From Candidatus Latescibacterota bacterium (GTDB lineage Bacteria > Latescibacterota > UBA2968 > GCA-2709665), in the NCBI GenBank assembly GCA_965219455.1, contig OZ244744.1:2491587-2555586 (forward strand): a stretch of DNA of 64,000 bases, given 5' to 3'. Shown one piece after another: positions 1 to 64,000 of this stretch. A program made the position numbers and the translations under genes. The number at the start of each line of letters is the position of its first letter. Position 1 is the stretch's first letter. Below the pieces are notes generated by a model. That model was not told the origin of the DNA, made no database searches, and saw only the letters and a list, made by a program, of their open reading frames with translations.

Positions 1-714
1 CACAGCCGAGCCTGAACAGCTGGTGCCGATGGCGCCGATGACTCGCAGATCGTTAAGAATCTGCTCCGCCCCCATGCGTCCGCCCTCCGGGCCGCACATG
101 GCGTCGATCGGCGCGCCAAGGTCCACTTCGCGACTGTGGATCATTCCGTAGTCTTGAACTGCCAGTTCAGCAGCGTTTCGCGGCGGATCACCGAGCCACC
201 CCTCGACCGTATGCGTGAGCAACGAACGGATATGCACGGCCTCGCCTTCGCCAATCGTGACGACGCCGCGTACGGATGAACTCGCCACGCGCGCACTTTC
301 GCCAATGGGCAAGTCGAGCATTACATCGTAGTCACCGTTAATGGGTATGCTCGACCACGACCCCAAGACGCTTCCGTCCATCATTGCGCGCGCCCGATAG
401 TAACCGGTACCCTCAACTTCCACCCGCGCCAGGCCTTGCGCATCGGTTGTGCCCGACCATTTGAAATCGGCCGCCCGACCCGATACCGAACGCGCGAACG
501 CCACGGTGACGCCGCTTAAGGGCGTCTCACCCTCCAGGACGCGGGCAACGACCACGGCCTGCGACATATTCCCATTGACAGCCAGTTTGCCCAGCGGCTG
601 TCCTATCGTATCCTCCTCCGGTACCATCGACGTCGTTATGCGTTCGCTGCCGCATCCCCAGGTCAAGCCTGCGGAAAGCGCCAACAAGAACACGTTGCGA
701 AAACTTCCAAACAT
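1..714 (-). CDS. Type-1 periplasmic binding protein (LivK/amide-binding-like) lipoprotein, N-terminal part only; the C-terminus lies beyond the window start
   Basis: Absent from the ORF track because it runs off the edge. My translation of the minus strand from the ATG at 712-714 gives MFGSFRNVFLLALSAGLTWGCGSE (lipobox), then a beta-sandwich-like stretch (VVVARVLEGETPLSGVTVAF...DAQGLARVEVEG), then ...VIGAIGTSCSGSA, typical of a PBP1 N-lobe. The complement of GGGAGGG lies at 721-727 as an SD. Confidence 0.6.
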   Translation of the reverse strand, partial: MFGSFRNVFLLALSAGLTWGCGSERITTSMVPEEDTIGQPLGKLAVNGNMSQAVVVARVLEGETPLSGVTVAFARSVSGRAADFKWSGTTDAQGLARVEVEGTGYYRARAMMDGSVLGSWSSIPINGDYDVMLDLPIGESARVASSSVRGVVTIGEGEAVHIRSLLTHTVEGWLGDPPRNAAELAVQDYGMIHSREVDLGAPIDAMCGPEGGRMGAEQILNDLRVIGAIGTSCSGSAV

Positions 715-1631
715 AGCGAACCCTCCCAATGTTTCGGATTCCCAGCGAAAAAGAACCAGAAAGCCGTGAGCAACGCGCGCAAAAAACGCGCCCGTCTCAA
801 TTGGCCCCTGACTCGTGAACATATATATAATGAAGACTACGAACTAAACAACGAACCTCCCGGCTTCAGCGTTCGAATGAGCCGACCTGCTTATACTTAA
901 TATAGAATATAAGTCCATTTTGCATGTACACAAGGGCATATCTGGATTTCTTTTCCAAAAAAAAACGACAATGTCCCGGGTGAATTCAAGTGCGCATGCG
1001 ATTCATCGCGTTCCATATCCGGGTATCGACCATTACCGCCTCGAAAATTCTCCCCGGCACCGGCATGTATACGTGCCATGAAGGTAATTTCCGGCCCCGC
1101 GACGGCTTATGAAGTACCGGGTAAAATGAAGCGGGTCTGGTGAGACCCTATAGGGTCTTCCTATATGGAAATTCAATCCAAAGCCTCTAAATAAGAGGAC
1201 CAACTCGTTCCTGATGAACGGGCAGGGCACAATGTGGGAGCCCGGCGGAGTTCTCGGAGATCAAGACCGGGTTGCAACATGCAAACCCGGTACGGAGAAA
1301 AAGCCCATGTGGAAGAAAATCTGCAACTACATATTTCTTAATATATTATAGGAAGGATCGTAATAAGTCAATGGTGGAATTTTGCCCAAATGTCGTATTT
1401 TGCTACATATAGATTGGGCGACGACGTGAAACCGCCGCCACCCACAGTTGAATGGGGACCATATTTTCATCCTGAATTATAACTCGAACGGAATGGCAGG
1501 GCTTTGAGCCATCCAGCCGGCCGCACGGGGTCGACTACGTGTCGGTAACGCCACGATTAGCAGTCCGTCCCTCTCAGGCCAATATCGGATCGCGGTTGAC
1601 TTCGTTTCGTGCTCATGTACGAATTGTCACA

Positions 1632-4600
1632 ATGAAACGCCATTTGAAATCATCCACACTTGCGCTCGGTGTCGCCGGCCTGCTGTCCCTGGCGCTATTC
1701 ATCTTCCCGTGGTCGCCATCCACGCAGCCCGGCGGCTTTTCCCTCGCCCTGGACCTGGATGATGCCGATGGCAACCAGGCCGTTTCCTCGCTCGACCTCT
1801 TACCCCATCAGCCTGTTTCCCTACAGATTTTCGCGAGGGATATTCAGAATGCCACCGGCATATCCATGCGCTTTGGATACGATACGACTCAGTTAATCCA
1901 CGAGGGATTCGATCCCGGCGAGGTTCTGCCGAACGTCCATGCCATCGTACAACAGGATTCCACGTCCATCCGCATCGGGGTTTCGTCGTTGAGTGGATCG
2001 GCAACGGGAAACGCCGGCTGGGTTGGCACGGTACGTTTCCGCACCACCGGGTCGTTTTCAGACACGGAGATCTGGTTGGTGAGCGCGGAACTTTCCCTGG
2101 ATGGACAGTCCGAGGTAATATCACCCGCTCTCGGGGTTGCGTTGCAGGTGGCCGCGCCCGCTTCCCCTGACTTCGACGGCAACGGGCTTGTGGGGTTTTC
2201 CGACTTTGTGGCCTTTGCAGGCGCCTTCGGGGCACAGCGGGGCGATGGGAAGTACGTGGAGGCGTACGATCTGAACAACGACGGCACGATCGCCTTCAAC
2301 GATTTCGTGATCTTCGCCACGAGTTTTGGCGAAGCGGCCAACCGGGCGCCCGCGTTCACCGCCGCGTCTCCGGTCACGCGCTCTGTGGAAGAGAATACCT
2401 CGGCGGGCCAACCCATCGGCGATCCCCTCACCGCTACCGACGCCGATGACGACTCCCTCACGTACCACCTGCGCGGCGTGTATGCAGACCGTTTTTCCAT
2501 CGGCGCCAGTACGGGTCAGCTTGTCACAAAGGAGGGGATCGCCTACGACCACGAAGCCAGGGACGCGTATTCCGTCACCGTGCGGGTTACCGACGGGCAG
2601 GGGGGCCGCGCCACCATTGTCCTTGGCATCGCCGTCACCGACGTGGACGAACCCCCTGGCGGGCCGCCTGCAGGCGTGGTGGTCGCGCCGCGCGACACCG
2701 CATTGACCGTGACCTGGAGTGCGGCGCCCGACGAGGCGGGCAAGCCCCCGGTGAGCGGGTATGAAGTGGCGCATCGGCCGGCGGATAGCGAGGAATGGCT
2801 GGAGGGACGCTTCCTTGGCAGCCGCGCGGACACCAGCGTCACGCTGACCGGCCTGGCCAACGAACAACCGTATCAGGTACGCGTGCGCACGCTCAACGAC
2901 GAGGGCACAAGCGATTGGTCGGAACCCGTTGTCGGCGCGCCCACGGTGGGGCCGAGAGCGTTAGGCATCATCGGCGATCAGTCGCTGATCCTGGGCCGCG
3001 ACCTGCGGGTGAACATAGCCAGCCTGTTCACCCGGCCGGCGCTCGGGACGTTGACGTACGGCGCGGCGTCGTCCAATGAAGCCATCGCCGCGGTCACTGT
3101 GTCGGACTCGATGGCGACGGTGCACGCCGTGGCCCTGGGGCGCGCGACCATCACCGCCACCGCCAGCGACGTGTACGGCAACACCGCGCAGACGACCTTC
3201 CCCGTTGTCGTGACCACGCCGCCACCGCCACCACCACCGCCCGGACCCGTCGGGCCCATTGGGCCATTCCGGCCGCCACCACCACCCCCGCCACCACCGC
3301 CGCCTGCCAACAATCGCACGCCGTCCTTCGACGACGGGGCCAACACGTCGCGCACCGTGCCCGAGAATACCCCGGCGCGACAGCCCATTCAGCATCCGGT
3401 GCGCGCCACCGATCCGGACGGACACCGGCTGACGTACAATCTCACCGGACCGGACTCCGCCAGCTTTGCCGTGGACGTGGGCAGCGGGCAGTTGCGCACC
3501 CTGTCGGGCATCACGTATGACTTTGAGGATAACGACCGTTATTCGGTTGAACTGGAAGCCGACGACCCCTACGGCGGCAACGCCACCATCGGTGTTGCCA
3601 TCCACGTAGCAGACGTGGACGAACCGCCCGACGTCCCCGACAGGCCGCAGGTACAGCCGGCATCGTCCACCAGCCTGACGGTGACCTGGACAGCGCCGAC
3701 CAACACCGGCCCCTTCATATTCGATTACGACGTACAATATCGGACGGGCAGCGGCAACTTCGATCCATGGCCGCACGACAACACCGGCACGACCACGACG
3801 ATAACGAACCTGGAGGTGAACAAGCGCTACGAGGTACAGGTGCGGGCGCACAACGACGAAGGCGAGAGCCTCTGGTCCCCTTCGGGCTTCGGGACCACCA
3901 GCGCCAATCTGCCGCCGGTGTTCGACGAGGGAGGAAGCACCACGCGCAGCCTCGGCGAGAACACACCGTCGGATCGAAACATCGGCGGCCCCGTCACGGC
4001 AACCGATCCTGAGGGTAGCGAAGTGAGTTACCGCTTCGACAGCGGGGATACGGAGGGTTTTGCCATCGACCCAAACACCGGTCAACTGAAGACCAGGACG
4101 GGTGTCACCTACGATTTCGAAACAAAGGATCGTTATACGGTGAGGGTAGAGGCGCAGGACGAACAGGGAGGACGCTCAACCATCTCCGTGTCCATTGAAG
4201 TCACCGACGACGACAACGAACGGCCGGAGACGCCCGACAAGCCGACGGTCACCGCCTCCACGTTGAACAGCCTTTCCATTCGATGGACGGCGCCGGCAAA
4301 CGCCGGGCCCAACATCAACGACTACGACGTGCAGTACAGTGAGGACGGCGGCGCCTTCACAGGCTGGCCGCACACGGGTCCAGGCACGACCACCACCATC
4401 ACCGGGTTGAAGGCCAACACGCCCTACCAGGTTCAGGTGCTGGCGCGCAGCGACGAAGGCGAGAGCCTCTGGTCCGAGTCCGTTGACGTGAGAACTGTCG
4501 CCAACCGGGCGCCGACGTTCAACGAGGGCACGCGAACAACGCGCAGTCTTGACGAGAATACCACGGGCACACACGACGTCGGCAACCCGATAACCGCAAG

Positions 4601-7600
4601 GGATACCGACGGTGGGACATTGAGCTACGACCTTGAAGGCACGGATCAGGCCTCTTTCGATCTCGACGGCAACCAGCTTCAGACCCAATCGGGCGAGACC
4701 TACGACTTTGAGGAGAAGCCCGGCTACGACGTGACGGTTCGCGTCGAGGACGGACAGGGCGGCAGCAACACCATTGAGGTCACGATCAATCTGACGGACC
4801 AGCAGGAAAAACCCGGGATCCCGGACGCGCCCGGCGTCTCGGCGGCCTCGTCCACAAGCCTTACTGCGACCTGGGATGGGCCCGCAAACACCGGCCCCGA
4901 CGTCAACGACTACGACGTGCAGTACCGGGAGGGCGACAGCGGCGGCTTCAGCTCGTGGACGCACAACGGCGCGGACCGCACCGCAACCATCACGGATCGG
5001 ACGCCGGGCACGACCCACCAGGTGCAGGTACTCGCGCGCAGTCCCGAGGGCACAAGCGATTGGTCCGAATCGGGCACGGGAAGCACCAGCCCCAATCAGC
5101 TGCCGATATTCACCGATGGATCCGGCGCCACGCGTGAATTGGCCGAGAACACCACCGGCGTAAAGGACGTCGGCGATCCGGTGGGCGCCACGGACTCCGA
5201 GAAGACCACGCTGACCTACGCGCTTGAAGGCACCCACGCGGATACCTTTTCTATCGACGCGCGCAGCGGGCAGATCCGCACCAGGACGGGGAAGACCTAC
5301 GACTACGAGGCCACGCCACGATTTTCCGTGGACGTAAGGGCAACCGACGGCCACGGCGGCGACAACAGCCTCCCCGTGTCCATCGACCTTACCGATCTGA
5401 ACGAAGTTCCCGTATTTCCCGGCGAGGCGACGCTCGAGGCAGCGGAGAACCAGTCCTTCGCAGGAACGGTCACCGCCGAGGACCTGGATCGCGACGACGC
5501 CATCACGAATTACACCATTACCGGAGGCAGCGACCGGGACCTGCTGGAGATAAGTAGCGGAGGCGCGTTGACCTTCAAGGATGACCCCGACTTCGAGAGT
5601 CCCACCGACGCCGGAAGGAACAACGGCTACGTCGTCGAGGTCACCGTAACCGGTGGATCCGGAGGCCGCGCGCTGACCGCCGAGCAGCACTTTACCGTCA
5701 CCGTCACGGACGAAAACGAACCGCCCCGTTTCACCAGTGTGGATACATTCGCGGTCAAGGAAAATGAGCTGCTGGCAGGCCGATTGGCCGCACAGGACGT
5801 GGACAGAGACGACGGGATCACGGGCTACGAGGTCAATGCCGGGCGTGACGGAGATCGGTTCGAGATCGAGAACACCAGGGAGTTGCACTTCAAGGATAAA
5901 CCTGACTTCGAGCGGCCGGCGGATTCCGGAGGGAACAACGAATACATCGTTGTGGTCGAGGTGACGGGCGGCGCGGACACCCGGGAGCGAAATGCAACGC
6001 AGACCATAACCGTCACGGTGGAGGACGACGTCGAGCCGCCGGGCGAACCGGACCCGCCCACGGTGAGCGACGAGACCGAAAGCAGCCTGACGGTGAGTTG
6101 GGACGAACCGGACAACCCCGGTCCCGCCATTACGAACTATTTTGTGCAATACCGCGAGAGCGGCGCGTTCATCGACTCGCCGGACAGTGGACTGACCCGG
6201 ACGCGCACGATCACCGGCCTGCGCTCGGGCCGAACCTACCAGATTCAGGTGCAGGCGAAGAACGATGAAGGCAAGGGACCGTGGTCCGGACGGGCGAACG
6301 GAACGACGCTCACCGCGCCCACCGTTTCAAGCGCCGCGTTCACCTCCACACCGGCCTCAGGACAGAACGGCGCCTACAAGAAGGACGACGTCATCGACGT
6401 GACCGCGACTTTCAACGAAGCGGTGACCGTCACCGGCGCGCCCCAGATCGACCTGACGATCGGTTCCACCCTGCGCAAGGCCGACTATAAAAGCGGCTCG
6501 ACCACAACCCAGCTTCTCTTCCAATATGCGGTGGCGGACACCGACGAGGACAAGGATGGCGCGACCATCAACGAAAACGGCCTGAAGCTGAACAACGGCC
6601 GCATCTACATCCTCGTGAACAGCACCACCGTCAACGCCGACCTGGCGCACGCGGCGCGCGCCAACCGGTCCAGCCACAAGGTGGATGGCGTCCCACCGGG
6701 GCTCACCGACACGGAGGTGAAAAGCGACGAGTTGGTGCTTACTTTCGGCGAGAGCCTCGACCGCGATCCCAGGCCGGCAACGGGCGACTTTTCGGTGACG
6801 GCGGACGACTCGACACTTGGCGTCACGGCAGTTACGATGCGCACCAGCGACGTGGCGCTCACCATCGACCCGGCCGTAACCCCCGGACAGACGGTCTCGC
6901 TGGCCTACACGCCGGGGACCAACCCGATCCGGGACCAGGCGCAGAACCCCGCCATCGCGCTCACAAACCTGACGGTTAGAAACAACACTCAGGACCAGAC
7001 CTTGAACGTCTGCGTCCGCACCCGGCAGGTGCGCGACGCGATTACGGATGCGGCAGGGGTAAGCACGTGCGGCGAGGTAACCGGGGACCATTTGTCGGCA
7101 ATCACCCGGCTCTCGCTGAGCGAGAAGAACATCTCAACGCTGAAGGCCAATGACTTTGCAGGGCTGACGGCTCTGGAGACACTCTTTTTGAGAGACAACC
7201 AGATCAGCAGTCTGCCGCAGGACCTCTTCTCCGCGCTGTCAGCGCTGGAAACGCTTTCCCTCCGTGACAACGATTTCGCAAGCCTCAACGCGAGTCTCTT
7301 TTCGAGTCTGTCAGACCTGAGAATCCTTTTGCTGGACGGCAACCAACTCGACAGCCTGCATACAGATCTGTTCTCCGAACTCTCGGCGCTGGAAGCCCTC
7401 GATCTGAATGGCAACGGACTCAGCAGTCTGCCGCAGAGTGTCTTCTCCAACCTTTCGGCGCTGAGAATCCTCGATCTGGACGGTAATAAACTCAGCAGCC
7501 TTGATGCGAGTGTCTTCTCCAGCCTCTCGGCGCTGGAAGGCCTCGATCTGGACGGCAACGAGCTCAGCAGTCTGGATGCGAGTGTCTTCTCCAACCTTTC

Positions 7601-10600
7601 GGCGCTGAGAATCCTCGACCTGAACGGCAACAAACTCAGCAGCCTGAATACAAATATCTTCTCCAGCCTCTCGGCGCTGGAAAGCCTCGACCTGGACGGC
7701 AACGGACTCAGCAGCCTGGATGCGAGTACCTTCTCCAACCTCTCGGCGCTGCAAGCGCTCGACCTGAGCAAGAACCAACTCAGCAGCCTGCCTCAGAACA
7801 TCTTTTCCGGTCTGTCATCGCTGCAGGCGCTCTATCTCAACGAACAGGAATCCGGTCACGAACTCGGCAGCCTGGACGCTGATATATTCTCCGGCCTCAC
7901 CGCGTTGACAACACTCCGGCTGGAACAAAACGATATCGGCAGCCTGGACGCGGGACTCTTCACCGGGTTGACCGACATGGAAACGCTCAGGCTGGACAAT
8001 AACAGCCTCAGCAGCCTGCCAGATGGAATCTTCTCCGGGCTTACTTCGCTGACTACGCTCAACCTTGAGGGCAACACGGTCGACCCCCTTCCCATTAACG
8101 TGTCCCTGGAACGGGTCGCGTTGGGTCAATTCAGGGCCAAAGCGAACACCGGCGCGCCCTTTGACATGGTTTTGGCCCTGCTGGTGACCAACGGCTCCAT
8201 CGACGGCGGCGGGAGCAGCATCGAAATCCCCCAGGGTGACGCGCAAAGCAGCACATATACGGTAACCCGCACGACCGGCATGTCCGCGGCGGTTACAGTC
8301 GACATAGGCACGTTTCCCGACCTTCCCGGAACCGACAACGGCTACGCGCTGGTCAAGTCCGACGACCTGCCGCTCGAAGTCATCCCGGGGCTGCCGGATG
8401 TGAATATATACCCGACGGCGCTATCCGTGGCCGTGGGCGACAGCAATACCTACACAATGGCCCTTAACTCCATGCCGACGATGGATGTCACGGTCACGGT
8501 GGACGTGCCGTCGGGTTCCGACGTTTCGGTGAACCCGATGGAACGCATGTTTGCTGCCGACACCTATGACATGTCGCAGACCGTGACGGTGATCGCAGAT
8601 ACTGCCGCAGTGGCAGATGCCATGGTCACGTTGAGCCACATGGTCAGCGGTGGCGACTATCAGAACGTCTCGGCAGACGACGTCGCCGTGACGATCATCG
8701 GCGCTACCACTGGCAACCAGTTGCCAACCTTCGTCAGCGACAGCAGGTACGACGTCAAGGAAAACGAAACCTCGGTGGCCACGGTCGCAGCCACGGACGG
8801 GGACGCGAGAGACTACGTCACCGGCTACGAGATTACCGGCGGCGCCCAGCAGGCGCAGTTCGAAATCACCGGCGATGGTGTATTGACCTTCGTGACCGCC
8901 CCCGACTTTGAGCGTCCCGCCGTGAGCAGCAATTCGTATGTCGTCACGGTCACAGCCACGAGCGGAATCGAAGACAGAGAGCGGACCGCCCGACAGACGA
9001 TCGTTGTCTCCGTAACGGACGATGACGAACCGCCGGGGCAGCCGCCCGCGCCCATATTGGATCTCTCATACGCGTCTTACCGCACGATCGGGGTGAGCCC
9101 CGGCCGGAGACCGCCCGCGAACACCGGCCCGGAAATCACCGCCTGGGATATCCAGTATCGTATCAGGAATACCGGCGATTTCAAAATCCACGATCCGGAT
9201 CCGGAGCCGGACTGGACGCAACCGGACTGGGAAACGGCAATCACGCGTCTGGACAGGGGCGCGACCTACGAGGTACAGGTGCGTGCGAAGAACGACGAAG
9301 GGGAGAGCGAGTGGTCTCCGTCGGCCGAAGCGCCGATTCCCAATCAGTCCCCGGTCGCGGACGGCTCCTTCGACGACCTGACGCTTCCGGTGGGAGGCGC
9401 CGTTGAGATCGTGTCCGCGGACGACGTGTTCGACGATCCCGACGATATCAGGTTGACGTATACGGCGGCGTCCAGCAACACGGCTGCGGCGTCGGTGAAG
9501 GTGATCGATACCGAAGGCCTGGTCGATCCCCTGTCGTCGGGCGGTGCGACGATTACGGTTACGGCGACCGATCCGTGGGGCGCAACCGTGTCGGAGTCGT
9601 TCAGCGTTATTGTCCGGACACCGACCCTGTCCGCGCCCACCCTGAGCATCAGCGGCAACCTGTTCACACTTGAATTCACGAACGACTTCGCCGCCAACGA
9701 AACCAGGGCCTACGAGGTCAGAATCCGGCAGAAGGAGCCGATCGGCAATTGGGCCAGGGGGTGTTTCACGATAACCAACGACGAGAATACCGCCAGGTCC
9801 GTTACGGTAACGGTTCAGGACCTGGTTTCCGATTTCTTCGTGCCCGGCAACACCTACGAGGCGGACTACGGATACCTCGGGACGGCCTGCGGCGGCAGCC
9901 TGGCGGACGTACGCTCCGCGGCTGCCGAGGCGTCCGTTCCCGGAACCCCCGCCTTCAATATCGACCTCATCTACGCCGGCGGCACACCGGCCCGGAGGGT
10001 TCAGCTGGCTCTTGACAATGCCGTGGCGCGTTGGGAGCGGATCATCGCCCAGGACATCCCCAACCACCGTCTGTCGGCCAACCGCCGCAATTTGCTGGAG
10101 AGGCTTTTTCCGGGAACCACCTCCCCCGAGGTTGTGGATGACCTGGTGGTCTACGTGGAAGTCGTTGAAATCGACGGACAAAGCGGCACGCTCGGACAGG
10201 CGGGGCGTCTCGTTTGGCGCGTCCCGTCCTCCCTCCCGATCGCAGCCTTCATCGAACTCGACCGGGACGACCTGAGGACCATGTCTGACAATAAGTTGAC
10301 ACCTCTCGTTCTGCACGAGATAGGCCACACGTTGGGATTCGGTCTCGCACCGTGGACGGATCACAACCTTTTGAAGAACCCCTCTCTCGATCAGAACGAC
10401 GACCCCATTGTTCCCGCCCCGGATACGCATTTCTCGGGTGCGAACGCGATTGCCGCGTTCAACGCCGCGGGCGGGTCCGGCTATACGGGCGCGAAAGTGC
10501 CCGTGGAAAACACGTGGGGCGGATCGGGCAGCCAGGACAGCCACTGGCGGGAATCCGTAATGCAGAGCGAACTGATGACGCCCAGGGTGGGCGAAGCCGT

Positions 10601-10823
10601 TACGCATCCCCTCAGCGCCATCACGATCCAGTCCCTGGCCGACATCGGATACACCGTGGATGCCACGCAGGCCGACGCCTACACCCTGCCAACGACGTCC
10701 AAAATTGCGATGGGATCCGAGGAGTTGATTCTGCTCAACTGTGTTATCACGCACCCCGAGGCCGGACCCGATAGGCCCGAGCCCATCGTCCTGAATCTGC
10801 GCAGAATCCTGGAGAGCGAATGA
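1632..10823 (+). CDS. Giant secreted multidomain surface protein: signal peptide, cohesin-like, dockerin, cadherin/FN3 alternating modules, Big_2-like Ig domains, Pro-rich linker, LRR array, C-terminal leishmanolysin-like (M8-type) zinc metallopeptidase
   Basis: ORF 1539..10823. I prefer the ATG at 1632 (MKRHLKSSTLALGVAGLLSLALFIF signal-like). Dockerin pair: DFDGNGLVGFSDFVAFAGAFG...DLNNDGTIAFNDFVIFATSFG. Cadherin-like repeats end in VTDVDEPP / VADVDEPP / VTDENEPP. FN3 modules read SLTVTWTAP...YDVQYR...YEVQVRA.NDEGES.WS. There are about fourteen 24-aa LRRs. The peptidase part has VLHEIGHTLGFG (HEIGH at 10314-10328) plus SHWRESVMQSELMTP. Confidence 0.85.
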   Translation: MKRHLKSSTLALGVAGLLSLALFIFPWSPSTQPGGFSLALDLDDADGNQAVSSLDLLPHQPVSLQIFARDIQNATGISMRFGYDTTQLIHEGFDPGEVLPNVHAIVQQDSTSIRIGVSSLSGSATGNAGWVGTVRFRTTGSFSDTEIWLVSAELSLDGQSEVISPALGVALQVAAPASPDFDGNGLVGFSDFVAFAGAFGAQRGDGKYVEAYDLNNDGTIAFNDFVIFATSFGEAANRAPAFTAASPVTRSVEENTSAGQPIGDPLTATDADDDSLTYHLRGVYADRFSIGASTGQLVTKEGIAYDHEARDAYSVTVRVTDGQGGRATIVLGIAVTDVDEPPGGPPAGVVVAPRDTALTVTWSAAPDEAGKPPVSGYEVAHRPADSEEWLEGRFLGSRADTSVTLTGLANEQPYQVRVRTLNDEGTSDWSEPVVGAPTVGPRALGIIGDQSLILGRDLRVNIASLFTRPALGTLTYGAASSNEAIAAVTVSDSMATVHAVALGRATITATASDVYGNTAQTTFPVVVTTPPPPPPPPGPVGPIGPFRPPPPPPPPPPPANNRTPSFDDGANTSRTVPENTPARQPIQHPVRATDPDGHRLTYNLTGPDSASFAVDVGSGQLRTLSGITYDFEDNDRYSVELEADDPYGGNATIGVAIHVADVDEPPDVPDRPQVQPASSTSLTVTWTAPTNTGPFIFDYDVQYRTGSGNFDPWPHDNTGTTTTITNLEVNKRYEVQVRAHNDEGESLWSPSGFGTTSANLPPVFDEGGSTTRSLGENTPSDRNIGGPVTATDPEGSEVSYRFDSGDTEGFAIDPNTGQLKTRTGVTYDFETKDRYTVRVEAQDEQGGRSTISVSIEVTDDDNERPETPDKPTVTASTLNSLSIRWTAPANAGPNINDYDVQYSEDGGAFTGWPHTGPGTTTTITGLKANTPYQVQVLARSDEGESLWSESVDVRTVANRAPTFNEGTRTTRSLDENTTGTHDVGNPITARDTDGGTLSYDLEGTDQASFDLDGNQLQTQSGETYDFEEKPGYDVTVRVEDGQGGSNTIEVTINLTDQQEKPGIPDAPGVSAASSTSLTATWDGPANTGPDVNDYDVQYREGDSGGFSSWTHNGADRTATITDRTPGTTHQVQVLARSPEGTSDWSESGTGSTSPNQLPIFTDGSGATRELAENTTGVKDVGDPVGATDSEKTTLTYALEGTHADTFSIDARSGQIRTRTGKTYDYEATPRFSVDVRATDGHGGDNSLPVSIDLTDLNEVPVFPGEATLEAAENQSFAGTVTAEDLDRDDAITNYTITGGSDRDLLEISSGGALTFKDDPDFESPTDAGRNNGYVVEVTVTGGSGGRALTAEQHFTVTVTDENEPPRFTSVDTFAVKENELLAGRLAAQDVDRDDGITGYEVNAGRDGDRFEIENTRELHFKDKPDFERPADSGGNNEYIVVVEVTGGADTRERNATQTITVTVEDDVEPPGEPDPPTVSDETESSLTVSWDEPDNPGPAITNYFVQYRESGAFIDSPDSGLTRTRTITGLRSGRTYQIQVQAKNDEGKGPWSGRANGTTLTAPTVSSAAFTSTPASGQNGAYKKDDVIDVTATFNEAVTVTGAPQIDLTIGSTLRKADYKSGSTTTQLLFQYAVADTDEDKDGATINENGLKLNNGRIYILVNSTTVNADLAHAARANRSSHKVDGVPPGLTDTEVKSDELVLTFGESLDRDPRPATGDFSVTADDSTLGVTAVTMRTSDVALTIDPAVTPGQTVSLAYTPGTNPIRDQAQNPAIALTNLTVRNNTQDQTLNVCVRTRQVRDAITDAAGVSTCGEVTGDHLSAITRLSLSEKNISTLKANDFAGLTALETLFLRDNQISSLPQDLFSALSALETLSLRDNDFASLNASLFSSLSDLRILLLDGNQLDSLHTDLFSELSALEALDLNGNGLSSLPQSVFSNLSALRILDLDGNKLSSLDASVFSSLSALEGLDLDGNELSSLDASVFSNLSALRILDLNGNKLSSLNTNIFSSLSALESLDLDGNGLSSLDASTFSNLSALQALDLSKNQLSSLPQNIFSGLSSLQALYLNEQESGHELGSLDADIFSGLTALTTLRLEQNDIGSLDAGLFTGLTDMETLRLDNNSLSSLPDGIFSGLTSLTTLNLEGNTVDPLPINVSLERVALGQFRAKANTGAPFDMVLALLVTNGSIDGGGSSIEIPQGDAQSSTYTVTRTTGMSAAVTVDIGTFPDLPGTDNGYALVKSDDLPLEVIPGLPDVNIYPTALSVAVGDSNTYTMALNSMPTMDVTVTVDVPSGSDVSVNPMERMFAADTYDMSQTVTVIADTAAVADAMVTLSHMVSGGDYQNVSADDVAVTIIGATTGNQLPTFVSDSRYDVKENETSVATVAATDGDARDYVTGYEITGGAQQAQFEITGDGVLTFVTAPDFERPAVSSNSYVVTVTATSGIEDRERTARQTIVVSVTDDDEPPGQPPAPILDLSYASYRTIGVSPGRRPPANTGPEITAWDIQYRIRNTGDFKIHDPDPEPDWTQPDWETAITRLDRGATYEVQVRAKNDEGESEWSPSAEAPIPNQSPVADGSFDDLTLPVGGAVEIVSADDVFDDPDDIRLTYTAASSNTAAASVKVIDTEGLVDPLSSGGATITVTATDPWGATVSESFSVIVRTPTLSAPTLSISGNLFTLEFTNDFAANETRAYEVRIRQKEPIGNWARGCFTITNDENTARSVTVTVQDLVSDFFVPGNTYEADYGYLGTACGGSLADVRSAAAEASVPGTPAFNIDLIYAGGTPARRVQLALDNAVARWERIIAQDIPNHRLSANRRNLLERLFPGTTSPEVVDDLVVYVEVVEIDGQSGTLGQAGRLVWRVPSSLPIAAFIELDRDDLRTMSDNKLTPLVLHEIGHTLGFGLAPWTDHNLLKNPSLDQNDDPIVPAPDTHFSGANAIAAFNAAGGSGYTGAKVPVENTWGGSGSQDSHWRESVMQSELMTPRVGEAVTHPLSAITIQSLADIGYTVDATQADAYTLPTTSKIAMGSEELILLNCVITHPEAGPDRPEPIVLNLRRILESE
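3217..3307 (+). repeat. Proline-rich low-complexity linker inside the giant gene (PPPPPPPPGPVGPIGPFRPPPPPPPPPPPA)
   Basis: Read directly from the translation and from the ccg/cca runs in the DNA. Confidence 0.9.
7105..8095 (+). repeat. Tandem 72-nt (24-codon) leucine-rich-repeat array; some units are near-identical at the DNA level with a 144-nt period
   Basis: Consensus LSSLDASVFSNLSALRILDLDGNK. As an example, 7421-7492 and 7565-7636 differ at only a handful of positions. Confidence 0.9.
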
Positions 10824-11455
10824 ATAGGCTGAATATGAGCGTCGTAGTACCAATGGCCTTCCTGGCGATGTATACCTTATGCTCGCCTTCCGAGCGGCCG
10901 CGGAAAGAAGCACATCCCGGACCGCCGCCGCAAACACGTGTCTGCGAACCCCCGTCCGGTCGCCTCAATGTCCGGGCGACATTGGCCGGCCGGGAAGGGC
11001 ACTATGACCTTGCGCTTGTGCAGGTGGTAAACGGCGTCGACACGCGACGCGCACGGGGCGCGCTCATCCTGCGCAGGCAGCCGCCGGGGCTGGATTCGCT
11101 GGGAGAGGCCGCCACCCCTCTGTACGGATATATTGACATCGACCTGCGTGCGGTGGGCGCGCACCGGGTCGGTGATCCCGGCAGCACGGATCCGGAGGCC
11201 CCTGGCGTGCTCGTTCTTGAAAGCCTCCACGACGGCAAGCGCCGCATTCTGGTCCGCCTCGGCGCGGACGCCAATCGGCGGGATTCAATGCTCTTCGACG
11301 GGGCCTTTACCGTGCTAGAAGTACATGCGATCTACAGAGGCGGTTTCGCCGGGAGTTGGCGCAGCGGCCTGCGATCATTGCGCACCGGCGGCTACTTCTG
11401 CGCATGGCGCATGGATAAAAAAACCGGGACGCGTGGCACGCCCCGTCCTGACTGA
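10820..11455 (+). CDS. Hypothetical protein, possible lipoprotein, translationally coupled to the giant gene
   Basis: ATGA overlap: ATG 10820, upstream TGA 10821-10823. The N-terminus MNRLNMSVVVPMAFLAMYTLCSP is hydrophobic with a Cys. I recognised no family. Confidence 0.5.
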   Translation: MNRLNMSVVVPMAFLAMYTLCSPSERPRKEAHPGPPPQTRVCEPPSGRLNVRATLAGREGHYDLALVQVVNGVDTRRARGALILRRQPPGLDSLGEAATPLYGYIDIDLRAVGAHRVGDPGSTDPEAPGVLVLESLHDGKRRILVRLGADANRRDSMLFDGAFTVLEVHAIYRGGFAGSWRSGLRSLRTGGYFCAWRMDKKTGTRGTPRPD

Positions 11456-11530
11456 ATATCGATTGTCTGCGCCGACGGATCGTAGTCACGGAAGTTCCCG
11501 TTAGCGATTCCCAAAATGCATTGCTTCGTC

Positions 11531-12825
11531 TTATACGCCAAGGATCCCTCTTGCGGCCTGTCGTGCGTCATCGAGTGTTTCGACAATGCGATGCTTCGGA
11601 ACATGCTGCAGGATGCCGAGTGTATTTAGCGTTCTCGCCGTCAGACCGGACAGTCCCATCACGATACATTCGGTCTGTTCGCTTTCGGCGAGATCCATGA
11701 GTTGCCCTATTACCATGGCCGCGCTGTCATCGAGATAGGTGGCTTCGGAGAAATCGATGATGACAACCTCGTGATCCTTAATGTCCGCGCCGATCACGCC
11801 GACCAGCTTGTGGGAGGATGCGACGGTGAGGCTTCCCCTGAGCGCTACAAGTCCCACGCGAGCCGAGTACGGACTGAGTGCGGCCACATCCAGGTCCTCC
11901 TCCTCGGAAAAGAACGTCCGGTCCAGCAGCGGCACGGAGACCACGCTGTCGAGTTCCAGGCGTTCCAGTTGCCGTGCGTGCACCATTCCCGCGGCAATCA
12001 GGCCGATCGCTACGGCGGTCACGAGATCGACAAACACCGTAAGACCCAGGGTAATCATCATCACCAGAAGGTGTTCCCGGCGCAGCCGGTGAACGCGCGT
12101 GAGAAGACGCCAGTCGACGATTTCCCAGCCGACCTTCATCAGAATACCGGCAAGCCGATCGGTATGTGGCCGATTACCGGGACGTCGCTCAGCCACAGTA
12201 CGCCGAGCAACGTCCCGGCGATCAGTGCCAGGAGGGGGCCCGGCAGGTATCTGCTCCAACTGCGCGGCCAGATCGCACCGACAGCGAGAGCAACGGCAGC
12301 GATAGCCAGCGCGTTGTAATTGACATTGTCAACCGCATCGGACACCGCGCGGATCGTTCCGACGACACCGCCCGGCGCCGGGGCTGTCCCCAGGAACGGA
12401 AGAATGTGAATCACCATGATGATGATGCCGATCCCGGACATGAATCCGGAGATGACCACATGGGGCGTATAGGCCACGAAGCGGCCGATCCTCGACATGC
12501 CCAGCAACACCTGCAGTAAACCGGCCATAACAACCACGGTGAGCGCTTCGGTCAGGTTGGTGGTGTAGCTGGAGACAATGACCACGAGGGCGACGGTCAT
12601 CGGCGCAGTGGGGCCCGATATCTGGGTCCGCGTGCCGCCGAACACAGCAGCGAAAAGGCCCACCGCGATCGCGCCGTACATCCCGGCTGCCGCGCCCATG
12701 CCCGACGCGACCCCCAGGGCCAGCGCGACCGGCAGCGCCACCACGGTTGCCGTGATGCCTCCAAAGACGTCGCCACGGAGCGCGCGGTTATCATAATTCG
12801 ATGGGATCATATCCTTAAAAAACAA
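11531..12825 (-). pseudogene. SulP-family anion transporter with C-terminal STAS domain, disrupted by an out-of-frame internal deletion
   Basis: ORF 12139..12825 covers the SulP N-terminal TMs (GDVFGGITATVVALPVALALGVASG...IGHIPIGLPVF*). ORF 11531..12259 covers the last TM plus STAS (ILMKVGWEIVDWRLL...VIIDFSEATYLDDSAAMVIGQLMDL). The two frames overlap at 12139-12259, and roughly 150-170 aa of the expected core TMs are missing. Confidence 0.7.
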
Positions 12826-13067
12826 ATAGATGCCTCCGATTCTCAGTGGCGTTGGGACACATAAAGGAACTGACGAGCGGTGCAGGTGAATTCCGGGACG
12901 CGAGGCCCCTCCCGGTTTTCATCCAACCGGTTCATGTCTATGCTCACCCATGGCGGGGTGCAATGACTTCGCGCCGCTTTCCTGTTGCCGCAAAACGGCA
13001 GCCGGGCTTGACAGAAGCCGAACATACCGTATCATAATATTAGATTCCAACACGAAAGGAAAGTGCA

Positions 13068-13712
13068 ATGCTGAGATTCGCCGAAGAACTCATGCTCCTC
13101 CTTCTCGACGACGAAAACGGGAGATTCGCCCGCGTGCCGGAGCAGTCCCTGCGCTATGCGCTTGCCGGCGGGGTGCTGATGGAGAACCGTATCGACACCG
13201 ATCCGAAGCAGCTTGTCCTCGTGGATTCGACACCCGTTCAGGACAACCTTCTCGATCCGACGCTTGCCGACATATCGCGGGCAACCGAAACGCACGACGC
13301 GCGTTTCTGGGTGGAACGCACCGCCATTCGCAGCGCCGCGGGCATTCGCGAAGGATCGCTCGACCGGCTGGTAGAGCGAGGCGTCCTTGAACGTCGGGAC
13401 GACCGGTTCATGTGGGTTTTCCGGACGAGGCGCTATCCCGTCATCGACGACCAGGCTGAACGGGAGGTCAAGCTCAGGATTATGGAAATCCTGTTCAGCG
13501 ATGAGATACCCGACCCGCGCGACGTGGTGATCATCAGTCTGGCGCACGCCTGTAACCTGTTCAACCAGATCCTGTCTTCCCGCGAACTCGCGCGCGTTGC
13601 CCCGCGAATTAACCAGGTGCGGCGGCTCGACCTGATCGGCCAGGCTACGTTCCGGGCAATCACGGAAATCGAACTTTCGCTCGCCCTGGCCGTCCAGATG
13701 AGGCCTTACTAG
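13068..13712 (+). CDS. GPP34/GOLPH3-family protein
   Basis: MLRFAEELMLLLLDDENGRF...LRYALAGGVLMEN matches my memory of the N-terminal pattern of bacterial GPP34 proteins. The length of 214 aa fits. Confidence 0.65.
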   Translation: MLRFAEELMLLLLDDENGRFARVPEQSLRYALAGGVLMENRIDTDPKQLVLVDSTPVQDNLLDPTLADISRATETHDARFWVERTAIRSAAGIREGSLDRLVERGVLERRDDRFMWVFRTRRYPVIDDQAEREVKLRIMEILFSDEIPDPRDVVIISLAHACNLFNQILSSRELARVAPRINQVRRLDLIGQATFRAITEIELSLALAVQMRPY

Positions 13713-13791
13713 GGTTGTCGAATCGCGCCGGCTTCACACGTTGATCCTCGGCCGGCGATTGACAAAATGCCTGTCCCTGCCAGGCGTTCAA

Positions 13792-15534
13792 CTACGACGT
13801 ACCCTCGACCCGCACCGTGATAATGTCCATATCGTGATACTTCTGGTGGCGCACCGACGAAGCGTAATGGCGCAACAGGCGAAACGAGATTTCGTGTTCG
13901 TCCATTAACTCGGGCTGTTCACTCAGATACGCCAGCCTGTCCTCGAGGTTTTCTCCCGCCGGAGCGGCCAGAAACTCCAGTTCTGTCGTCCCTTCCATAA
14001 GCCGTGCGGTGAGGACCAGTAGCCGTCCGCCCTCCGGCGCACTCTCCTGCGCCTGTTGTATCAGAATCGCCAGGGTCTCTTCCCCCGCGGCGCACAGCCG
14101 CCCGGTTTCCGGGTCGTTCCAGCCGTTACCTGCCGCAAACTTGCGGAGGAACTCGTCGATCCCGAGCAGCGAGGCGGTAGCCAACTCGACCTCCAGACGC
14201 TTCCGCCGTCGGGCCGTCAGTACCATGAACGCGGTCAGAAGGATTGCTGCAAGACCGCCTGCGGTCATCCCGTTGCCGAGCAACATGCCCCACGTCCCGC
14301 CAAGCAAGTCGGGGAAGATCACCTGACTCTGAAAACCCACACCCAGCCAGAATGACAGCCCCACCACTGTGGCCTTCCGGTGATCGATGCCATCCTCCAC
14401 AATCAGCTTCATCCCCTGCACAAACAACAGACCGATCAAGACGGTAACATAGGCCGCGCCCACAGGATTGGGAATGGCAATCACGAGGGCCGTTACCTTG
14501 GGGGACAGGGCCAGCAATACAAATAGGATCCCGATATATACCCCGACGCGGCGCGCCGCGACCCCGGTGAGTTCGGCAAGCGATATGCTGGTGGAATAGG
14601 TCGTATTGGGGGGCGTCCCGAAAAGACCGGAAAGGAGGTTGCCCATCCCGTCGGCGTTGAGGGCGCCCTGCACCAGGCGGAAGTCGGTTGCCCGCGGCCG
14701 GCGGCGCGAGACCCGTTGAATGGCAACACCATCGCCAACGGTCTCGATCGCCCCGACGATCGTAACCACCACAAATGCCGGCAGCAACGCCCAGAACTCA
14801 GCGCTGAAAGTGAGATCCAATCCCGGCCAGCCGTAATTGGGAAGACCGATCCAGGAAGCCTCCAAAACGGGACGAATGTCGTACAGCCCGAAGGCCGCGG
14901 ACACCGCGCAACCCACCACAATCCCGATCAGCGGCGCCCACAGCCGCCAGGCTGCAGGAGCGCGTAACGCCAGCACGACAAGGGTAACAAACGTCGCGCC
15001 GGCCGCGGCCGGCGGCGCGGCCACAGGCGTTCCCTCCGGCACATCCGTCAACAATCCGAAAACAATCGGCATCACGGTAACGGCGATCAGCATAATCACC
15101 GTTCCGGAAACGACCGGCGTGATAATCCTGCGCAGAAGTGAAAGCCGCGCGGCCAGCGCGAACTGAAACAGCGAGGAAACAACGATCAGGCTCGCCATCA
15201 GGGCCGGCCCACCCTTCACCAGGGCCGTGATGCACACCGCGATGAAGGCGCCCGAGGTGCCCATGATGAGTACGTGCCCGGCCCCTATACGTCCAACCCT
15301 GGCCGCTTGCAGAACCGTACTCACACCACTGACCACCAGTGCCGCGAAGGCGATCCAGTTCAGATAGCTTTCCGGTTGATGGGCCGCCCGGCCAATAATC
15401 ACCGCGCTGAGCACCACCGGCGCCAGGACCACAACGGCGGCCTGAAAGCCGACCGCAGCGGCGACTGAGTGGGGGGGCCGCTCGTCCGGCTCGTACCGGA
15501 TGGTTTCGTTTGTACGGGTTTTTTCCGAAGGCAT
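13792..15534 (-). CDS. NCS2 (nucleobase:cation symporter-2 / xanthine-uracil permease family) transporter with a roughly 130-aa C-terminal soluble extension
   Basis: 580 aa. The multi-TM body (GFQAAVVVLAPVV...IMGTSGAFIAV...TGVAARRVGVYIGILFVLLAL) is typical of NCS2. The tail after RRRKRLEVEL is hydrophilic and I do not recognise it. Confidence 0.75.
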   Translation of the reverse strand: MPSEKTRTNETIRYEPDERPPHSVAAAVGFQAAVVVLAPVVLSAVIIGRAAHQPESYLNWIAFAALVVSGVSTVLQAARVGRIGAGHVLIMGTSGAFIAVCITALVKGGPALMASLIVVSSLFQFALAARLSLLRRIITPVVSGTVIMLIAVTVMPIVFGLLTDVPEGTPVAAPPAAAGATFVTLVVLALRAPAAWRLWAPLIGIVVGCAVSAAFGLYDIRPVLEASWIGLPNYGWPGLDLTFSAEFWALLPAFVVVTIVGAIETVGDGVAIQRVSRRRPRATDFRLVQGALNADGMGNLLSGLFGTPPNTTYSTSISLAELTGVAARRVGVYIGILFVLLALSPKVTALVIAIPNPVGAAYVTVLIGLLFVQGMKLIVEDGIDHRKATVVGLSFWLGVGFQSQVIFPDLLGGTWGMLLGNGMTAGGLAAILLTAFMVLTARRRKRLEVELATASLLGIDEFLRKFAAGNGWNDPETGRLCAAGEETLAILIQQAQESAPEGGRLLVLTARLMEGTTELEFLAAPAGENLEDRLAYLSEQPELMDEHEISFRLLRHYASSVRHQKYHDMDIITVRVEGTS

Positions 15535-15674
15535 TTATCTCTCCCGGTCGATCCGCGTAACAACCCGACTACAGGCGCCAGACCAACAGCAATATCTGGT
15601 CCGGGTGATACGCACGAAAGGTCGTTGGCATCGATAGCTCCCTCCGTTGACACAACGCACAACCACTTTACTGC

Positions 15675-15704
15675 TTGACATTTCTGAACGACACGACCCA
15701 TTAT
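15675..15704 (+). promoter_or_regulatory. Candidate sigma70-type promoter for the carbonic anhydrase gene
   Basis: TTGACA at 15675-15680, an 18-nt spacer, then CATTAT at 15699-15704, about 65 nt upstream of the ATG at 15771. Confidence 0.35.
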
Positions 15705-15770
15705 ACCTACCATTACCTGTCCATTGAAATGAATTTTCCTGCGGCGCAGACTCCTAGAGAACGCAAAAAC

Positions 15771-16553
15771 ATGACAGTTATCAAACCTACCATCTTGATG
15801 TGTATAGTGTGTATTTTGATGATTGCATGTTCAGAGCCGGAGGATTCGCAATCCCGATTGGATAAGGTTGCGTGGGGGTACAATGCCGAGAACGGACCGG
15901 ACCTCTGGGGCCGGCTGAGCCGGAAATATGCGCTTTGCGCCGAAGGGTCGGGCCAATCCCCCATTGACCTCCGGAACCCGACGCCGGCAAGACTTCCTGC
16001 CATCGTCTTCAACTACCGGCCAACCGCCCTGAATATCCGCAATAACGGCCACACCATAGAAATGGCATTCACCGGGGAGAACCGGATCGAGGTTGCGGGT
16101 AACAAATACAACCTGCTACAGTGCCATTTCCATGCGCCGTCCGAACATACGATGGACGGCAAGTCATTTGACATGGAGATGCACCTCGTTCACCGAAACG
16201 AGGAAGGCGCGTTGCGCGTAATTGGTGTGTTGATCGAGCGGGGAAGCCACCACATCGCATTCAATCTTGTATCGGAGCGTTTACCGCACGTGCCGGGCGA
16301 AATGAAACACATCGAAGGTGTCTCCGTTAACCCCGGCGATTGGCTTCCGCGGGACGGGCGCGCCTATCGATATGAGGGTTCCCTGACGACCCCACCCTGC
16401 TCTGAGGGGGTCAGGTGGTTCGTGCTGGCATCGCCCGTTGAAATCTCAGAGGCGCAGATTGCCGCATTCGAAGCAATTGTTCACAAAAATAACCGGCCGG
16501 TCCAGGCGCCGAACGGCCGCGAGATTCTTGTTGCTAACGGAGAGGAAAAATAA
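15771..16553 (+). CDS. Alpha-class carbonic anhydrase, lipoprotein-type signal
   Basis: SGQSPIDL, QCHFHAPSEHTMDG, EMHLVH, YRYEGSLTTPPCSEGVRWFV. The ATG at 15771 gives MTVIKPTILMCIVCILMIACSEPE. Confidence 0.92.
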   Translation: MTVIKPTILMCIVCILMIACSEPEDSQSRLDKVAWGYNAENGPDLWGRLSRKYALCAEGSGQSPIDLRNPTPARLPAIVFNYRPTALNIRNNGHTIEMAFTGENRIEVAGNKYNLLQCHFHAPSEHTMDGKSFDMEMHLVHRNEEGALRVIGVLIERGSHHIAFNLVSERLPHVPGEMKHIEGVSVNPGDWLPRDGRAYRYEGSLTTPPCSEGVRWFVLASPVEISEAQIAAFEAIVHKNNRPVQAPNGREILVANGEEK

Positions 16554-16753
16554 CGCGGGAAATTGGGAGGCTGAAGATTCACAGGGAGAAATTCTGCAGC
16601 TCTAATTTCAAGTCTTTGAGTCTCGGACCGTATAGATTCAACCTGAGTGAAATCGATCCTTCCACACGACGGCTGTGTCGTCCGCTTTGATAAGACCCTT
16701 TGCATCAACGACGTGTCGTCGTACTGCAATACGACGTCGCCCAGGGTGCGCCT

Positions 16754-18058
16754 TCAAGTCTTACCCGTCACTGGAATCCCGTACCGGTGTAACGTGCTCG
16801 CCAGCGTGGGACGCCCCAGGCGAATTCTGCCATCGTTCAGCAGATAGGAGAACAGATACCCGGCGCCAAGCATGAGGATCCCGATGAGGAAACAATACAT
16901 GACCGCTCTGTCGGGGTATACATCCTTGAGATACCCGACGTACAGGGGACCGGAGATCCCGGCGGCGGCCCAGGCCGTCAGGACGGCGCCATATATTGTG
17001 GACATCTTTTGGGTGCCGAAAACGTCAAGAACGAACGGCGGCATGGTTGCAAATCCACCGCCGAAGCAGAGCAGGACGTAGCAGACCAGCGCCGAGAAAA
17101 TCCATGGATTGGTCTCCGTCATCAGAATGCCGAAGACGACCATCTGGCTGGCAAGAAGAACCCTGAAAATGGTGACCCGGCCGAACCGGTCCGAAAGCAA
17201 TCCCCAGAACAGACGCCCCAATCCGTTGCAGATCGAACTCGCGGCAATGAGCGTGGCGCCGTATTCCGCGAGTGTGGTCGGCTCGATCGAGGTGTCGGCC
17301 AGGCCCCAGATCTCCTGAAGGATTTCCGATTGGAAGCTGATCACGGAGATCCCCGCGGCAATATTAAAGAAAAAGACAATCCACATGATGATGAACTGGG
17401 TGGTGCGAAGGTACGTGCCGGCGGATTCCGGTTCCCCGTATTCCAGCGCCTCATCGGCTATGCGGCCTGCGGGGGAAGCGGACGCAGGCGGATCGCTCAG
17501 GGCAAGGCTGCACGGAATCAGAATGCAGCCGAATATGACGCCAAGCCAGATGAAGACAAGCGGCAGGGTGCCGGCCGTACTCACAATCAAGAATGGCGCC
17601 AGACCCTTGCTCAGGAGAAAGGCGCCGACGCCGAAGCCCATGACCACGATTCCGGTGGCCAGGCCCTTACGGTCGGGGAACCACTTCGCCACGGTCGCGA
17701 CCGGCGTCACGTATCCCAGCCCGATTCCCGCGCCGCCGATCACGCCGTAACCCAGATAAAACAGCGGAATGGAATCCAGGTGAAGCGCGGCGCCGGAGAT
17801 GACGTACCCGCATGAAAACAGGATGCTGCCAGTCACCGCAAGAAACCTCGGTCCCAACCTGGAGAGCATGTTTCCCGCCCAGGCCGCCGATACCCCCAGT
17901 GTAAAGATAGCGATGCTGAAAGCCCACGCCGTTTCGGTATGCGTCCAACCCCCCTGGTGCACGAGTATCGTCTGGAAAAAGCTCCAGGCGTAAACCGTGC
18001 CGAAGCATACCTGCAGAACGGTGCAGAAGACCGCAATAGCACTTCGTGGAATGTGCAA
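16754..18058 (-). CDS. MFS transporter, oxalate/formate antiporter (OFA)-like
   Basis: 434 aa, about 12 TMs. The N-terminus VLQVCFGTVYAWSFFQ...GGWTHTETAWAFSI resembles OFA-family proteins. Confidence 0.7.
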   Translation of the reverse strand: MHIPRSAIAVFCTVLQVCFGTVYAWSFFQTILVHQGGWTHTETAWAFSIAIFTLGVSAAWAGNMLSRLGPRFLAVTGSILFSCGYVISGAALHLDSIPLFYLGYGVIGGAGIGLGYVTPVATVAKWFPDRKGLATGIVVMGFGVGAFLLSKGLAPFLIVSTAGTLPLVFIWLGVIFGCILIPCSLALSDPPASASPAGRIADEALEYGEPESAGTYLRTTQFIIMWIVFFFNIAAGISVISFQSEILQEIWGLADTSIEPTTLAEYGATLIAASSICNGLGRLFWGLLSDRFGRVTIFRVLLASQMVVFGILMTETNPWIFSALVCYVLLCFGGGFATMPPFVLDVFGTQKMSTIYGAVLTAWAAAGISGPLYVGYLKDVYPDRAVMYCFLIGILMLGAGYLFSYLLNDGRIRLGRPTLASTLHRYGIPVTGKT

Positions 18059-18072
18059 CGCCGATCCTCCCT

Positions 18073-18816
18073 CTACCCGGTCTTATCCGCCACCGGGCCG
18101 GATCCCCCCGAACCGGACGATTTTTCAGAGACGTGCCTGAAGAGACGAGCCAGATCTCCTACTTCATCATCACGCTCCAGAAGTTCTTCGCTCGAGGGCT
18201 TTTCCTCGCTTCGATCGTCAGCCAGTTGCACGGCGTAGGCAAGAAGCCCTCCGAGAGGCTTTGCCGCAAGGTTGACCAGCCAGATCGAAGCCAGGACGCC
18301 GACAACGAGAAAAATGCTGATCAGGATGACCTGCTGTCCGATGGCGCGCTGAATCTTGAGCGCAACAATGTCCAGGTCCATACCCACGTGCACCGTGCCG
18401 GCCACCCCAGCCAGGATCGGACTGCCGACTTCCAGGAAATCGCCCAGGCCCGGGATGCTTCGTTCAACCGGTTCGGTGCTGGACGGATCGCTCGCGAGGA
18501 TTTCTTCGGGGATGCCCGGCACAAAGGTATGCGCCAGGTACTCGCCCTTCTCGTTGGTAATATAGATGTAACGGATGCCCTGAATCTCGACGAACTGATC
18601 GATCAGCGACTGCAGTGTCGCAAGATTCCTGTTCAGAAGGATGTCCACGCTGGCGTTGGCGATGGTCTTCGCAATGTCTTTGCTGTTGGTCGCGTACTCC
18701 GCCGACAACTGGGTGTCTACCGTGTAGATGCACAGGATAGACGTCGACAGCACGATCATCCCGAAGAGCGCGAAGATGCCGAACCGGGTCTTCTGAAAGA
18801 GCTTTTGTATCTTCAT
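18073..18816 (-). CDS. Membrane sensor with a periplasmic domain and a HAMP domain but no output domain
   Basis: 247 aa: TM1 (FGIFALFGMIVLSTSILCIY), a periplasmic stretch of about 130 aa, TM2 (VILISIFLVVGVLASIWLV), then HAMP-like NLAAKPLGGLL...RDDEVGDLARLFRHV, and the protein ends. Confidence 0.65.
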   Translation of the reverse strand: MKIQKLFQKTRFGIFALFGMIVLSTSILCIYTVDTQLSAEYATNSKDIAKTIANASVDILLNRNLATLQSLIDQFVEIQGIRYIYITNEKGEYLAHTFVPGIPEEILASDPSSTEPVERSIPGLGDFLEVGSPILAGVAGTVHVGMDLDIVALKIQRAIGQQVILISIFLVVGVLASIWLVNLAAKPLGGLLAYAVQLADDRSEEKPSSEELLERDDEVGDLARLFRHVSEKSSGSGGSGPVADKTG

Positions 18817-18817
18817 T

Positions 18818-20185
18818 TTACGAAAGCCAGCTTTCCCAGTCGCTCAGGGTGACAAAACGGCCGTCCTGTACGACGGTATAGTAGACTGTCTGGAGTCCCT
18901 GTCGACGGTCCGGACCGAAAGAGACCTTTTCGCCGATACCAAGGTCGAAATCCCGTACCGAGAAGACCGCTTCCTCAAGCCCGGCCCTGTTCGGATTCTC
19001 TCCCAGACGCCCGAGAATCTCGGTCATCAGTTTGGCGTCGAGAAAGCCCTCCAGGCTTACGAAGCTATGCGCGAACGGGCTGTAGGGCTCCTTGACAAGC
19101 TCCTCCGGCACTGCGGGGTTGTAGCGCGCCATCAACTCGCGATATTCCCTGACCGCCGGTATGGAAGTGTCTTCATAGCTGGGCACGACCTGAGAGTTGA
19201 CAAGATACCGGGTGTATGTCTCAGGGTCGTCCCGGCCCTCGCTCAGCAGTTGGAGAAGATTCTCGCTTCCGACGAAGGAGAGATTGGCTATGGGAACCTT
19301 AAGCCCAAGGTCGATAGCGTCGCGGGCGAAGGCGGCGCAGGCGGCGTATGATCCAATGCAGATGACGGCGTCCGGAGAAGCGCCCTGCAGGATTTCAACC
19401 TGACTCCTCATGCTTCCGGTGAACCTCTGGCCGCGGTGGTAGGTCGCCTCGCCGGCAAGTTGCTCGCCGTGCGCATCCAGTGCGGCCCTCACTCCAGCCC
19501 ATCCGCTACGGCCGTAGGCGTCGGCCTGATAGAACACGGCAATCCGCTTTCTGCCTGTCCCGATGAAATTATCCACGAGGCCGGCGGTCTCCTGGCGATA
19601 GGACGCCCGAAGGTTGAATGCGAAATCCCCGTACGGCGGCTCCCTCTGCGGCTGGGCGCCGGTAAACGGGAAAAACAGATAGACCCGCTCGTCCTGGAAC
19701 TTCTTCAACAGGGGAAGCGCGCGAGTCACGGTTGGCGTACCAACGTACCCGAAGAGCAGGAACACGCGATCTTCCAGCATGAGTTTCATGGTGTTCTTGA
19801 CGCACGGATCCGGCTGGTAACCGTCGTCGTAAAGCCTGAAGACAACCTGACGGCCGCCAATGCCTCCATTATCATTGACGTGGCTGAAGTAGGACTTCGC
19901 TCCCCGATAGAGTTCGCTGCCCAGCCCTCGCGACGGTCCGGAAAACGCGGCCGACATGCCCAGGACGATTTCGCCGCTGGCCACGCCTTCCGAGCCTTCG
20001 CCACTGCTCGGATTGTCTGCTGAAACCCTGTCTGATCCTCCTGTTTCGGCTCCGACGTTCCTCCAACTTCCCCAGGTTATCGCCAGAAGCCCGATAAGGC
20101 CTCGGCCGAGCAGCGACCTGCGCGTCAGGACCCGTGCCGGTCCTTTCTGCAAGGGGTCTCCGTCGGCACAATTAAGAATGTTCAT
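18818..20185 (-). CDS. Type-1 periplasmic binding protein (Leu/Ile/Val- or amide-binding family), Tat-like signal
   Basis: TRRSLLGRGLIGLLAI; GMSAAFSGPSRGLGSELYRG...GGIGGRQVVFRLYDDGYQP is typical of the PBP1 N-lobe. Its stop lies 1 nt from the start of the HAMP gene. Confidence 0.75.
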   Translation of the reverse strand: MNILNCADGDPLQKGPARVLTRRSLLGRGLIGLLAITWGSWRNVGAETGGSDRVSADNPSSGEGSEGVASGEIVLGMSAAFSGPSRGLGSELYRGAKSYFSHVNDNGGIGGRQVVFRLYDDGYQPDPCVKNTMKLMLEDRVFLLFGYVGTPTVTRALPLLKKFQDERVYLFFPFTGAQPQREPPYGDFAFNLRASYRQETAGLVDNFIGTGRKRIAVFYQADAYGRSGWAGVRAALDAHGEQLAGEATYHRGQRFTGSMRSQVEILQGASPDAVICIGSYAACAAFARDAIDLGLKVPIANLSFVGSENLLQLLSEGRDDPETYTRYLVNSQVVPSYEDTSIPAVREYRELMARYNPAVPEELVKEPYSPFAHSFVSLEGFLDAKLMTEILGRLGENPNRAGLEEAVFSVRDFDLGIGEKVSFGPDRRQGLQTVYYTVVQDGRFVTLSDWESWLS

Positions 20186-20266
20186 TCCGTTCCTCGCCAG
20201 CTGAAATACGATCTTGCTTGAATCCCCGCGGCTTCCGCGTCAATTCGAACGCGGGCCGATAGATCC

Positions 20267-21388
20267 TTAAAAATTATAGGTAAAATGGATGTCCAGCCGG
20301 TTGGCGATCCCGTCGTTCGGCCCCTTGTAGGTGGTTTTCCAATAAAGGTATTCAACCGCCACCTGGAATGGCTTCCACGGCCGGTAACGGCCCACCGCGT
20401 AGTAAGCACCGTTTCTGGTGCGCCCACCATCGGGCACTGCCTCCTTATCCGGCTGCTCCATCGTCGCCCCGGCGTACAGCTTCCATTGGGCATTGGGAAT
20501 GACAACGATCTGGGCCCAACCCCCGGTGGACGCGATCTCCTCGCCAGTCGAAGTGTTGACCCCCTGGCCGATGCCGCCGCGAATATCGGTAAGATTCCTG
20601 CCTGTCCAGGCCTCGCCCTGAATAGCAAGTTGATCGGTCAGGGAGACCGATGCGTCAACGCCCACCGCGACCGAGGTAAAACGGGTCTTGTTGTCTCCGC
20701 CTACCGGGGAGCCTGTCGCCTCCGTACCCCAATGGGCCCAGGCGCCGGCCTTGAATTTTGGTTGCTCCAGCCCCAACCGCCCCTGCAGAAAGGGCCGCGC
20801 GGCATCCCAACCGTCCAGAATGCCATTCTTGTCCAGGTCTTTCTTGTCCACCGCCCCTGTCTGGCCTGCCGCCACCGCAAGGGAAACGCCGCCTTCCGGT
20901 TTGAACGTGAGCCGCACCTGGGGATGCCGGTCGCCCAGGTTGCCCGCGTGCCACATCAGGCCATCATTATTGGCGATCGGAAAGATCGGCGAAATCACGT
21001 CCCAGGCCTGGCCGGCGAGTAAGTGCCAATCCCCCCTTTGCAGATTGAAATAGGCCTGCCGGAGGCGCAGAATCTGGCGCGATTCGCTGCCGCCGTTCTG
21101 GAAATCCACCTCGACGAGGCCACTTATGGTGGAAACTTCGTCCAATTTCACAGGCTTGAACCTGACCCCCAGGCGGGTGAGACGCGGGTACATGGTCAAA
21201 TTGCCATCGTCTTCGGCGTCAGGCGGCTCCGGCTTTACCCAGAAACCGAACTGGTGACTTTGCATCCTGGAATCGTCGATAACGGCGTCGAAACGGACGA
21301 ATCCGTAGATCGTGAATTCTCCGGCAAGAGCCTGATCCACAACACCCAGCAGGCAGCCCAGTACAGCTGCGGCAACTACCTTCTTCAA
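20267..21388 (-). CDS. Outer-membrane beta-barrel porin
   Basis: Signal MKKVVAAAVLGCLLGVVDQALA, an alternating beta-strand pattern, and a C-terminal ...LDIHFTYNF ending in an aromatic residue. Confidence 0.6.
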   Translation of the reverse strand: MKKVVAAAVLGCLLGVVDQALAGEFTIYGFVRFDAVIDDSRMQSHQFGFWVKPEPPDAEDDGNLTMYPRLTRLGVRFKPVKLDEVSTISGLVEVDFQNGGSESRQILRLRQAYFNLQRGDWHLLAGQAWDVISPIFPIANNDGLMWHAGNLGDRHPQVRLTFKPEGGVSLAVAAGQTGAVDKKDLDKNGILDGWDAARPFLQGRLGLEQPKFKAGAWAHWGTEATGSPVGGDNKTRFTSVAVGVDASVSLTDQLAIQGEAWTGRNLTDIRGGIGQGVNTSTGEEIASTGGWAQIVVIPNAQWKLYAGATMEQPDKEAVPDGGRTRNGAYYAVGRYRPWKPFQVAVEYLYWKTTYKGPNDGIANRLDIHFTYNF

Positions 21389-21544
21389 GTATCGCTCCTT
21401 AACAAATAACGTTCCTGTGCTGAGACGGACCTTATGCGCTCCGAGCGTCGAATTCCTCCTGGCGAGAAGGGAGAGGAATGGTCGGACGCCAGCAACGAAA
21501 TGCCGGCATTACCTGAAATTCCTTTCGACTCCTGCCCAAAGGGT

Positions 21545-21778
21545 CTATTCTTCTGTGGCCTCTTCCGCCCCGTCGTCGTCTTGAACGGGGGTTCGTTCAA
21601 CGTATGATCGGCCCTTTTTGACGGCCTTATCGACACTGCGGCGAACGGATTCGCGGGATTCGACGCCGCTCCGGGGCGCCAGCAAAACGCCGGCTGTCAG
21701 TCCAAGGACGATGCCTGCCAACACGCCGGCGCCGAATACACTAAGACAAAGTCCTGCAGTATCTGCATTGCGATCCAT
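21545..21778 (-). CDS. YtxH-domain small membrane/stress protein
   Basis: GAGVLAGIVLGLTAGVLLAPRSGVESRESVRRSVDKA matches the YtxH pattern. Confidence 0.6.
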   Translation of the reverse strand: MDRNADTAGLCLSVFGAGVLAGIVLGLTAGVLLAPRSGVESRESVRRSVDKAVKKGRSYVERTPVQDDDGAEEATEE

Positions 21779-22291
21779 GGAAGCCTCCTCGTCGGTTCAT
21801 GGTGAATATTGATTCACGGTGAGTGATCGTGGCTATCGTACAGCCCGGAAATATCAGACCGGACGCCAGTGGCGAGACCCGGTCGTTTTTAACTCATGAT
21901 TTTCAGGGGGCCAATGACGAATGAATACCTGGGAATTCGCGGCGGTGTCGTGTGTTCGCATTCCTCCCAAGGCGAGATTTGCAAACAAAAACGGGCACTT
22001 GTGGCAGATCCCCACAAAATCGCCTTTGGGTCGGAATCTCCCAAGAACCCCTAATTTATAATGCAAAGCATCAGTTTAGTCAATGCATTTGGCTAAATTT
22101 GCTGCGAAAAGGCACGGGTAGTTCAAGATAACGAAGAAGAAATGCCCGCAGGTCTCATTGATGTTACCATTTCTGCAGAAATCTTCCGATCCGTTTATTC
22201 TTGAGGACGCAAAACCCCTGCCGACGTGAACCATGGATGTCGCAGGCTGTCGTTCCAGTGCACGCTTCCGTGCCTTGTGGCCGGCGAACTT

Positions 22292-22450
22292 CTATAGCCC
22301 GCCTTCGACGTGTACCGTAATAATGTCAATGCCGTGATATTTCCGGTGGCGCACCGAAGACGCGTAATGCCGCAGCAGGCGAAGCGGATGTTCTCATTTT
22401 CGCGTGTCAACTCAGAGGCCATCTGTCCCTCGCGGTCGGCCCGGCTGTGA
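22292..22450 (-). pseudogene. Relic of a paralog of the NCS2-permease C-terminal extension
   Basis: The minus strand reads ...RLLRHYASSVRHRKYHGIDIITVHVEGGL* against the permease tail RLLRHYASSVRHQKYHDMDIITVRVEGTS*. In that frame a TGA lies just upstream, and the homologous upstream part (EGQMASELTRENENIRF against EDRLAYLSEQPELMDEHEISFR) is in another frame. Confidence 0.7.
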
Positions 22451-22630
22451 CCCATTGCCGTTCAATAGTCCCACGGAATCCGATACGGATGCGTAAACTC
22501 TCCCGGTTCGTCCAGCGCGATTTCGTATGCCGCCAGGTTCTCCGTTCGCACCCCTGGATAGGCGCCCCTCTCCGGCGTGCCGTTAGAGCGGCGCCGACGT
22601 TCCGGATCGTGTATGGGCATCGGACCCCTC

Positions 22631-23902
22631 TCAACGACCGTAAAACCAATCCAGCGGATAAACGCGCAACACCAGTTCCCCGGGTTTTCTGGCCGTACGC
22701 TTCCGTTCTCCGAGTGTCACGGCCTCACCTGTATCCTCATCCGCCTCCACCCAACTCCGATGATACATCAGCAGCACCCGGTCGCCGTGAAACCACACGT
22801 TTGCGTAATCGAAGGTCGCGAAATCCTCGGGCAGCGTCCCCAGCTCCGGGAGCGCAACGACGGGGCTGACCGGATACTGAGGCGAAACCCGTGCCACGTC
22901 TTCCATCCCGCCGCTGAGTTCGATCGTCCTGAAGTGAGACCAACTGGCCCCGCTATCGCTCGAAACCGCCGCCGACAATCTTCCCCGCCGATACCCTCTC
23001 AAGATCTCCTCTCGGGACGTCTGGTTCCAGACGCACAACAAATCCCCAGTACCCGGAATCCGCCTGAGCCTGGGCGGCGAATACGAAGCGGCAAGATCGC
23101 CTGGCATCACGGGCGTCCAGGTCTCACCACCGTCCTCGCTGTAACTCTGCACCAGCCGCCCCACCGTGGACCTCGCCATCATCATCAACCGTCCGTCGGG
23201 ACACACCGCCACGCCCGGCTCATCCACCGCTGTAATGCCTCCACGACCGTTCGGAATGCCCTCGGCGTCGAACCACCCCATCAACTGGCCCCGGCATATC
23301 TTCCATGTGCGGCCTTCGTCGTCAGAATAACTCACCGAGGCAATATCCACCTCCGGGTAATGGTAGTGTCCACTCACCTGGATGCGCCGGCCTTTCCAAT
23401 ACCCGTAGCTGCTCACCCGCTCGTATTCCAACCCGGCGTGATGGTTGTTGCTGTGGCAGATCCGGCTCGGCATTACCATCCGCCCGTTCGGCATCTGAAT
23501 CATCGTATCGTAATACGGCCCCCCGAGCAGATTCATCGGCCACTCTCCGGACCAGGACCTGCCTTCGTCGTCCGACACCGACAGAAAAAACGGATTCCAG
23601 TTGAACATCTCGGACCCACGATGCCTATTTCTGCTCCCGAGGTGCGCGAGGGCAAGCCGGCCCGACTGCAACCGGATGCACGACAGGCAGGACGTTTCTC
23701 CAAGCGAATCCCAATCGGGCGCTTCCGCCTTGTCCCAGGTCAACCCCGAATCTCCGGACCCGTAACATCTGCGTCCCGCAATCATCAACAGCCCGTTCCC
23801 CACTTCCACAACCGCAGTCGCACTACCTGCGCCCACCCCGATATGTTCTATAACGCCTTCAGGCAAAGGCTTCCGAAATATCGGCTTTTTTGGATCGGTC
23901 AT
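22631..23902 (-). CDS. BNR/Asp-box repeat glycoside hydrolase (sialidase-like beta-propeller)
   Basis: Five Asp-boxes: SGDSGLTW, SDDEGRSW, SDDEGRTW, SEDGGETW, SSDSGASW. Confidence 0.8.
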   Translation of the reverse strand: MTDPKKPIFRKPLPEGVIEHIGVGAGSATAVVEVGNGLLMIAGRRCYGSGDSGLTWDKAEAPDWDSLGETSCLSCIRLQSGRLALAHLGSRNRHRGSEMFNWNPFFLSVSDDEGRSWSGEWPMNLLGGPYYDTMIQMPNGRMVMPSRICHSNNHHAGLEYERVSSYGYWKGRRIQVSGHYHYPEVDIASVSYSDDEGRTWKICRGQLMGWFDAEGIPNGRGGITAVDEPGVAVCPDGRLMMMARSTVGRLVQSYSEDGGETWTPVMPGDLAASYSPPRLRRIPGTGDLLCVWNQTSREEILRGYRRGRLSAAVSSDSGASWSHFRTIELSGGMEDVARVSPQYPVSPVVALPELGTLPEDFATFDYANVWFHGDRVLLMYHRSWVEADEDTGEAVTLGERKRTARKPGELVLRVYPLDWFYGR

Positions 23903-24077
23903 GCTTATGTCCTCCAGGTCTCGCGGCGTTGCTTGCGCTGAGCTTGTCGAAGTGCCTTCGCTCGCCGAACTTACCCAGGTCGCCTGCGTTCAGGCGTCTT
24001 GCGAGACGGGCGACTCGACGGCCGAATTTTGGCAACTTATTTCCGGGACAGAACACCAGGGGCGCAAGTACCATCCG

Positions 24078-25460
24078 CTACCGGAAGCGTATGGCGTAGA
24101 GGTCGGCCTCCTTCATCGCCACGCGAAGACGCACCGGCCTTCCGGCCAGCGCAGACACGTCGGAGCCGCTGTCCCAGCTGACCGCCCGCACAATCTCGTC
24201 TCCAAAGATCTCGGCGCTTTCGGAGAGCGTGTGGCCCTCGATGGGGCTGCCCTGTTCGTCCTGCATCTCGAACCGGATTTCGCCGGCCACCGAGGTCGAG
24301 TAGTTGATAACCAGCTCACTGCCAGCGAAGGTGAAGGGCTTGGTTACGAACTCGCCGCCGCCGAAGGGTGCGTTGACGGAGACGAAACCGTCGGTCCGAA
24401 GGACGCCTCGACGGAGCCGGCACGTCGGGTTCCGGTAGTTCTCTACGTAGTAGATCGAGATCTCCTCGGCCCCGGTGGGCACAACGCCGACGCCGGCGGC
24501 CATATTCCGCTCATTCCAGTTCCTCGAGTCAAGGCCTGGACGGATGAACGGACCCATAAACCGGCGATCCCACCGGACGCCGTCCCGGCTGGTCATCAAG
24601 ACCCCCTCGGACAGGCCGTCGGACACCCAGTCCTTGTGGAACTTCCGGCCAAGCCTAAGCCGCTTGGGGAACATCAGGTAGACGTGGGGAGCGCGGAAGT
24701 ATAGGGTCGCTGCGTTGGTGTACAGGTGCTCCTTCTGCCTTCCGCCCATGTCGATCAGCTCCGGCACGGTCCAGTCCAGGAAGTCGTCCGACTCGGCCCT
24801 CCGAATCGACCGGTATACGCCACCCTGAGCGGGGTCTCCGCTACGATCGCAATCGGGCGTGAAACCCCTCAAGTAGCTGACGTACTTGCGAATATTGACG
24901 TCCCAGAAGGCCACGTTGGGTGAGTCGAAGCTGGTGTGGTCGTCGGGTGGCGCATGTAGGATCGGCCCGTCCTGGATCAGCTCCCAATGGATGCCGTCGG
25001 GCGAACCATAGCCGTAAATCGTGGCGCGCTCGTCCAGCTTTTCGCCCCTCAGGAAGCCCTTGTACCGCTGTGAGTCCGGCGCGGCCGGATTGGGATCCTT
25101 GAAGACGCAGGCGTTCCAGTGCGCGGCCCCCATGACGATGTTGTTCTCCTTCGAGCCCTCGAACTCGTGCAGCCCGAGGGTTGGACGCTCGAAGTGGATG
25201 CCGTCGGGGCTTTCGGCGTAACAGGTCGTCCGGTTCGTTCCCTCAGGGCCGGTGGCGCGGTACCAGAGGCGGTAGCGCCCGTCGTCGAGGATGACGTTGG
25301 CGACCCACGACGTCTGCCCTTCCCAGGGTTGGTCGAAATCGAGGACGACCTCAGCCGGCACCGGAGGATGGAGCTTGAGGCTTGTGTCCGTCATTGTGTC
25401 GATCAGCCAGTCGTCGACGAATAGCTCAAGCCTGGAGCGTATGTCTCTGGTGCCGGCCAT
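24078..25460 (-). CDS. Putative beta-propeller glycoside hydrolase; family not resolved
   Basis: 460 aa with repeated W..Y....G/DG.HW motifs (RLWYRATGPEG, SPDGIHFERP, SPDGIHWELI, SRDGVRWDRR), as in GH32/43/130-like folds. Confidence 0.45.
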   Translation of the reverse strand: MAGTRDIRSRLELFVDDWLIDTMTDTSLKLHPPVPAEVVLDFDQPWEGQTSWVANVILDDGRYRLWYRATGPEGTNRTTCYAESPDGIHFERPTLGLHEFEGSKENNIVMGAAHWNACVFKDPNPAAPDSQRYKGFLRGEKLDERATIYGYGSPDGIHWELIQDGPILHAPPDDHTSFDSPNVAFWDVNIRKYVSYLRGFTPDCDRSGDPAQGGVYRSIRRAESDDFLDWTVPELIDMGGRQKEHLYTNAATLYFRAPHVYLMFPKRLRLGRKFHKDWVSDGLSEGVLMTSRDGVRWDRRFMGPFIRPGLDSRNWNERNMAAGVGVVPTGAEEISIYYVENYRNPTCRLRRGVLRTDGFVSVNAPFGGGEFVTKPFTFAGSELVINYSTSVAGEIRFEMQDEQGSPIEGHTLSESAEIFGDEIVRAVSWDSGSDVSALAGRPVRLRVAMKEADLYAIRFR

Positions 25461-25683
25461 GGATCATCCTCCTGTCACGCCGCTGATGGCTCATTATGAT
25501 ACACGCCGATGCCTTAACTTCCGGCGGATCGGCGGTCAAGTCCCCCGCGGCGGCCACGGACATCCGGCCGTCTATCACACAGACGGGGTCCTTCCCAAAC
25601 TCACATCCGGTCGCCCAAATCACTACCGTGAGTGTCGATCTCGCAAGACGACCATGTATTGCGGCGTCCCGACGACTTGCCGG

Positions 25684-26907
25684 CTAATTCCAATCGACCG
25701 GTGACTTCAGCACACCCAACACCGCCCTCCTCACCCGATCCAGACCCTGAATCGCGTTCCAGCGTCGAACCAGGTCAGAATCATCGAATCGTCGCCCCTG
25801 CTCATCCGTCTTCTGATCTCCGGGCCCACGCACCGCAATAACTGTGGATTTCCCGTTGCAAGGGCCGATCATCGCCAGCCCAACGCCGCCTTCAGGCGCG
25901 ACCCTCGCCGCCAGCAGTCCCGCCAGCGTCGGGTCGTCGATCACTTGTGACAAGTCCGTGCGCGCGGCCGCCAGCGCCTGCTCGGCGTCGCGCCCATTAA
26001 GGTCCGCCAAAACCACGCTTCCGAACCCAGCTTCGTTCAACTCCCGGCAGATTTGTCCCCCGGTAAGCGTATCCACCACCCCCAGCTTCAGATCCCGTTG
26101 CGCCAGCAGCCTGCCCACAACCTCGGCCACCGTTTCTTTCTCCTCACCATAGACCGCCACACCCAACCGATTCCGGAGTTCGAGTTCCATACCGGCAATC
26201 AGCGCATCCGCTTCCGCCTCCGATTCGGCTCTGGCTGTCACGCGAACGTCCGTCTGCCCCGCATGCGCGGCCAGACCTACCGACGGGTTCGACGACGCCA
26301 TCAGGTCCCCGATCCCCCGGTCGATATTGCTCTCCCCTACCGCGCAGGTCCGGAGTACCCGCACCCGGATGACCTTCACACCGCCCATTCGATACACCAG
26401 TATCGGGACGACGGTATGCTCCATCATATGCGCCAATTCCCGGGGAACACCGGGCAGGCAGACAATGAATCCCCGCCCCTTCGTGTCTTCGCTCAGAAAA
26501 CACGGCGCCGTTCCGACGGGATTCTCCAGCGGCAGCGCTCCCGCAGGAAGATACGCCTGCCGCTTGTTATTCGCGGCCATCTTCCGCCCGAAACTGCGGA
26601 ACCGGGCGGCAATCTGCCCCTCCAGTTCCTCGCTGTATATCAGCTTCCGCCCCGTCGCACGCGCGATCGCCTGCCGGGTCACGTCATCCACTGTCGGCCC
26701 GATGCCCCCCGACGTAATCACCACGTTCGACCGATCCAACGCAAGGTTGAGTACCTGCGTTATGCGATTCTCGTTGTCTCCGACGGTGGTCTTGTAATAA
26801 AGGTCCATACCGATGTTCCGGAGCGCCACGGCCAGCAGATTCGCATTCGTATCGACAATCTCTCCCAGAAGAAGCTCGGTTCCAATCATGACGATCTCTG
26901 CACGCAC
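25684..26907 (-). CDS. cinA: CinA-family protein (MoCF-binding domain plus CinA/PncC-like C-terminal domain)
   Basis: MRAEIVMIGTELLLGEIVDTNANLLA...VVITSGGIGPTVDDVTRQAIA...NPVGTAPCF. Confidence 0.85.
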   Translation of the reverse strand: MRAEIVMIGTELLLGEIVDTNANLLAVALRNIGMDLYYKTTVGDNENRITQVLNLALDRSNVVITSGGIGPTVDDVTRQAIARATGRKLIYSEELEGQIAARFRSFGRKMAANNKRQAYLPAGALPLENPVGTAPCFLSEDTKGRGFIVCLPGVPRELAHMMEHTVVPILVYRMGGVKVIRVRVLRTCAVGESNIDRGIGDLMASSNPSVGLAAHAGQTDVRVTARAESEAEADALIAGMELELRNRLGVAVYGEEKETVAEVVGRLLAQRDLKLGVVDTLTGGQICRELNEAGFGSVVLADLNGRDAEQALAAARTDLSQVIDDPTLAGLLAARVAPEGGVGLAMIGPCNGKSTVIAVRGPGDQKTDEQGRRFDDSDLVRRWNAIQGLDRVRRAVLGVLKSPVDWN

Positions 26908-26968
26908 ATCTCCCCCTTGGGTGACCTTTCATCGTCTTGCGTCTTCCCGAACGAGACCTACCCCCTAA

Positions 26969-27076
26969 CCCCCTTCCTGAAGGAAGGGGGAACGGTGATT
27001 GGCCAATTTATCGGCGAGGCGACTCCTGGTTTACCTCCCCCTTTCCTTTAGGAGAGGGGGCCGGGGGGAGAGGTCC
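26969..27076. repeat. Dispersed hairpin repeat family F1, copy A (27037-27076), plus a variant hairpin (26969-26990)
   Basis: CCCCCTTTCC-TTTA-GGAGAGGGGG followed by CCGGGGGGAGAGGTCC. The variant is CCCCCTTCC-TGAA-GGAAGGGGG. Confidence 0.85.
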
Positions 27077-27134
27077 GCCATTCGCGGTCGCCCACGTAAC
27101 GGCGTTGACGTCACCTGATACGGTTTTTGCTTTT

Positions 27135-27167
27135 AGCTGACTGCTGAGAGCTGAAAGCTGACGGCTG
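27135..27167. repeat. AGCTGA-rich short repeat family F2
   Basis: agctgactgctgagagctgaaagctgacggctg. Related tracts lie at 36151-36185, 40256-40290 and 58627-58681. Confidence 0.75.
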
Positions 27168-27171
27168 CATT

Positions 27172-28761
27172 TCATCGAAACATGGGCGCCGCCGCCGGTT
27201 CAATCGCCACGTTCACGCACGCGGGAAGGCCGGACGCCACCGCATCGTTCAGCGCGGCAGGGAGATCCTCCGCCCTGTCCACAAATGCGCCGTACCCGCC
27301 CAGGGCCTCAGCCACCAGATCGTATCTTGTTTCCAGCAGATCGCACCCGACGGTCCGATCCGGCCCGTAGGTTGTGACCTGGAGTTGATGCTCCGCGTTC
27401 CACCTTGCGTCGTTTCCGACAATTGCGACAACCGGCAGCCCATAACGCAGCGCCGTATCCAATTCCATCGCATGATAACCAAACGTCCCATCCCCCAGCA
27501 ACACGAATACCGCCCTGTCCGGATGCGCCAGCTTTGCCGCCAGACCCATCGGCAGCGCGCTTCCGATTGCGCCCGATGGCCCGTTGATCAACCTGGTCTC
27601 CGCCGTCAGTCCCGCCTGCGCCCACTGCCCGAACTCCCCGCCATCGCTCACAAAAATCCCACCGGCGTCCAGGAAAGGCTGTACCGCCTCGCATACCCCC
27701 AGCGGATGCACGGGGCCACCGATTCCGCGCCGCATCGCGTCCCAGTCCGAAGGCGTAGCCCCTCGCAAACCCTCTACCTCCAACCGCCACGTTCCGTAAT
27801 TCCACGACCGCGCAGGCGCCTTGTCCGCAAGCCGCAAAGTCGCTTCCGACGGATCCGCCAACAGGCGCAGCGCCACACAGGCGTCGGCGCGCAACTCACC
27901 GTGTTCCGCGTCGATCTGAATGAACCTGCGCTGCTCGGAAAAAAAAGGCGGCTGGCCAAAGCGCAGCGAAAAATCAAGTTTTTTCCCCAGAAGCAGCACC
28001 ACGTCGGCGCTCGCCAGACAAGTGACCGCCCGGCGCAACGCCGGATCGTTCACCCCACGCGGGCTTTCCATCGGCAGCGCCGGAATCCCGGTTGCCTCCC
28101 CCAGCCTCTCCACGGCAAGCCAGCGCCCGGACCGCCCCATCGCGGGCCCTGCCAGGATCAGCGGCCGCTCCGCCTGGCTCAACAGAGCAAGCACGGCATC
28201 CAGATCGGCGTCCATCAGGTCGTCCGCACGTTTCGAATGCACACCGCGCGAACGTGTCGCGGATGCCTCCAACACATCGGCCGGTAAACTCAAATGCACC
28301 GGGCCGGGCCGGCCGGATACCGCCATTTCCAGTGCGCTGGACAGGTCAGCTTCAAGATCTTCGCATTTCGCCACCCGCCGGGATGCCTTGGCCACCGGAC
28401 GCGCCGCGGCCACCTGATCCACTTCCTGAAACGCACCTTTCCCGATCTGCGCCTCCGGGCAATGGCCGCTCAGCATCAACAAAGGTGACTCCGCCATCAA
28501 CGCCACGTAAAGCGCCCCCAGCCCATTGCAGTGACCGGGCCCCGCCGTCAGCAGCGCCACACCAGGTTCCTCCGTCAACCTCCCCCAACCATCCGCCATA
28601 TGGACGGCCGCGGCTTCGTGGCGGGTGTGGATCAGCCCGATATCCCGCCCGATCGTCGCATCGTAGACCGGGAGGATCTGATTGCCCGACAGCGAAAACA
28701 GATGCTTCACCCCGGCAGACATCAGCCCGTCAACGAGCACCTCCGCACCGGTCATTGACAT
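27172..28761 (-). CDS. Thiamine-pyrophosphate-dependent enzyme (acetolactate synthase large subunit-like family)
   Basis: GAEVLVDGLMSAGVKHLFSLSGNQILPVYDA...HEAAAVHMADGWGR...GPGHCNG; the C-terminal TPP motif is LLGDGTFGYH...NDARWN. Confidence 0.8.
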   Translation of the reverse strand: MSMTGAEVLVDGLMSAGVKHLFSLSGNQILPVYDATIGRDIGLIHTRHEAAAVHMADGWGRLTEEPGVALLTAGPGHCNGLGALYVALMAESPLLMLSGHCPEAQIGKGAFQEVDQVAAARPVAKASRRVAKCEDLEADLSSALEMAVSGRPGPVHLSLPADVLEASATRSRGVHSKRADDLMDADLDAVLALLSQAERPLILAGPAMGRSGRWLAVERLGEATGIPALPMESPRGVNDPALRRAVTCLASADVVLLLGKKLDFSLRFGQPPFFSEQRRFIQIDAEHGELRADACVALRLLADPSEATLRLADKAPARSWNYGTWRLEVEGLRGATPSDWDAMRRGIGGPVHPLGVCEAVQPFLDAGGIFVSDGGEFGQWAQAGLTAETRLINGPSGAIGSALPMGLAAKLAHPDRAVFVLLGDGTFGYHAMELDTALRYGLPVVAIVGNDARWNAEHQLQVTTYGPDRTVGCDLLETRYDLVAEALGGYGAFVDRAEDLPAALNDAVASGLPACVNVAIEPAAAPMFR

Positions 28762-28816
28762 GAAACGCGTCCTTCCTGAATCTCCAACGTTGGCGTATGA
28801 CCCGATTGAACCGCGT

Positions 28817-30076
28817 CTACGGACCCGGGCCTGGCTTGTCGAACCTGCCCCTCACCAGCGCATTCATCTCGCGCGCCCTGCGCAATGTCTCCGCGACCTC
28901 CTCTTTAAGGTCCCCCGGCCGGTACACCTTCCCCTTGCGAACGGTCAGTACGGGCTCTATCATTCGCGAGCCCACCTCCAGGTTGTCACCCACGTCCCGG
29001 AACTCGAACGCACCCTCCTGTACTTCGAACGCCGCCAGGTCCGCCACGGTGCCCACCTTCAACGTTCCGAGTTCATCGTCCCGCCCGATCGCCGCCGCCG
29101 GCGCGGCCGTCGTCTGGTAGACGACTTCCGGCAATTCCATTCCCAGGTTCAGTAGTTTGGAGGCCGTCTCCGGCAAACTGTAGACCGGGTCGTTTAAACA
29201 ATGTACATGCAGATCGGTGCTGATCACATCCGAGGGGAACCCCTGAGCCAGGGCTTTTTTTGCGACTTCGAACAGGAAACTGCCGCCTCCGTGGCCGAGG
29301 TCGAATAAAACTCCCCGCTCCCGTGCCGCCCACACCTCCGGAATAACCGTTTCCGCGCCGCCAAGGATCGTATCCCCACCGCCATGATAGCAGTGGGTGA
29401 CGATATCGCCCGGTCGGACCTCGCCCAGGACGTCCGGAAGCGGAACGCCTGCGCCTGCATGCACCATCACCTTTGAATCCGAGAGTTCGGCGGCCTCTAC
29501 CGCCAGCCTGAGGGGCGCAACACCGTTGTCGCCCACCTGGTGTCTGCCCTCACGCACCTTCACGCCCACACAGAGTTCCGGCCACCTCCGAATCACATAT
29601 GCCGTGCGTTCCGGATCCGCATACCTCAAATCGTGCATCTCACCCACGGGCCCATACGTCAACCCGATGCCGCTGATATGCACAAACGTCAACACCTGCG
29701 TCCGCGCCGGCGCCGCCACGTAGTCCCGGAACCCCATGAAGTTCGCCCATCCCGGACTGCCCGCGTCCACAACGGTAGTCACCCCCGTTGCGAGGCAGAG
29801 CGCATCCGCCTGAATTCCCCACGTAGTAGCCCCGGCATAGATGTGTGTGTGAATGTCGACCCAGCCAGGCGTGAGAAATCTGCCGGAAAGGTCCACCGTC
29901 TCGTTCGCAGGCTCGGCGATCTCCTTCTCCACGGCGGCGATCGTCTCTCCGCGAACCGCGACGTCATATATCCCGTTCAATCCCTGCGCACCGTCGATCA
30001 CGGTGCCCCCCTTCAGCACCAGGTCATAGGTCATTCTTTGTATCCCTTTCGCAACATGCCCGTTTACCGGCATCAC
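28817..30076 (-). CDS. Amidohydrolase/deacetylase-family metallohydrolase
   Basis: YDLVLKGGTVIDG...TPGWVDIHTHIY...GVTTVVDAGSPG. An alternative start at 30034 (MTYDLVL) is possible. Confidence 0.75.
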   Translation of the reverse strand: MMPVNGHVAKGIQRMTYDLVLKGGTVIDGAQGLNGIYDVAVRGETIAAVEKEIAEPANETVDLSGRFLTPGWVDIHTHIYAGATTWGIQADALCLATGVTTVVDAGSPGWANFMGFRDYVAAPARTQVLTFVHISGIGLTYGPVGEMHDLRYADPERTAYVIRRWPELCVGVKVREGRHQVGDNGVAPLRLAVEAAELSDSKVMVHAGAGVPLPDVLGEVRPGDIVTHCYHGGGDTILGGAETVIPEVWAARERGVLFDLGHGGGSFLFEVAKKALAQGFPSDVISTDLHVHCLNDPVYSLPETASKLLNLGMELPEVVYQTTAAPAAAIGRDDELGTLKVGTVADLAAFEVQEGAFEFRDVGDNLEVGSRMIEPVLTVRKGKVYRPGDLKEEVAETLRRAREMNALVRGRFDKPGPGP

Positions 30077-30095
30077 TTTTGGACCCGGCCGGCCC

Positions 30096-30830
30096 TCACC
30101 GGTGCATAACCGTATGAAACCGTTTGAGCAGCAGCACCGCCGCCAGGGCGTTTACCGCCAGTCCCCCGAGTCCGTACAATACGTACCCTTCGCCGGATGC
30201 AACCTGCCAGAGCATCTTCATCGGCCAGTACACGGGCACCATCCCGGCAACGACCTGCCAGTCTGACGAAACGAAAAAAGCGACCACCGGAATCATGTTG
30301 ATCGCGTTCAGAAGCTTTACGAAGGCAAACCCGGTTACCTTGTTCGCCGTGAATCCCGCCAACGCGAGGGCCGTGATCGGCCCGTTGAAGGAAGCCAGGA
30401 ACGCCACCGCCATCAGGTCCGGCAAGGGAACCGGCGTCAGGCCGGTGAGCCGGTAACCGAGAATCGTAATGATGAAACCGAAAACCAGGGGAATCGTTAT
30501 TCTATAAGCGAGATATCCCGACGACGACAACGGCGTCACCAGCAGCGCCGTCAGCATCCGATCATCCCTTTCGTCCAGAAGCAGAAAACCGATCACCGTG
30601 CCGATCATGCCCGGCGCCGTCATCACGTAAAAGCTCATCAGCAGCGGGTAATATCGCCTCAGATCAAACGTGTAGCCCTCCAGCAACCAATCGGCCAGCG
30701 GCGGCAGGCCGAAACGGTACAGGGCAGCGATCATCAGGGGCATGGCCACCATCCACGCCAATAGCCTGTCACGCTTCACGTTCTTGAAATCAACCCAACC
30801 CAGGGATCGATAGACAGCCGGCATCTCCAA
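30096..30830 (-). CDS. ABC-2-type exporter permease
   Basis: 244 aa, 6 predicted TMs, adjacent to a second permease and the ATPase. Confidence 0.6.
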   Translation of the reverse strand: MEMPAVYRSLGWVDFKNVKRDRLLAWMVAMPLMIAALYRFGLPPLADWLLEGYTFDLRRYYPLLMSFYVMTAPGMIGTVIGFLLLDERDDRMLTALLVTPLSSSGYLAYRITIPLVFGFIITILGYRLTGLTPVPLPDLMAVAFLASFNGPITALALAGFTANKVTGFAFVKLLNAINMIPVVAFFVSSDWQVVAGMVPVYWPMKMLWQVASGEGYVLYGLGGLAVNALAAVLLLKRFHTVMHR

Positions 30831-30845
30831 GGATCGATGCTCCCG

Positions 30846-31556
30846 CTATACGCCCGCTTCGCGGACAACGAATCTGTAGAACCGCCGCCGTGCTACAATA
30901 AAGCCGATAACGACCCATCCGAGACCCGCCGCCACCGCGTAAACCATCTCCCAGACGCCCTTCGGCATGTACGCCGCGCGCATCAACGCCATGGCCGGCT
31001 CCGCGGGATGAAGGTAGAAAACCGTTCTGTCTGCGAGCCCAAAATGAGGCAGCAAAGGAAGCAGCAGCGCCGTCACGTAGAGGACGGACGGAATCAGGAA
31101 TGAATTGATCGAATCGTACCGAACAACCACGATAAATCCAGCCAGCACGAAGAGCGCCCCCAACAGGAACGCGCCCGACAGCAGCGGCGCCCACTTCCCT
31201 CCTGCGCCGAGAACCGCAAGGACGATCAACAGGCTCTCGACAAGGGCGAGCAGTGTCAGTGAAACGACCTTGGAGAGCAGATATTCCACGTCTCGAAGCG
31301 GCGTTGTCGCCAACATCGTCAGGACGCCTTCGCTCTTCTCGAACAACACGAGGCCGCTGATGAAATAGAACGTGGTCGCGTACAGATTGACGACGAAAAA
31401 AGCCGGCACCACGATGCCGGCGTCCACGCGCCCGATACCGGGTATCAGGCTGAACAGCGCTCCCCAGAACAACACCATGCCAACGCCTACCGCGAGGAAT
31501 TTGTACCTGTACTGCAACGTCACGTCCCAACGGAGAACCGACAACAGGCGTTTCAT
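30846..31556 (-). CDS. ABC-2-type exporter permease
   Basis: 236 aa, multi-TM. Its start overlaps the ATPase stop by 4 nt. Confidence 0.6.
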   Translation of the reverse strand: MKRLLSVLRWDVTLQYRYKFLAVGVGMVLFWGALFSLIPGIGRVDAGIVVPAFFVVNLYATTFYFISGLVLFEKSEGVLTMLATTPLRDVEYLLSKVVSLTLLALVESLLIVLAVLGAGGKWAPLLSGAFLLGALFVLAGFIVVVRYDSINSFLIPSVLYVTALLLPLLPHFGLADRTVFYLHPAEPAMALMRAAYMPKGVWEMVYAVAAGLGWVVIGFIVARRRFYRFVVREAGV

Positions 31557-32407
31557 GTCAACGCCCTCCCCGTCACCTGAACGAAGATGTCTTCCAGCGT
31601 GGTCTCCTGGGTATGCATCGTCTGAATGGACGCGGCGCGCAGGATTTCCAGGAACGCCACATGTTCCCCCAGACCGTCCAGCGGAAAATCCTTCCGGTTG
31701 AGGCTGCCGTCGGCAACGTACTCGACGCGCAGCGTTCGCTGGCCGAAACGCAACTTCAACGCCCGCGGCGCGTCCACAAGCCGAATACCGCCATCCACGA
31801 TAAAGGCCACGCGATCGCAGAGTTCATCGGCCACGGCCATATTGTGGGTTGTCAGGAAGACCGTGGCGCCCGCCTCGCGCTGCTCCCGTATCAGATCCCG
31901 GATCCGACGGCTGCTGACGGGGTCCAGACCCGCCGTGGGTTCATCCAGAAAAAGAAGCTCCGGTTTGTTCAAAAGCGCCCTCGCGACGCTCAACCTTGCG
32001 CGCATACCCCTGGAGAACTGTCCGACACGTTTGTCACCGTCCTCCTCAAGCCCCACCAGATCCAGCAGACGTCGCGGCGCTTCCGTCTCTCCGGCATAGA
32101 GCGTTCGGAAATATCGGAGATTCTCAAGCGCCGTCAGCTTCAGATAGTGGTTGGGAACCTCGAACGAGACCCCGATCCTCTCGTAGTAGCTGTTTTCCCA
32201 TGTCCTGAGATCCCGCTCGAACACCAGTACCCGGCCGGCATATTCCCGCAGCAGCCCGATCAGCACCTTCTGCGCTGTACTCTTTCCCGCGCCGTTGGGC
32301 CCGAGAAAACCGAAGATCTCCCCCTTCTCAACCTTGAAGTCGACCGACCGCACCGCCGGATCTTCCGCGCGCGGATAGACGTAGGTCAAACCTTCGGCTT
32401 CAATCAT
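31553..32407 (-). CDS. ABC transporter ATP-binding protein
   Basis: Walker A GPNGAGKST, signature FSRGMRARLS, Walker B LLFLDEPTAGLD. Confidence 0.9.
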   Translation of the reverse strand: MIEAEGLTYVYPRAEDPAVRSVDFKVEKGEIFGFLGPNGAGKSTAQKVLIGLLREYAGRVLVFERDLRTWENSYYERIGVSFEVPNHYLKLTALENLRYFRTLYAGETEAPRRLLDLVGLEEDGDKRVGQFSRGMRARLSVARALLNKPELLFLDEPTAGLDPVSSRRIRDLIREQREAGATVFLTTHNMAVADELCDRVAFIVDGGIRLVDAPRALKLRFGQRTLRVEYVADGSLNRKDFPLDGLGEHVAFLEILRAASIQTMHTQETTLEDIFVQVTGRALT

Positions 32408-32976
32408 GGTCCACCCGCGCTGCCCGTTGCCTGATCAACCTCGATGCGCTCTCTGACGGGCGCTACCCGCGTCAGATACTTCTGAAAGAACGCCTGCGGC
32501 GACATCCCGGATTCCTGGAATATCCGGTGCAGATCTCCCGGGCTGACATCGGCTTCCCATGGCCAGATTCGATCCTGCAGGCAGGCCATTCCACTGACCC
32601 CGTCGAGGGTGTCCCGGATCCACCGCCGATGCCACCAGACTAAGGGCTCGGGCGGTTGAACAGGCGAAAAGAAACCGGCTTCGATGACTTCCTCCGGTTG
32701 CGGCGTAATCGCCTGGCTGCGAGACACGGATGCAAAGAGAATCGTGTGATTGCCGCCTGCATGCCATCGGGGGCTGGAATAAACGCCCACCAACCGAGTC
32801 AACTCGATGTCGATACCTGTTTCTTCCCGGACTTCGCGGATGGCCGTATCCGCCACGGTTTCTCCAGCCTCAACCTTTCCGCCCGGCACCGCCCACGCTT
32901 CACAGTCCCTTCTCTTGATCAGCAGCACCTCTCCCGACGAAATGACAACCGCGCTCGCTCCAATTGTCGGCATCAC
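32404..32976 (-). CDS. NUDIX hydrolase
   Basis: Nudix box GGKVEAGETVADTAIREVREETGI. It overlaps the ATPase start by 4 nt. Confidence 0.85.
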   Translation of the reverse strand: MMPTIGASAVVISSGEVLLIKRRDCEAWAVPGGKVEAGETVADTAIREVREETGIDIELTRLVGVYSSPRWHAGGNHTILFASVSRSQAITPQPEEVIEAGFFSPVQPPEPLVWWHRRWIRDTLDGVSGMACLQDRIWPWEADVSPGDLHRIFQESGMSPQAFFQKYLTRVAPVRERIEVDQATGSAGGP

Positions 32977-33091
32977 GCTTCCTTAAAATTCGTCTGTCCT
33001 GCGCCTGTCGAGCCATTGAGGAAGCGTGTGTGAAGGTGGGGTAGACATTCCTGTCTGCCCTTCTCCTGTTTACGCAACACTTCATTCGACT

Positions 33092-33132
33092 CCCCCTCTC
33101 CTCGCAGGAGAGGGGGCCGGGGGGAGAGGTCC
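33092..33132. repeat. Hairpin repeat family F1, copy B
   Basis: CCCCCTCTCC-TCGCA-GGAGAGGGGG-CCGGGGGGAGAGGTCC. Confidence 0.85.
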
Positions 33133-33174
33133 TTCTCCCGGACTTCTGACAGGTGAGACGAACTCACAACAGTT

Positions 33175-33960
33175 TTACCGCATATGCGCCTGCTCCATCA
33201 CCGCCCGCTCCGCATCCGTCATGTCCATAATGTAGTCCGGATACGTTACCGTATGCGCGCCCGTCCCGTACGCCTGGAATCTGGGACTGAACTTGTAAAG
33301 CAGCGCCCGCCGCTGGTGTTCGGCCTCCCACGGCAACGTCCCATGGGTCAATGTCTCCGTGAAGATCACCGCGTCTCCGGCCCGTCCGTTCACCTCCACC
33401 ACGTGTTCCCGGTACTTCTCGCCCCGGTTCATCTCGCGCGGACACGCCAGGTTTGCCTTGTGACTGCCGGGCACCACAGCCACGCCCCCGTCTCCCGACC
33501 CCTCGTCCGCCAGCAGGTATTCCACAACGGTCAATCCGCAATAGATGCGACCGTTCTTGAAGAAGTACGCCTCTGACAGATCCGGGCGCTCCACGCCACC
33601 CCCGTGCAACGTGCCGCCTTCGCACCCCTTGTCCATGGCAATCAAACCGGGCCCGTGATCCAGCCGATATCCTTTGCCCAGAATCACGTACAGATAAGGC
33701 ATCACACGGGGATGCACGAGCATCGCCCTGAAGGGTTCACACCACGGCCGCTCCCATGCCAGCATTCCGCCCAGATCCTTCCTGTTCGACGTACCCCCAA
33801 GCACCGGCGCGCCAATCGTGAGCGACCCCTCCCTCTCCTTGAGCTGATCGTCATGGCGATCGATCGCCTCGTTGCAGCGGTCGACTTCCTCCGATGTCAG
33901 AACATCTTTGAGTACCAGGTACCCATTCAAATCGAAGAGATATTTCTCGTCGTCCGTCAT
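33175..33960 (-). CDS. Phytanoyl-CoA dioxygenase (PhyH)-family Fe(II)/2-oxoglutarate oxygenase
   Basis: MTDDEKYLFDLNGYLVLKDVLTSEEVDRCNEAI...; HGGG...VVPGSHK...GDAVIFTETLTHG. Confidence 0.75.
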   Translation of the reverse strand: MTDDEKYLFDLNGYLVLKDVLTSEEVDRCNEAIDRHDDQLKEREGSLTIGAPVLGGTSNRKDLGGMLAWERPWCEPFRAMLVHPRVMPYLYVILGKGYRLDHGPGLIAMDKGCEGGTLHGGGVERPDLSEAYFFKNGRIYCGLTVVEYLLADEGSGDGGVAVVPGSHKANLACPREMNRGEKYREHVVEVNGRAGDAVIFTETLTHGTLPWEAEHQRRALLYKFSPRFQAYGTGAHTVTYPDYIMDMTDAERAVMEQAHMR

Positions 33961-34051
33961 GTCATCCCTCCTTAGGATTTTTCAGTAAGACTTCAACGCA
34001 AAATGCGTGGATGTTTATTCACGCAACCTGCATATCGTTTTGCCTTATACC

Positions 34052-35113
34052 TCACCGTGCTACGACGTTCTGGCGATAATCGCCGTGGGCAATGAGCTCG
34101 GGCGAATAGGCGAACAGCGCGGGATTCCCGCCTGTATGCACGTACACCACCGTGGATCCTTCCGGAATTTCTCCCGTCCGGATTCTATCGATCACGCCGG
34201 ACATCGCCTTGCTTGTATACACCGGGTCCAATAAAATCCCCTCCTTCCGAGCCAGAAGATGCAATGCGTCGAGGCCGGCTTCGGTCACAATTCCGTAGTT
34301 TTCGCCCACGTAGGCATCCGTATTCTCCATTTCCGCGGCCGTCATTCGCACACCCAGTTCCATGAGCGTCGACGCTTCGTTGGCGACTTCCGCAAGTTGC
34401 TCCTTCCGTCGCGCTTCGTCTCCCCTGCTCGGCGAAAACCCCTGGGCGCGCACCGGCAGTCCCAGCGCTTTTACGCCCAATGCCAGCCCCGCGTGCGTTC
34501 CATGCCCGGACGCCGTACAGATGAAATCCGTCCGTGTGTCCATGGCCTCGAGTTGCGCTGCAATCTCCAGCGCGCAGCCGACGTACGCCACCGTACCCAG
34601 CACCACTGCCCGCCGCCCGATGAGATAGGGCTTTTCCCCCTGCGCACGCAATTCTTCCAATACCCTGTTCTTCACCTCTTCCTGGTTTACGCCATCGGCT
34701 ACCAGCCTGACGTCCGCGCCGAAGATATTGTCAAGGAGTTGATTTCCCTGGATACCCATCAGGCTTCGCTGATCGTGCCGGTTCACCAGCACGCATTTCA
34801 TCCCCAGCTTCGCGGCCGCAGCAGCCGCCTGCCGCGCGTGGTTCGACTGGGAGGCCGCGCCCGTCACCACGGCCGTAGCCCCCTGCGCCAGCGCGTCTCC
34901 CAGGGCGAGATCGAACTTGCGCGTCTTGTTCCCTCCGAATGCCAGACCTGTCAAATCATCTCGCTTCACCATCACCCGCACCTGACCTCCCAACGCTTCC
35001 GAGAAACGCGGGCAATCGTGGAGCGGCGTGGGAAGTTCGGCCAGAGACGTCCTCGGAAACCGTTCGATGGCAGCCTGTAAATCCTGAGCAGTAACAGCCA
35101 TGGATTCCTCCAT
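34052..35113 (-). CDS. PLP-dependent enzyme, ACC deaminase / D-cysteine desulfhydrase family
   Basis: TPLHDCPRFSEALGGQVRVMVKRDDLTGLAFGGNKTRKFDLALGDA...GAASQSNHARQ. The start may instead be the second Met, at 35101. Confidence 0.8.
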   Translation of the reverse strand: MEESMAVTAQDLQAAIERFPRTSLAELPTPLHDCPRFSEALGGQVRVMVKRDDLTGLAFGGNKTRKFDLALGDALAQGATAVVTGAASQSNHARQAAAAAAKLGMKCVLVNRHDQRSLMGIQGNQLLDNIFGADVRLVADGVNQEEVKNRVLEELRAQGEKPYLIGRRAVVLGTVAYVGCALEIAAQLEAMDTRTDFICTASGHGTHAGLALGVKALGLPVRAQGFSPSRGDEARRKEQLAEVANEASTLMELGVRMTAAEMENTDAYVGENYGIVTEAGLDALHLLARKEGILLDPVYTSKAMSGVIDRIRTGEIPEGSTVVYVHTGGNPALFAYSPELIAHGDYRQNVVAR

Positions 35114-35323
35114 CTGGAATGTGGACCCGGGTGTCGCGGATCAACGCCGTTTGCCGATCTTTCAGCATTCCGGCCCCGCGACGCGCGGGAACAATGGCAT
35201 GATGGCACAGTTTCCCCCGGAAGTCAAAGAAAAATGGCGTTGTGCGCCTCCCTTCAAATCAATTGTCTGCGCACTGGCAGATCCCTATATTTTTCGCCAG
35301 ACCACACAATTGAGGAGATCCCG

Positions 35324-36148
35324 ATGCATACCCGAGACAGCAGCGTTATCCTAAAAAACGCGCAGCCCTTCGACGAAGAAACCACACGGAAAATCGTGGA
35401 ACAGTTCAATCGGGACGGCTATTGTTTCCTGGAAAACGCGCTTACCCCCGAGGAAGTGGACGCGCTCAGGGAGGGCATGGAACGCAAGTGGAACGACCCC
35501 CGGATTCAGACGGACGAGGCGGGCGATCACATCCGGGGAATCAGCATGATGCGCATGTACGAGTATGACCGCAACTACCGGGACCTTATCGAACGCGAAC
35601 CCATCGCCAGCCTGGCGGAAGCCATCCTTGGCGAGGATTGCCACATGATGTCTCAGAACGCCCTGCGTTACGAACCCGGGCAGGGCGGCGGCTGGCACCT
35701 GGACGACAAGATCCACTTCCCGCTTCCCGATGGCGTCCCGCGCCACAATCCGGATATCCCCATCCCCTGTTTCGTGATCAACGTGATGATCCCGCTCAGC
35801 AGGGCCGATTCCATCGAATACGGCGTTACCCAGGTCATTCCGGGCAGCCACTTCGCCGGCAGAAACCCGAACGACCGCGAAAATCCGACCTTCGAAGGCC
35901 GGCAACCGGTGTCCCTTGTCGCGAAACCGGGCGATGTCTACATGTTCCACAACCAGGTCTGGCACCGCGGGTCCCGAAACAACTCCGACGAGGTCCGGTA
36001 CGTGGGTTCCGTCGTCTACAGCCAGCGGATGATCGCCCAGCGCCTTTATCCGTTCATCGACTACCGCATGCCCGACTACGTCTGGGAAGACGCCAGCCCC
36101 CGCCTTCAGCGCCTCATGGGCCGACACGAAAAAGGCGCGTACGGGTAG
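35324..36148 (+). CDS. PhyH-family dioxygenase
   Basis: ATG at 35324, preceded by GAGGAG. FNRDGYCFLENALTPEEVDALR...WHLDD...VIPGSHF...GDVYMFHNQVWHRG. Confidence 0.75.
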   Translation: MHTRDSSVILKNAQPFDEETTRKIVEQFNRDGYCFLENALTPEEVDALREGMERKWNDPRIQTDEAGDHIRGISMMRMYEYDRNYRDLIEREPIASLAEAILGEDCHMMSQNALRYEPGQGGGWHLDDKIHFPLPDGVPRHNPDIPIPCFVINVMIPLSRADSIEYGVTQVIPGSHFAGRNPNDRENPTFEGRQPVSLVAKPGDVYMFHNQVWHRGSRNNSDEVRYVGSVVYSQRMIAQRLYPFIDYRMPDYVWEDASPRLQRLMGRHEKGAYG

Positions 36149-36150
36149 TG

Positions 36151-36185
36151 ATCAGCTAAAAGCCATCAGCCGTCAGCAGTCAGCT
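36151..36185. repeat. F2 AGCTGA-rich repeat, inverted relative to the 27135 copy
   Basis: atcagctaaaagccatcagccgtcagcagtcagct. Confidence 0.7.
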
Positions 36186-36282
36186 TGAACCGGTTAGAGA
36201 TACGGACTTGCGATGTCCCTTCACAATATCCGCGCTATTATGTGGGCGCCTCTTGGCTGCAAATTCAACGGCTGCGCGGAAC

Positions 36283-36340
36283 TCTCCCCCCGGCCCCAAG
36301 GCCCTCACCCCCCAACCCCCTCTCCCAGCGGGAGAGGGGG
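36283..36340. repeat. Hairpin repeat family F1, copy C (inverted, with an internal insertion)
   Basis: CTCTCCCCCCGGCCCC...CCCCCTCTCC-CAGCG-GGAGAGGGGG. Confidence 0.75.
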
Positions 36341-36436
36341 AGCAAAAGCAGGAAAAGCGGCCTCGCACGGAGACACGAAGACACAAAGGGCAAGACAGCG
36401 ATGAGCGATCTGCAGACAACAGGCCTGAGTAACCCA

Positions 36437-36778
36437 ATGAACACAATGACCCATAGAGGATATGCGGCTCGAATCGACTATAGCCATGAAGACGGCTGCT
36501 TCGTTGGTCATATTGCAGGGATCAATGATGTGGTAGGCTTTCACGGCGAGTCGGTCGAAGAACTGCGTGATGCTTTTGTGGAATCGGTGGACGACTATCT
36601 TGAAACCTGTGAAAAGCTCGACATGTCCCCTCAAAAGCCATATTCCGGCAATCTGATGTTGCGGATTCCACCAGAGGTTCACGCAGCGATTGCCACGGCG
36701 GCTGAAGTCAGCGGAAAGAGTATCAATCAGTGGGCGACTGAAACACTCGCCGATGTCTTGGAGACGGATGCACGATAA
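36437..36778 (+). CDS. hicB: HicB-family antitoxin, copy 1; orphan, with only about 30 nt of the hicA 3' end left upstream
   Basis: MNTMTHRGYAARIDYSHEDGCFVGHIAGINDVVGFHGESVEELRDAF...NLMLRIPPEVHAAIATAAEVSGKSINQW is a HicB N-domain followed by an RHH-like C-terminus. The ORF-track extension back to 36185 runs through repeat DNA. Confidence 0.8.
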   Translation: MNTMTHRGYAARIDYSHEDGCFVGHIAGINDVVGFHGESVEELRDAFVESVDDYLETCEKLDMSPQKPYSGNLMLRIPPEVHAAIATAAEVSGKSINQWATETLADVLETDAR

Positions 36779-36989
36779 TGAGGGAAGCGAAGGCAGCGTA
36801 TATGGTATGCGCCTTATGTGGGACCCTTTTATGGCTTCGCTCTGAAACCGGCCGCGTCACAAGCAATCCGGATTCGCAAGCCAGAACGCACGACATGACG
36901 TAGCGAAGACTTCCTTAATCACCAAAGATTCCTATCTCGTTTTTCTTGACACATGTCGCGGCGAATTTGACAAGATATGAGGTATTGAA

Positions 36990-37877
36990 TTGGCTTGCCT
37001 ATGTATTCTCTGTGAGAGTTCTCCACCGATAGAGAATTCCCATATAGTCCCGAAATTATTCATTCGAAGGCTTATGAAAGGCACTTCAGTAAAGGCGCTC
37101 AGAGATTCCAATAACGTGACAAGACCAGTTCAGGATGGATGGAAGGGGCGATACCTTTGCCAGCAGTGTGAGATACGGTTTTCTGCCTGGGAAACAGATT
37201 TCGCCAATAGAATTTACGATCCCTTTCTGAATGCGAGCAAGGATCCCGCAGTGCAAGACATTACGTTGGTGCTCTTTGTCACCTCCCTCCATTTTCGTTA
37301 CTTGGAATATGCGAAGGAACGCAATAGTGGTTTTACTGAAAGTGAAGATTTGTCCAATCTCACAAAAAGACTGAAGGATGCACTCTTAGAAAGTCGTTCA
37401 CCGGTTGATATACATCTGTACGCGATGCCATTGTACCCAATAACGGATCCTGGAATTCTTCCGGCAGGTGTAAATACCTATTTCTTTGAAGCCATAGATG
37501 GCTGCGCTTTTGATTGGTTTCTGTCAAGCGATAGAACGATTTGGATTTCATATGTAAAGGTTCCAGGATTTATGTTCTTTTCAAGCTCCGGACCAATAGA
37601 AGATATCTGGAGTGGACCAGATTCATTGGAGCCATACAAAATCGATGGAAATGGAACATTCGACTTAGACATAAAACATTCCCGTATTCTGTTATCTGTA
37701 GTGGATTGTTTCTTGGAAAAGCGGACTCGGGAAATCCAAGAAGCTTATAGAAGCATGCCAGATTCCCAGATTTTAAAAATCATTGAACAAATCAAAAAAG
37801 ATCCTGATTATCAGAATAGCAGAGCTTACCGAACCTACCTTTTTGACTTGCAGCTAATCCGTAATTGCGAGATCTGA
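36990..37877 (+). CDS. Hypothetical protein with an N-terminal HNH-like (CxxC...H...CxxC) zinc-finger nuclease motif; AT-rich foreign gene
   Basis: TTG start with GAGG 8 nt upstream. (M)ACLCILCESSPPIENSHIVPK...YLCQQCEIRFSAWE, then a C-terminal region of about 200 aa that I do not recognise. About 40-47% GC on lines I counted. Confidence 0.5.
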   Translation: MACLCILCESSPPIENSHIVPKLFIRRLMKGTSVKALRDSNNVTRPVQDGWKGRYLCQQCEIRFSAWETDFANRIYDPFLNASKDPAVQDITLVLFVTSLHFRYLEYAKERNSGFTESEDLSNLTKRLKDALLESRSPVDIHLYAMPLYPITDPGILPAGVNTYFFEAIDGCAFDWFLSSDRTIWISYVKVPGFMFFSSSGPIEDIWSGPDSLEPYKIDGNGTFDLDIKHSRILLSVVDCFLEKRTREIQEAYRSMPDSQILKIIEQIKKDPDYQNSRAYRTYLFDLQLIRNCEI

Positions 37878-38166
37878 GTGCATATGTTTAAACGGGATGT
37901 CAACGACTACAATTCAGATTAAGAGAGTATGTACTAACACCTTGGAATGCCCTTCTTCTAACATTCTAGCCCTGGCAGCGGACCCTTCGCCCTTGTGGCC
38001 AACCTCTGCTCAGTTCGTAGGCGAAAAACGAACTCTAGTGAAACAGGAATCACTATCCTTAGATTCAAATACATTTCTACTGTTTTCTAATATTCACGAC
38101 CCAATTGATCCACCCTGCGTATTCCCTTTCATCCCACATCTAAACCACACCAACGAAAGGAACCAC

Positions 38167-38550
38167 ATGACGAAATCCGATCCATTTGAACAAGGCCTCG
38201 CGGCCGGTGAGGCAGCGGCTTCCGTCACCGGAGGCGCGTCACAGTCATCGTCGAACGGCGGGCGTATGTAAGTGCGCACACAGAGTTTCGGGTCAACCGA
38301 TGCGGAGTTGCGTTTTCTGCAGCGCTGCGGCGTGCGCCACAAGGCCGTTATCTTTCCGTTCCACCCCGGCAGGGGCTGGGACCTCGAGGAACTGGTCCAG
38401 GTACGAGAGCGCCACGAGGCCTTCGGGATAACACTGGATATGAGCTCGCTGCCCATATACGAGAGATTTCCCAACATTATCTATTTTGGCAAAAGCCCGG
38501 AGCGTGACCGGGAAATCGACCTCGTGGGTATTGACGTAACTGATCGGTAA
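38167..38550 (+). pseudogene. Truncated duplicate of the 5' third of the UxuA-like gene at 40641, with an in-frame TAA
   Basis: 38167-38525 aligns almost base-for-base with 40641-40999. TAC becomes TAA at 38269-38271. Homology ends at 38525, after which the sequence is unrelated. Confidence 0.85.
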
Positions 38551-38672
38551 TACCTTAGTTATGCAAAACTGACGCAGGGAGCCCTAAACCCCACACCGAA
38601 AATCGCGCACAAAACCAAACACCTCGAATATCTACCGAACCTCTTGGTGAGAGCTAATATACCGAGCATCTC

Positions 38673-39317
38673 ATGACCATTTCAATTGACTTCAACAATC
38701 TCACCGCAATTGACCGAGGTCATGTCTTCCTTAGTCTTGAAGATAGTATCAAGGAGTCGTTAGGAGTATGGCCGGAGTTCCTTGATCGGATTGAGAATTC
38801 TCTTGAGTTCATACATAGAATCGGAGGAGAATATAAAGACCGATTTCGATGTGGCCTCATTCGTGCAGCCCTAACCGAACTCGTTTCGATTGAGGATATC
38901 CAAAAAAAACTAATTCATAATCGTATTGTTGGCCATAAACATAGACTGAATACTTCACGCCAGCCGCTGCTATGTGTCGTACGTGAACTCAGAAATATTG
39001 AAATTCACATTTCATCAGCCACACTTGCCGACGAAAAACGACAGTTATTGTGGGGAAATATTGATAATCCTAGAGAGGCTACTCCAGTCAAATGGACGAT
39101 TCGTTGGATCGATAATCTTTCTATCAGGGATTTCGAGCAGCTTCGGTACTTCGAAAATTATAACCGCGATGAATTTGACCGGGCATTGAGATGGTTTGAC
39201 GACAACCAACGCAAATGGGGTATCGAGGAGGTTATGTTTCGGGCGATCTCACTGTATGCCCATGAGATCGCCCATCACTTGGCGACAATCCGAAAATCGA
39301 CTTTGATGTGTAGATAA
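38673..39317 (+). CDS. Hypothetical protein with an RNxxxH (HEPN-like, Rx4-6H) motif; AT-rich foreign gene
   Basis: 214 aa. ...QPLLCVVRELRNIEIHISS contains R-N-I-E-I-H. I did not recognise any other family. Confidence 0.45.
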   Translation: MTISIDFNNLTAIDRGHVFLSLEDSIKESLGVWPEFLDRIENSLEFIHRIGGEYKDRFRCGLIRAALTELVSIEDIQKKLIHNRIVGHKHRLNTSRQPLLCVVRELRNIEIHISSATLADEKRQLLWGNIDNPREATPVKWTIRWIDNLSIRDFEQLRYFENYNRDEFDRALRWFDDNQRKWGIEEVMFRAISLYAHEIAHHLATIRKSTLMCR

Positions 39318-39547
39318 AGATTCCCAAGTCGGTATGGTGCAATCATTCCGGACTGGAATGGAGACGGATTGAAGCCCTTTTCAACGCAATCGGAGCTAAA
39401 CCAATTGAAGGCAGAGGTTCACGGGTGCGGTTTGAGCTGAATGATGTTGTCGCCACCTTTCACCGTCCCCACCCTCAGAAAGACGCAAAGCCCTATCAAG
39501 TGCGTGATGCGAGACATTTTCTACAACAGGCAGGAGTAACCCCATGA
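39314..39547 (+). pseudogene. hicA: HicA-family toxin, 5'-truncated with no start codon
   Basis: My translation: ...LEWRRIEALFNAIGAKPIEGRGSRVRFELNDVVATFHRPHPQKDAKPYQVRDARHFLQQAGVTP*. The frame opens right after the TAG at 39311-39313, with no ATG/GTG/TTG before the conserved core. The stop overlaps the hicB ATG (ATGA at 39544-39547). Confidence 0.75.
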
Positions 39548-39888
39548 ACACAATGACCCATAGAGGATATGCGGCTCGAATCGACTACAGTGATGAAGAT
39601 GGCTGCTTCATTGGTCATATTGCGGGAATCAATGACGTGGTAGGCTTTCACGGCGAATCAGTCGAACAACTGCGTGATGCCTTTGAAGAATCGGTTGACG
39701 ACTATCTTGAAACCTGTGAAAAGCTCAACAGGTCCCCTCAAAAGCCATATTCCGGTAATCTGATGTTGCGGATTCCACCAGAGGTTCACGCAGCGATTGC
39801 CACGGCGGCTGAAGTCAGCGGAAAGAGTATCAATCAGTGGGCGACTCAAACACTCGCCGATGTTTTGGAGACGGATGCACTGAAATGA
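39544..39888 (+). CDS. hicB: HicB-family antitoxin, copy 2
   Basis: 114 aa, about 92% identical to copy 1 (roughly 8-9 differences by my count). Confidence 0.85.
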   Translation: MNTMTHRGYAARIDYSDEDGCFIGHIAGINDVVGFHGESVEQLRDAFEESVDDYLETCEKLNRSPQKPYSGNLMLRIPPEVHAAIATAAEVSGKSINQWATQTLADVLETDALK

Positions 39889-40255
39889 GGGAAGCGAAAG
39901 CACCTTAAGTAGTGTGCATTTTATATTTGACTCTGAGGCAGTTCGCGGAAAAACCGGCCCCGCGCCTAGGGGCGCGTTAAGGAATCAAAAGTCTAAACCA
40001 AATTCAACATCACCCCAAATTCCCTGCCTTCGGCGAGTTCCTTTTGAAGCGACCAAAAGGAACCAAAAGTCGCCGCTAGGCGCGGGGCCTGCTATATGCA
40101 TGGCACGAATCTCGACTGTGGACGCCCCAGAGCTTCTGCCCTGCCAGCCCAGGAGGATACCGTAATTGGCAGTGGGACGGAACCGCGCGCGCTGCTCTGG
40201 TAGTCCTCTTGAACGGCATCGCGTTAGAAATCAGCCTGGCTTCCTGTGAGCGAGG

Positions 40256-40450
40256 AGCTGTTAGCGATCAGCCAACAGCCGTCAGCTAAAACCCGATTTC
40301 GATATGGCGAGGCGATGTCAATTCACGGATATTCGCGCCAAAAACGAGGGCAACCACGAGGGTTGCCCCTACAAATGCAACGCTGGCACGTACAACAGCG
40401 ATATCACGGATGTCGGGTTTTTGTAGGGGCGGTTCGCGAACCGCCCGTCT
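40256..40450. repeat. Composite intergenic repeat block: F2 tract (40256-40290), F3 hairpin GGGCAACCACGAGGGTTGCCCCTACA (40348-40374), GGGCGGTTCGCGAACCGCCC hairpin (about 40427-40446)
   Basis: The F3 core and about 30-40 nt of each flank recur inverted at 58500-58595. Confidence 0.75.
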
Positions 40451-40640
40451 TTCGCGCAATAACACGCCAATCCACTCAGCAGTCCTTCCAAATCAATTTC
40501 TCGCGCGAACGGTCTTCCGGACAAGAATCTCCGGGTAATTCGAAATGGATGACGCCACCAAGCTTTCTTCCACCACAGATCGCGACAGTGTACGTCGTCT
40601 GTTTCCCCTCATCAATGCCATAACAACGAAAGGAACCAGC

Positions 40641-41711
40641 ATGAAGAAATCCGATCCGTTTGAACAAGGCCTCGCAGCCGGTGAGGCGGCCGCTTCCGCC
40701 ACCGGAGGCGCGTCACAGTCATCGTCGAACGGCGGGCGTATGTACGTGCGCACACAGAGTTTCGGGTCCACCGATGCGGAGTTGCGTTTTCTGCAGCGCT
40801 GCGGCGTGCGTCACAAGGCCGTTGTCTTTCCGTTCCACCCCGGCAGGGGCTGGGACCTCGAGGAACTGGTACAGGTACGAGAGCGCCACGAGGCCTTCGG
40901 GATCACACTGGATATGAGCTCGCTGCCCATATACGAGCGTTTTCCCAACATCATCTATTACGGCAAAAGCCCGGAGCGCGACCGGGAAATCGACCTCGTA
41001 TGCGAGATGATCCGGACCGCTGCGCGCGCCGGCATCGATTCTCTGCGTTATAACACTTGCGTCCTTCCCATCGACCGTACGGAACCGGAGGAAGGTCGCG
41101 GCGGCTTCTACCACACCGCGTTCCGCGTGGAAAAGATCCCGGCGGAAGAACAGGCCAGGCTGACTGACGCCGGACGCGTCACGGCGGACATGTACTGGGA
41201 GCGAATTGACTATCTGCTCGAACGCATGATCCCCGTGGCGGAAGAATTCAAGGTTCGAATGGGCAATTCCCAGGAAGACCCTGCCACACCCCCCGGTTAT
41301 ATGGGCGTTGACAAAGTCCTCAATGACTTTGAGGGCATGAAGCGTTTCATCGAGATTCAGCGGGGTCCGTATCACGGTTGGAACTTCTGCGTCGGCTCCG
41401 TCGCTGAAGGGCTGGAAGATCCGGCCACTGAAATCTACCCCATCATCGAATACTTCGGCAGCCGTAACACGATCTTCCTGGTTCACTATCGAAACATCCT
41501 CGGCGGGCGTTACAGCTTCCGCGAGTCTCTGCCCGATGAAGGAGATATGGACTTTCACCGCGTGTTGAAGGCCCTCAAGGACACCGGCTACCGTTACGGC
41601 ATCGATCCGGACCACGTTCCGTGGACTGACGACGATCCGATGCGCTCCTATCAGTCCTACGCGTACTGCTTCGGCTACATCAATGCCATGATTCAGGCGG
41701 TCTACGGTTAA
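40641..41711 (+). CDS. Mannonate dehydratase (UxuA)-like TIM-barrel enzyme
   Basis: The C-terminal ...FRESLPDEGDMDFHRVLKALKDTGYRYGIDPDHVPW...YCFGYINAMIQ resembles UxuA. The start is ambiguous: 40641 gives a 33-aa low-complexity extension, while 40740 gives MYVRTQSFG. Confidence 0.6.
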   Translation: MKKSDPFEQGLAAGEAAASATGGASQSSSNGGRMYVRTQSFGSTDAELRFLQRCGVRHKAVVFPFHPGRGWDLEELVQVRERHEAFGITLDMSSLPIYERFPNIIYYGKSPERDREIDLVCEMIRTAARAGIDSLRYNTCVLPIDRTEPEEGRGGFYHTAFRVEKIPAEEQARLTDAGRVTADMYWERIDYLLERMIPVAEEFKVRMGNSQEDPATPPGYMGVDKVLNDFEGMKRFIEIQRGPYHGWNFCVGSVAEGLEDPATEIYPIIEYFGSRNTIFLVHYRNILGGRYSFRESLPDEGDMDFHRVLKALKDTGYRYGIDPDHVPWTDDDPMRSYQSYAYCFGYINAMIQAVYG

Positions 41712-41850
41712 GCCATATTTAGGTGGTTTAAGGCGATCCGGGAAGTACCGATGACGGTCACCCTGGACCATCCACCATGCCAGGGAGTTGCTCCCTGCCA
41801 TTCCTTCCGGTCCGGACAACCGAACCGGCACCCGGGCAAAGGACAACGAC

Positions 41851-42696
41851 ATGGAACCAGCTGAAATAGCGCACCATATCAGGGAAAACGGCTACTGCAT
41901 CGTCGAGGACGTCATCCCCTCAGGGGAAGTGGGCAGGATCCGCGAGCGCGTCGTGCGGGCGCAGGCCGCCACCGACGCCGCCCACCAGGCCAGGGAAAGG
42001 GTGACTCGAGCCAGGGGCCACCGCGTCGGAGCCCGCGGCGTCGGCGTGCTCAAGCAGGCGATCAACCACGACCAGTCGTTCGCGCCGTACCTGGCCGACC
42101 GGCGGATCGTCGGGGCCCTCGAGATCTTCTTCGGTCCCTGGCTGCGGATCTCCTGCACCGACGTCGTGGTGAACCACCCGGGGAACGAGCGCGGCTACTG
42201 GCACGCGGACTGGCCGTTCAACCAGACGAACGCCTCCAATGTCGCCGCCCCCTACCCGAACGCGATGATGCACGCGTCGTCGCTGTGGATGCTGACCGAT
42301 TTCTCCGCCGCCAACGGAGGGACGCTGCTGTTGCCGGGCACGCACCGGAAGGACCACAATCCGGCGACGGGAGACCTCCCCGGCTTCGACAACGAGGCAC
42401 CCCAGCCGGCCGAGATCAACACCGAGGGCAGGGCGGGATCGGTGCTGCTCTACGACAGCCGGCAGTGGCACGCGGTTGCCCCCAACCGGAGCGGCAGCCC
42501 CCGGGTGGCCCTGATCGTGCGCTACGCTCCCTGGTGGCTGAACCTGAATCCGACGCACGTAGGCACGCCGGAGCACGACATGATGGTGGTGGAGACCGGC
42601 GGGAAGAACTACGAGATGGAGCCCCTGCGCCGCGACGTGTACGAGGGGCTTCCGGAGGAAGTGAAGCCGCTCTACCGGCACTTCGTGGCCAACTAG
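41851..42696 (+). CDS. PhyH-family dioxygenase
   Basis: MEPAEIAHHIRENGYCIVEDVIPSGEVGRIRERV...YWHADWPF...LLPGTHR...GSVLLYDSRQWHAV. Confidence 0.7.
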   Translation: MEPAEIAHHIRENGYCIVEDVIPSGEVGRIRERVVRAQAATDAAHQARERVTRARGHRVGARGVGVLKQAINHDQSFAPYLADRRIVGALEIFFGPWLRISCTDVVVNHPGNERGYWHADWPFNQTNASNVAAPYPNAMMHASSLWMLTDFSAANGGTLLLPGTHRKDHNPATGDLPGFDNEAPQPAEINTEGRAGSVLLYDSRQWHAVAPNRSGSPRVALIVRYAPWWLNLNPTHVGTPEHDMMVVETGGKNYEMEPLRRDVYEGLPEEVKPLYRHFVAN

Positions 42697-42761
42697 ACGA
42701 GGTGTCCGTAAACAAGCGACGGCGTTCAGCGCACCAAATTTTGTAGAAAAGGTTTCCAGAA

Positions 42762-43997
42762 ATGGCAAAGAAGACGTTTCGAAATGAAGCCCCTTCAAGA
42801 GACGATGTGTCTGCAGATGCTATCAGCATGTGCAACGCTGCGCAAGCTGGAGACGTGGCAAGGGTAAAGATGCTGTTGAAGACAAATCCGGATTTGGCAA
42901 CTGCCAAAAACCATCCGCAACACGGACGGCGCCCCATTCACTATGCCGCGCGGGAAGGTCATGCCGAGGTAGTGAAGATACTGCTCGAAGCGGGAGCCGG
43001 TCCGGCCGTTGGGATCTGGCCTAACCGGGAGGCGTCGCAGCCGTTGACATTGGCACGGGACCGAGGGCATACCGAGGTCGTCGCTTTAATTGACGCGTGG
43101 TTGAACACACAACATGGGACAACGTCTCGCGGGGTGGAGATCTGTGATGCAGCCCGGATGCAGGAGCTTGAGAACGTGCGCTTCATGTTGGACAAGGAAC
43201 CGGCAATAATAAACGAAAGCGATACAGCCGGCAATACAGCGCTTCATTATGCGGTGGGGCATATGCAGTTTGAACTTGTGACCGACTTGCTCACCGCTGG
43301 CGCTGATGTGAATATCAGGAACGCCGAAAATGAATTGCCCATCCACCGCGCTCTATTTAAAGGTAGTGACCCCAACCGTGATAAGCCAGCGTATCGAAAG
43401 ATGGCTGAATTGTTGCTTGCACATGGGGCAAATTACGACATCTGGGTAGCCAGTGCTCTTGGTGATCCGGAAGGTGTCAGGAAGATGCTGGTAGCGGACC
43501 CCGGCCTGGCGAATTATCAGTGCGGGCGTGTGAATAACAAGAATGCATCGACCTATCCCCTGGCGATGGCTGCGCGCGAGGGGCACCTGGAGGTCGTGGA
43601 CCTGCTCCTGGATTTTGGCGCCGACGTGGATACAAAATGTGAACGCAATGGTAAGGTGGTACATATTTCCGGCGCATTGATTTATGCACTGGAACGCAAA
43701 CACTTTGACGTGGCCGAACGGTTAATGGATCGCGGCGCCCGCACGGATGCACCCTCAAATGATTCGGAATTGGGCGTCGCTGACGAGGCGTTGCTGTCGG
43801 GCAACCAGGAAATGGCGGACCGCATCTATGTAAATGGTGGGCGCCCGATGATGTGGACATACGTGAAGGCAAGACAATATTGCGTGATTGGCGAGTTACT
43901 GGATCGTGCCACGGTTGTTCGAGAAGCAGGCTATTTGCCTCAAGATCGTAGTGAAGGCGTGGTTCGACAAACCATGCGTTGGGGATTGAGCTTTTGA
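42762..43997 (+). CDS. Ankyrin-repeat protein
   Basis: Repeated G..P(I/L)H.A...GH.E(V/L)V..LL..GA modules, e.g. RRPIHYAAREGHAEVVKILLEAGA and GNTALHYAVGHMQFELVTDLLTAGADVN. Confidence 0.85.
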   Translation: MAKKTFRNEAPSRDDVSADAISMCNAAQAGDVARVKMLLKTNPDLATAKNHPQHGRRPIHYAAREGHAEVVKILLEAGAGPAVGIWPNREASQPLTLARDRGHTEVVALIDAWLNTQHGTTSRGVEICDAARMQELENVRFMLDKEPAIINESDTAGNTALHYAVGHMQFELVTDLLTAGADVNIRNAENELPIHRALFKGSDPNRDKPAYRKMAELLLAHGANYDIWVASALGDPEGVRKMLVADPGLANYQCGRVNNKNASTYPLAMAAREGHLEVVDLLLDFGADVDTKCERNGKVVHISGALIYALERKHFDVAERLMDRGARTDAPSNDSELGVADEALLSGNQEMADRIYVNGGRPMMWTYVKARQYCVIGELLDRATVVREAGYLPQDRSEGVVRQTMRWGLSF

Positions 43998-44015
43998 GAC
44001 GTCAACGTAGCGAAA

Positions 44016-44480
44016 ATGTGCTTGCGTTGCGAACCCGATTTTGATGCGGACTATTGGTTTGAGTGTTTGCGCTGGGGGCTGCAAAGCGGCGCCGGAGAAA
44101 CCGTGCGGATGATTTTGGATTATGGTGTTGATGTTAACGTCCGGGGGCCGGAAAACTCGTCCTTATTGCATTGGATCGGGGGAAGCTATCTTGAACGTGA
44201 GGACGTATGGAACAATAGTGAAGCCGTGATGATTGAGATGGCAGAAGTGTTGCTCGATTATAAGGCTGATTTGAATGTTCAGGATGACGAACTGTGTTCG
44301 ACGCCACTGGGCTGGCATGTCCGCGCGGGCCACAAAGACGTGGTTGCTTTTTTACTTGAACATGGGGCATCCGCGAATATTCCCGACACACCGAAATGGG
44401 CAACGCCTGTGAGTTGGGCTGAAAAACGTGGGCATATGGAAATCGCGGAGATGCTTCGGCAAGCAGGTGCCAGGTCGTAA
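44016..44480 (+). CDS. Ankyrin-repeat protein, in the same reading frame as 42762..43997 and separated from it by a single TGA
   Basis: TPLGWHVRAGHKDVVAFLLEHGASANI...WAEKRGHMEIAEMLRQAGA. Both starts are congruent to 0 mod 3, and there is no other stop between 43998 and 44015. Confidence 0.75.
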   Translation: MCLRCEPDFDADYWFECLRWGLQSGAGETVRMILDYGVDVNVRGPENSSLLHWIGGSYLEREDVWNNSEAVMIEMAEVLLDYKADLNVQDDELCSTPLGWHVRAGHKDVVAFLLEHGASANIPDTPKWATPVSWAEKRGHMEIAEMLRQAGARS

Positions 44481-44641
44481 GAAAGGGAACGGCTCAGCGC
44501 GTAGGCTCCGCGGCCGAGTTCCGGGTTCCGGGTTCGCAAACCGGAGGAAGGCTATAGTGTCTCGGTGGCCGGAGGACGGCCGATTGCAGGCAGCCAAAGC
44601 AAGACAATCCCCACCTTCATCAAAGAGGAGTCAGCCACGAG

Positions 44642-45379
44642 GTGAGTCAATTGGAATGGTTTGAAGACGAGTCCTTCTGGATTGCAATTTATCCGTTTCT
44701 TTTTGACGAGGCAAGATTTGAGGCTGCCGAGAAGCACCTTGACGACATCCTCAATCTGGTCGGTATGGACTCAGGGTCGGTCCTCGACCTGTGTTGCGGC
44801 CCCGGCCGCTTTGCGATCCCCCTGGCGCAGCGTGGGTTTCGGGTCACGGCGGTGGACAGGAGCCCGTTTCTGCTCGGCGACGGGCAGGAGAGGGCGGCGC
44901 AAAGGAATCCGGACATAGAATGGGTCGAGAAAGACATGCGTGAGTTTGAGCGCCCCGAAGCCTTCGACCTTGTCCTCAACCTCAACACCTCCTTTGGCTA
45001 CTTTAATGATAAGGACGAGGACGTCAGGGTGTTGAGGAGGATTTTTGGCAGTCTGAAGCCGGGTGGACGTCTCGTGTTGGATCTCCTGGGCAAAGAGAAG
45101 ATGGCGAGGATCTTCCAGCCTACGACATCAGAGAAGCTTGAAGACGGTACCCTGTTGGTGATGCGCCACGAGATCTTCGACGAATGGTCCCGCATCAGGA
45201 ATGAATGGATCATCATCAAAGGTCCGGAGGTCCGCACCTTCGAGTTTCACCACACCGTTTATTCCGGCCAGGAACTGAAGGACAGACTGCTTGCCGTTGG
45301 ATTTGGCGATGTGAAACTCTACGGGAGTTTCGAGGGTGAGGAATACGGCAGGGAATCCAATCGTCTAGTCCTAAAATAA
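44642..45379 (+). CDS. Class I SAM-dependent methyltransferase
   Basis: Motif I VLDLCCGPGRFAIPLAQRGFRVTAVDRS. GTG start. Confidence 0.8.
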   Translation: MSQLEWFEDESFWIAIYPFLFDEARFEAAEKHLDDILNLVGMDSGSVLDLCCGPGRFAIPLAQRGFRVTAVDRSPFLLGDGQERAAQRNPDIEWVEKDMREFERPEAFDLVLNLNTSFGYFNDKDEDVRVLRRIFGSLKPGGRLVLDLLGKEKMARIFQPTTSEKLEDGTLLVMRHEIFDEWSRIRNEWIIIKGPEVRTFEFHHTVYSGQELKDRLLAVGFGDVKLYGSFEGEEYGRESNRLVLK

Positions 45380-45386
45380 GCGAGTA

Positions 45387-47357
45387 TCGTGTGCGCCACA
45401 GTGATTTGTGTTTGTGTTGAGGCGTTGGTGTCGATTTATATGGAATTGGCGTTTTGGATGGTTTTTAGGGCCGTGTTTGTCGTGGTCGCTATGGTAAATT
45501 GAGTATCCGAAGTGGCGTTGAGACGCGTGGTGGACACACCGGTCCGTTGAGGGGTGTGGGGATGGCGCCGCGTTTGTGTGTCATCGGTGGTGCTGCATTG
45601 GTGTTATCCAAATCCGGTGCGTTCAATGATACGCCAGGTGCTGAAGAGGCGATCGAGGGTGGGTTGATAGCCGATGAGCCGTAACGTGGTGGTGCGCGCG
45701 CGTTGGATGACGTGGCAGGGAATCAAGATAATGCTGTGGATGAAGCGCCGGAATTCCATGCAGACGTACTGCTGTCGATCACGGTGTCTGTGCATCATCA
45801 TGGCAAACCAGGATTTGAGGTTCCAGGCCAGGGCGGCGATGACCATATAGGCCCAGTTGCTGACCAGGTCATACAGGGGCACGCGCAAGGCGTTGACGCC
45901 GTTTTTGAGTTGCTCGATGACGTTCTCCTGATCGCAGCGTTGGTTGGCGCAGGCGACGATCTCTTGGGGGGTCACGTCCGTGCGTGTCGTGATATAGAAG
46001 AAATAACGGCATTCGTCGAACAGGACAAGGTCGCCCTTCATTTTGCTGATGTTCTTGCGCAGGACCACGACGCGATACCCACGTTTACAGCGCGTGGGTT
46101 GGTAGTTGAACTCGGCCACGTGTTCGTGGTTCAGCACCAGGTTGGCGTAGGCCCGCTTGTGGACGATGCGCTGTTTCTCGTGGGGCTGATTGCGCTTCCG
46201 CTTCTGGTCGGTCACGGTGTGATAACGGGGTTTGCGTTGCAGGGGCTGCCATTGTGCCTCGTCGAGGGCCTCGGCACGGGAACGCATCGCCGCGTTGGCG
46301 TCCATCCCGAAGATGAAGTCGACGCTTTTGGCCCAGCGATCAAGATGTCGAGTCAAGAAAAAGTCGGTGTCGCCACGCACACAGATGCGCTTGGCGTGGG
46401 GCTGCACCAGGTCGATGGCCGCGTCGATCCACTGTGCCGCACCGGTGTGGCTGGGCACATTCCCCGGTCGGTTGACCAGGAAGAGCACTTCCTTCGTGTT
46501 GGAAAGTGAGATCACCAGCGGATGGTAGCCCCAGATGCCCTGGTAAGAGATGTCCATACCCCTCTTGCGCTTGCCATACGTGGGCACGTTTGTGCCGTCC
46601 ACATCGATATAGGTGATGTCACCAAGCAATTTGCGGCCACGCGATGCCCACAAGGAGGATCGCACCGCGTTGATGCACGCCATCAGTTCGACGATGTCCC
46701 GTTCCGAGAAGCGTCGGCAAAAGTCACCCGCCGTGGTCGGATCGGGAATCAACTTGGCGCCCAGGGCATTCATGTAGGCCCCGTCACTTCGCAAACGCTC
46801 GATATCCTCCAGGCGCGTGCCGCCGCATAACACGTTGTATGTGATGTTTAGTACGTGGTCCGACTCATGATAGGGCAGATGCACCTTCAACAAGGACAGT
46901 GACGCGTCGATGCGCTTGGGCAGACCCAGCTTGGTGACCAGGCGATGCACGGCGCCGATGCCTCCGTAACTCATCGCGTCGGTGTAGGCGCCTACCTCGT
47001 AGTGCACTTTGCCAGGACTGAACATGGGCCGGCGCTGGGCCTGCCAATGCCCCGCTCGACCGTGGCGGGCGGCCACTTTGCGTTTGCGACGAGCACGATT
47101 CCTGCGGCTGTCATCAACCGATATTCTTTTCACCGGAAAGGTCTCCTGCGTTGGAGTGATGATTTCTAGCACAATCCATCTATCTCCAACAACGGTAGGC
47201 CTTTCCGGTCTCTTGGACCAGAAAAATTTCACTGGTCACGCTTGTTTAAGGTCTAGTGGCGGTCGCTGGAAAACCCGAACTTACAGCTGACTGATCATGC
47301 GGCAGAACGAGCTACGTCCTGTTGACCGCGCAACGCCTTTTCATTTACGGAGACCAG
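45387..47357 (-). mobile_element. Insertion sequence of the IS4/IS1380 superfamily; ends not confidently defined
   Basis: A single DDE transposase ORF. A 12-nt direct repeat AATAAGCGAGTA sits at 45375-45386 and 47358-47369. I could not find convincing terminal inverted repeats. Confidence 0.5.
45604..47232 (-). CDS. DDE transposase, IS1380-like / IS4 superfamily
   Basis: 542 aa. TYGKRKRGMDISYQGIWGYHPLVISL...LFLVNRPGNVPSHTGA...VRGDTDFF...NQRCDQENVIEQLKNG carries the R-x3-E-x6-K signature. Confidence 0.8.
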   Translation of the reverse strand: MKFFWSKRPERPTVVGDRWIVLEIITPTQETFPVKRISVDDSRRNRARRKRKVAARHGRAGHWQAQRRPMFSPGKVHYEVGAYTDAMSYGGIGAVHRLVTKLGLPKRIDASLSLLKVHLPYHESDHVLNITYNVLCGGTRLEDIERLRSDGAYMNALGAKLIPDPTTAGDFCRRFSERDIVELMACINAVRSSLWASRGRKLLGDITYIDVDGTNVPTYGKRKRGMDISYQGIWGYHPLVISLSNTKEVLFLVNRPGNVPSHTGAAQWIDAAIDLVQPHAKRICVRGDTDFFLTRHLDRWAKSVDFIFGMDANAAMRSRAEALDEAQWQPLQRKPRYHTVTDQKRKRNQPHEKQRIVHKRAYANLVLNHEHVAEFNYQPTRCKRGYRVVVLRKNISKMKGDLVLFDECRYFFYITTRTDVTPQEIVACANQRCDQENVIEQLKNGVNALRVPLYDLVSNWAYMVIAALAWNLKSWFAMMMHRHRDRQQYVCMEFRRFIHSIILIPCHVIQRARTTTLRLIGYQPTLDRLFSTWRIIERTGFG

Positions 47358-47468
47358 AATAAGCGAGTAACCCGACGTGCTGCGGCTTCGGGCAGACCCC
47401 CTTCGCGCATCTGCATTCGCGACTGGGGCGCGGAAAGAACTCAGACCGAATGGCAAGTGGAAAGTCAC

Positions 47469-47894
47469 ATGAACGCCCACGACGCGATGTCGATTCGATA
47501 CCAGAGTACCCTTGAGGGAATCCGTGCCGATAATCTTGGGAGATTCTTCGAGGGTTGGCCTGATCCTCCGTCCCCGGAAGCGCAGCTTAGAATAATACAG
47601 GGCAGCGATTTCTTCGTTCTGGCTATTTCGCCGGAAGGACAGGTCGTCGGCTGGATTTCCGCCATCTCGGACGGTGTGTCCTGTGCATATATTCCTCACC
47701 TCGGTGTATTGCCCGACTACCAGGGTATGGGCATTGGGGCTGAGCTCGTCAGAAAGATGCTCAAAAAGGTTGGACATCTCTACATGATTGACCTCGTGTG
47801 CGACCGGGATGTGGCTGATTTCTACGTCAAACAAGGTTTCTCGGAGTGCGTGGGAATGGTTGTTCGGAATTTCGAGAGACAGAACTGCGAATAG
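47469..47894 (+). CDS. GNAT-family N-acetyltransferase
   Basis: ATG at 47469. VGWISAISDG...LGVLPDYQGMGIGAELVRKML contains the Q-x-x-G-x-G motif A. Confidence 0.75.
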   Translation: MNAHDAMSIRYQSTLEGIRADNLGRFFEGWPDPPSPEAQLRIIQGSDFFVLAISPEGQVVGWISAISDGVSCAYIPHLGVLPDYQGMGIGAELVRKMLKKVGHLYMIDLVCDRDVADFYVKQGFSECVGMVVRNFERQNCE

Positions 47895-47901
47895 GGTCGA
47901 G

Positions 47902-48621
47902 ATGATTCCTCATTCCAACGATGAGATATCCGAAGAAACGGCCAGATACTATGCGGCGCGTGCTCCGGAATACGATCTTAGCGCGGGGTATCTGACTCTC
48001 GACGCAGACCCTGTCCGCGTAGCGAAAAAGAAAAGATATCAGCAGCTTTTTCGGGGGCGCGACGTACTCGAGCTTGCGTGCGGAACCGGATACTGGACGG
48101 CGGTCCTCGCAGAAACTGCAAAGTCGGTTGTCGGAATCGACGTCAACCCGGAGATGATCTCCCGGGCTCAATCGAGGTGTAATCATTTACCGCATGTGAA
48201 ATTCCGTCTGGCAGACGCGTATTCCCTCGGCCCGGAGGCAGGCACTTACACGGCAGCGTTCGCCGTCTGGTGGTGGTCGCACATTCCCGGGTTCCGCGTT
48301 CGGGAGTTTCTGCAATCGCTTCACCGCAGGCTGATTCCCGGTGCGCTCGTGCTGTTTTCTGACCAGCTCGAATACGACGTTCCCAGAGTTGACGGAATGG
48401 CCACGCAACGGCGCGAGGATTCCAACGGCGATACCATCGAGCGGCGTGTTCTCTCGGATGGGCGGGAGTACGATATCGTGAAGAATTTCCCGACCGAACA
48501 GGAACTTTCTGCAGCCGTCAATGGATTTGGAACGGGCATCGAGTACAGGGAGTGGCCCGGCGAGAAACATTGGGAGCTGACGTACAAGTCTGGCAAAACG
48601 CAAGATAGGGCAAAACCCTGA
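47902..48621 (+). CDS. Class I SAM-dependent methyltransferase
   Basis: ATG at 47902. VLELACGTGYWTAVLAETAKSVVGIDVNPEM. Confidence 0.8.
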   Translation: MIPHSNDEISEETARYYAARAPEYDLSAGYLTLDADPVRVAKKKRYQQLFRGRDVLELACGTGYWTAVLAETAKSVVGIDVNPEMISRAQSRCNHLPHVKFRLADAYSLGPEAGTYTAAFAVWWWSHIPGFRVREFLQSLHRRLIPGALVLFSDQLEYDVPRVDGMATQRREDSNGDTIERRVLSDGREYDIVKNFPTEQELSAAVNGFGTGIEYREWPGEKHWELTYKSGKTQDRAKP

Positions 48622-48905
48622 ATAGCATCAACCAACTCCTCGAGTATTACGAGATCGCATTCTCTTTCCGCGATATTCCGCGGGAGGTAGACGTTCTGGA
48701 GGAGGCCGCCCGTCGCTTTGCAGAGATCCCTGTCAAGACCTTTCTCGAGATCGGATGCGGCAACAGCCCCCACATGGAAGAGCTGGCAGGCAGAGGCTAC
48801 GATTTCATAGGAATCGACACAAGTGACGAAATGCTCACGTACTCGAAGGAGAAAGCCAGGAAACGGGGAGCTCACGCGCGGTTTGTGAAGGCGATCATGG
48901 AAGGC
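48618..48905 (+). pseudogene. N-terminal fragment of a third SAM methyltransferase, in frame with the downstream hydrolase-like ORF
   Basis: My translation: (L)NSINQLLEYYEIAFSFRDIPREVDVLEEAARRFAEIPVKTFLEIGCGNSPHMEELAGRGYDFIGIDTSDEMLTYSKEKARKRGAHARFVKA. CTG stands where an ATG is expected, and the post-motif-II part is missing. Confidence 0.6.
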
Positions 48906-48962
48906 CGTTCTCTGCGGTCTCTGCAGCAAAAAAAGACGGTACGGATTTTGGAGGTCATCGCT

Positions 48963-51221
48963 ATGATCCAGCCAAGTCACGAGTGGGTACGGCGGGCGCG
49001 CACCTTTCAGATAGAGCAATACCACCCGCCCTTCTGGCCCGACATCGACTTTGACGCGAAGCAGCTCGTCGATGTCGTGCGGAAATACCACGCCAACGCT
49101 ATCTGGTTCGGCAGCGCGGGTAAATGGGCGGTCTTCCCCAATGAGTTCTTTCCCCCGCACCCTCAATTAGGTGAGCGCGACCTGCTCGCCGAGACTATCG
49201 CCGAGGCCCATGCGCGGGAGGTGCGCGTCATCGGGTACATTCCCGTGGGGCACATTATTCCCGAAGATAACATGCTGATCCATCATCCGGAGTGGATGTA
49301 CCGCCCCAGCCCCGAAGGCAACGCTCCTGCCCTGAGGCACCACGGCGGCGGATTTCACCGGCACGTCTGCTTTAACACACCGTACCGAGAGGCTATCTGC
49401 GCTTTCATCGCACAAGTGGTGGACCACAACGTCGACGCGATCTACACCGATTCTGCCTGTCCTTACCATTCGCACCACACCCCGCAGTCACCCTTGTGCT
49501 ACTGCGACTATTGCCTCGAGAAGTTCGATAGGCAATTCGGCTGCCCAATGCCGTATGCACCCGATCCGCACAGCCTGCCTCGGGAAGACCAGGAGATGCT
49601 GGAAGAGTGGAGCCTGCAGTACGGCAGGATCGTCGGCGATGTCTTTCTCGAATTCGCCGCCGCGACGCGAAAGAAGAAGGACATCCCGGTGCTGACGCAC
49701 GGCCTGGGTGTGGGCAACTGGCCCGAACGCAGGATCGTGGAGGTGCACAATGGATTTCTCTACGAGGCCGGAGGCGACTTCCTTCATCGGCTCGAAGCGG
49801 CCAGTCTGGCCGAGTCGTCGGGTTGGGCTATGTGGCAATACGTCGGCGCCTTGACGGGCTGGTCGCGGACGCAGTGCTTCGGCATGGAACTCGTCGAGGA
49901 AGCGGCAGCCAGCTTTGCTTCCGGAGGGGGCGTCCTGGTGGCGTGCGGCGTGAACCTTTGGCTGTCGCCTCCCCACAAAGCCAATCGTGAGCTGGTGGAG
50001 CTCCTTGAGATCCTGGAGACGAATGAATCACTCTTCGAAGATCTCCACCCGTCACCGTTTGTTGCTATTCCATTTGTTTTGCCAGTGCGGGTGTATGAGA
50101 TGCTCGAGCGGGTGCGGTTCCGCGCCGAGCCCCTGGTGATGCGCGATCGTCCGCGCGATGTCATCGGCCAGTTCAAGCAGGACCTCGCCGACCGTCCGGG
50201 GGAACTCGAGGCCCCGCTCTCCGAGGCGGGCTATCTCGTGCGCACGCCCCCGCAGCAATCCTGCCGTCGCGGGGCTTTCTCGACCATGCTGGCCAACCAT
50301 TTGCCGACATCGGTGATCGAGGAGCGGGTTCTCTCCGATCCAGCGGCGTTGGCAAAGTATCCTGTTCTGTTTCTGCCCAACGTCGGCCATCTCACGCGGG
50401 AGGAAGTCGAGGGCATCACGGAATATGTGAAGGTGGGCGGGCGGCTCCTGGCAACGTACCGGACGAGCCTGTACGGTGCCGAGCCCGAGGAGATGCGCGA
50501 TAACTTCGCCTTGGCGGACCTTCTGGGCGTGGACCGCGTGGACCCGAACCCCGACCAATTCGCTGATTACGAACAACACCTCTGGGCCGCGGGGACGTTC
50601 GACACGTACGGTCGCTGCGTTCCGGGTCAATGGCTGGCCGAGGGGTGCTCGCATGAGCTGTGGCCGCTCAATCGGTTCGAGTTCGTCCAAGCGCGGCCGG
50701 GAACCGACGTGGTGGCGAACATCGTCTTCGGCGGGCGCGAGGACGACGCTCTGTGTCCCGCCGTCACCTGCCGGACGGTTGGCAAGGGCCGCGTCGTCTA
50801 TCTGGCCGCGCCGGTGGAGGAGCTTCATTTCGAATATCGCCTGCTGGTGGTCCGCGATCTTCTGGGCGCCGTGGTGGATTGGCTCTACCCGGAGGGCCGG
50901 CCTCTGATGACCGATGGCCCGAACCAACTCGTGATGATTCCGAATGAGAAACCGGGAAGCCAAGTGTTGTTTCTGATCAATCACACCGGCGAGCGCGTCG
51001 AGCATCTGCCGGGGATCTGGCCGCGCTTCAGCCCACAGTTTGACTATGTGACCACGATACCCGAAGTGAACCTGCGCTGGCAGCTCACGGAGCGGGGCAC
51101 TCCTCGTCGCGTGTGGGACGTTTGCACGGGAGATGACCTGGAGGTCACGTTCGACGGAAACCACTTGGAAACCATATTAACGAACATTGGACAGTACGCG
51201 ATGATTGCCGCTGAGTTCTGA
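48963..51221 (+). CDS. Putative glycoside-hydrolase-like protein: TIM-barrel GHL-type N-domain plus a beta-galactosidase-trimerisation/GATase1-like C-domain
   Basis: I prefer the ATG at 48963 (GGAGG upstream) over the ORF-track 48774. YHANAIWFGSAGKWAVFP...VIGYIPVGH...; C-terminal YPVLFLPNVGHLTREEVEGITEYVKVGGRLLATY. Confidence 0.5.
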   Translation: MIQPSHEWVRRARTFQIEQYHPPFWPDIDFDAKQLVDVVRKYHANAIWFGSAGKWAVFPNEFFPPHPQLGERDLLAETIAEAHAREVRVIGYIPVGHIIPEDNMLIHHPEWMYRPSPEGNAPALRHHGGGFHRHVCFNTPYREAICAFIAQVVDHNVDAIYTDSACPYHSHHTPQSPLCYCDYCLEKFDRQFGCPMPYAPDPHSLPREDQEMLEEWSLQYGRIVGDVFLEFAAATRKKKDIPVLTHGLGVGNWPERRIVEVHNGFLYEAGGDFLHRLEAASLAESSGWAMWQYVGALTGWSRTQCFGMELVEEAAASFASGGGVLVACGVNLWLSPPHKANRELVELLEILETNESLFEDLHPSPFVAIPFVLPVRVYEMLERVRFRAEPLVMRDRPRDVIGQFKQDLADRPGELEAPLSEAGYLVRTPPQQSCRRGAFSTMLANHLPTSVIEERVLSDPAALAKYPVLFLPNVGHLTREEVEGITEYVKVGGRLLATYRTSLYGAEPEEMRDNFALADLLGVDRVDPNPDQFADYEQHLWAAGTFDTYGRCVPGQWLAEGCSHELWPLNRFEFVQARPGTDVVANIVFGGREDDALCPAVTCRTVGKGRVVYLAAPVEELHFEYRLLVVRDLLGAVVDWLYPEGRPLMTDGPNQLVMIPNEKPGSQVLFLINHTGERVEHLPGIWPRFSPQFDYVTTIPEVNLRWQLTERGTPRRVWDVCTGDDLEVTFDGNHLETILTNIGQYAMIAAEF

Positions 51222-51648
51222 TTGAATCATCGACCTTGCCAGGCTGTTATCCCAACGTCCTTCCCGGAAGCGGGATCGTAAGGCCTCACCACAGAGCCAC
51301 AGAGGTCGAATCTTGGAGTAGAGGGGCAGTCGAATGTCTTCTCCGAAGCACCGGCTGCTAACAGGTCCACTTGCGCTTCGGTCGCTTACGCTCCCTTCGG
51401 CCTGACGGCAACCCGCCCAAGAGCGGGGCGGGTTCGCAAGTCGCCAGACCGTTATGGGCCATGCCAGCCTTCCTCCAAAAGCAGGCGGCCGTCCTGGCCG
51501 CCCAAGAGAATCTCACTACGTTCTTCAGTAGCGGAAATTTCGCTTGAAGAACTTGATTAAGATATGTAGATTTATAGCAGGTCAATAGGTGACCAATCGC
51601 AGCAGGATTGAACCGTCTTTACCATATTAAAAACAATTATGATATATA

Positions 51649-52134
51649 ATGATCCCTAAGGTCTACATCGAGACATCTATTCCCAGTTTCTATTACGAAA
51701 CACGTACAGAACCCGAGATGGCTGCAAAGCGGACTTGGACACGCCAATGGTGGGACGAACGGCGTTAGGGTTATGAGATTTTCACCAGTGAAGCGGTTAT
51801 CGATGAACTCAGTGTAGGAGAGTATCCTAACAAGGACCGAGTATTGGCCCTGGTTGCTCCTTTGCCACTGCTGCCAATTGAACCAGAAATCGCTGAGATT
51901 GTAGAAGCATATATCCAACACCAGATGATGCCTAATGATCCCCTGGGCGATGCACTCCATCTTGCTACAGCCTCTTATCATAAGTGTGAATTTTTGCTCA
52001 CATGGAATTGCAATCATCTGGCTAACGCGAATAAGTTTGCCCACATCAAGCGAGTCAACACTATTCTTGGCTTATATGTGCCCACGTTGGTGACTCCGCT
52101 GGAACTCCTGGGGGGTATTGAAGATGAAAGATGA
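51649..52134 (+). pseudogene. PIN-domain (VapC-like) toxin with an in-frame TAG at codon 40
   Basis: My translation: MIPKVYIETSIPSFYYETRTEPEMAAKRTWTRQWWDERR*GYEIFTSEAVIDELSVGE...GDALHLATASYHKCEFLLTWNCNHLANA... The TAG is at 51766-51768. Confidence 0.75.
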
Positions 52135-52294
52135 TCCGACCATTCGTAGGATTCGTGAAGTGCGTCATAGGATTTCGGAGCAATGTGATCACGACCCAAA
52201 GAAATTGGTGGCGTATTACATAAGACGCCAGAAAGAGCATCCTGAAAAGCTGGTGCGGAAAAGTAGAGAAGAATCGGTGAAACAGGAGACATAA
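52124..52294 (+). CDS. Small protein (56 aa) overlapping the 3' end of the PIN gene; probable cognate partner
   Basis: MKDDPTIRRIREVRHRISEQCDHDPKKLVAYYIRRQKEHPEKLVRKSREESVKQET. It is below the ORF-track length cutoff and overlaps the PIN gene by 11 nt. Confidence 0.5.
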   Translation: MKDDPTIRRIREVRHRISEQCDHDPKKLVAYYIRRQKEHPEKLVRKSREESVKQET

Positions 52295-52514
52295 TCCCTC
52301 GTTCTTCTTTCAAGATTTCCGCTGAATAATTCATTTAGCGGGAATTCTGTTTCAGCGACAAAGCGGGCTTACCGAACCATTTCGTTCCGATGATTGTCAC
52401 ATCCCACTAACAAACTCAAATCGCAAATGCGACGATCTGTGAGAGAAAGGGTTGCCTCATGACCGAAACGGAAAAATACCTCTTCGATGTCCACGGAGCG
52501 GGTCCATGGCGCTG

Positions 52515-54038
52515 ATGACCGAGGAGCAGAGGTGGGCCTTCGAGCTCGACGGCTATATCCTCCTCCCGAGCCTGCTCGGCGCGCCGGCAGCGGCGCACGC
52601 CACACCCGCCGCTCTGGCTGAGCATCCGGACTTGCTGGCTGCGATTGATCAGCTAGCTGGCGGGGAGTTACCACTGTGGCACCGCGCTGCGTACGACGGT
52701 ACTGAAGGGAAGGAACAGGAGTTCCACACGATCAAGTTTGAGCTGGACCGGCCGTCGCGCCGCCTGACCAAAGAGGGGCAGTGGGCCAATGATCTGACGG
52801 TGGATGAGCAGCGCCGGCTGGGCTACGACACGACCAGCCGGCCCGACCGGGTGTGCGTCTGGGGGCTGCGCGCGCTGTGGGCCGTGGGCGACAGCTGCGT
52901 GGTGGTGTGCCCCGCGTCGCACAAAGCCAACGTCCAGCCGCCCCCGAGCATGGCGCGCGCCGAGGAGCTCGGGGCGACGGAGCGCGTGCAGCTCCGCGCT
53001 GGCGACTGTCTGCTCGCGGTTGCCACCACGCTGGTCGGCGCCGCCCCAGGCTCCTCGCTGCAGGAGTGCATCTTTTGCGACGACTCCCGCTACCCTGGGG
53101 GGGCCTTCGGCCACGGCGCGACGGGTGTGGACAGCTGGCTGGATGAGCTCACGCCGGCGCGCCGAGCGCTGGTGGCCGGCCCACCACGCGGCCTCGGCCA
53201 CGACGGCCAGCCCCTCAGCAACGAGCAGCAGCTGGCGCCGTCGCTGCTGGACGTCAACACGCGGCCTGACGCTCCGAACCACGAGGAGGTCTGGTTCTGG
53301 GACCTAAGAGGCTACCTGGTGCTGCCTGGCGTGATGGACCGCGAGTGGTTAGCGCAGTGCAATGCAGCGCTCGACTCGCCCTTCGCCGAAGCCAACCGTC
53401 GGCCGGTGGGCTTTTCGAGCAGTGTCGTGGGCGAGTACCCGGACTACGAGGGCTGTTCGCAGACTATTGCCCCGGCCCCGGGCACGCGCTGCACCGAAGA
53501 GCGCGTCTCGCAGACCTGGACCCATCCCCCACCCTTCAGCGACGGCTTTCGACGCATGATCGACAATCCGCTCGTGAACGCGCGGCTGAAGTGGATGATC
53601 GACCCGGGCTTCGTCATGACGACGTGCTACACCATCGTCAGCCGCGACGGGGCGGCCGGCCAGCCCCTGCATGGCGGCTGGTTTTACGGCGCCGGCCATA
53701 TCTATCATTTCCGGGACGGACAGCCTCGTACGGAGCAGGTGAACATCGGCTGGCTGCTCCAAGACGTCGAGACGGCGACGGGCGACGGCGGACTGATGTT
53801 AGTCCCCGGAAGCCACAAAGCGCGGCTACCGCTGCCGCGCCCGAAGCAAACCAGCTGCGACCTGCCGCAGGTCAAGCATATGCAGGGGGTTGCCGGGACG
53901 GTGATCATGTACACGGGCACGACGACGCACGGCGTGCGCAGCTGGCGCAACCCCAATCGCGAGCGGCGCTTCGTCAACACCAAAGCGGGACCTAATATAC
54001 GGCGGCCGGAGCCCGAGGCGGCGCAACCGAGCCCCTGA
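52515..54038 (+). CDS. Tandem double PhyH-like dioxygenase-fold protein, very GC-rich
   Basis: Two N-terminal PhyH-type signatures: MTEEQRWAFELDGYILLPSLL and EEVWFWDLRGYLVLPGVMDREWLAQCNAAL. Each half has a PGSHK/PASHK motif. The start could be 52506 or 52515. Confidence 0.6.
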   Translation: MTEEQRWAFELDGYILLPSLLGAPAAAHATPAALAEHPDLLAAIDQLAGGELPLWHRAAYDGTEGKEQEFHTIKFELDRPSRRLTKEGQWANDLTVDEQRRLGYDTTSRPDRVCVWGLRALWAVGDSCVVVCPASHKANVQPPPSMARAEELGATERVQLRAGDCLLAVATTLVGAAPGSSLQECIFCDDSRYPGGAFGHGATGVDSWLDELTPARRALVAGPPRGLGHDGQPLSNEQQLAPSLLDVNTRPDAPNHEEVWFWDLRGYLVLPGVMDREWLAQCNAALDSPFAEANRRPVGFSSSVVGEYPDYEGCSQTIAPAPGTRCTEERVSQTWTHPPPFSDGFRRMIDNPLVNARLKWMIDPGFVMTTCYTIVSRDGAAGQPLHGGWFYGAGHIYHFRDGQPRTEQVNIGWLLQDVETATGDGGLMLVPGSHKARLPLPRPKQTSCDLPQVKHMQGVAGTVIMYTGTTTHGVRSWRNPNRERRFVNTKAGPNIRRPEPEAAQPSP

Positions 54039-54344
54039 TGACCTTTGGCGATCTATATCGCGAGAAAAGTATAGGAAATTCAAAAGCGTCGGGCTGCCCA
54101 CCCAGTCGCCCCCGCTGACGCCCTGGCAAAAGGATTACCGACGGCCTTATTCATCCACTCAAGAAAACGGTAAGCACCAAGTCTATAATCTACTACCGAT
54201 AACACCCCATTTACGGTGCGGGGCATACGCCCCTTGGCCATCCGGCACCCCGCATACGCGGGGTCGTAAATAGTGAGCACGTTACACGCCAGCAGAACCC
54301 GACATCACCACCTGACCCTTGGTAGACACTCAAGGACACGGTCA

Positions 54345-54941
54345 ATGGCAGATGAGCCGCTCAAGGTAGCGGAAAACTTAAAAGCAGAGGCGAATGTCCT
54401 AATCTCCGATTACGGACTTGGTAGAGTCCTAAGCTCTTTCGGAGATGTCTGGTACCGGGGCAGCTACGAAATGAACACGATGGTATGGCCTGACTTGGAC
54501 ATCCACATGGTCATGGTACCGGATCCCTGGTCGGTCGGGCGCTTCTTTGAGCTTGGAACGCAGCTCGTCTCACTAGGGAACGTCCTGACAATGAGCTTTC
54601 ACGACTGTGCTCACTTTCCCAGAGATGGACAGCCCGGCGGACTTCACTGGACTTGGAGGGCGGACAATCGAGACGGGGGGATTCCCTGGAAAGTCGATCT
54701 CTGGTCAACCAAGGCCGAGGTGCTGGGGCAGGACAGAGTACAGATGGAGACAGTAAGAGAGAGAATGACCGAGAAAGACAGAAGGAAGATCATTGAGATC
54801 AAGCATTCCCTCCTAACAACGGAGGGAAGGACGCCCGACTCAAGCGGCAGACATGTCTACAACGCGGTCATCTTCGAGGGCCTTGAAACTCGAGATGAGA
54901 TTGTTGAGTACCTGCGGGAACAGGGAATAAAGAACGTCTGA
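54345..54941 (+). CDS. Putative pol-beta-superfamily nucleotidyltransferase-fold protein
   Basis: YRGSYEMNTMVWPDLDIHMV fits the G-S-x9-11-D-x-D minimal NTase motif. ATG at 54345. Confidence 0.4.
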   Translation: MADEPLKVAENLKAEANVLISDYGLGRVLSSFGDVWYRGSYEMNTMVWPDLDIHMVMVPDPWSVGRFFELGTQLVSLGNVLTMSFHDCAHFPRDGQPGGLHWTWRADNRDGGIPWKVDLWSTKAEVLGQDRVQMETVRERMTEKDRRKIIEIKHSLLTTEGRTPDSSGRHVYNAVIFEGLETRDEIVEYLREQGIKNV

Positions 54942-55130
54942 ATGCCGACCAGATTGACGAGCTTCTGGCTATCGACGACGTGTCGCGTCCACCGGGCCAC
55001 GGCAACGTGTAACACGACCGTGTTCGGCCCAGACCATTCGCCCCTTCGCGCAATTGCCTTTGCCAGTTCGCGCACGGAGGGAACGTTTGCAGCACGGCAG
55101 CCGAGGGATGATGAGCGAATCGGAGAGTTG

Positions 55131-56048
55131 ATGCACTCCGGAATGAGCGGAGATCTACGGCATTTTGTCGTGGTTCCTGCCGAAGGCAAAAGAAAAGTGA
55201 TACGGGTACAGCCTACCAAAACGCGATTCGTTGATATTCATCACCTGGACTGGGACCTGAAGTGGTCCATCCAGTTTCCAGAAGTCATCACGTCGATGAA
55301 TGGTGTGACGATGATGTGGCAGAAGATCTGCCCTCAATGGACAAAGACAAGAGACAATGCATGGGCTTACGAATGGCAAACAACGCCTGAGTACATCAAA
55401 GAGCAGTTGGCATACCGTCAAACCGATCCCTCAGGGAAGGTCATTCGACACAACTTCATAACAGGTCTTTTTCTCAGAGCAGCGTTGTCCGGACTCGAGG
55501 ACAGAGTAGAATTGACGTTGACCCTCACGAATCAGTCATCCGCGATATTTTATGACGTCGTTTCTGATGGTGGATGTCTCCAGACAAAGTCATCTGATTT
55601 CCTGGATCAAAATGAAGTCAAACGATCCTACATCCTGGTGAAAGGTAAGCCGGAGAGCATGGGCGATCTTCACAGAACTATGGAAATTCGGACCGTGTAT
55701 CATGCAGACCTTATGGACTACGAAAAAGAATGGGTCAATAGGTCAGCATGGTTCTGGGGAAGAAGCAATACGGCCATAGACCGGCCGGCCATCCTGGGTG
55801 CCGTTTCTCATGATAGGTCTAAGGCAATAGCGCTCGGATATGAGTGTGCAACTTCGGCTTTTCAGAACGCTGACGGGCATCATTGTCTGCATAGCAGACC
55901 TCTTTTCGGTGATATTGCACCGGGGCAGTCAGTAACTCGGAAAGGCTACATCCTGTTCGGCAGCGAGTTCCCTGCGCTGGCAAAGCGACTTGGCAAACAA
56001 CTCAACAGACTGGACACGTCTAACCTGAATCATTCAAAAAAAAGGTAA
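55131..56048 (+). CDS. Hypothetical protein
   Basis: Long ORF. I prefer the ATG at 55131 (GGAGAG upstream), because the Arg-rich 63-aa extension from 54942 looks non-coding. No family recognised. Confidence 0.4.
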   Translation: MHSGMSGDLRHFVVVPAEGKRKVIRVQPTKTRFVDIHHLDWDLKWSIQFPEVITSMNGVTMMWQKICPQWTKTRDNAWAYEWQTTPEYIKEQLAYRQTDPSGKVIRHNFITGLFLRAALSGLEDRVELTLTLTNQSSAIFYDVVSDGGCLQTKSSDFLDQNEVKRSYILVKGKPESMGDLHRTMEIRTVYHADLMDYEKEWVNRSAWFWGRSNTAIDRPAILGAVSHDRSKAIALGYECATSAFQNADGHHCLHSRPLFGDIAPGQSVTRKGYILFGSEFPALAKRLGKQLNRLDTSNLNHSKKR

Positions 56049-56406
56049 TTTCCTAACCCAAGTCATTGTATTATGGTTGCGCAAATAACCTATAACAATG
56101 AACTTGGAGGAAACTACCGTGGGTGCTCAAAATAATCATCACAGCATCCTTTTCACAAGTCTTTTTGGCAAAGAGCTGGAAGGCGCCTTCGATGGGAACC
56201 GACATGGGGCGACGTTTCAAAGCTCGTTCCCTTCATCAAAGAACTAGCACCACAGAACTCGTTGATTGAGCTACGCGCATTTTTGGGCGGAAACTCCACG
56301 GCACACTTCAATGGCCGTCGACAGGCTCAGGGTTCAGGCTCCGCGGTCTACACTATAGGCGCCGACCTGTATGCGCGCCTCGATGCGCGTGAAATCGCCA
56401 ATGCTC

Positions 56407-56450
56407 TTGCCACCGCTTTCTTTTGTGGGTATAATTCCAGGTGCCAACGG
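56407..56450 (+). promoter_or_regulatory. Promoter-like module, copy 1 (TTGCCA-17 nt-TATAAT with extended TGn), upstream of brnT
   Basis: ttgccaccgctttcttttgtgggtataattccaggtgccaacgg. About 36 of 44 positions match the copy at 57144-57184. Confidence 0.5.
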
Positions 56451-56539
56451 CACTTCAAGTTTCAGTAAGGCGAGTCGTGTTTGGCTGTGGAATAGCGAAC
56501 CGCTGAGACTGGTATTCGTGGCGAGGAAGCTGCCACCAG

Positions 56540-56811
56540 ATGGAATTTGAATGGGACCCGGAAAAAGCAAAAGCCAACGAGTTCAAACATGATCTCAGTT
56601 TTCCAGAAGGGGCCAGTGTCTTCGGCGACCCTCTGGCGATAACTTTCCCCGACCCGGATCACTCAGTGGATGAAGGGCGATACGTAACTTTGGTCTCTCG
56701 AGACCGGGTCGATACGTAGTTATCTCGCATACACAACGGGCTGGAAAGACGAGAATAATAAGTGCGCGTCTAATGACGCGTCGGGAAAGGAGAATCTATG
56801 AAGAGGGCTGA
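56540..56811 (+). pseudogene. brnT: BrnT (DUF497)-family toxin with a 1-nt frameshift
   Basis: MEFEWDPEKAKANEFKHDLSFPEGASVFGDPLAITFPDPDHSVDEGRYVT, then the frame shifts at about 56680. The remainder, GLSRPGRYVVISHTQRAGKTRIISARLMTRRERRIYEEG*, is in the +2 frame. This is consistent with loss of one T in a TTT run. Confidence 0.75.
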
Positions 56812-57025
56812 ACCGGACGAACTGCGACCGGAATATCGCCGTGGAGATCTCGGTCCTGGCGTCCGGGGCAAGTATTTTGAGTCTTTTCGATCCGGGACAA
56901 ATCTCGTCTTACTCGAGCCGGACATTGCCAGGGCATTTCCTACCGAGGAGGCCGTAAATAACGCACTTCGGTCATTTTTGGAAGGGGCCAGGGGACCGGC
57001 AGACTCGAGGAAGAGCACCAGTTGA
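56798..57025 (+). CDS. Putative antitoxin partner of BrnT
   Basis: Overlaps the brnT stop. MKRAEPDELRPEYRRGDLGPGVRGKYFESFRSGTNLVLLEPDIARAFPTEEAVNNALRSFL matches the pattern of small antitoxins (RGKY...N.V.L.PD.A..F...E.VN.ALR). Confidence 0.6.
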   Translation: MKRAEPDELRPEYRRGDLGPGVRGKYFESFRSGTNLVLLEPDIARAFPTEEAVNNALRSFLEGARGPADSRKSTS

Positions 57026-57143
57026 AAAGCGAAATACAATTGTTCTTGTTGTTATCGCAGTAACGGTTGGAATTACTCACGGCAAAAAAGCGGCCAAACT
57101 TGCATAAAGGATGCGCCTCTCAACTGGGTTTGGGTTATTTCCG

Positions 57144-57184
57144 ACCACTGCCTTCCTTTGTCGGTATAATTCCATGTGCCAACG
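57144..57184 (+). promoter_or_regulatory. Promoter-like module, copy 2, upstream of the DUF2188 / TIR-like pair
   Basis: ccactgccttcctttgtcggtataattccatgtgccaacgg. TATAAT is at 57165-57170, and the AAGGAGG SD is at 57205-57211. Confidence 0.5.
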
Positions 57185-57215
57185 GTTCTACTAACTCGGT
57201 GAGAAAGGAGGTGCC

Positions 57216-57431
57216 ATGTCAAGAAAGTCACAGGCGACTAAGGGTTCGAGAGTTCATGTCATCTCAAGAAAAGATCGTTGGGCAGTCAAGAAGGAAGGAA
57301 ATTCCAGAGCGTCAAAAATCTACGGCACCAAATCTGCTGCCGAAAAAGGTGCTAGCGAAATATCGAAAGGCAGTGATGTTGTCATCCATAGACGAGATGG
57401 ATCGGTACAAAAATGGATAAGGGCTAAGTGA
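57216..57431 (+). CDS. DUF2188-like small protein
   Basis: VHVISRKDRWAVKKEGNSRASKIYGTKSAAEKGASEISKGSDVVIHRRDGSVQKW matches the DUF2188 pattern as I remember it. Confidence 0.55.
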   Translation: MSRKSQATKGSRVHVISRKDRWAVKKEGNSRASKIYGTKSAAEKGASEISKGSDVVIHRRDGSVQKWIRAK

Positions 57432-58045
57432 ACAGCCGGGGGGATTTCCATTCCAAAATCTTCATCAACTGTCCCTTTGATGACGATTACACTCGCCTAC
57501 TGAGACCTCTCCTGTTCAGTGCTGTTCGTACAGGCCTGACGGTGAGAATTGCATCGGAGATTTTTGACTCCGGAGTTGCGAGGATCCATCGAATATGTGA
57601 TTTGGTACGTGAATCCAAATACAGTGTGCATGATCTGTCAAGGATGCGAGCGTCATTCGAGGGCGAAATCCACAGGATGAATATGCCCTTCGAACTGGGT
57701 CTCGACATCGGTTGCCGGGTCTTCTCTCGCGGCTTAATGAGTCAAAAGCGATGTTTGATTTTGGAGACTGAACAGTACGAGTACCAAAAGGCATTATCTG
57801 ATCTCTCGAACTCCGACATTAAACGCCACCGTGATGAGCCTGAAGAACTGATCCGTCAAGTACGTAACTGGTTTGTTGAGGTCGGCATCAATGGGGTTCC
57901 GAGCGGTACCATGATCTGGGAACAATTCAACGAGTTTATGGCCAACTTCTATCACGAGAGGGAGGCCGAGGGCTTCAGGGGCAAAGATCTGGATATGATG
58001 CCTGTTCCTGAGTATCTCGGGTTCATCGAAGCCTGGGTCGGTTGA
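57428..58045 (+). CDS. Hypothetical protein, possibly with an N-terminal TIR-like / nucleoside 2-deoxyribosyltransferase-like domain
   Basis: GTG start overlapping the upstream stop (GTGA). KIFINCPFDDDYTRLLRPLLFSAVRTGLTVRIASE...RICDLVRESKYSVHDLSR...NMPFELGLDIG. The family assignment is tentative. Confidence 0.35.
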   Translation: MNSRGDFHSKIFINCPFDDDYTRLLRPLLFSAVRTGLTVRIASEIFDSGVARIHRICDLVRESKYSVHDLSRMRASFEGEIHRMNMPFELGLDIGCRVFSRGLMSQKRCLILETEQYEYQKALSDLSNSDIKRHRDEPEELIRQVRNWFVEVGINGVPSGTMIWEQFNEFMANFYHEREAEGFRGKDLDMMPVPEYLGFIEAWVG

Positions 58046-58204
58046 CTGAGAAACAAAGTTCTTGATGTTATGGAATCAGCCGCGTATATTTCCTATGTGT
58101 AGACTACTGGTCGCCAACATTGGGTCCGTTGACAATTCGTGATAACGGTCATTCGATGGAGGATTTTCCACATTTAGATAACACGACATTGCCATAGTAA
58201 TTCC

Positions 58205-58353
58205 GGATTCAGGTTACAAAACAGGGAAAACGGTGAAAATCCGTTGCGGTCCCGCCGCTGTAACTGGGGATGTTTCTCGCCGCGATGCCACTGGTTAAAA
58301 CCGGGAAGGCGCGAGAACCAGGTGATCCAGGAGCCAGAAGACCTGCCTGAATC
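58205..58353 (+). promoter_or_regulatory. Cobalamin (B12) riboswitch aptamer
   Basis: GGGAAAACGGTGAAAATCCGTTGCGGTCCCGCCGCTGTAA...GCCACTGG (B12 box)...CCGGGAAGGC...GAGCCAGAAGACCTGCC. The P1 stem is GATTCAGG / CCTGAATC. Confidence 0.88.
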
Positions 58354-58436
58354 TCAGAACTTATTGATTTCCTCGCGGATTTGGGAAAAGGTAAGACATC
58401 GCAGGCCACGCGGTTTCTATCGCGTAACGCGTCTAC

Positions 58437-58471
58437 CCCTGATTTCTGCAAGGAAGTCAGGGATTTTTTTT
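58437..58471 (+). terminator. Intrinsic terminator, probable expression platform of the B12 riboswitch
   Basis: An 11-bp stem, CCCTGATTTCT-GCAA-GGAAGTCAGGG (two G-U pairs), followed by A and eight T. Confidence 0.7.
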
Positions 58472-58499
58472 GCAAAGCAGTCAGCTATAAGCGCTCAGC

Positions 58500-58681
58500 G
58501 TGAAACAAGACGTTTACAGCAGTGTATGCGCCTTGTTTGCATCTGTAGGGGCAACCCTTGTGGTTGCCCACGTCACGGCGCGCATATCACTGATTGACAT
58601 CGCGGGTCCGTATCGCGAACCGGTTCTAGCTGAATGCTGAGAGCTGACAACTGATAGCTGTTGTTGCTGATCGCTGAAAGC
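58500..58681. repeat. Composite repeat block: inverted F3 element (core TGTAGGGGCAACCCTTGTGGTTGCCC, 58544-58569) plus an F2 AGCTGA-rich tract (58627-58681)
   Basis: The reverse complement of 58544-58569 matches 40348-40374 except for one base. The flanks share GATAT.CGCGCC and ATGCAA..GGC.C.TACA. Confidence 0.75.
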
Positions 58682-58695
58682 CGGAGGTTTTCGCC

Positions 58696-59820
58696 GTGGT
58701 GAATCTGAGAAGATGGATACAAACGCTGTGTTACATCGGTATCTGTGCTGCGGCGATGCCTGTCTCCGCTGAGATGTCTTTGCAATATGCGCAGGGATTT
58801 GGCGTTGAATACTTCGATGGGTACAAGATCGTGTCCGTCCTGGCGCCGGGATCCGGAACGCGGCAAACGCTTCGGTACGTCCTGGTACAGCACGGCCGGA
58901 AATCGCCCGATGGCTTTGAAGGGGTTCCGAGGATACGGATTCCCGTACGCTCTCTGATAACCACGTCCACGACGCACCTGCCGCATATCGAAAAGCTGGA
59001 TGAGGTTCAAAGCCTCGTTGCGGTCGACAACATCAAATTCGTCAATTCCGCAGCCGTCAAACGGCGTTTTGCAGCGGGCAGGATATCGGAAATCGGCAGG
59101 GGCAGATCCATCGATATGGAGCGGGTTCTCATGCTCCGGCCCGATATCGTCTTCATCGACGCGCCGTCGCAGGACAATGCGTTTCACCCTCTGCAGCAGG
59201 CCGGGGTGACCGCCGTTGTGAATGCCGCCTATGCCGAACCGACGCTGCTCGGACGCGTGGAATGGCTCAAATTCGTAGGCGTTTTTTTCAATAAGGAAAC
59301 ATTGGCCGCCGCGCAATTCGACAGTGTTGTAGCCCGGTATCGGGTTCGCAAGGCGTTGACGCGGAATCTGCCGGTAGACAAAAAACCCACCGTCTTTGTC
59401 GGGTCCCTCTGGCGCGGGACCTGGTTCATGTCGGGCGGAAAAACGTATGCCGCGCAATTGCTCGAGGAGGCGGGCGCGGATTACCTGTGGGCGGACAATG
59501 AATCGCAACGGAGTTTGTCGCTGGATTTCGAAACGGTCTACGAAGAGGCGCACGATGCCGAATACTGGATAACGATGAGGAATGAGTGGGGTTCTCGCAA
59601 CGACGTCGTGGCCGAGGATGAACGTTACGGGAACTTCAGGGCGATCAAAACGGGGAATGTCTTCAATGCCAATGCGCGCCTTAATGAGCACGGCGGTAAC
59701 GACTATTGGGAAACGGGCCTGATCGAACCGGACGTTCTGCTGGCTGATCTCATCAAGATCCTGCACCCGGACCTGCTCCCTGATCACCAACTCAAGTACT
59801 ATCGAAAGCTGGATCATTAA
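58696..59820 (+). CDS. Periplasmic binding protein of the cobalamin/Fe-siderophore class (BtuF-like)
   Basis: Signal MVNLRRWIQTLCYIGICAAAMPVSAE. ...IVSVLAP...LITTSTTHLPHIEKL...DMERVLMLRPDIVFID... It lies downstream of the B12 riboswitch. Confidence 0.7.
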   Translation: MVNLRRWIQTLCYIGICAAAMPVSAEMSLQYAQGFGVEYFDGYKIVSVLAPGSGTRQTLRYVLVQHGRKSPDGFEGVPRIRIPVRSLITTSTTHLPHIEKLDEVQSLVAVDNIKFVNSAAVKRRFAAGRISEIGRGRSIDMERVLMLRPDIVFIDAPSQDNAFHPLQQAGVTAVVNAAYAEPTLLGRVEWLKFVGVFFNKETLAAAQFDSVVARYRVRKALTRNLPVDKKPTVFVGSLWRGTWFMSGGKTYAAQLLEEAGADYLWADNESQRSLSLDFETVYEEAHDAEYWITMRNEWGSRNDVVAEDERYGNFRAIKTGNVFNANARLNEHGGNDYWETGLIEPDVLLADLIKILHPDLLPDHQLKYYRKLDH

Positions 59821-59823
59821 CCC

Positions 59824-62019
59824 ATGCTAATAATACGACTCGTGATCTTCCTGATTCTCTGCGCAAGTACGCCGCTTCAGGCGGCGGAGATTGCCGGCCG
59901 CGTCATCGATGCGGAGACGCGAGCGTCCATCGCCAACGCGAGTGTTCGCGTTCTCAACGCCGATCTTGCGACAAAGACGGATGCCCGCGGTCATTTCGCT
60001 TTTTCTGATCTGACGGCCGGCGCCTACACGCTCGCCATAACGCATATCGCCTACCAGGCCGGGCAACGCACGGTCCGCGTGAAAGGAAAGACCGAGGTTT
60101 CTGTCCGGCTGTCTCCCAGGACGTTTCCCCTCGATGAATTTTCGGTCATTGCCGATCCGATAGGAGCCAGCGACATTCACAGGAATCCGGCTTACGCCAC
60201 CGTTATTGCGCGCGAAAGTTTCGAGGGAAGAGAAACGACCCTGCCCGATGTATTGGCCGAAACCACGGGTGTACACGTTAAGCGCCTGGGTGGGCTGGGC
60301 GCGTTCAGCACGCTCTCACTACGGGGTTCATCCGCCGATCAGGTTGAGGTCTATCTCGACGGTATTCTGTTGAACGCCGCCTTTGGCGGCGGCGTAGACC
60401 TCGGCAATTTGCCGCTGGCGCACGTCGAGCAGATCGAGGTGTATCGCGGCGCTGGCGCCGGTGGCAACGGCCTGGGCGGTACGGTGCACGTCCGCTCCCG
60501 CCCGTCGCAAAGACGATGGCGACACGGCGTTCGAGGTTCGTGGGGGGCTTTCGATACACGGTTACTCAGTAGTGTGCTTGCGGGTGCGCTCGGGCAGTCG
60601 GAGTTTCTCGTTGTGGCCGACTACGCGCAAAGCGATAACGATTTCGGATTTCCGGACGACAACGGGACTGAATACAATGCCGATGACGACGTCTGGAGCA
60701 GACGCCGAAACAACGACCACCGATCCCTCAACCTGTTGGGCAAATGGCGCCGCGCTCTGGGGAGGAACAGTAATGTGTCCATCCACGAGACGGCGTACTG
60801 GAAGCGCCAGGGCATGCCCGGCATCAGCAACAATCAGTCGCGGAACGCGCAACTGGATGCCTTCCGGACCATGACCGAGGTAACATACGAAAATCGGGCG
60901 CTATCGAACGGCCTGGGTACGCGTCAATCGCTCTTTGTCACCCATACCAATGAACGCTTCCGCGATCCGGATGGCGAAGTGGGAATCGGTCGCCAGGATA
61001 ACGACTATCGCACGCGCACTTATGGGTGGCGGAGCCGTTTGCAGACGGTTCTGTTTTCGCGCTGCGATATCGCGGCCGTGATTGGCTTGCGCCGGGAGGC
61101 CTATGTGCCCACAACGCGGATCCGAACCATCGCCAATTTATTCGACAGCCGGCGATGGATCTTTTCCGCTCGCGCGGGCGTCGATGTTTCCTTGCCGGGA
61201 CAAATCGGCGTGTGGTCGTTGAGCGCCGAACAACGCCGGATACACAGTACTTTTACCGGCGCCAATCCCTTTGACTTTTCGCCGCTTGCGCCCGATTCCG
61301 CAAATACGCGCAATCTCACCACCGTGCGCTCGGGTGTGCGGCTGGATCTGGCATCGCACGTAACGTTCAAGGCCAATGCGGGGCGCGTGTTCCGGGTGCC
61401 CTCTTTCTTCGAGCTTTTCGGCGACCGCGGCGGTGTGGTGGGCAACGTCAATCTCAGGCCCGAATACGGTTTTGCGTGGGATGTGGGCCTGCGCTATTCG
61501 GATGGAACAACCGCGTTGGAACTGGCGTTTTTCGATCACCGCTATGTAGACCTGATCCAGTTTGTCCACACGTCGCAAGCCACGTCGCGCCCCGTCAACA
61601 TTGGCAGTGCGCGGGTGTACGGACTCGAAATAACCGCGCGAAAGCGCTTCGGTCCCCGCTTCAACCTGTCCGGGAATTACACGTATCAAAATGCCAGAGA
61701 CCGATCGGACATTCCCTATCTGAATGGCAACGATCTGCCCAATCGTCCGCCCCACGCGCTTTTTGCCCGGGCGACGGCGCGGCTGGGACACTGTACGGTG
61801 ACCTACGACTTCAGCCTGGAGGACGGGAGCTATCTCGACCAGGCGAATCGACGGCCGCTGTCGGTGCGCCACATTCACAACGCGGGCGTGAAAGTGGATA
61901 CCGGGCGACGGTTTAAAATCGGATTTGAGGCAAAAAATATATTCGGGGCGCAAATCGCCGATACCTGGGGTTACCCGCTGCCCGGGCGCGCGTTTTTTGT
62001 GAGTGTGAGCACGGAATGA
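59824..62019 (+). CDS. TonB-dependent receptor with an N-terminal carboxypeptidase-regulatory-like domain; likely cobalamin/corrinoid uptake
   Basis: AGRVIDAETRASIANASVRVLN...TDARGHFAFSDL, plug (VHVKRLGGLGAFSTLSLRGSSADQVEVYLDGILLN), a long barrel, and the C-terminal WGYPLPGRAFFVSVS. Confidence 0.8.
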   Translation: MLIIRLVIFLILCASTPLQAAEIAGRVIDAETRASIANASVRVLNADLATKTDARGHFAFSDLTAGAYTLAITHIAYQAGQRTVRVKGKTEVSVRLSPRTFPLDEFSVIADPIGASDIHRNPAYATVIARESFEGRETTLPDVLAETTGVHVKRLGGLGAFSTLSLRGSSADQVEVYLDGILLNAAFGGGVDLGNLPLAHVEQIEVYRGAGAGGNGLGGTVHVRSRPSQRRWRHGVRGSWGAFDTRLLSSVLAGALGQSEFLVVADYAQSDNDFGFPDDNGTEYNADDDVWSRRRNNDHRSLNLLGKWRRALGRNSNVSIHETAYWKRQGMPGISNNQSRNAQLDAFRTMTEVTYENRALSNGLGTRQSLFVTHTNERFRDPDGEVGIGRQDNDYRTRTYGWRSRLQTVLFSRCDIAAVIGLRREAYVPTTRIRTIANLFDSRRWIFSARAGVDVSLPGQIGVWSLSAEQRRIHSTFTGANPFDFSPLAPDSANTRNLTTVRSGVRLDLASHVTFKANAGRVFRVPSFFELFGDRGGVVGNVNLRPEYGFAWDVGLRYSDGTTALELAFFDHRYVDLIQFVHTSQATSRPVNIGSARVYGLEITARKRFGPRFNLSGNYTYQNARDRSDIPYLNGNDLPNRPPHALFARATARLGHCTVTYDFSLEDGSYLDQANRRPLSVRHIHNAGVKVDTGRRFKIGFEAKNIFGAQIADTWGYPLPGRAFFVSVSTE

Positions 62020-62146
62020 GCGATGGAAGGCAGGAGAAGGTAGGTCCGGGAGGCGAATCGCCCCTTTTTCAGCTGAAGCCGGTTTATCGGGCGAATACCA
62101 CGAATCAAGTGGTCGTTTTTTACTTTTAACGGGGGGGCCGGATTTA

Positions 62147-63391
62147 ATGCGGTGGTTTCTGATGGTTCTGTTTCTTGCAACCGATGCATTGGCGAATCAG
62201 GCGGTACTTACGACAACGGATTACAGCAGCGGTGGCCTTTCAAGCCTGGATCTTGGCACAAATACGGCAACCAACGATCACCTCACGATCCATTCGGATG
62301 CGGTTGTGCGCACGTATCGCGACAAGGTGTATATTCTCAATCGCCTGCCGCAGGATAATGTGATCGTGTTGGATCGTAGCGATCTAATGACGCCAATTAC
62401 GCAGTATTCGACGGGGAATGGTTCGAACCCGCACGATATCGCCTTTGTCAGCGAGGCAAAGGCGTATATCTCACTGTTCGAGCGGTCACAACTGCTCATT
62501 GTCAATCCCGTCACGGGCGACTCGCTCGGCTCGGTCGATCTATCCACATTCGCAGATGCCGATGGCCTGCCGGAAGTCTCTCAGCTGGCCTTATACGGGA
62601 GTCATTTATTCGCCGCGTGTCAACGGTTGGATAGGGAAAATGGATGGGCGCCGACCGAATTTTCTTCCATTGCCGTTGTTGACGTGACGACCGATCTATT
62701 GGTGGACGCGGATTCAGATACAGAGGGTGTACAGGGCATTGTGATGGGGGGCAAGAATCCCTACAGCGCCTTCCAGCGAGGAAGCAGGTGGGTTTTGAGT
62801 ACTTATAATATGTACACAGATTTAACTGACGGCGGAATTGAGGTGATCGATCTGGAAAATCTGGTGAGCGAAGGGATTAAAATTGATGAAGTAGCAGCAG
62901 GCGGCAACATATGGGCGCTGGCGATGGTTTCTGACGTCGAAGGGTATGTCGTGGTTACCGACGAGAATTTCGTCAATATCGTCAACCGGTTCAATCTGAC
63001 GACTCGGTCCGTATTAAAGAGACTGGACGGTCTTTCCGGTGGGGAAGTTCCAAGCCTGGGTATATTCGGCGAGCGACTATATTTATCGGACCGAGGCAGT
63101 TTCAGCGATCCGGCTTCCGCCGGCGTGAAGGTCTACGACGTAAATACGGAGGAACTTCTGGCCGGTCCGATCTCCACCGGTTTGCCGCCGTCAAGCATTG
63201 CGTTTGTAGGCAGCGCGGCGGATTTCAATGGCGATTGCGTGGTGGATTTCAGCGATTTCGTGGTATTTGCTTCCGGCTTTGGCAGGACAGCCGGCGACGG
63301 CGAGTTTGATGCCAGATTCGATTTGAACGGCAATGGAGAGGTTGATTTTCCCGATTTTCTGATCTTTGCTTCGGAATTCGGAGGTGGATGA
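62147..63391 (+). CDS. Secreted beta-propeller (YncE-like) protein with a C-terminal dockerin module
   Basis: Signal MRWFLMVLFLATDALA. Repeated ...SNPHDIAF...LIVNPVTGD... blades. The C-terminus is DFNGDCVVDFSDFVVFASGFG...DLNGNGEVDFPDFLIFASEFG. Confidence 0.65.
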   Translation: MRWFLMVLFLATDALANQAVLTTTDYSSGGLSSLDLGTNTATNDHLTIHSDAVVRTYRDKVYILNRLPQDNVIVLDRSDLMTPITQYSTGNGSNPHDIAFVSEAKAYISLFERSQLLIVNPVTGDSLGSVDLSTFADADGLPEVSQLALYGSHLFAACQRLDRENGWAPTEFSSIAVVDVTTDLLVDADSDTEGVQGIVMGGKNPYSAFQRGSRWVLSTYNMYTDLTDGGIEVIDLENLVSEGIKIDEVAAGGNIWALAMVSDVEGYVVVTDENFVNIVNRFNLTTRSVLKRLDGLSGGEVPSLGIFGERLYLSDRGSFSDPASAGVKVYDVNTEELLAGPISTGLPPSSIAFVGSAADFNGDCVVDFSDFVVFASGFGRTAGDGEFDARFDLNGNGEVDFPDFLIFASEFGGG

Positions 63392-63955
63392 GCACGCGCG
63401 AAGACTGGTTCCCGCAGGAACTCAATGCCGGAAAAGAATCCCGTTCGCGGCGCATAGAATTGATTGAACTTGCTTGTTCCTGGTCATTGAGCTTGTCGAA
63501 ATGTGGACGCTGAGCTTGTCGAAGCACCCGCTATTCGTTACCCGCCAGGTGGAATCTTCCCCACCCCCAAACGTCCCCTATTCCCTTGCCCTTTTTCTTG
63601 CTTCGCCCAAGAAAAAGGGCGAAAAAGAAGGGCGCCGCTCGGCGCCTGTCTGCGTGCGTGAGACAGCACGCACAGGCAGGCGGGGCCGGTTTTTCCGTGA
63701 ATCACTTCAGGGGTGGAAATGGGAATTGGGTGGCCTACGGGCTCCTTAACTGTACCAATACAACTGTGCTGGTCGGATAAACACGGAGAACCTGCCTCCG
63801 CCCGCGAAGCGGGTGACCTGTTGTACCGCGGTTTTGCGGGACAACAGGGGACGCGTGGTTCTGGCGTCCGAGGCTGCTGGTGAGCGGCTCGTTTCATGCC
63901 GCGAACAAACCCCCCGCACCACCAGGCGCGTGATTGCACAAGGCCTGGTTTTCCA

Positions 63956-63994
63956 CCCCCTTTCCTTTAGGAGAGGGGGCCGGGGGAGAGGTCC
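63956..63994. repeat. Hairpin repeat family F1, copy D
   Basis: CCCCCTTTCC-TTTA-GGAGAGGGGG-CCGGGGGAGAGGTCC. Confidence 0.85.
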
Positions 63995-64000
63995 AGGCAC

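What the first reader, a model, noticed from the sequence alone, without database searches (positions are those of the whole stretch)
1632..10823. A roughly 3,060-aa chimeric adhesin-protease combining cohesin, dockerin, cadherin/FN3, LRR and a leishmanolysin-like peptidase
One polypeptide carries both a cohesin-like module (about aa 66-205 of the ORF-track translation) and a dockerin pair (2169-2335). It also has at least eight cadherin-like repeats, interleaved in part with at least six FN3 modules, plus Big_2-like Ig domains, about fourteen LRRs, and a C-terminal HExxHxxGF peptidase with the SHW...ELM motif seen in M8 leishmanolysins. Cohesin and dockerin on the same chain would allow self-polymerisation or scaffold assembly at the cell surface. 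The LRR, cadherin and M8 content is eukaryote-like and suggests interaction with, and processing of, host surface proteins. I know of no characterised protein with this architecture.
Basis: partly seen in the sequence, partly recalled or inferred. Interest (0 to 1): 0.7.

Follow-up and report, generated by a model that had tools for sequence, protein, structure and literature searches.

The report
Giant cohesin-dockerin adhesin-protease of Latescibacterota
A real 3,063-residue secreted protein of an uncultured Latescibacterota bacterium joins a cellulosome-type docking pair (cohesin plus dockerin) to animal-like adhesion repeats and a leishmanolysin-type zinc protease, and it belongs to a large unannotated family that may assemble host-interaction proteins on the cell surface the way cellulosomes assemble enzymes.

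Summary
Window 1632-10823 (+) is one uninterrupted ORF of 3,063 aa. Its order is: leader, cohesin-fold module, dockerin, 8 cadherin-like repeats, 6 FN3 modules, 2 Big_2-like domains, an SWM/Ig region, about 14 LRRs, and a C-terminal M8 (leishmanolysin-type) metzincin with all zinc ligands and the Met-turn.

It is not an assembly chimera. Colinear full-length orthologues (60-88% identical) lie on several chromosome-level Latescibacterota MAGs, with several paralogues per genome.

The cohesin call is below threshold in Pfam. It is still supported: the top 50 PDB matches of the predicted fold are all cohesins, and profile-found relatives pass Pfam's Cohesin cut-off. Some of those relatives carry 2-7 tandem copies, one with a terminal dockerin (scaffoldin-like).

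Other proteins here and in related loci also carry dockerins: WD40 proteins, a 414-aa protein in this window, a peroxiredoxin-like protein, and a small barrel protein.

New here: a 211-aa calycin-like barrel protein overlaps the giant gene's stop codon. It sits within about 50 nt downstream of the M8-type giant gene in all 12 loci where it occurs, and in six of them it carries its own dockerin.

Best reading: a surface adhesin-protease that acts as a monovalent adaptor in a non-cellulosomal cohesin-dockerin network of eukaryote-like proteins. Binding, proteolysis, localisation and host are all inferred.

The parts
1632..10823 (+). Giant gene, 3,063 aa plus stop
   Evidence: Uninterrupted ORF. 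An identical protein, P0001, lies on an 808 kb contig. Colinear orthologues are 60-88% identical.
1632..1712 (+). N-terminal leader (aa 1-27): basic n-region and hydrophobic stretch, followed by the conserved PWSPSTQP motif
   Evidence: Read from the sequence. The motif is conserved across the family and in dockerin-bearing small proteins. Cleavage was not tested.
1722..2159 (+). Cohesin-fold module (aa 31-176)
   Evidence: Pfam Cohesin is the only hit but is below threshold: 14.7-16 bits against a cut-off of 24.1. The AF2 model has a core pLDDT of 85-92. The top 50 Foldseek PDB hits are all cohesins, E 2.6e-6 to 1.6e-3. Profile-found relatives reach 31-76 bits on Pfam Cohesin.
2160..2339 (+). 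Dockerin (aa 177-236), with two duplicated EF-hand-like segments: DFDGNGLVGFSD and DLNNDGTIAFND
   Evidence: Pfam Dockerin_1 scores 20-21 bits against a cut-off of 22.9. A family profile hits solved dockerins 2y3n_B, 4wi0_B, 4u3s_B and 5k39_B at E 6.6e-7 to 2e-5. Motif scan.
2340..6305 (+). Stalk of cadherin-FN3 units. Order: Cad1-FN3-Big_2-like-polyPro linker (aa 528-560), then Cad2-FN3, Cad3-FN3, Cad4-FN3, then Cad5-Cad6-Cad7-FN3.
   Evidence: Pfam, self-HMMs, and cadherin Ca-binding-type motifs xEN, DxD and YDxE.
6309..7001 (+). Ig-like / SWM_repeat region (aa 1560-1790)
   Evidence: Pfam SWM_repeat 45-50 bits. TIGR02059 scores 36 bits, below its cut-off.
7014..8102 (+). LRR domain, 13-14 repeats of 24 aa (aa 1795-2157)
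   Evidence: Pfam LRR_8 207 bits. Self-HMM count. It is among the least conserved segments between close orthologues.
8103..8714 (+). About 200 aa of unassigned, probably beta-rich, domains (aa 2158-2361)
   Evidence: Only a weak fn3_6 hit, 17 bits. No NCBIfam hit.
8715..9941 (+). Cad8, FN3-6, Big_2-like 2 and an unassigned domain (aa 2362-2770)
   Evidence: Cadherin 33.5 bits and Big_2 23.3 bits. FN3 self-HMM 56 bits.
9942..10820 (+). M8 (leishmanolysin-type) metzincin domain. HExxH at nt 10314, third His at nt 10542, Met-turn Met at nt 10575.
   Evidence: Pfam Peptidase_M8 42-47 bits against a cut-off of 21. Leishmanolysin 1lml is the only hit below E 0.1 in phmmer against PDB sequences, with the motifs aligned. 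The motifs are conserved in 35-38 of 38 homologues, depending on the position.
10820..11455 (+). Partner gene, 211 aa, whose start overlaps the giant gene's stop (ATGA). Its product has a leader with Cys and an eight-stranded calycin-like barrel.
   Evidence: Conserved within about 50 nt downstream of M8-type giant genes in 12 loci, six of them with an N-terminal dockerin. 227 homologues, with no Pfam or NCBIfam hit. AF2 pLDDT 78.6. Foldseek hits are weak, E >= 2.7e-3, and mostly lipocalin- or avidin-type barrels.
62147..63391 (+). Second dockerin-bearing protein in the window, 414 aa, with the dockerin at nt 63215-63382
   Evidence: Pfam Dockerin_1 23.1 bits, above the cut-off of 22.9. phmmer with the giant protein's dockerin gives E 1e-11.

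Best explanation
The gene encodes a Sec-exported, extracellular or surface-displayed giant adhesin-protease of a Candidatus Latescibacterota bacterium, probably a marine-sponge symbiont.

Shown:
- The protein has a long, probably Ca-stiffened stalk of cadherin and FN3 modules. This carries an LRR ligand-binding module and a C-terminal M8 zinc metalloprotease with intact catalytic residues.
- Its N-terminus carries one cohesin-fold module directly followed by one dockerin.

Inferred:
- The cohesin-dockerin head works like a monovalent adaptor scaffoldin. The dockerin plugs the protein into a cohesin on another molecule, either a poly-cohesin scaffoldin of the same module type or another family member. 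Its own cohesin receives one dockerin-tagged protein: another giant, a WD40 or propeller protein, or the small barrel protein.
- The result would be a cellulosome-like but non-carbohydrate assembly of eukaryote-like adhesion proteins and proteases. This assembly would bind extracellular matrix or cell-surface proteins of the host or of neighbouring cells and cleave them.
- The co-transcribed 211-aa barrel protein is a dedicated partner of the M8 domain. It may be a regulator, inhibitor, chaperone or anchor; which of these is unknown.
For: The gene is real and conserved.
- The ORF is intact.
- Colinear orthologues lie on several independent chromosome-level Latescibacterota MAGs, and all 25 segments are conserved.

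Domain identities.

Cohesin.
- The top 50 PDB fold matches of the predicted model are all cohesins.
- The only two PDB sequence hits of a cohesin-only profile are cohesins.
- Relatives found with that profile pass Pfam Cohesin. They include proteins with 7, 5, 4, 3 and 2 tandem copies. P0298 has 7 cohesins plus a C-terminal dockerin.

Dockerin: profile match to solved dockerins and canonical duplicated Ca loops.

A network exists.
- The same leader-cohesin-dockerin head sits on dozens of giant paralogues, with or without M8.
- Dockerins also occur on WD40 proteins, a 414-aa protein in this window, an AhpC/thioredoxin-like protein and the small barrel protein.

M8.
- The score is above Pfam's cut-off.
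- The zinc ligands and Met-turn align to 1LML and are conserved in 35-38 of 38 homologues, depending on the position.

Partner gene.
- Its start overlaps the giant gene's stop.
- It was found only immediately downstream of M8-type giants, in 12 of 12 occurrences.

Host context.
- Sponge-associated Latescibacterota are reported as rich in cadherin, FN3 and LRR proteins (PMC8163846, PMC12993501).
- The window also encodes GPP34, reported as a sponge-symbiosis-associated family (PMC11706023).
Against: - No binding, proteolysis, export or expression data exist.
- Direct Pfam scores for the cohesin (14.7-16 against 24.1) and the dockerin (20-21 against 22.9) are below threshold.
- Fold-match TM-scores are moderate, 0.5-0.65.
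- The M8 match covers only profile positions 165-334 of 529.
- No outer-membrane secretion or sorting signal was recognised.
- The taxon of the poly-cohesin proteins is unknown, and none was seen in the fetched Latescibacterota loci.
- The window's copy of the small partner lacks a dockerin.
- The barrel protein gave no fold match to known metalloprotease inhibitors.
- The sponge origin of this MAG was not verified.
Confidence: 0.6

Rival explanations
1. The N-terminal beta-sandwich has a cohesin fold but is not a dockerin receptor. It acts as a structural support for the adjacent dockerin, like the X-module of type II/III X-dockerins. On this view the giant protein is only a dockerin-tagged cargo that docks onto separate poly-cohesin scaffoldins.
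For: - The cohesin and dockerin are always directly adjacent, with a linker of about 5 aa, in every family member.
- The Pfam Cohesin score is below threshold.
- Foldseek also aligns the model with the CipA Coh9-X-DocII chains 4fl4 and 3kcp.
- Separate poly-cohesin proteins exist that could be the real receptors.
Against: - The same module type forms tandem arrays without adjacent dockerins in P0298-P0301. There it behaves as an independent receptor-type module.
- Its sequence is as conserved as the dockerin, 98% in the closest orthologue.
- No X-module (Ig-like, about 100 aa) fold hit ranked above the cohesins.
Confidence: 0.15
2. The protein serves nutrition or biofilm formation rather than host interaction. 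It would tether the cell to detrital or microbial polymers and digest proteins for uptake, as part of the saprophytic, cellulosome-affiliated lifestyle proposed for free-living Latescibacteria.
For: - Latescibacteria are described as saprophytic, with cellulosome-affiliated extracellular enzymes (statement in PMC7081726, citing Farag 2017).
- Bacterial cadherin and FN3 domains are also linked to carbohydrate binding and biofilms (PMC8163846).
- The window carries glycosidase-like genes and a TonB-dependent receptor.
Against: - No carbohydrate-active or carbohydrate-binding module is present in this protein or in the dockerin-tagged proteins seen. The cargo consists of WD40, LRR, propeller, barrel and redoxin modules.
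- The closest relatives come from MAG series and named symbionts typical of sponge microbiomes.
- GPP34 and a eukaryotic-type carbonic anhydrase lie nearby.
Confidence: 0.2
3. The ORF is an assembly concatenation of smaller repeat genes, or a decaying pseudogene.
For: - It contains internal repeats.
- Many database relatives are frameshifted fragments, and the L002 orthologue is split in two ORFs.
Against: - The window copy is uninterrupted.
- The identical protein is seen on two contigs.
- Full-length colinear orthologues of 3,047-3,114 aa occur in independent assemblies, including several complete chromosomes.
- The catalytic motifs are conserved.
Confidence: 0.01

Closest known systems
Monovalent adaptor scaffoldins of cellulosomes (for example Ruminococcus flavefaciens ScaC: one cohesin plus one dockerin) and scaffoldins in general (C. 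thermocellum CipA)
   Same: Both have a cohesin and a dockerin on one secreted polypeptide. The dockerin has two duplicated Ca-loop segments. Poly-cohesin relatives of the same module type exist.
   Different: Here the cohesin-dockerin unit is an N-terminal head on a 3,000-aa adhesin-protease. The cargo seen is eukaryote-like repeat proteins and a metzincin, not carbohydrate-active enzymes. The organism belongs to Latescibacterota, not Firmicutes. No binding data exist. The ScaC comparison rests on my own knowledge of the literature.
Non-cellulosomal cohesin-dockerin modules (Archaeoglobus fulgidus cohesin 2xdh; Clostridium perfringens cohesin-like modules 2jh2, 2vo8 and 2w1n on host-glycan hydrolases; Ruminococcus bromii amylosome Sca5 7urp and 7uvg)
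   Same: These are among the best structural matches to the predicted module. They show that cohesin-dockerin pairs are used outside cellulose degradation, including against host substrates.
   Different: Those systems organise glycoside hydrolases or are of unknown function. None is attached to cadherin, FN3 or LRR stalks or to an M8 protease.
Leishmanolysin / GP63 (MEROPS family M8; PDB 1LML)
   Same: It shares HExxHxxG, a distal third His about 70 residues downstream, and a Met-turn 11 residues after that His. The sequence alignment has E 2.7e-4, and the Pfam M8 score is above the cut-off.
   Different: Only the catalytic core matches (profile positions 165-334 of 529). The domain is about 290 aa, against about 480 aa for GP63. 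It is bacterial and sits at the C-terminus of a giant multidomain protein. There is no GPI anchor.
Eukaryotic-like repeat and attachment proteins of sponge symbionts (cadherin, FN3, LRR; Robbins et al. 2021, PMC8163846; PMC12993501)
   Same: The phylum and the domain content are the same. These domains are reported as enriched in sponge-associated Latescibacterota and are proposed to mediate attachment.
   Different: Those reports are domain censuses. The architecture, the cohesin-dockerin head, the M8 domain and the partner gene are not described in any paper found.
Giant T1SS adhesins (LapA, SiiE and RTX adhesins)
   Same: They are multi-thousand-residue rods of Ig, cadherin or Calx-like Ca-binding repeats with a ligand-binding region near one end.
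   Different: No RTX repeats or T1SS C-terminal signal were detected. This protein has an N-terminal Sec-type leader instead.

Membership tests
Cohesin (Pfam PF00963) | Beta-sandwich (jelly-roll) fold of about 140 aa | tested here: met
   The AF2 model of aa 28-240 has a core pLDDT of 85-92. The top 50 Foldseek PDB hits are all cohesins, E 2.6e-6 to 1.6e-3, with target TM-scores of 0.5-0.65 for the single-module chains. This is a predicted structure, not a solved one.
Cohesin (Pfam PF00963) | Sequence match at or above the family's gathering score | tested here: inconclusive
   The direct score is 14.7-16 bits against a cut-off of 24.1. Cohesin is the only Pfam family hit for that segment scanned alone. 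Relatives retrieved with the module's own profile score 31-76 bits. The only two PDB sequence hits of the profile are cohesins, at E 0.5-0.75.
Cohesin (Pfam PF00963) | Ca-dependent binding of a dockerin | not testable with these tools
   Needs recombinant proteins or a multimer model.
Dockerin type I (Pfam PF00404) | Two duplicated segments of about 22 residues, each an EF-hand-like Ca loop (D-x-D/N-x-D/N-G ... D at position 12) followed by a helix | tested here: met
   The segments are DFDGNGLVGFSD-FVAFAGAFG and DLNNDGTIAFND-FVIFATSFG. Two helices are predicted.
Dockerin type I (Pfam PF00404) | Significant sequence match to known dockerins | tested here: met
   The family profile matches solved dockerins 2y3n_B, 4wi0_B, 4u3s_B and 5k39_B at E 6.6e-7 to 2.2e-5. 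The single-sequence Pfam score is 20-21 bits, just under the 22.9 cut-off.
Peptidase M8 (leishmanolysin) | HExxHxxG with a distal third His ligand and a Met-turn | tested here: met
   H2895, E2896, H2899, H2971 and M2982 align to the 1LML motifs. They are conserved in 35-38 of 38 homologues, depending on the position.
Peptidase M8 (leishmanolysin) | Pfam score above the gathering cut-off | tested here: met
   42.3-46.9 bits against 21.
Peptidase M8 (leishmanolysin) | Full three-domain GP63 architecture | tested here: not met
   Only profile positions 165-334 of 529 are matched. The domain is about 290 aa, so it is a minimal M8-like core.
Peptidase M8 (leishmanolysin) | Zn-dependent endopeptidase activity | not testable with these tools
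   Biochemistry is required.
Cadherin repeat (PF00028) | Repeats of about 105 aa with Ca-binding motifs (xEN, DxD, LDRE-like, DxNDxxP-like) | tested here: met
   Five repeats are strong (164 bits in total) and three are weaker, at 33-34 bits when scanned alone. Motifs are listed.
Cellulosome (sensu stricto) | Dockerin-tagged carbohydrate-active enzymes assembled on a cohesin scaffoldin carrying a CBM | tested here: not met
   No CAZyme or CBM is present in this protein or in the dockerin-tagged proteins examined. Only a limited sample of loci was seen.
Cellulosome-like cohesin-dockerin assembly system (broad sense) | The same cohesin type occurs in tandem arrays on scaffoldin-like proteins, and the matching dockerin type occurs on many secreted proteins | tested here: met
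   P0298 (7 cohesins plus a dockerin), P0299 (5), P0300 (4), P0301 (3) and P0303 (2 plus a dockerin). Dockerins occur on WD40, propeller, barrel and redoxin proteins. The taxon of the poly-cohesin proteins was not established.
RTX / T1SS giant adhesins | C-terminal RTX nonapeptide repeats and a T1SS signal | tested here: not met
   No such Pfam or NCBIfam hit. An N-terminal leader is present.

The most novel reading that the evidence does not exclude
Sponge-associated Latescibacterota, and some co-resident phyla, possess a cellulosome-like cohesin-dockerin system whose cargo is eukaryote-like interaction modules and proteases rather than carbohydrate enzymes. In this system:
- Giant cadherin/FN3/LRR-M8 proteins act as chain-forming monovalent adaptors.
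- Poly-cohesin proteins act as hubs.
- WD40, propeller, redoxin and calycin-barrel proteins are plugged in through dockerins.

This would explain how such symbionts display eukaryote-like proteins to the host without classical effector secretion systems. It would also give the widespread 'orphan' non-cellulosomal cohesin-dockerin modules a concrete function.
Probability: 0.35. Interest if true: 0.8.

Novelty: new variant of a known kind. Interest (0 to 1): 0.6.

Why it matters
Two open questions meet in this protein.

First, non-cellulosomal cohesin and dockerin modules are scattered through bacteria and archaea, and for most of them no function has been assigned.

Second, sponge symbionts are rich in eukaryote-like cadherin, FN3, LRR and WD40 proteins. 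How these are displayed, and what they do, is unknown. Robbins et al. (PMC8163846) note that few lineages encode classical secretion systems for them.

A family in which one cohesin-dockerin cassette heads giant adhesin-proteases, alongside poly-cohesin hubs and many dockerin-tagged repeat proteins, gives a concrete hypothesis. It can be tested by expressing small modules (cohesin, dockerins, M8, barrel protein). It also supplies new orthogonal cohesin-dockerin pairs and a compact bacterial M8 protease with a candidate dedicated partner.

Tried and rejected
- Direct Pfam scanning of the N-terminus gave only sub-threshold cohesin and dockerin scores. It was therefore not used alone.
- A cohesin-only profile against PDB sequences gave only non-significant E-values, 0.5-0.75. 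The two hits were both cohesins.
- NCBIfam gave only partial LRR-effector and sub-threshold hits. No sorting-signal or T9SS/PEP-CTERM/LPXTG model matched.
- The small downstream protein had no Pfam or NCBIfam hit.
- The small protein's fold search did not retrieve serralysin-type metalloprotease inhibitors. It returned only weak matches, mostly lipocalin- or avidin-type barrels, so the inhibitor idea stays speculative.
- Rfam found nothing in the finding's region.
- Promoter and terminator scans around the two-gene unit were uninformative.
- Literature searches for cohesin or dockerin in sponge symbionts, Latescibacteria or Poribacteria, and for leishmanolysin in sponge symbionts, found nothing relevant.
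- Youssef 2015 does not mention cohesin or dockerin. Farag 2017 is not held.
- Accession-level proof that these MAGs come from sponges was not found.
- Assembly chimera and pseudogene were considered and rejected.
- An RTX-type adhesin was considered and rejected.
- A second structure prediction for the M8 domain was given up in favour of the unknown partner protein, because the sequence evidence for M8 was already sufficient.
Full report
OBSERVATION. The window has an uninterrupted ORF on the + strand. Its longest form starts at the GTG at 1539 and ends at 10823. The first ATG is at 1632 and starts a typical leader, MKRHLKSSTLALGVAGLLSLALFIF, giving a 3,063-aa protein. The 'cohesin aa 66-205' counts from the GTG and equals aa 35-174 from the ATG. 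The 'dockerin pair 2169-2335' is in nucleotides and equals aa 180-235.

Pfam on the whole protein gives the following:
- fn3: 257 bits, six stretches.
- LRR_8: 207 bits.
- Cadherin: 164 bits, five stretches.
- SWM_repeat: 45 bits.
- Peptidase_M8: 42.3 bits against a cut-off of 21.

Segment scans and HMMs built from the protein's own repeats add three divergent cadherin-like repeats. The totals are eight cadherin-like repeats, six FN3 modules and 13-14 LRRs of 24 residues. There are also two borderline Big_2-like domains and a 33-residue proline-rich linker. The cadherin repeats carry the usual Ca-binding-type motifs (xEN, DxD, YDxE, acidic D-x-x-E-P ends).

IS IT A REAL GENE? Yes.
- An identical protein lies on an 808-kb contig.
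- Full-length colinear homologues of 3,047-3,114 aa are 60-88% identical. They occur in independent assemblies, several of them on 5-6 Mb contigs.
- A scan of one genome per species found the gene family in 22 of 25 loci from Candidatus Latescibacterota MAGs. Many of these are complete chromosomes, often with several paralogues per genome.
- A per-segment comparison shows all 25 segments conserved in order. In the closest orthologue the cohesin and dockerin are among the best conserved (98%). Cadherin 8 (64%), the first Big_2-like domain (75%) and the LRR domain (79%) are the least conserved.

The 'assembly concatenation' refutation therefore fails. Many short database relatives are frameshifted fragments of such genes, and the L002 orthologue is split. 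The window copy is intact.

COHESIN AND DOCKERIN. Single-sequence Pfam scores are just below threshold: Dockerin_1 at 20-21 bits against 22.9, and Cohesin at 14.7-16 bits against 24.1. Cohesin is the only family hit when that segment is scanned alone.

Dockerin. A profile of the family's N-termini matches solved dockerin modules best: 2y3n_B at E 6.6e-7, then 4wi0_B, 4u3s_B and 5k39_B. The sequence shows two duplicated EF-hand-like loops with following helices.

Cohesin.
- An AlphaFold2 model of aa 28-240 has a mean pLDDT of 74.8 and a core of 85-92. It gives a beta-sandwich followed by two helices.
- All of its 50 best PDB matches are cohesins, at E 2.6e-6 to 1.6e-3. They include non-cellulosomal cohesins from Archaeoglobus fulgidus, Clostridium perfringens and the Ruminococcus bromii amylosome.
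- A cohesin-only profile finds just two PDB sequences, both cohesins, at non-significant E-values.
- The same profile, searched against 1.84 billion representative proteins, finds 505 relatives.
- Several of these pass Pfam's Cohesin cut-off at 31-76 bits.
- Some contain the module in tandem: P0298 has seven copies and a C-terminal dockerin; P0299 has five copies; P0300 has four copies plus LRRs; P0301 has three copies; and P0303 has two copies plus a dockerin and LRRs.

I therefore accept the module as a divergent cohesin, and the head of the protein as one cohesin plus one dockerin.

PROTEASE. The C-terminal 290 residues match Pfam Peptidase_M8 above the cut-off. In a sequence search of all PDB chains, the only hit below E 0.1 is leishmanolysin 1LML, at E 2.7e-4. 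HEIGHTLGF aligns to HEMAHALGF, and GSQDSHWRESVMQSELMTP aligns to GSAGSHIKMRNAQDELMAP. The HExxHxxG motif, the distal third histidine and the Met-turn are therefore all present. They are conserved in 35-38 of 38 homologous domains, depending on the position. Only the catalytic core of the 529-position M8 profile is matched, so this is a minimal M8-like metzincin and not a full GP63.

FAMILY AND NEIGHBOURHOOD. Among the relatives, the leader-cohesin-dockerin head and the M8 tail combine freely.
- Head plus M8: P0001-P0004, P0006-P0012, P0047, P0072, and P0093 from a Gemmatimonadota MAG, annotated only as 'fibronectin type III domain-containing protein'.
- Head without M8: for example P0022-P0042.
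- M8 without the head: for example P0015-P0021. Some of these may be truncated gene calls.

The window has a second dockerin at the C-terminus of a 414-aa secreted protein at 62147-63391. Related loci carry WD40 proteins with C-terminal dockerins and an AhpC/thioredoxin-like protein with a dockerin.

PARTNER GENE.
- It has 227 homologues, no name and no Pfam or NCBIfam match.
- In the fetched loci it occurs 12 times. Each time it lies within about 50 nt of the 3' end of an M8-type giant gene, and never next to giants that lack M8.
- In six of those loci its ORF begins with the same PWS-type leader plus a dockerin. In the window's clade it instead has a leader with a cysteine, and most homologues have a canonical lipobox there.
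- Its predicted structure has pLDDT 78.6 and a core above 90. It is an eight-stranded barrel whose weak PDB matches are mostly calycin-type barrels: lipocalins, avidins and CpeS.
- From general knowledge, the serralysin inhibitors also belong to the calycin superfamily. None was retrieved, so 'inhibitor' is only one candidate role.

MECHANISM. Several things are shown: the domain composition, the intact catalytic motifs, conservation, the existence of the same cohesin type in tandem arrays, the many dockerin-tagged proteins, and the tight linkage of the partner gene.

The rest is inferred.
- The protein is exported through its Sec-type leader.
- The cadherin/FN3 stalk forms a long Ca-stiffened rod.
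- The LRR domain and the more variable distal repeats bind protein ligands, and the M8 domain cleaves them.
- The N-terminal cohesin-dockerin unit works as a monovalent adaptor. Its dockerin plugs into a cohesin elsewhere, and its cohesin accepts one dockerin-bearing protein.

This gives chains or hub-and-spoke assemblies of eukaryote-like proteins. My confidence in this overall reading is about 0.6.

Three rivals were considered.
- The cohesin-fold module is only a structural support for the dockerin (0.15).
- The system serves detritus or biofilm attachment and protein scavenging rather than host interaction (0.2).
- The ORF is an artefact or pseudogene (0.01).

COMPARISON WITH WHAT IS KNOWN.
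- Cohesin plus dockerin on one chain is the normal layout of scaffoldins and monovalent adaptor scaffoldins, so that feature alone is not new.
- Non-cellulosomal cohesin-dockerin pairs are known, and they are the best structural matches.
- Enrichment of cadherin, FN3 and LRR proteins in sponge-associated Latescibacterota is published as domain censuses (PMC8163846, PMC12993501).
- 'Cellulosome-affiliated enzymes' are attributed to Latescibacteria by PMC7081726, citing Farag 2017.
- In the held literature I found no description of this architecture, of a cohesin-dockerin head on adhesin-type proteins, of bacterial M8 domains in this context, or of the partner gene.
- It fails the strict definition of a cellulosome, because no CAZyme or CBM cargo was seen. 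It also fails the definition of RTX adhesins.

HOST CONTEXT. This is circumstantial.
- One named relative is from the Ianthella basta symbiont Arenicellales IbO2 (the host assignment is my own knowledge).
- Chromosome-level Latescibacterota bins are reported from sponge genome projects.
- The window itself encodes GPP34, reported as a sponge-symbiosis-associated family, and a eukaryotic-type carbonic anhydrase (PMC11706023).

VERDICT. I rate it a new variant of a known kind, namely cohesin-dockerin assembly applied to eukaryote-like adhesin-proteases. Interest is 0.6.

Noticed in passing
window 10820-11455 (+): A 211-aa ORF overlaps the giant gene's stop codon (ATGA). It belongs to an unnamed family of 227 proteins with no Pfam or NCBIfam match. 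Its predicted fold is an eight-stranded calycin-like barrel with two conserved Cys. It is found only directly downstream of M8-type giant genes, in 12 of 12 occurrences, and carries an N-terminal dockerin in six related loci.
   Followed up: yes
window 62147-63391 (+): A 414-aa secreted protein with a C-terminal dockerin (Pfam 23.1 bits). The N-terminal region of about 350 aa has no family match and may be propeller-like.
   Followed up: partly
window 13068-13712 (+) and 15675-16553 (+): A GPP34 (Golgi phosphoprotein 3) homologue at 140.8 bits, and a eukaryotic-type carbonic anhydrase. GPP34 has been reported as a protein family associated with sponge symbiosis (PMC11706023).
   Followed up: partly
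window 1695-1730; family alignments A1 and A2: The leader peptides of the giant proteins and of the dockerin-bearing small proteins share a conserved motif just after the hydrophobic stretch (..FxxPWS(P/L)(S/F)xQ..). This suggests a dedicated processing or sorting signal.
   Followed up: no
L028 6001-9303 (P0298); L030 3001-6612 (P0300); L029 3001-5604 (P0303): Scaffoldin-like proteins carry 7, 4 and 2 tandem cohesins of the same type as the window's module. P0298 and P0303 also have a dockerin, and P0300 and P0303 have LRRs. They are flanked by large WD40 and LRR proteins. Their taxon was not established.
   Followed up: partly
L011 325-3210, 10652-13603, 13953-16139, 16162-18339; L022 12659-16162; L029 2181-2873: WD40-repeat proteins and an AhpC/thioredoxin-like protein carry C-terminal or internal dockerins. 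In these genomes dockerins tag eukaryote-like repeat proteins and redox proteins, not carbohydrate enzymes.
   Followed up: partly
window 58194-58364 (+) and 59824-62019 (+): A cobalamin riboswitch (114 bits) lies upstream of a TonB-dependent receptor gene.
   Followed up: no
window 11531-12825 (-): The sulfate permease and STAS coding region appears as two overlapping ORFs in different frames in the window. The public record calls a single 548-aa product there. This may be a frameshift or an assembly difference.
   Followed up: no
window 36000-40000: A stretch of low G+C, 0.485 against about 0.60 elsewhere in the window. It may be foreign DNA.
   Followed up: no
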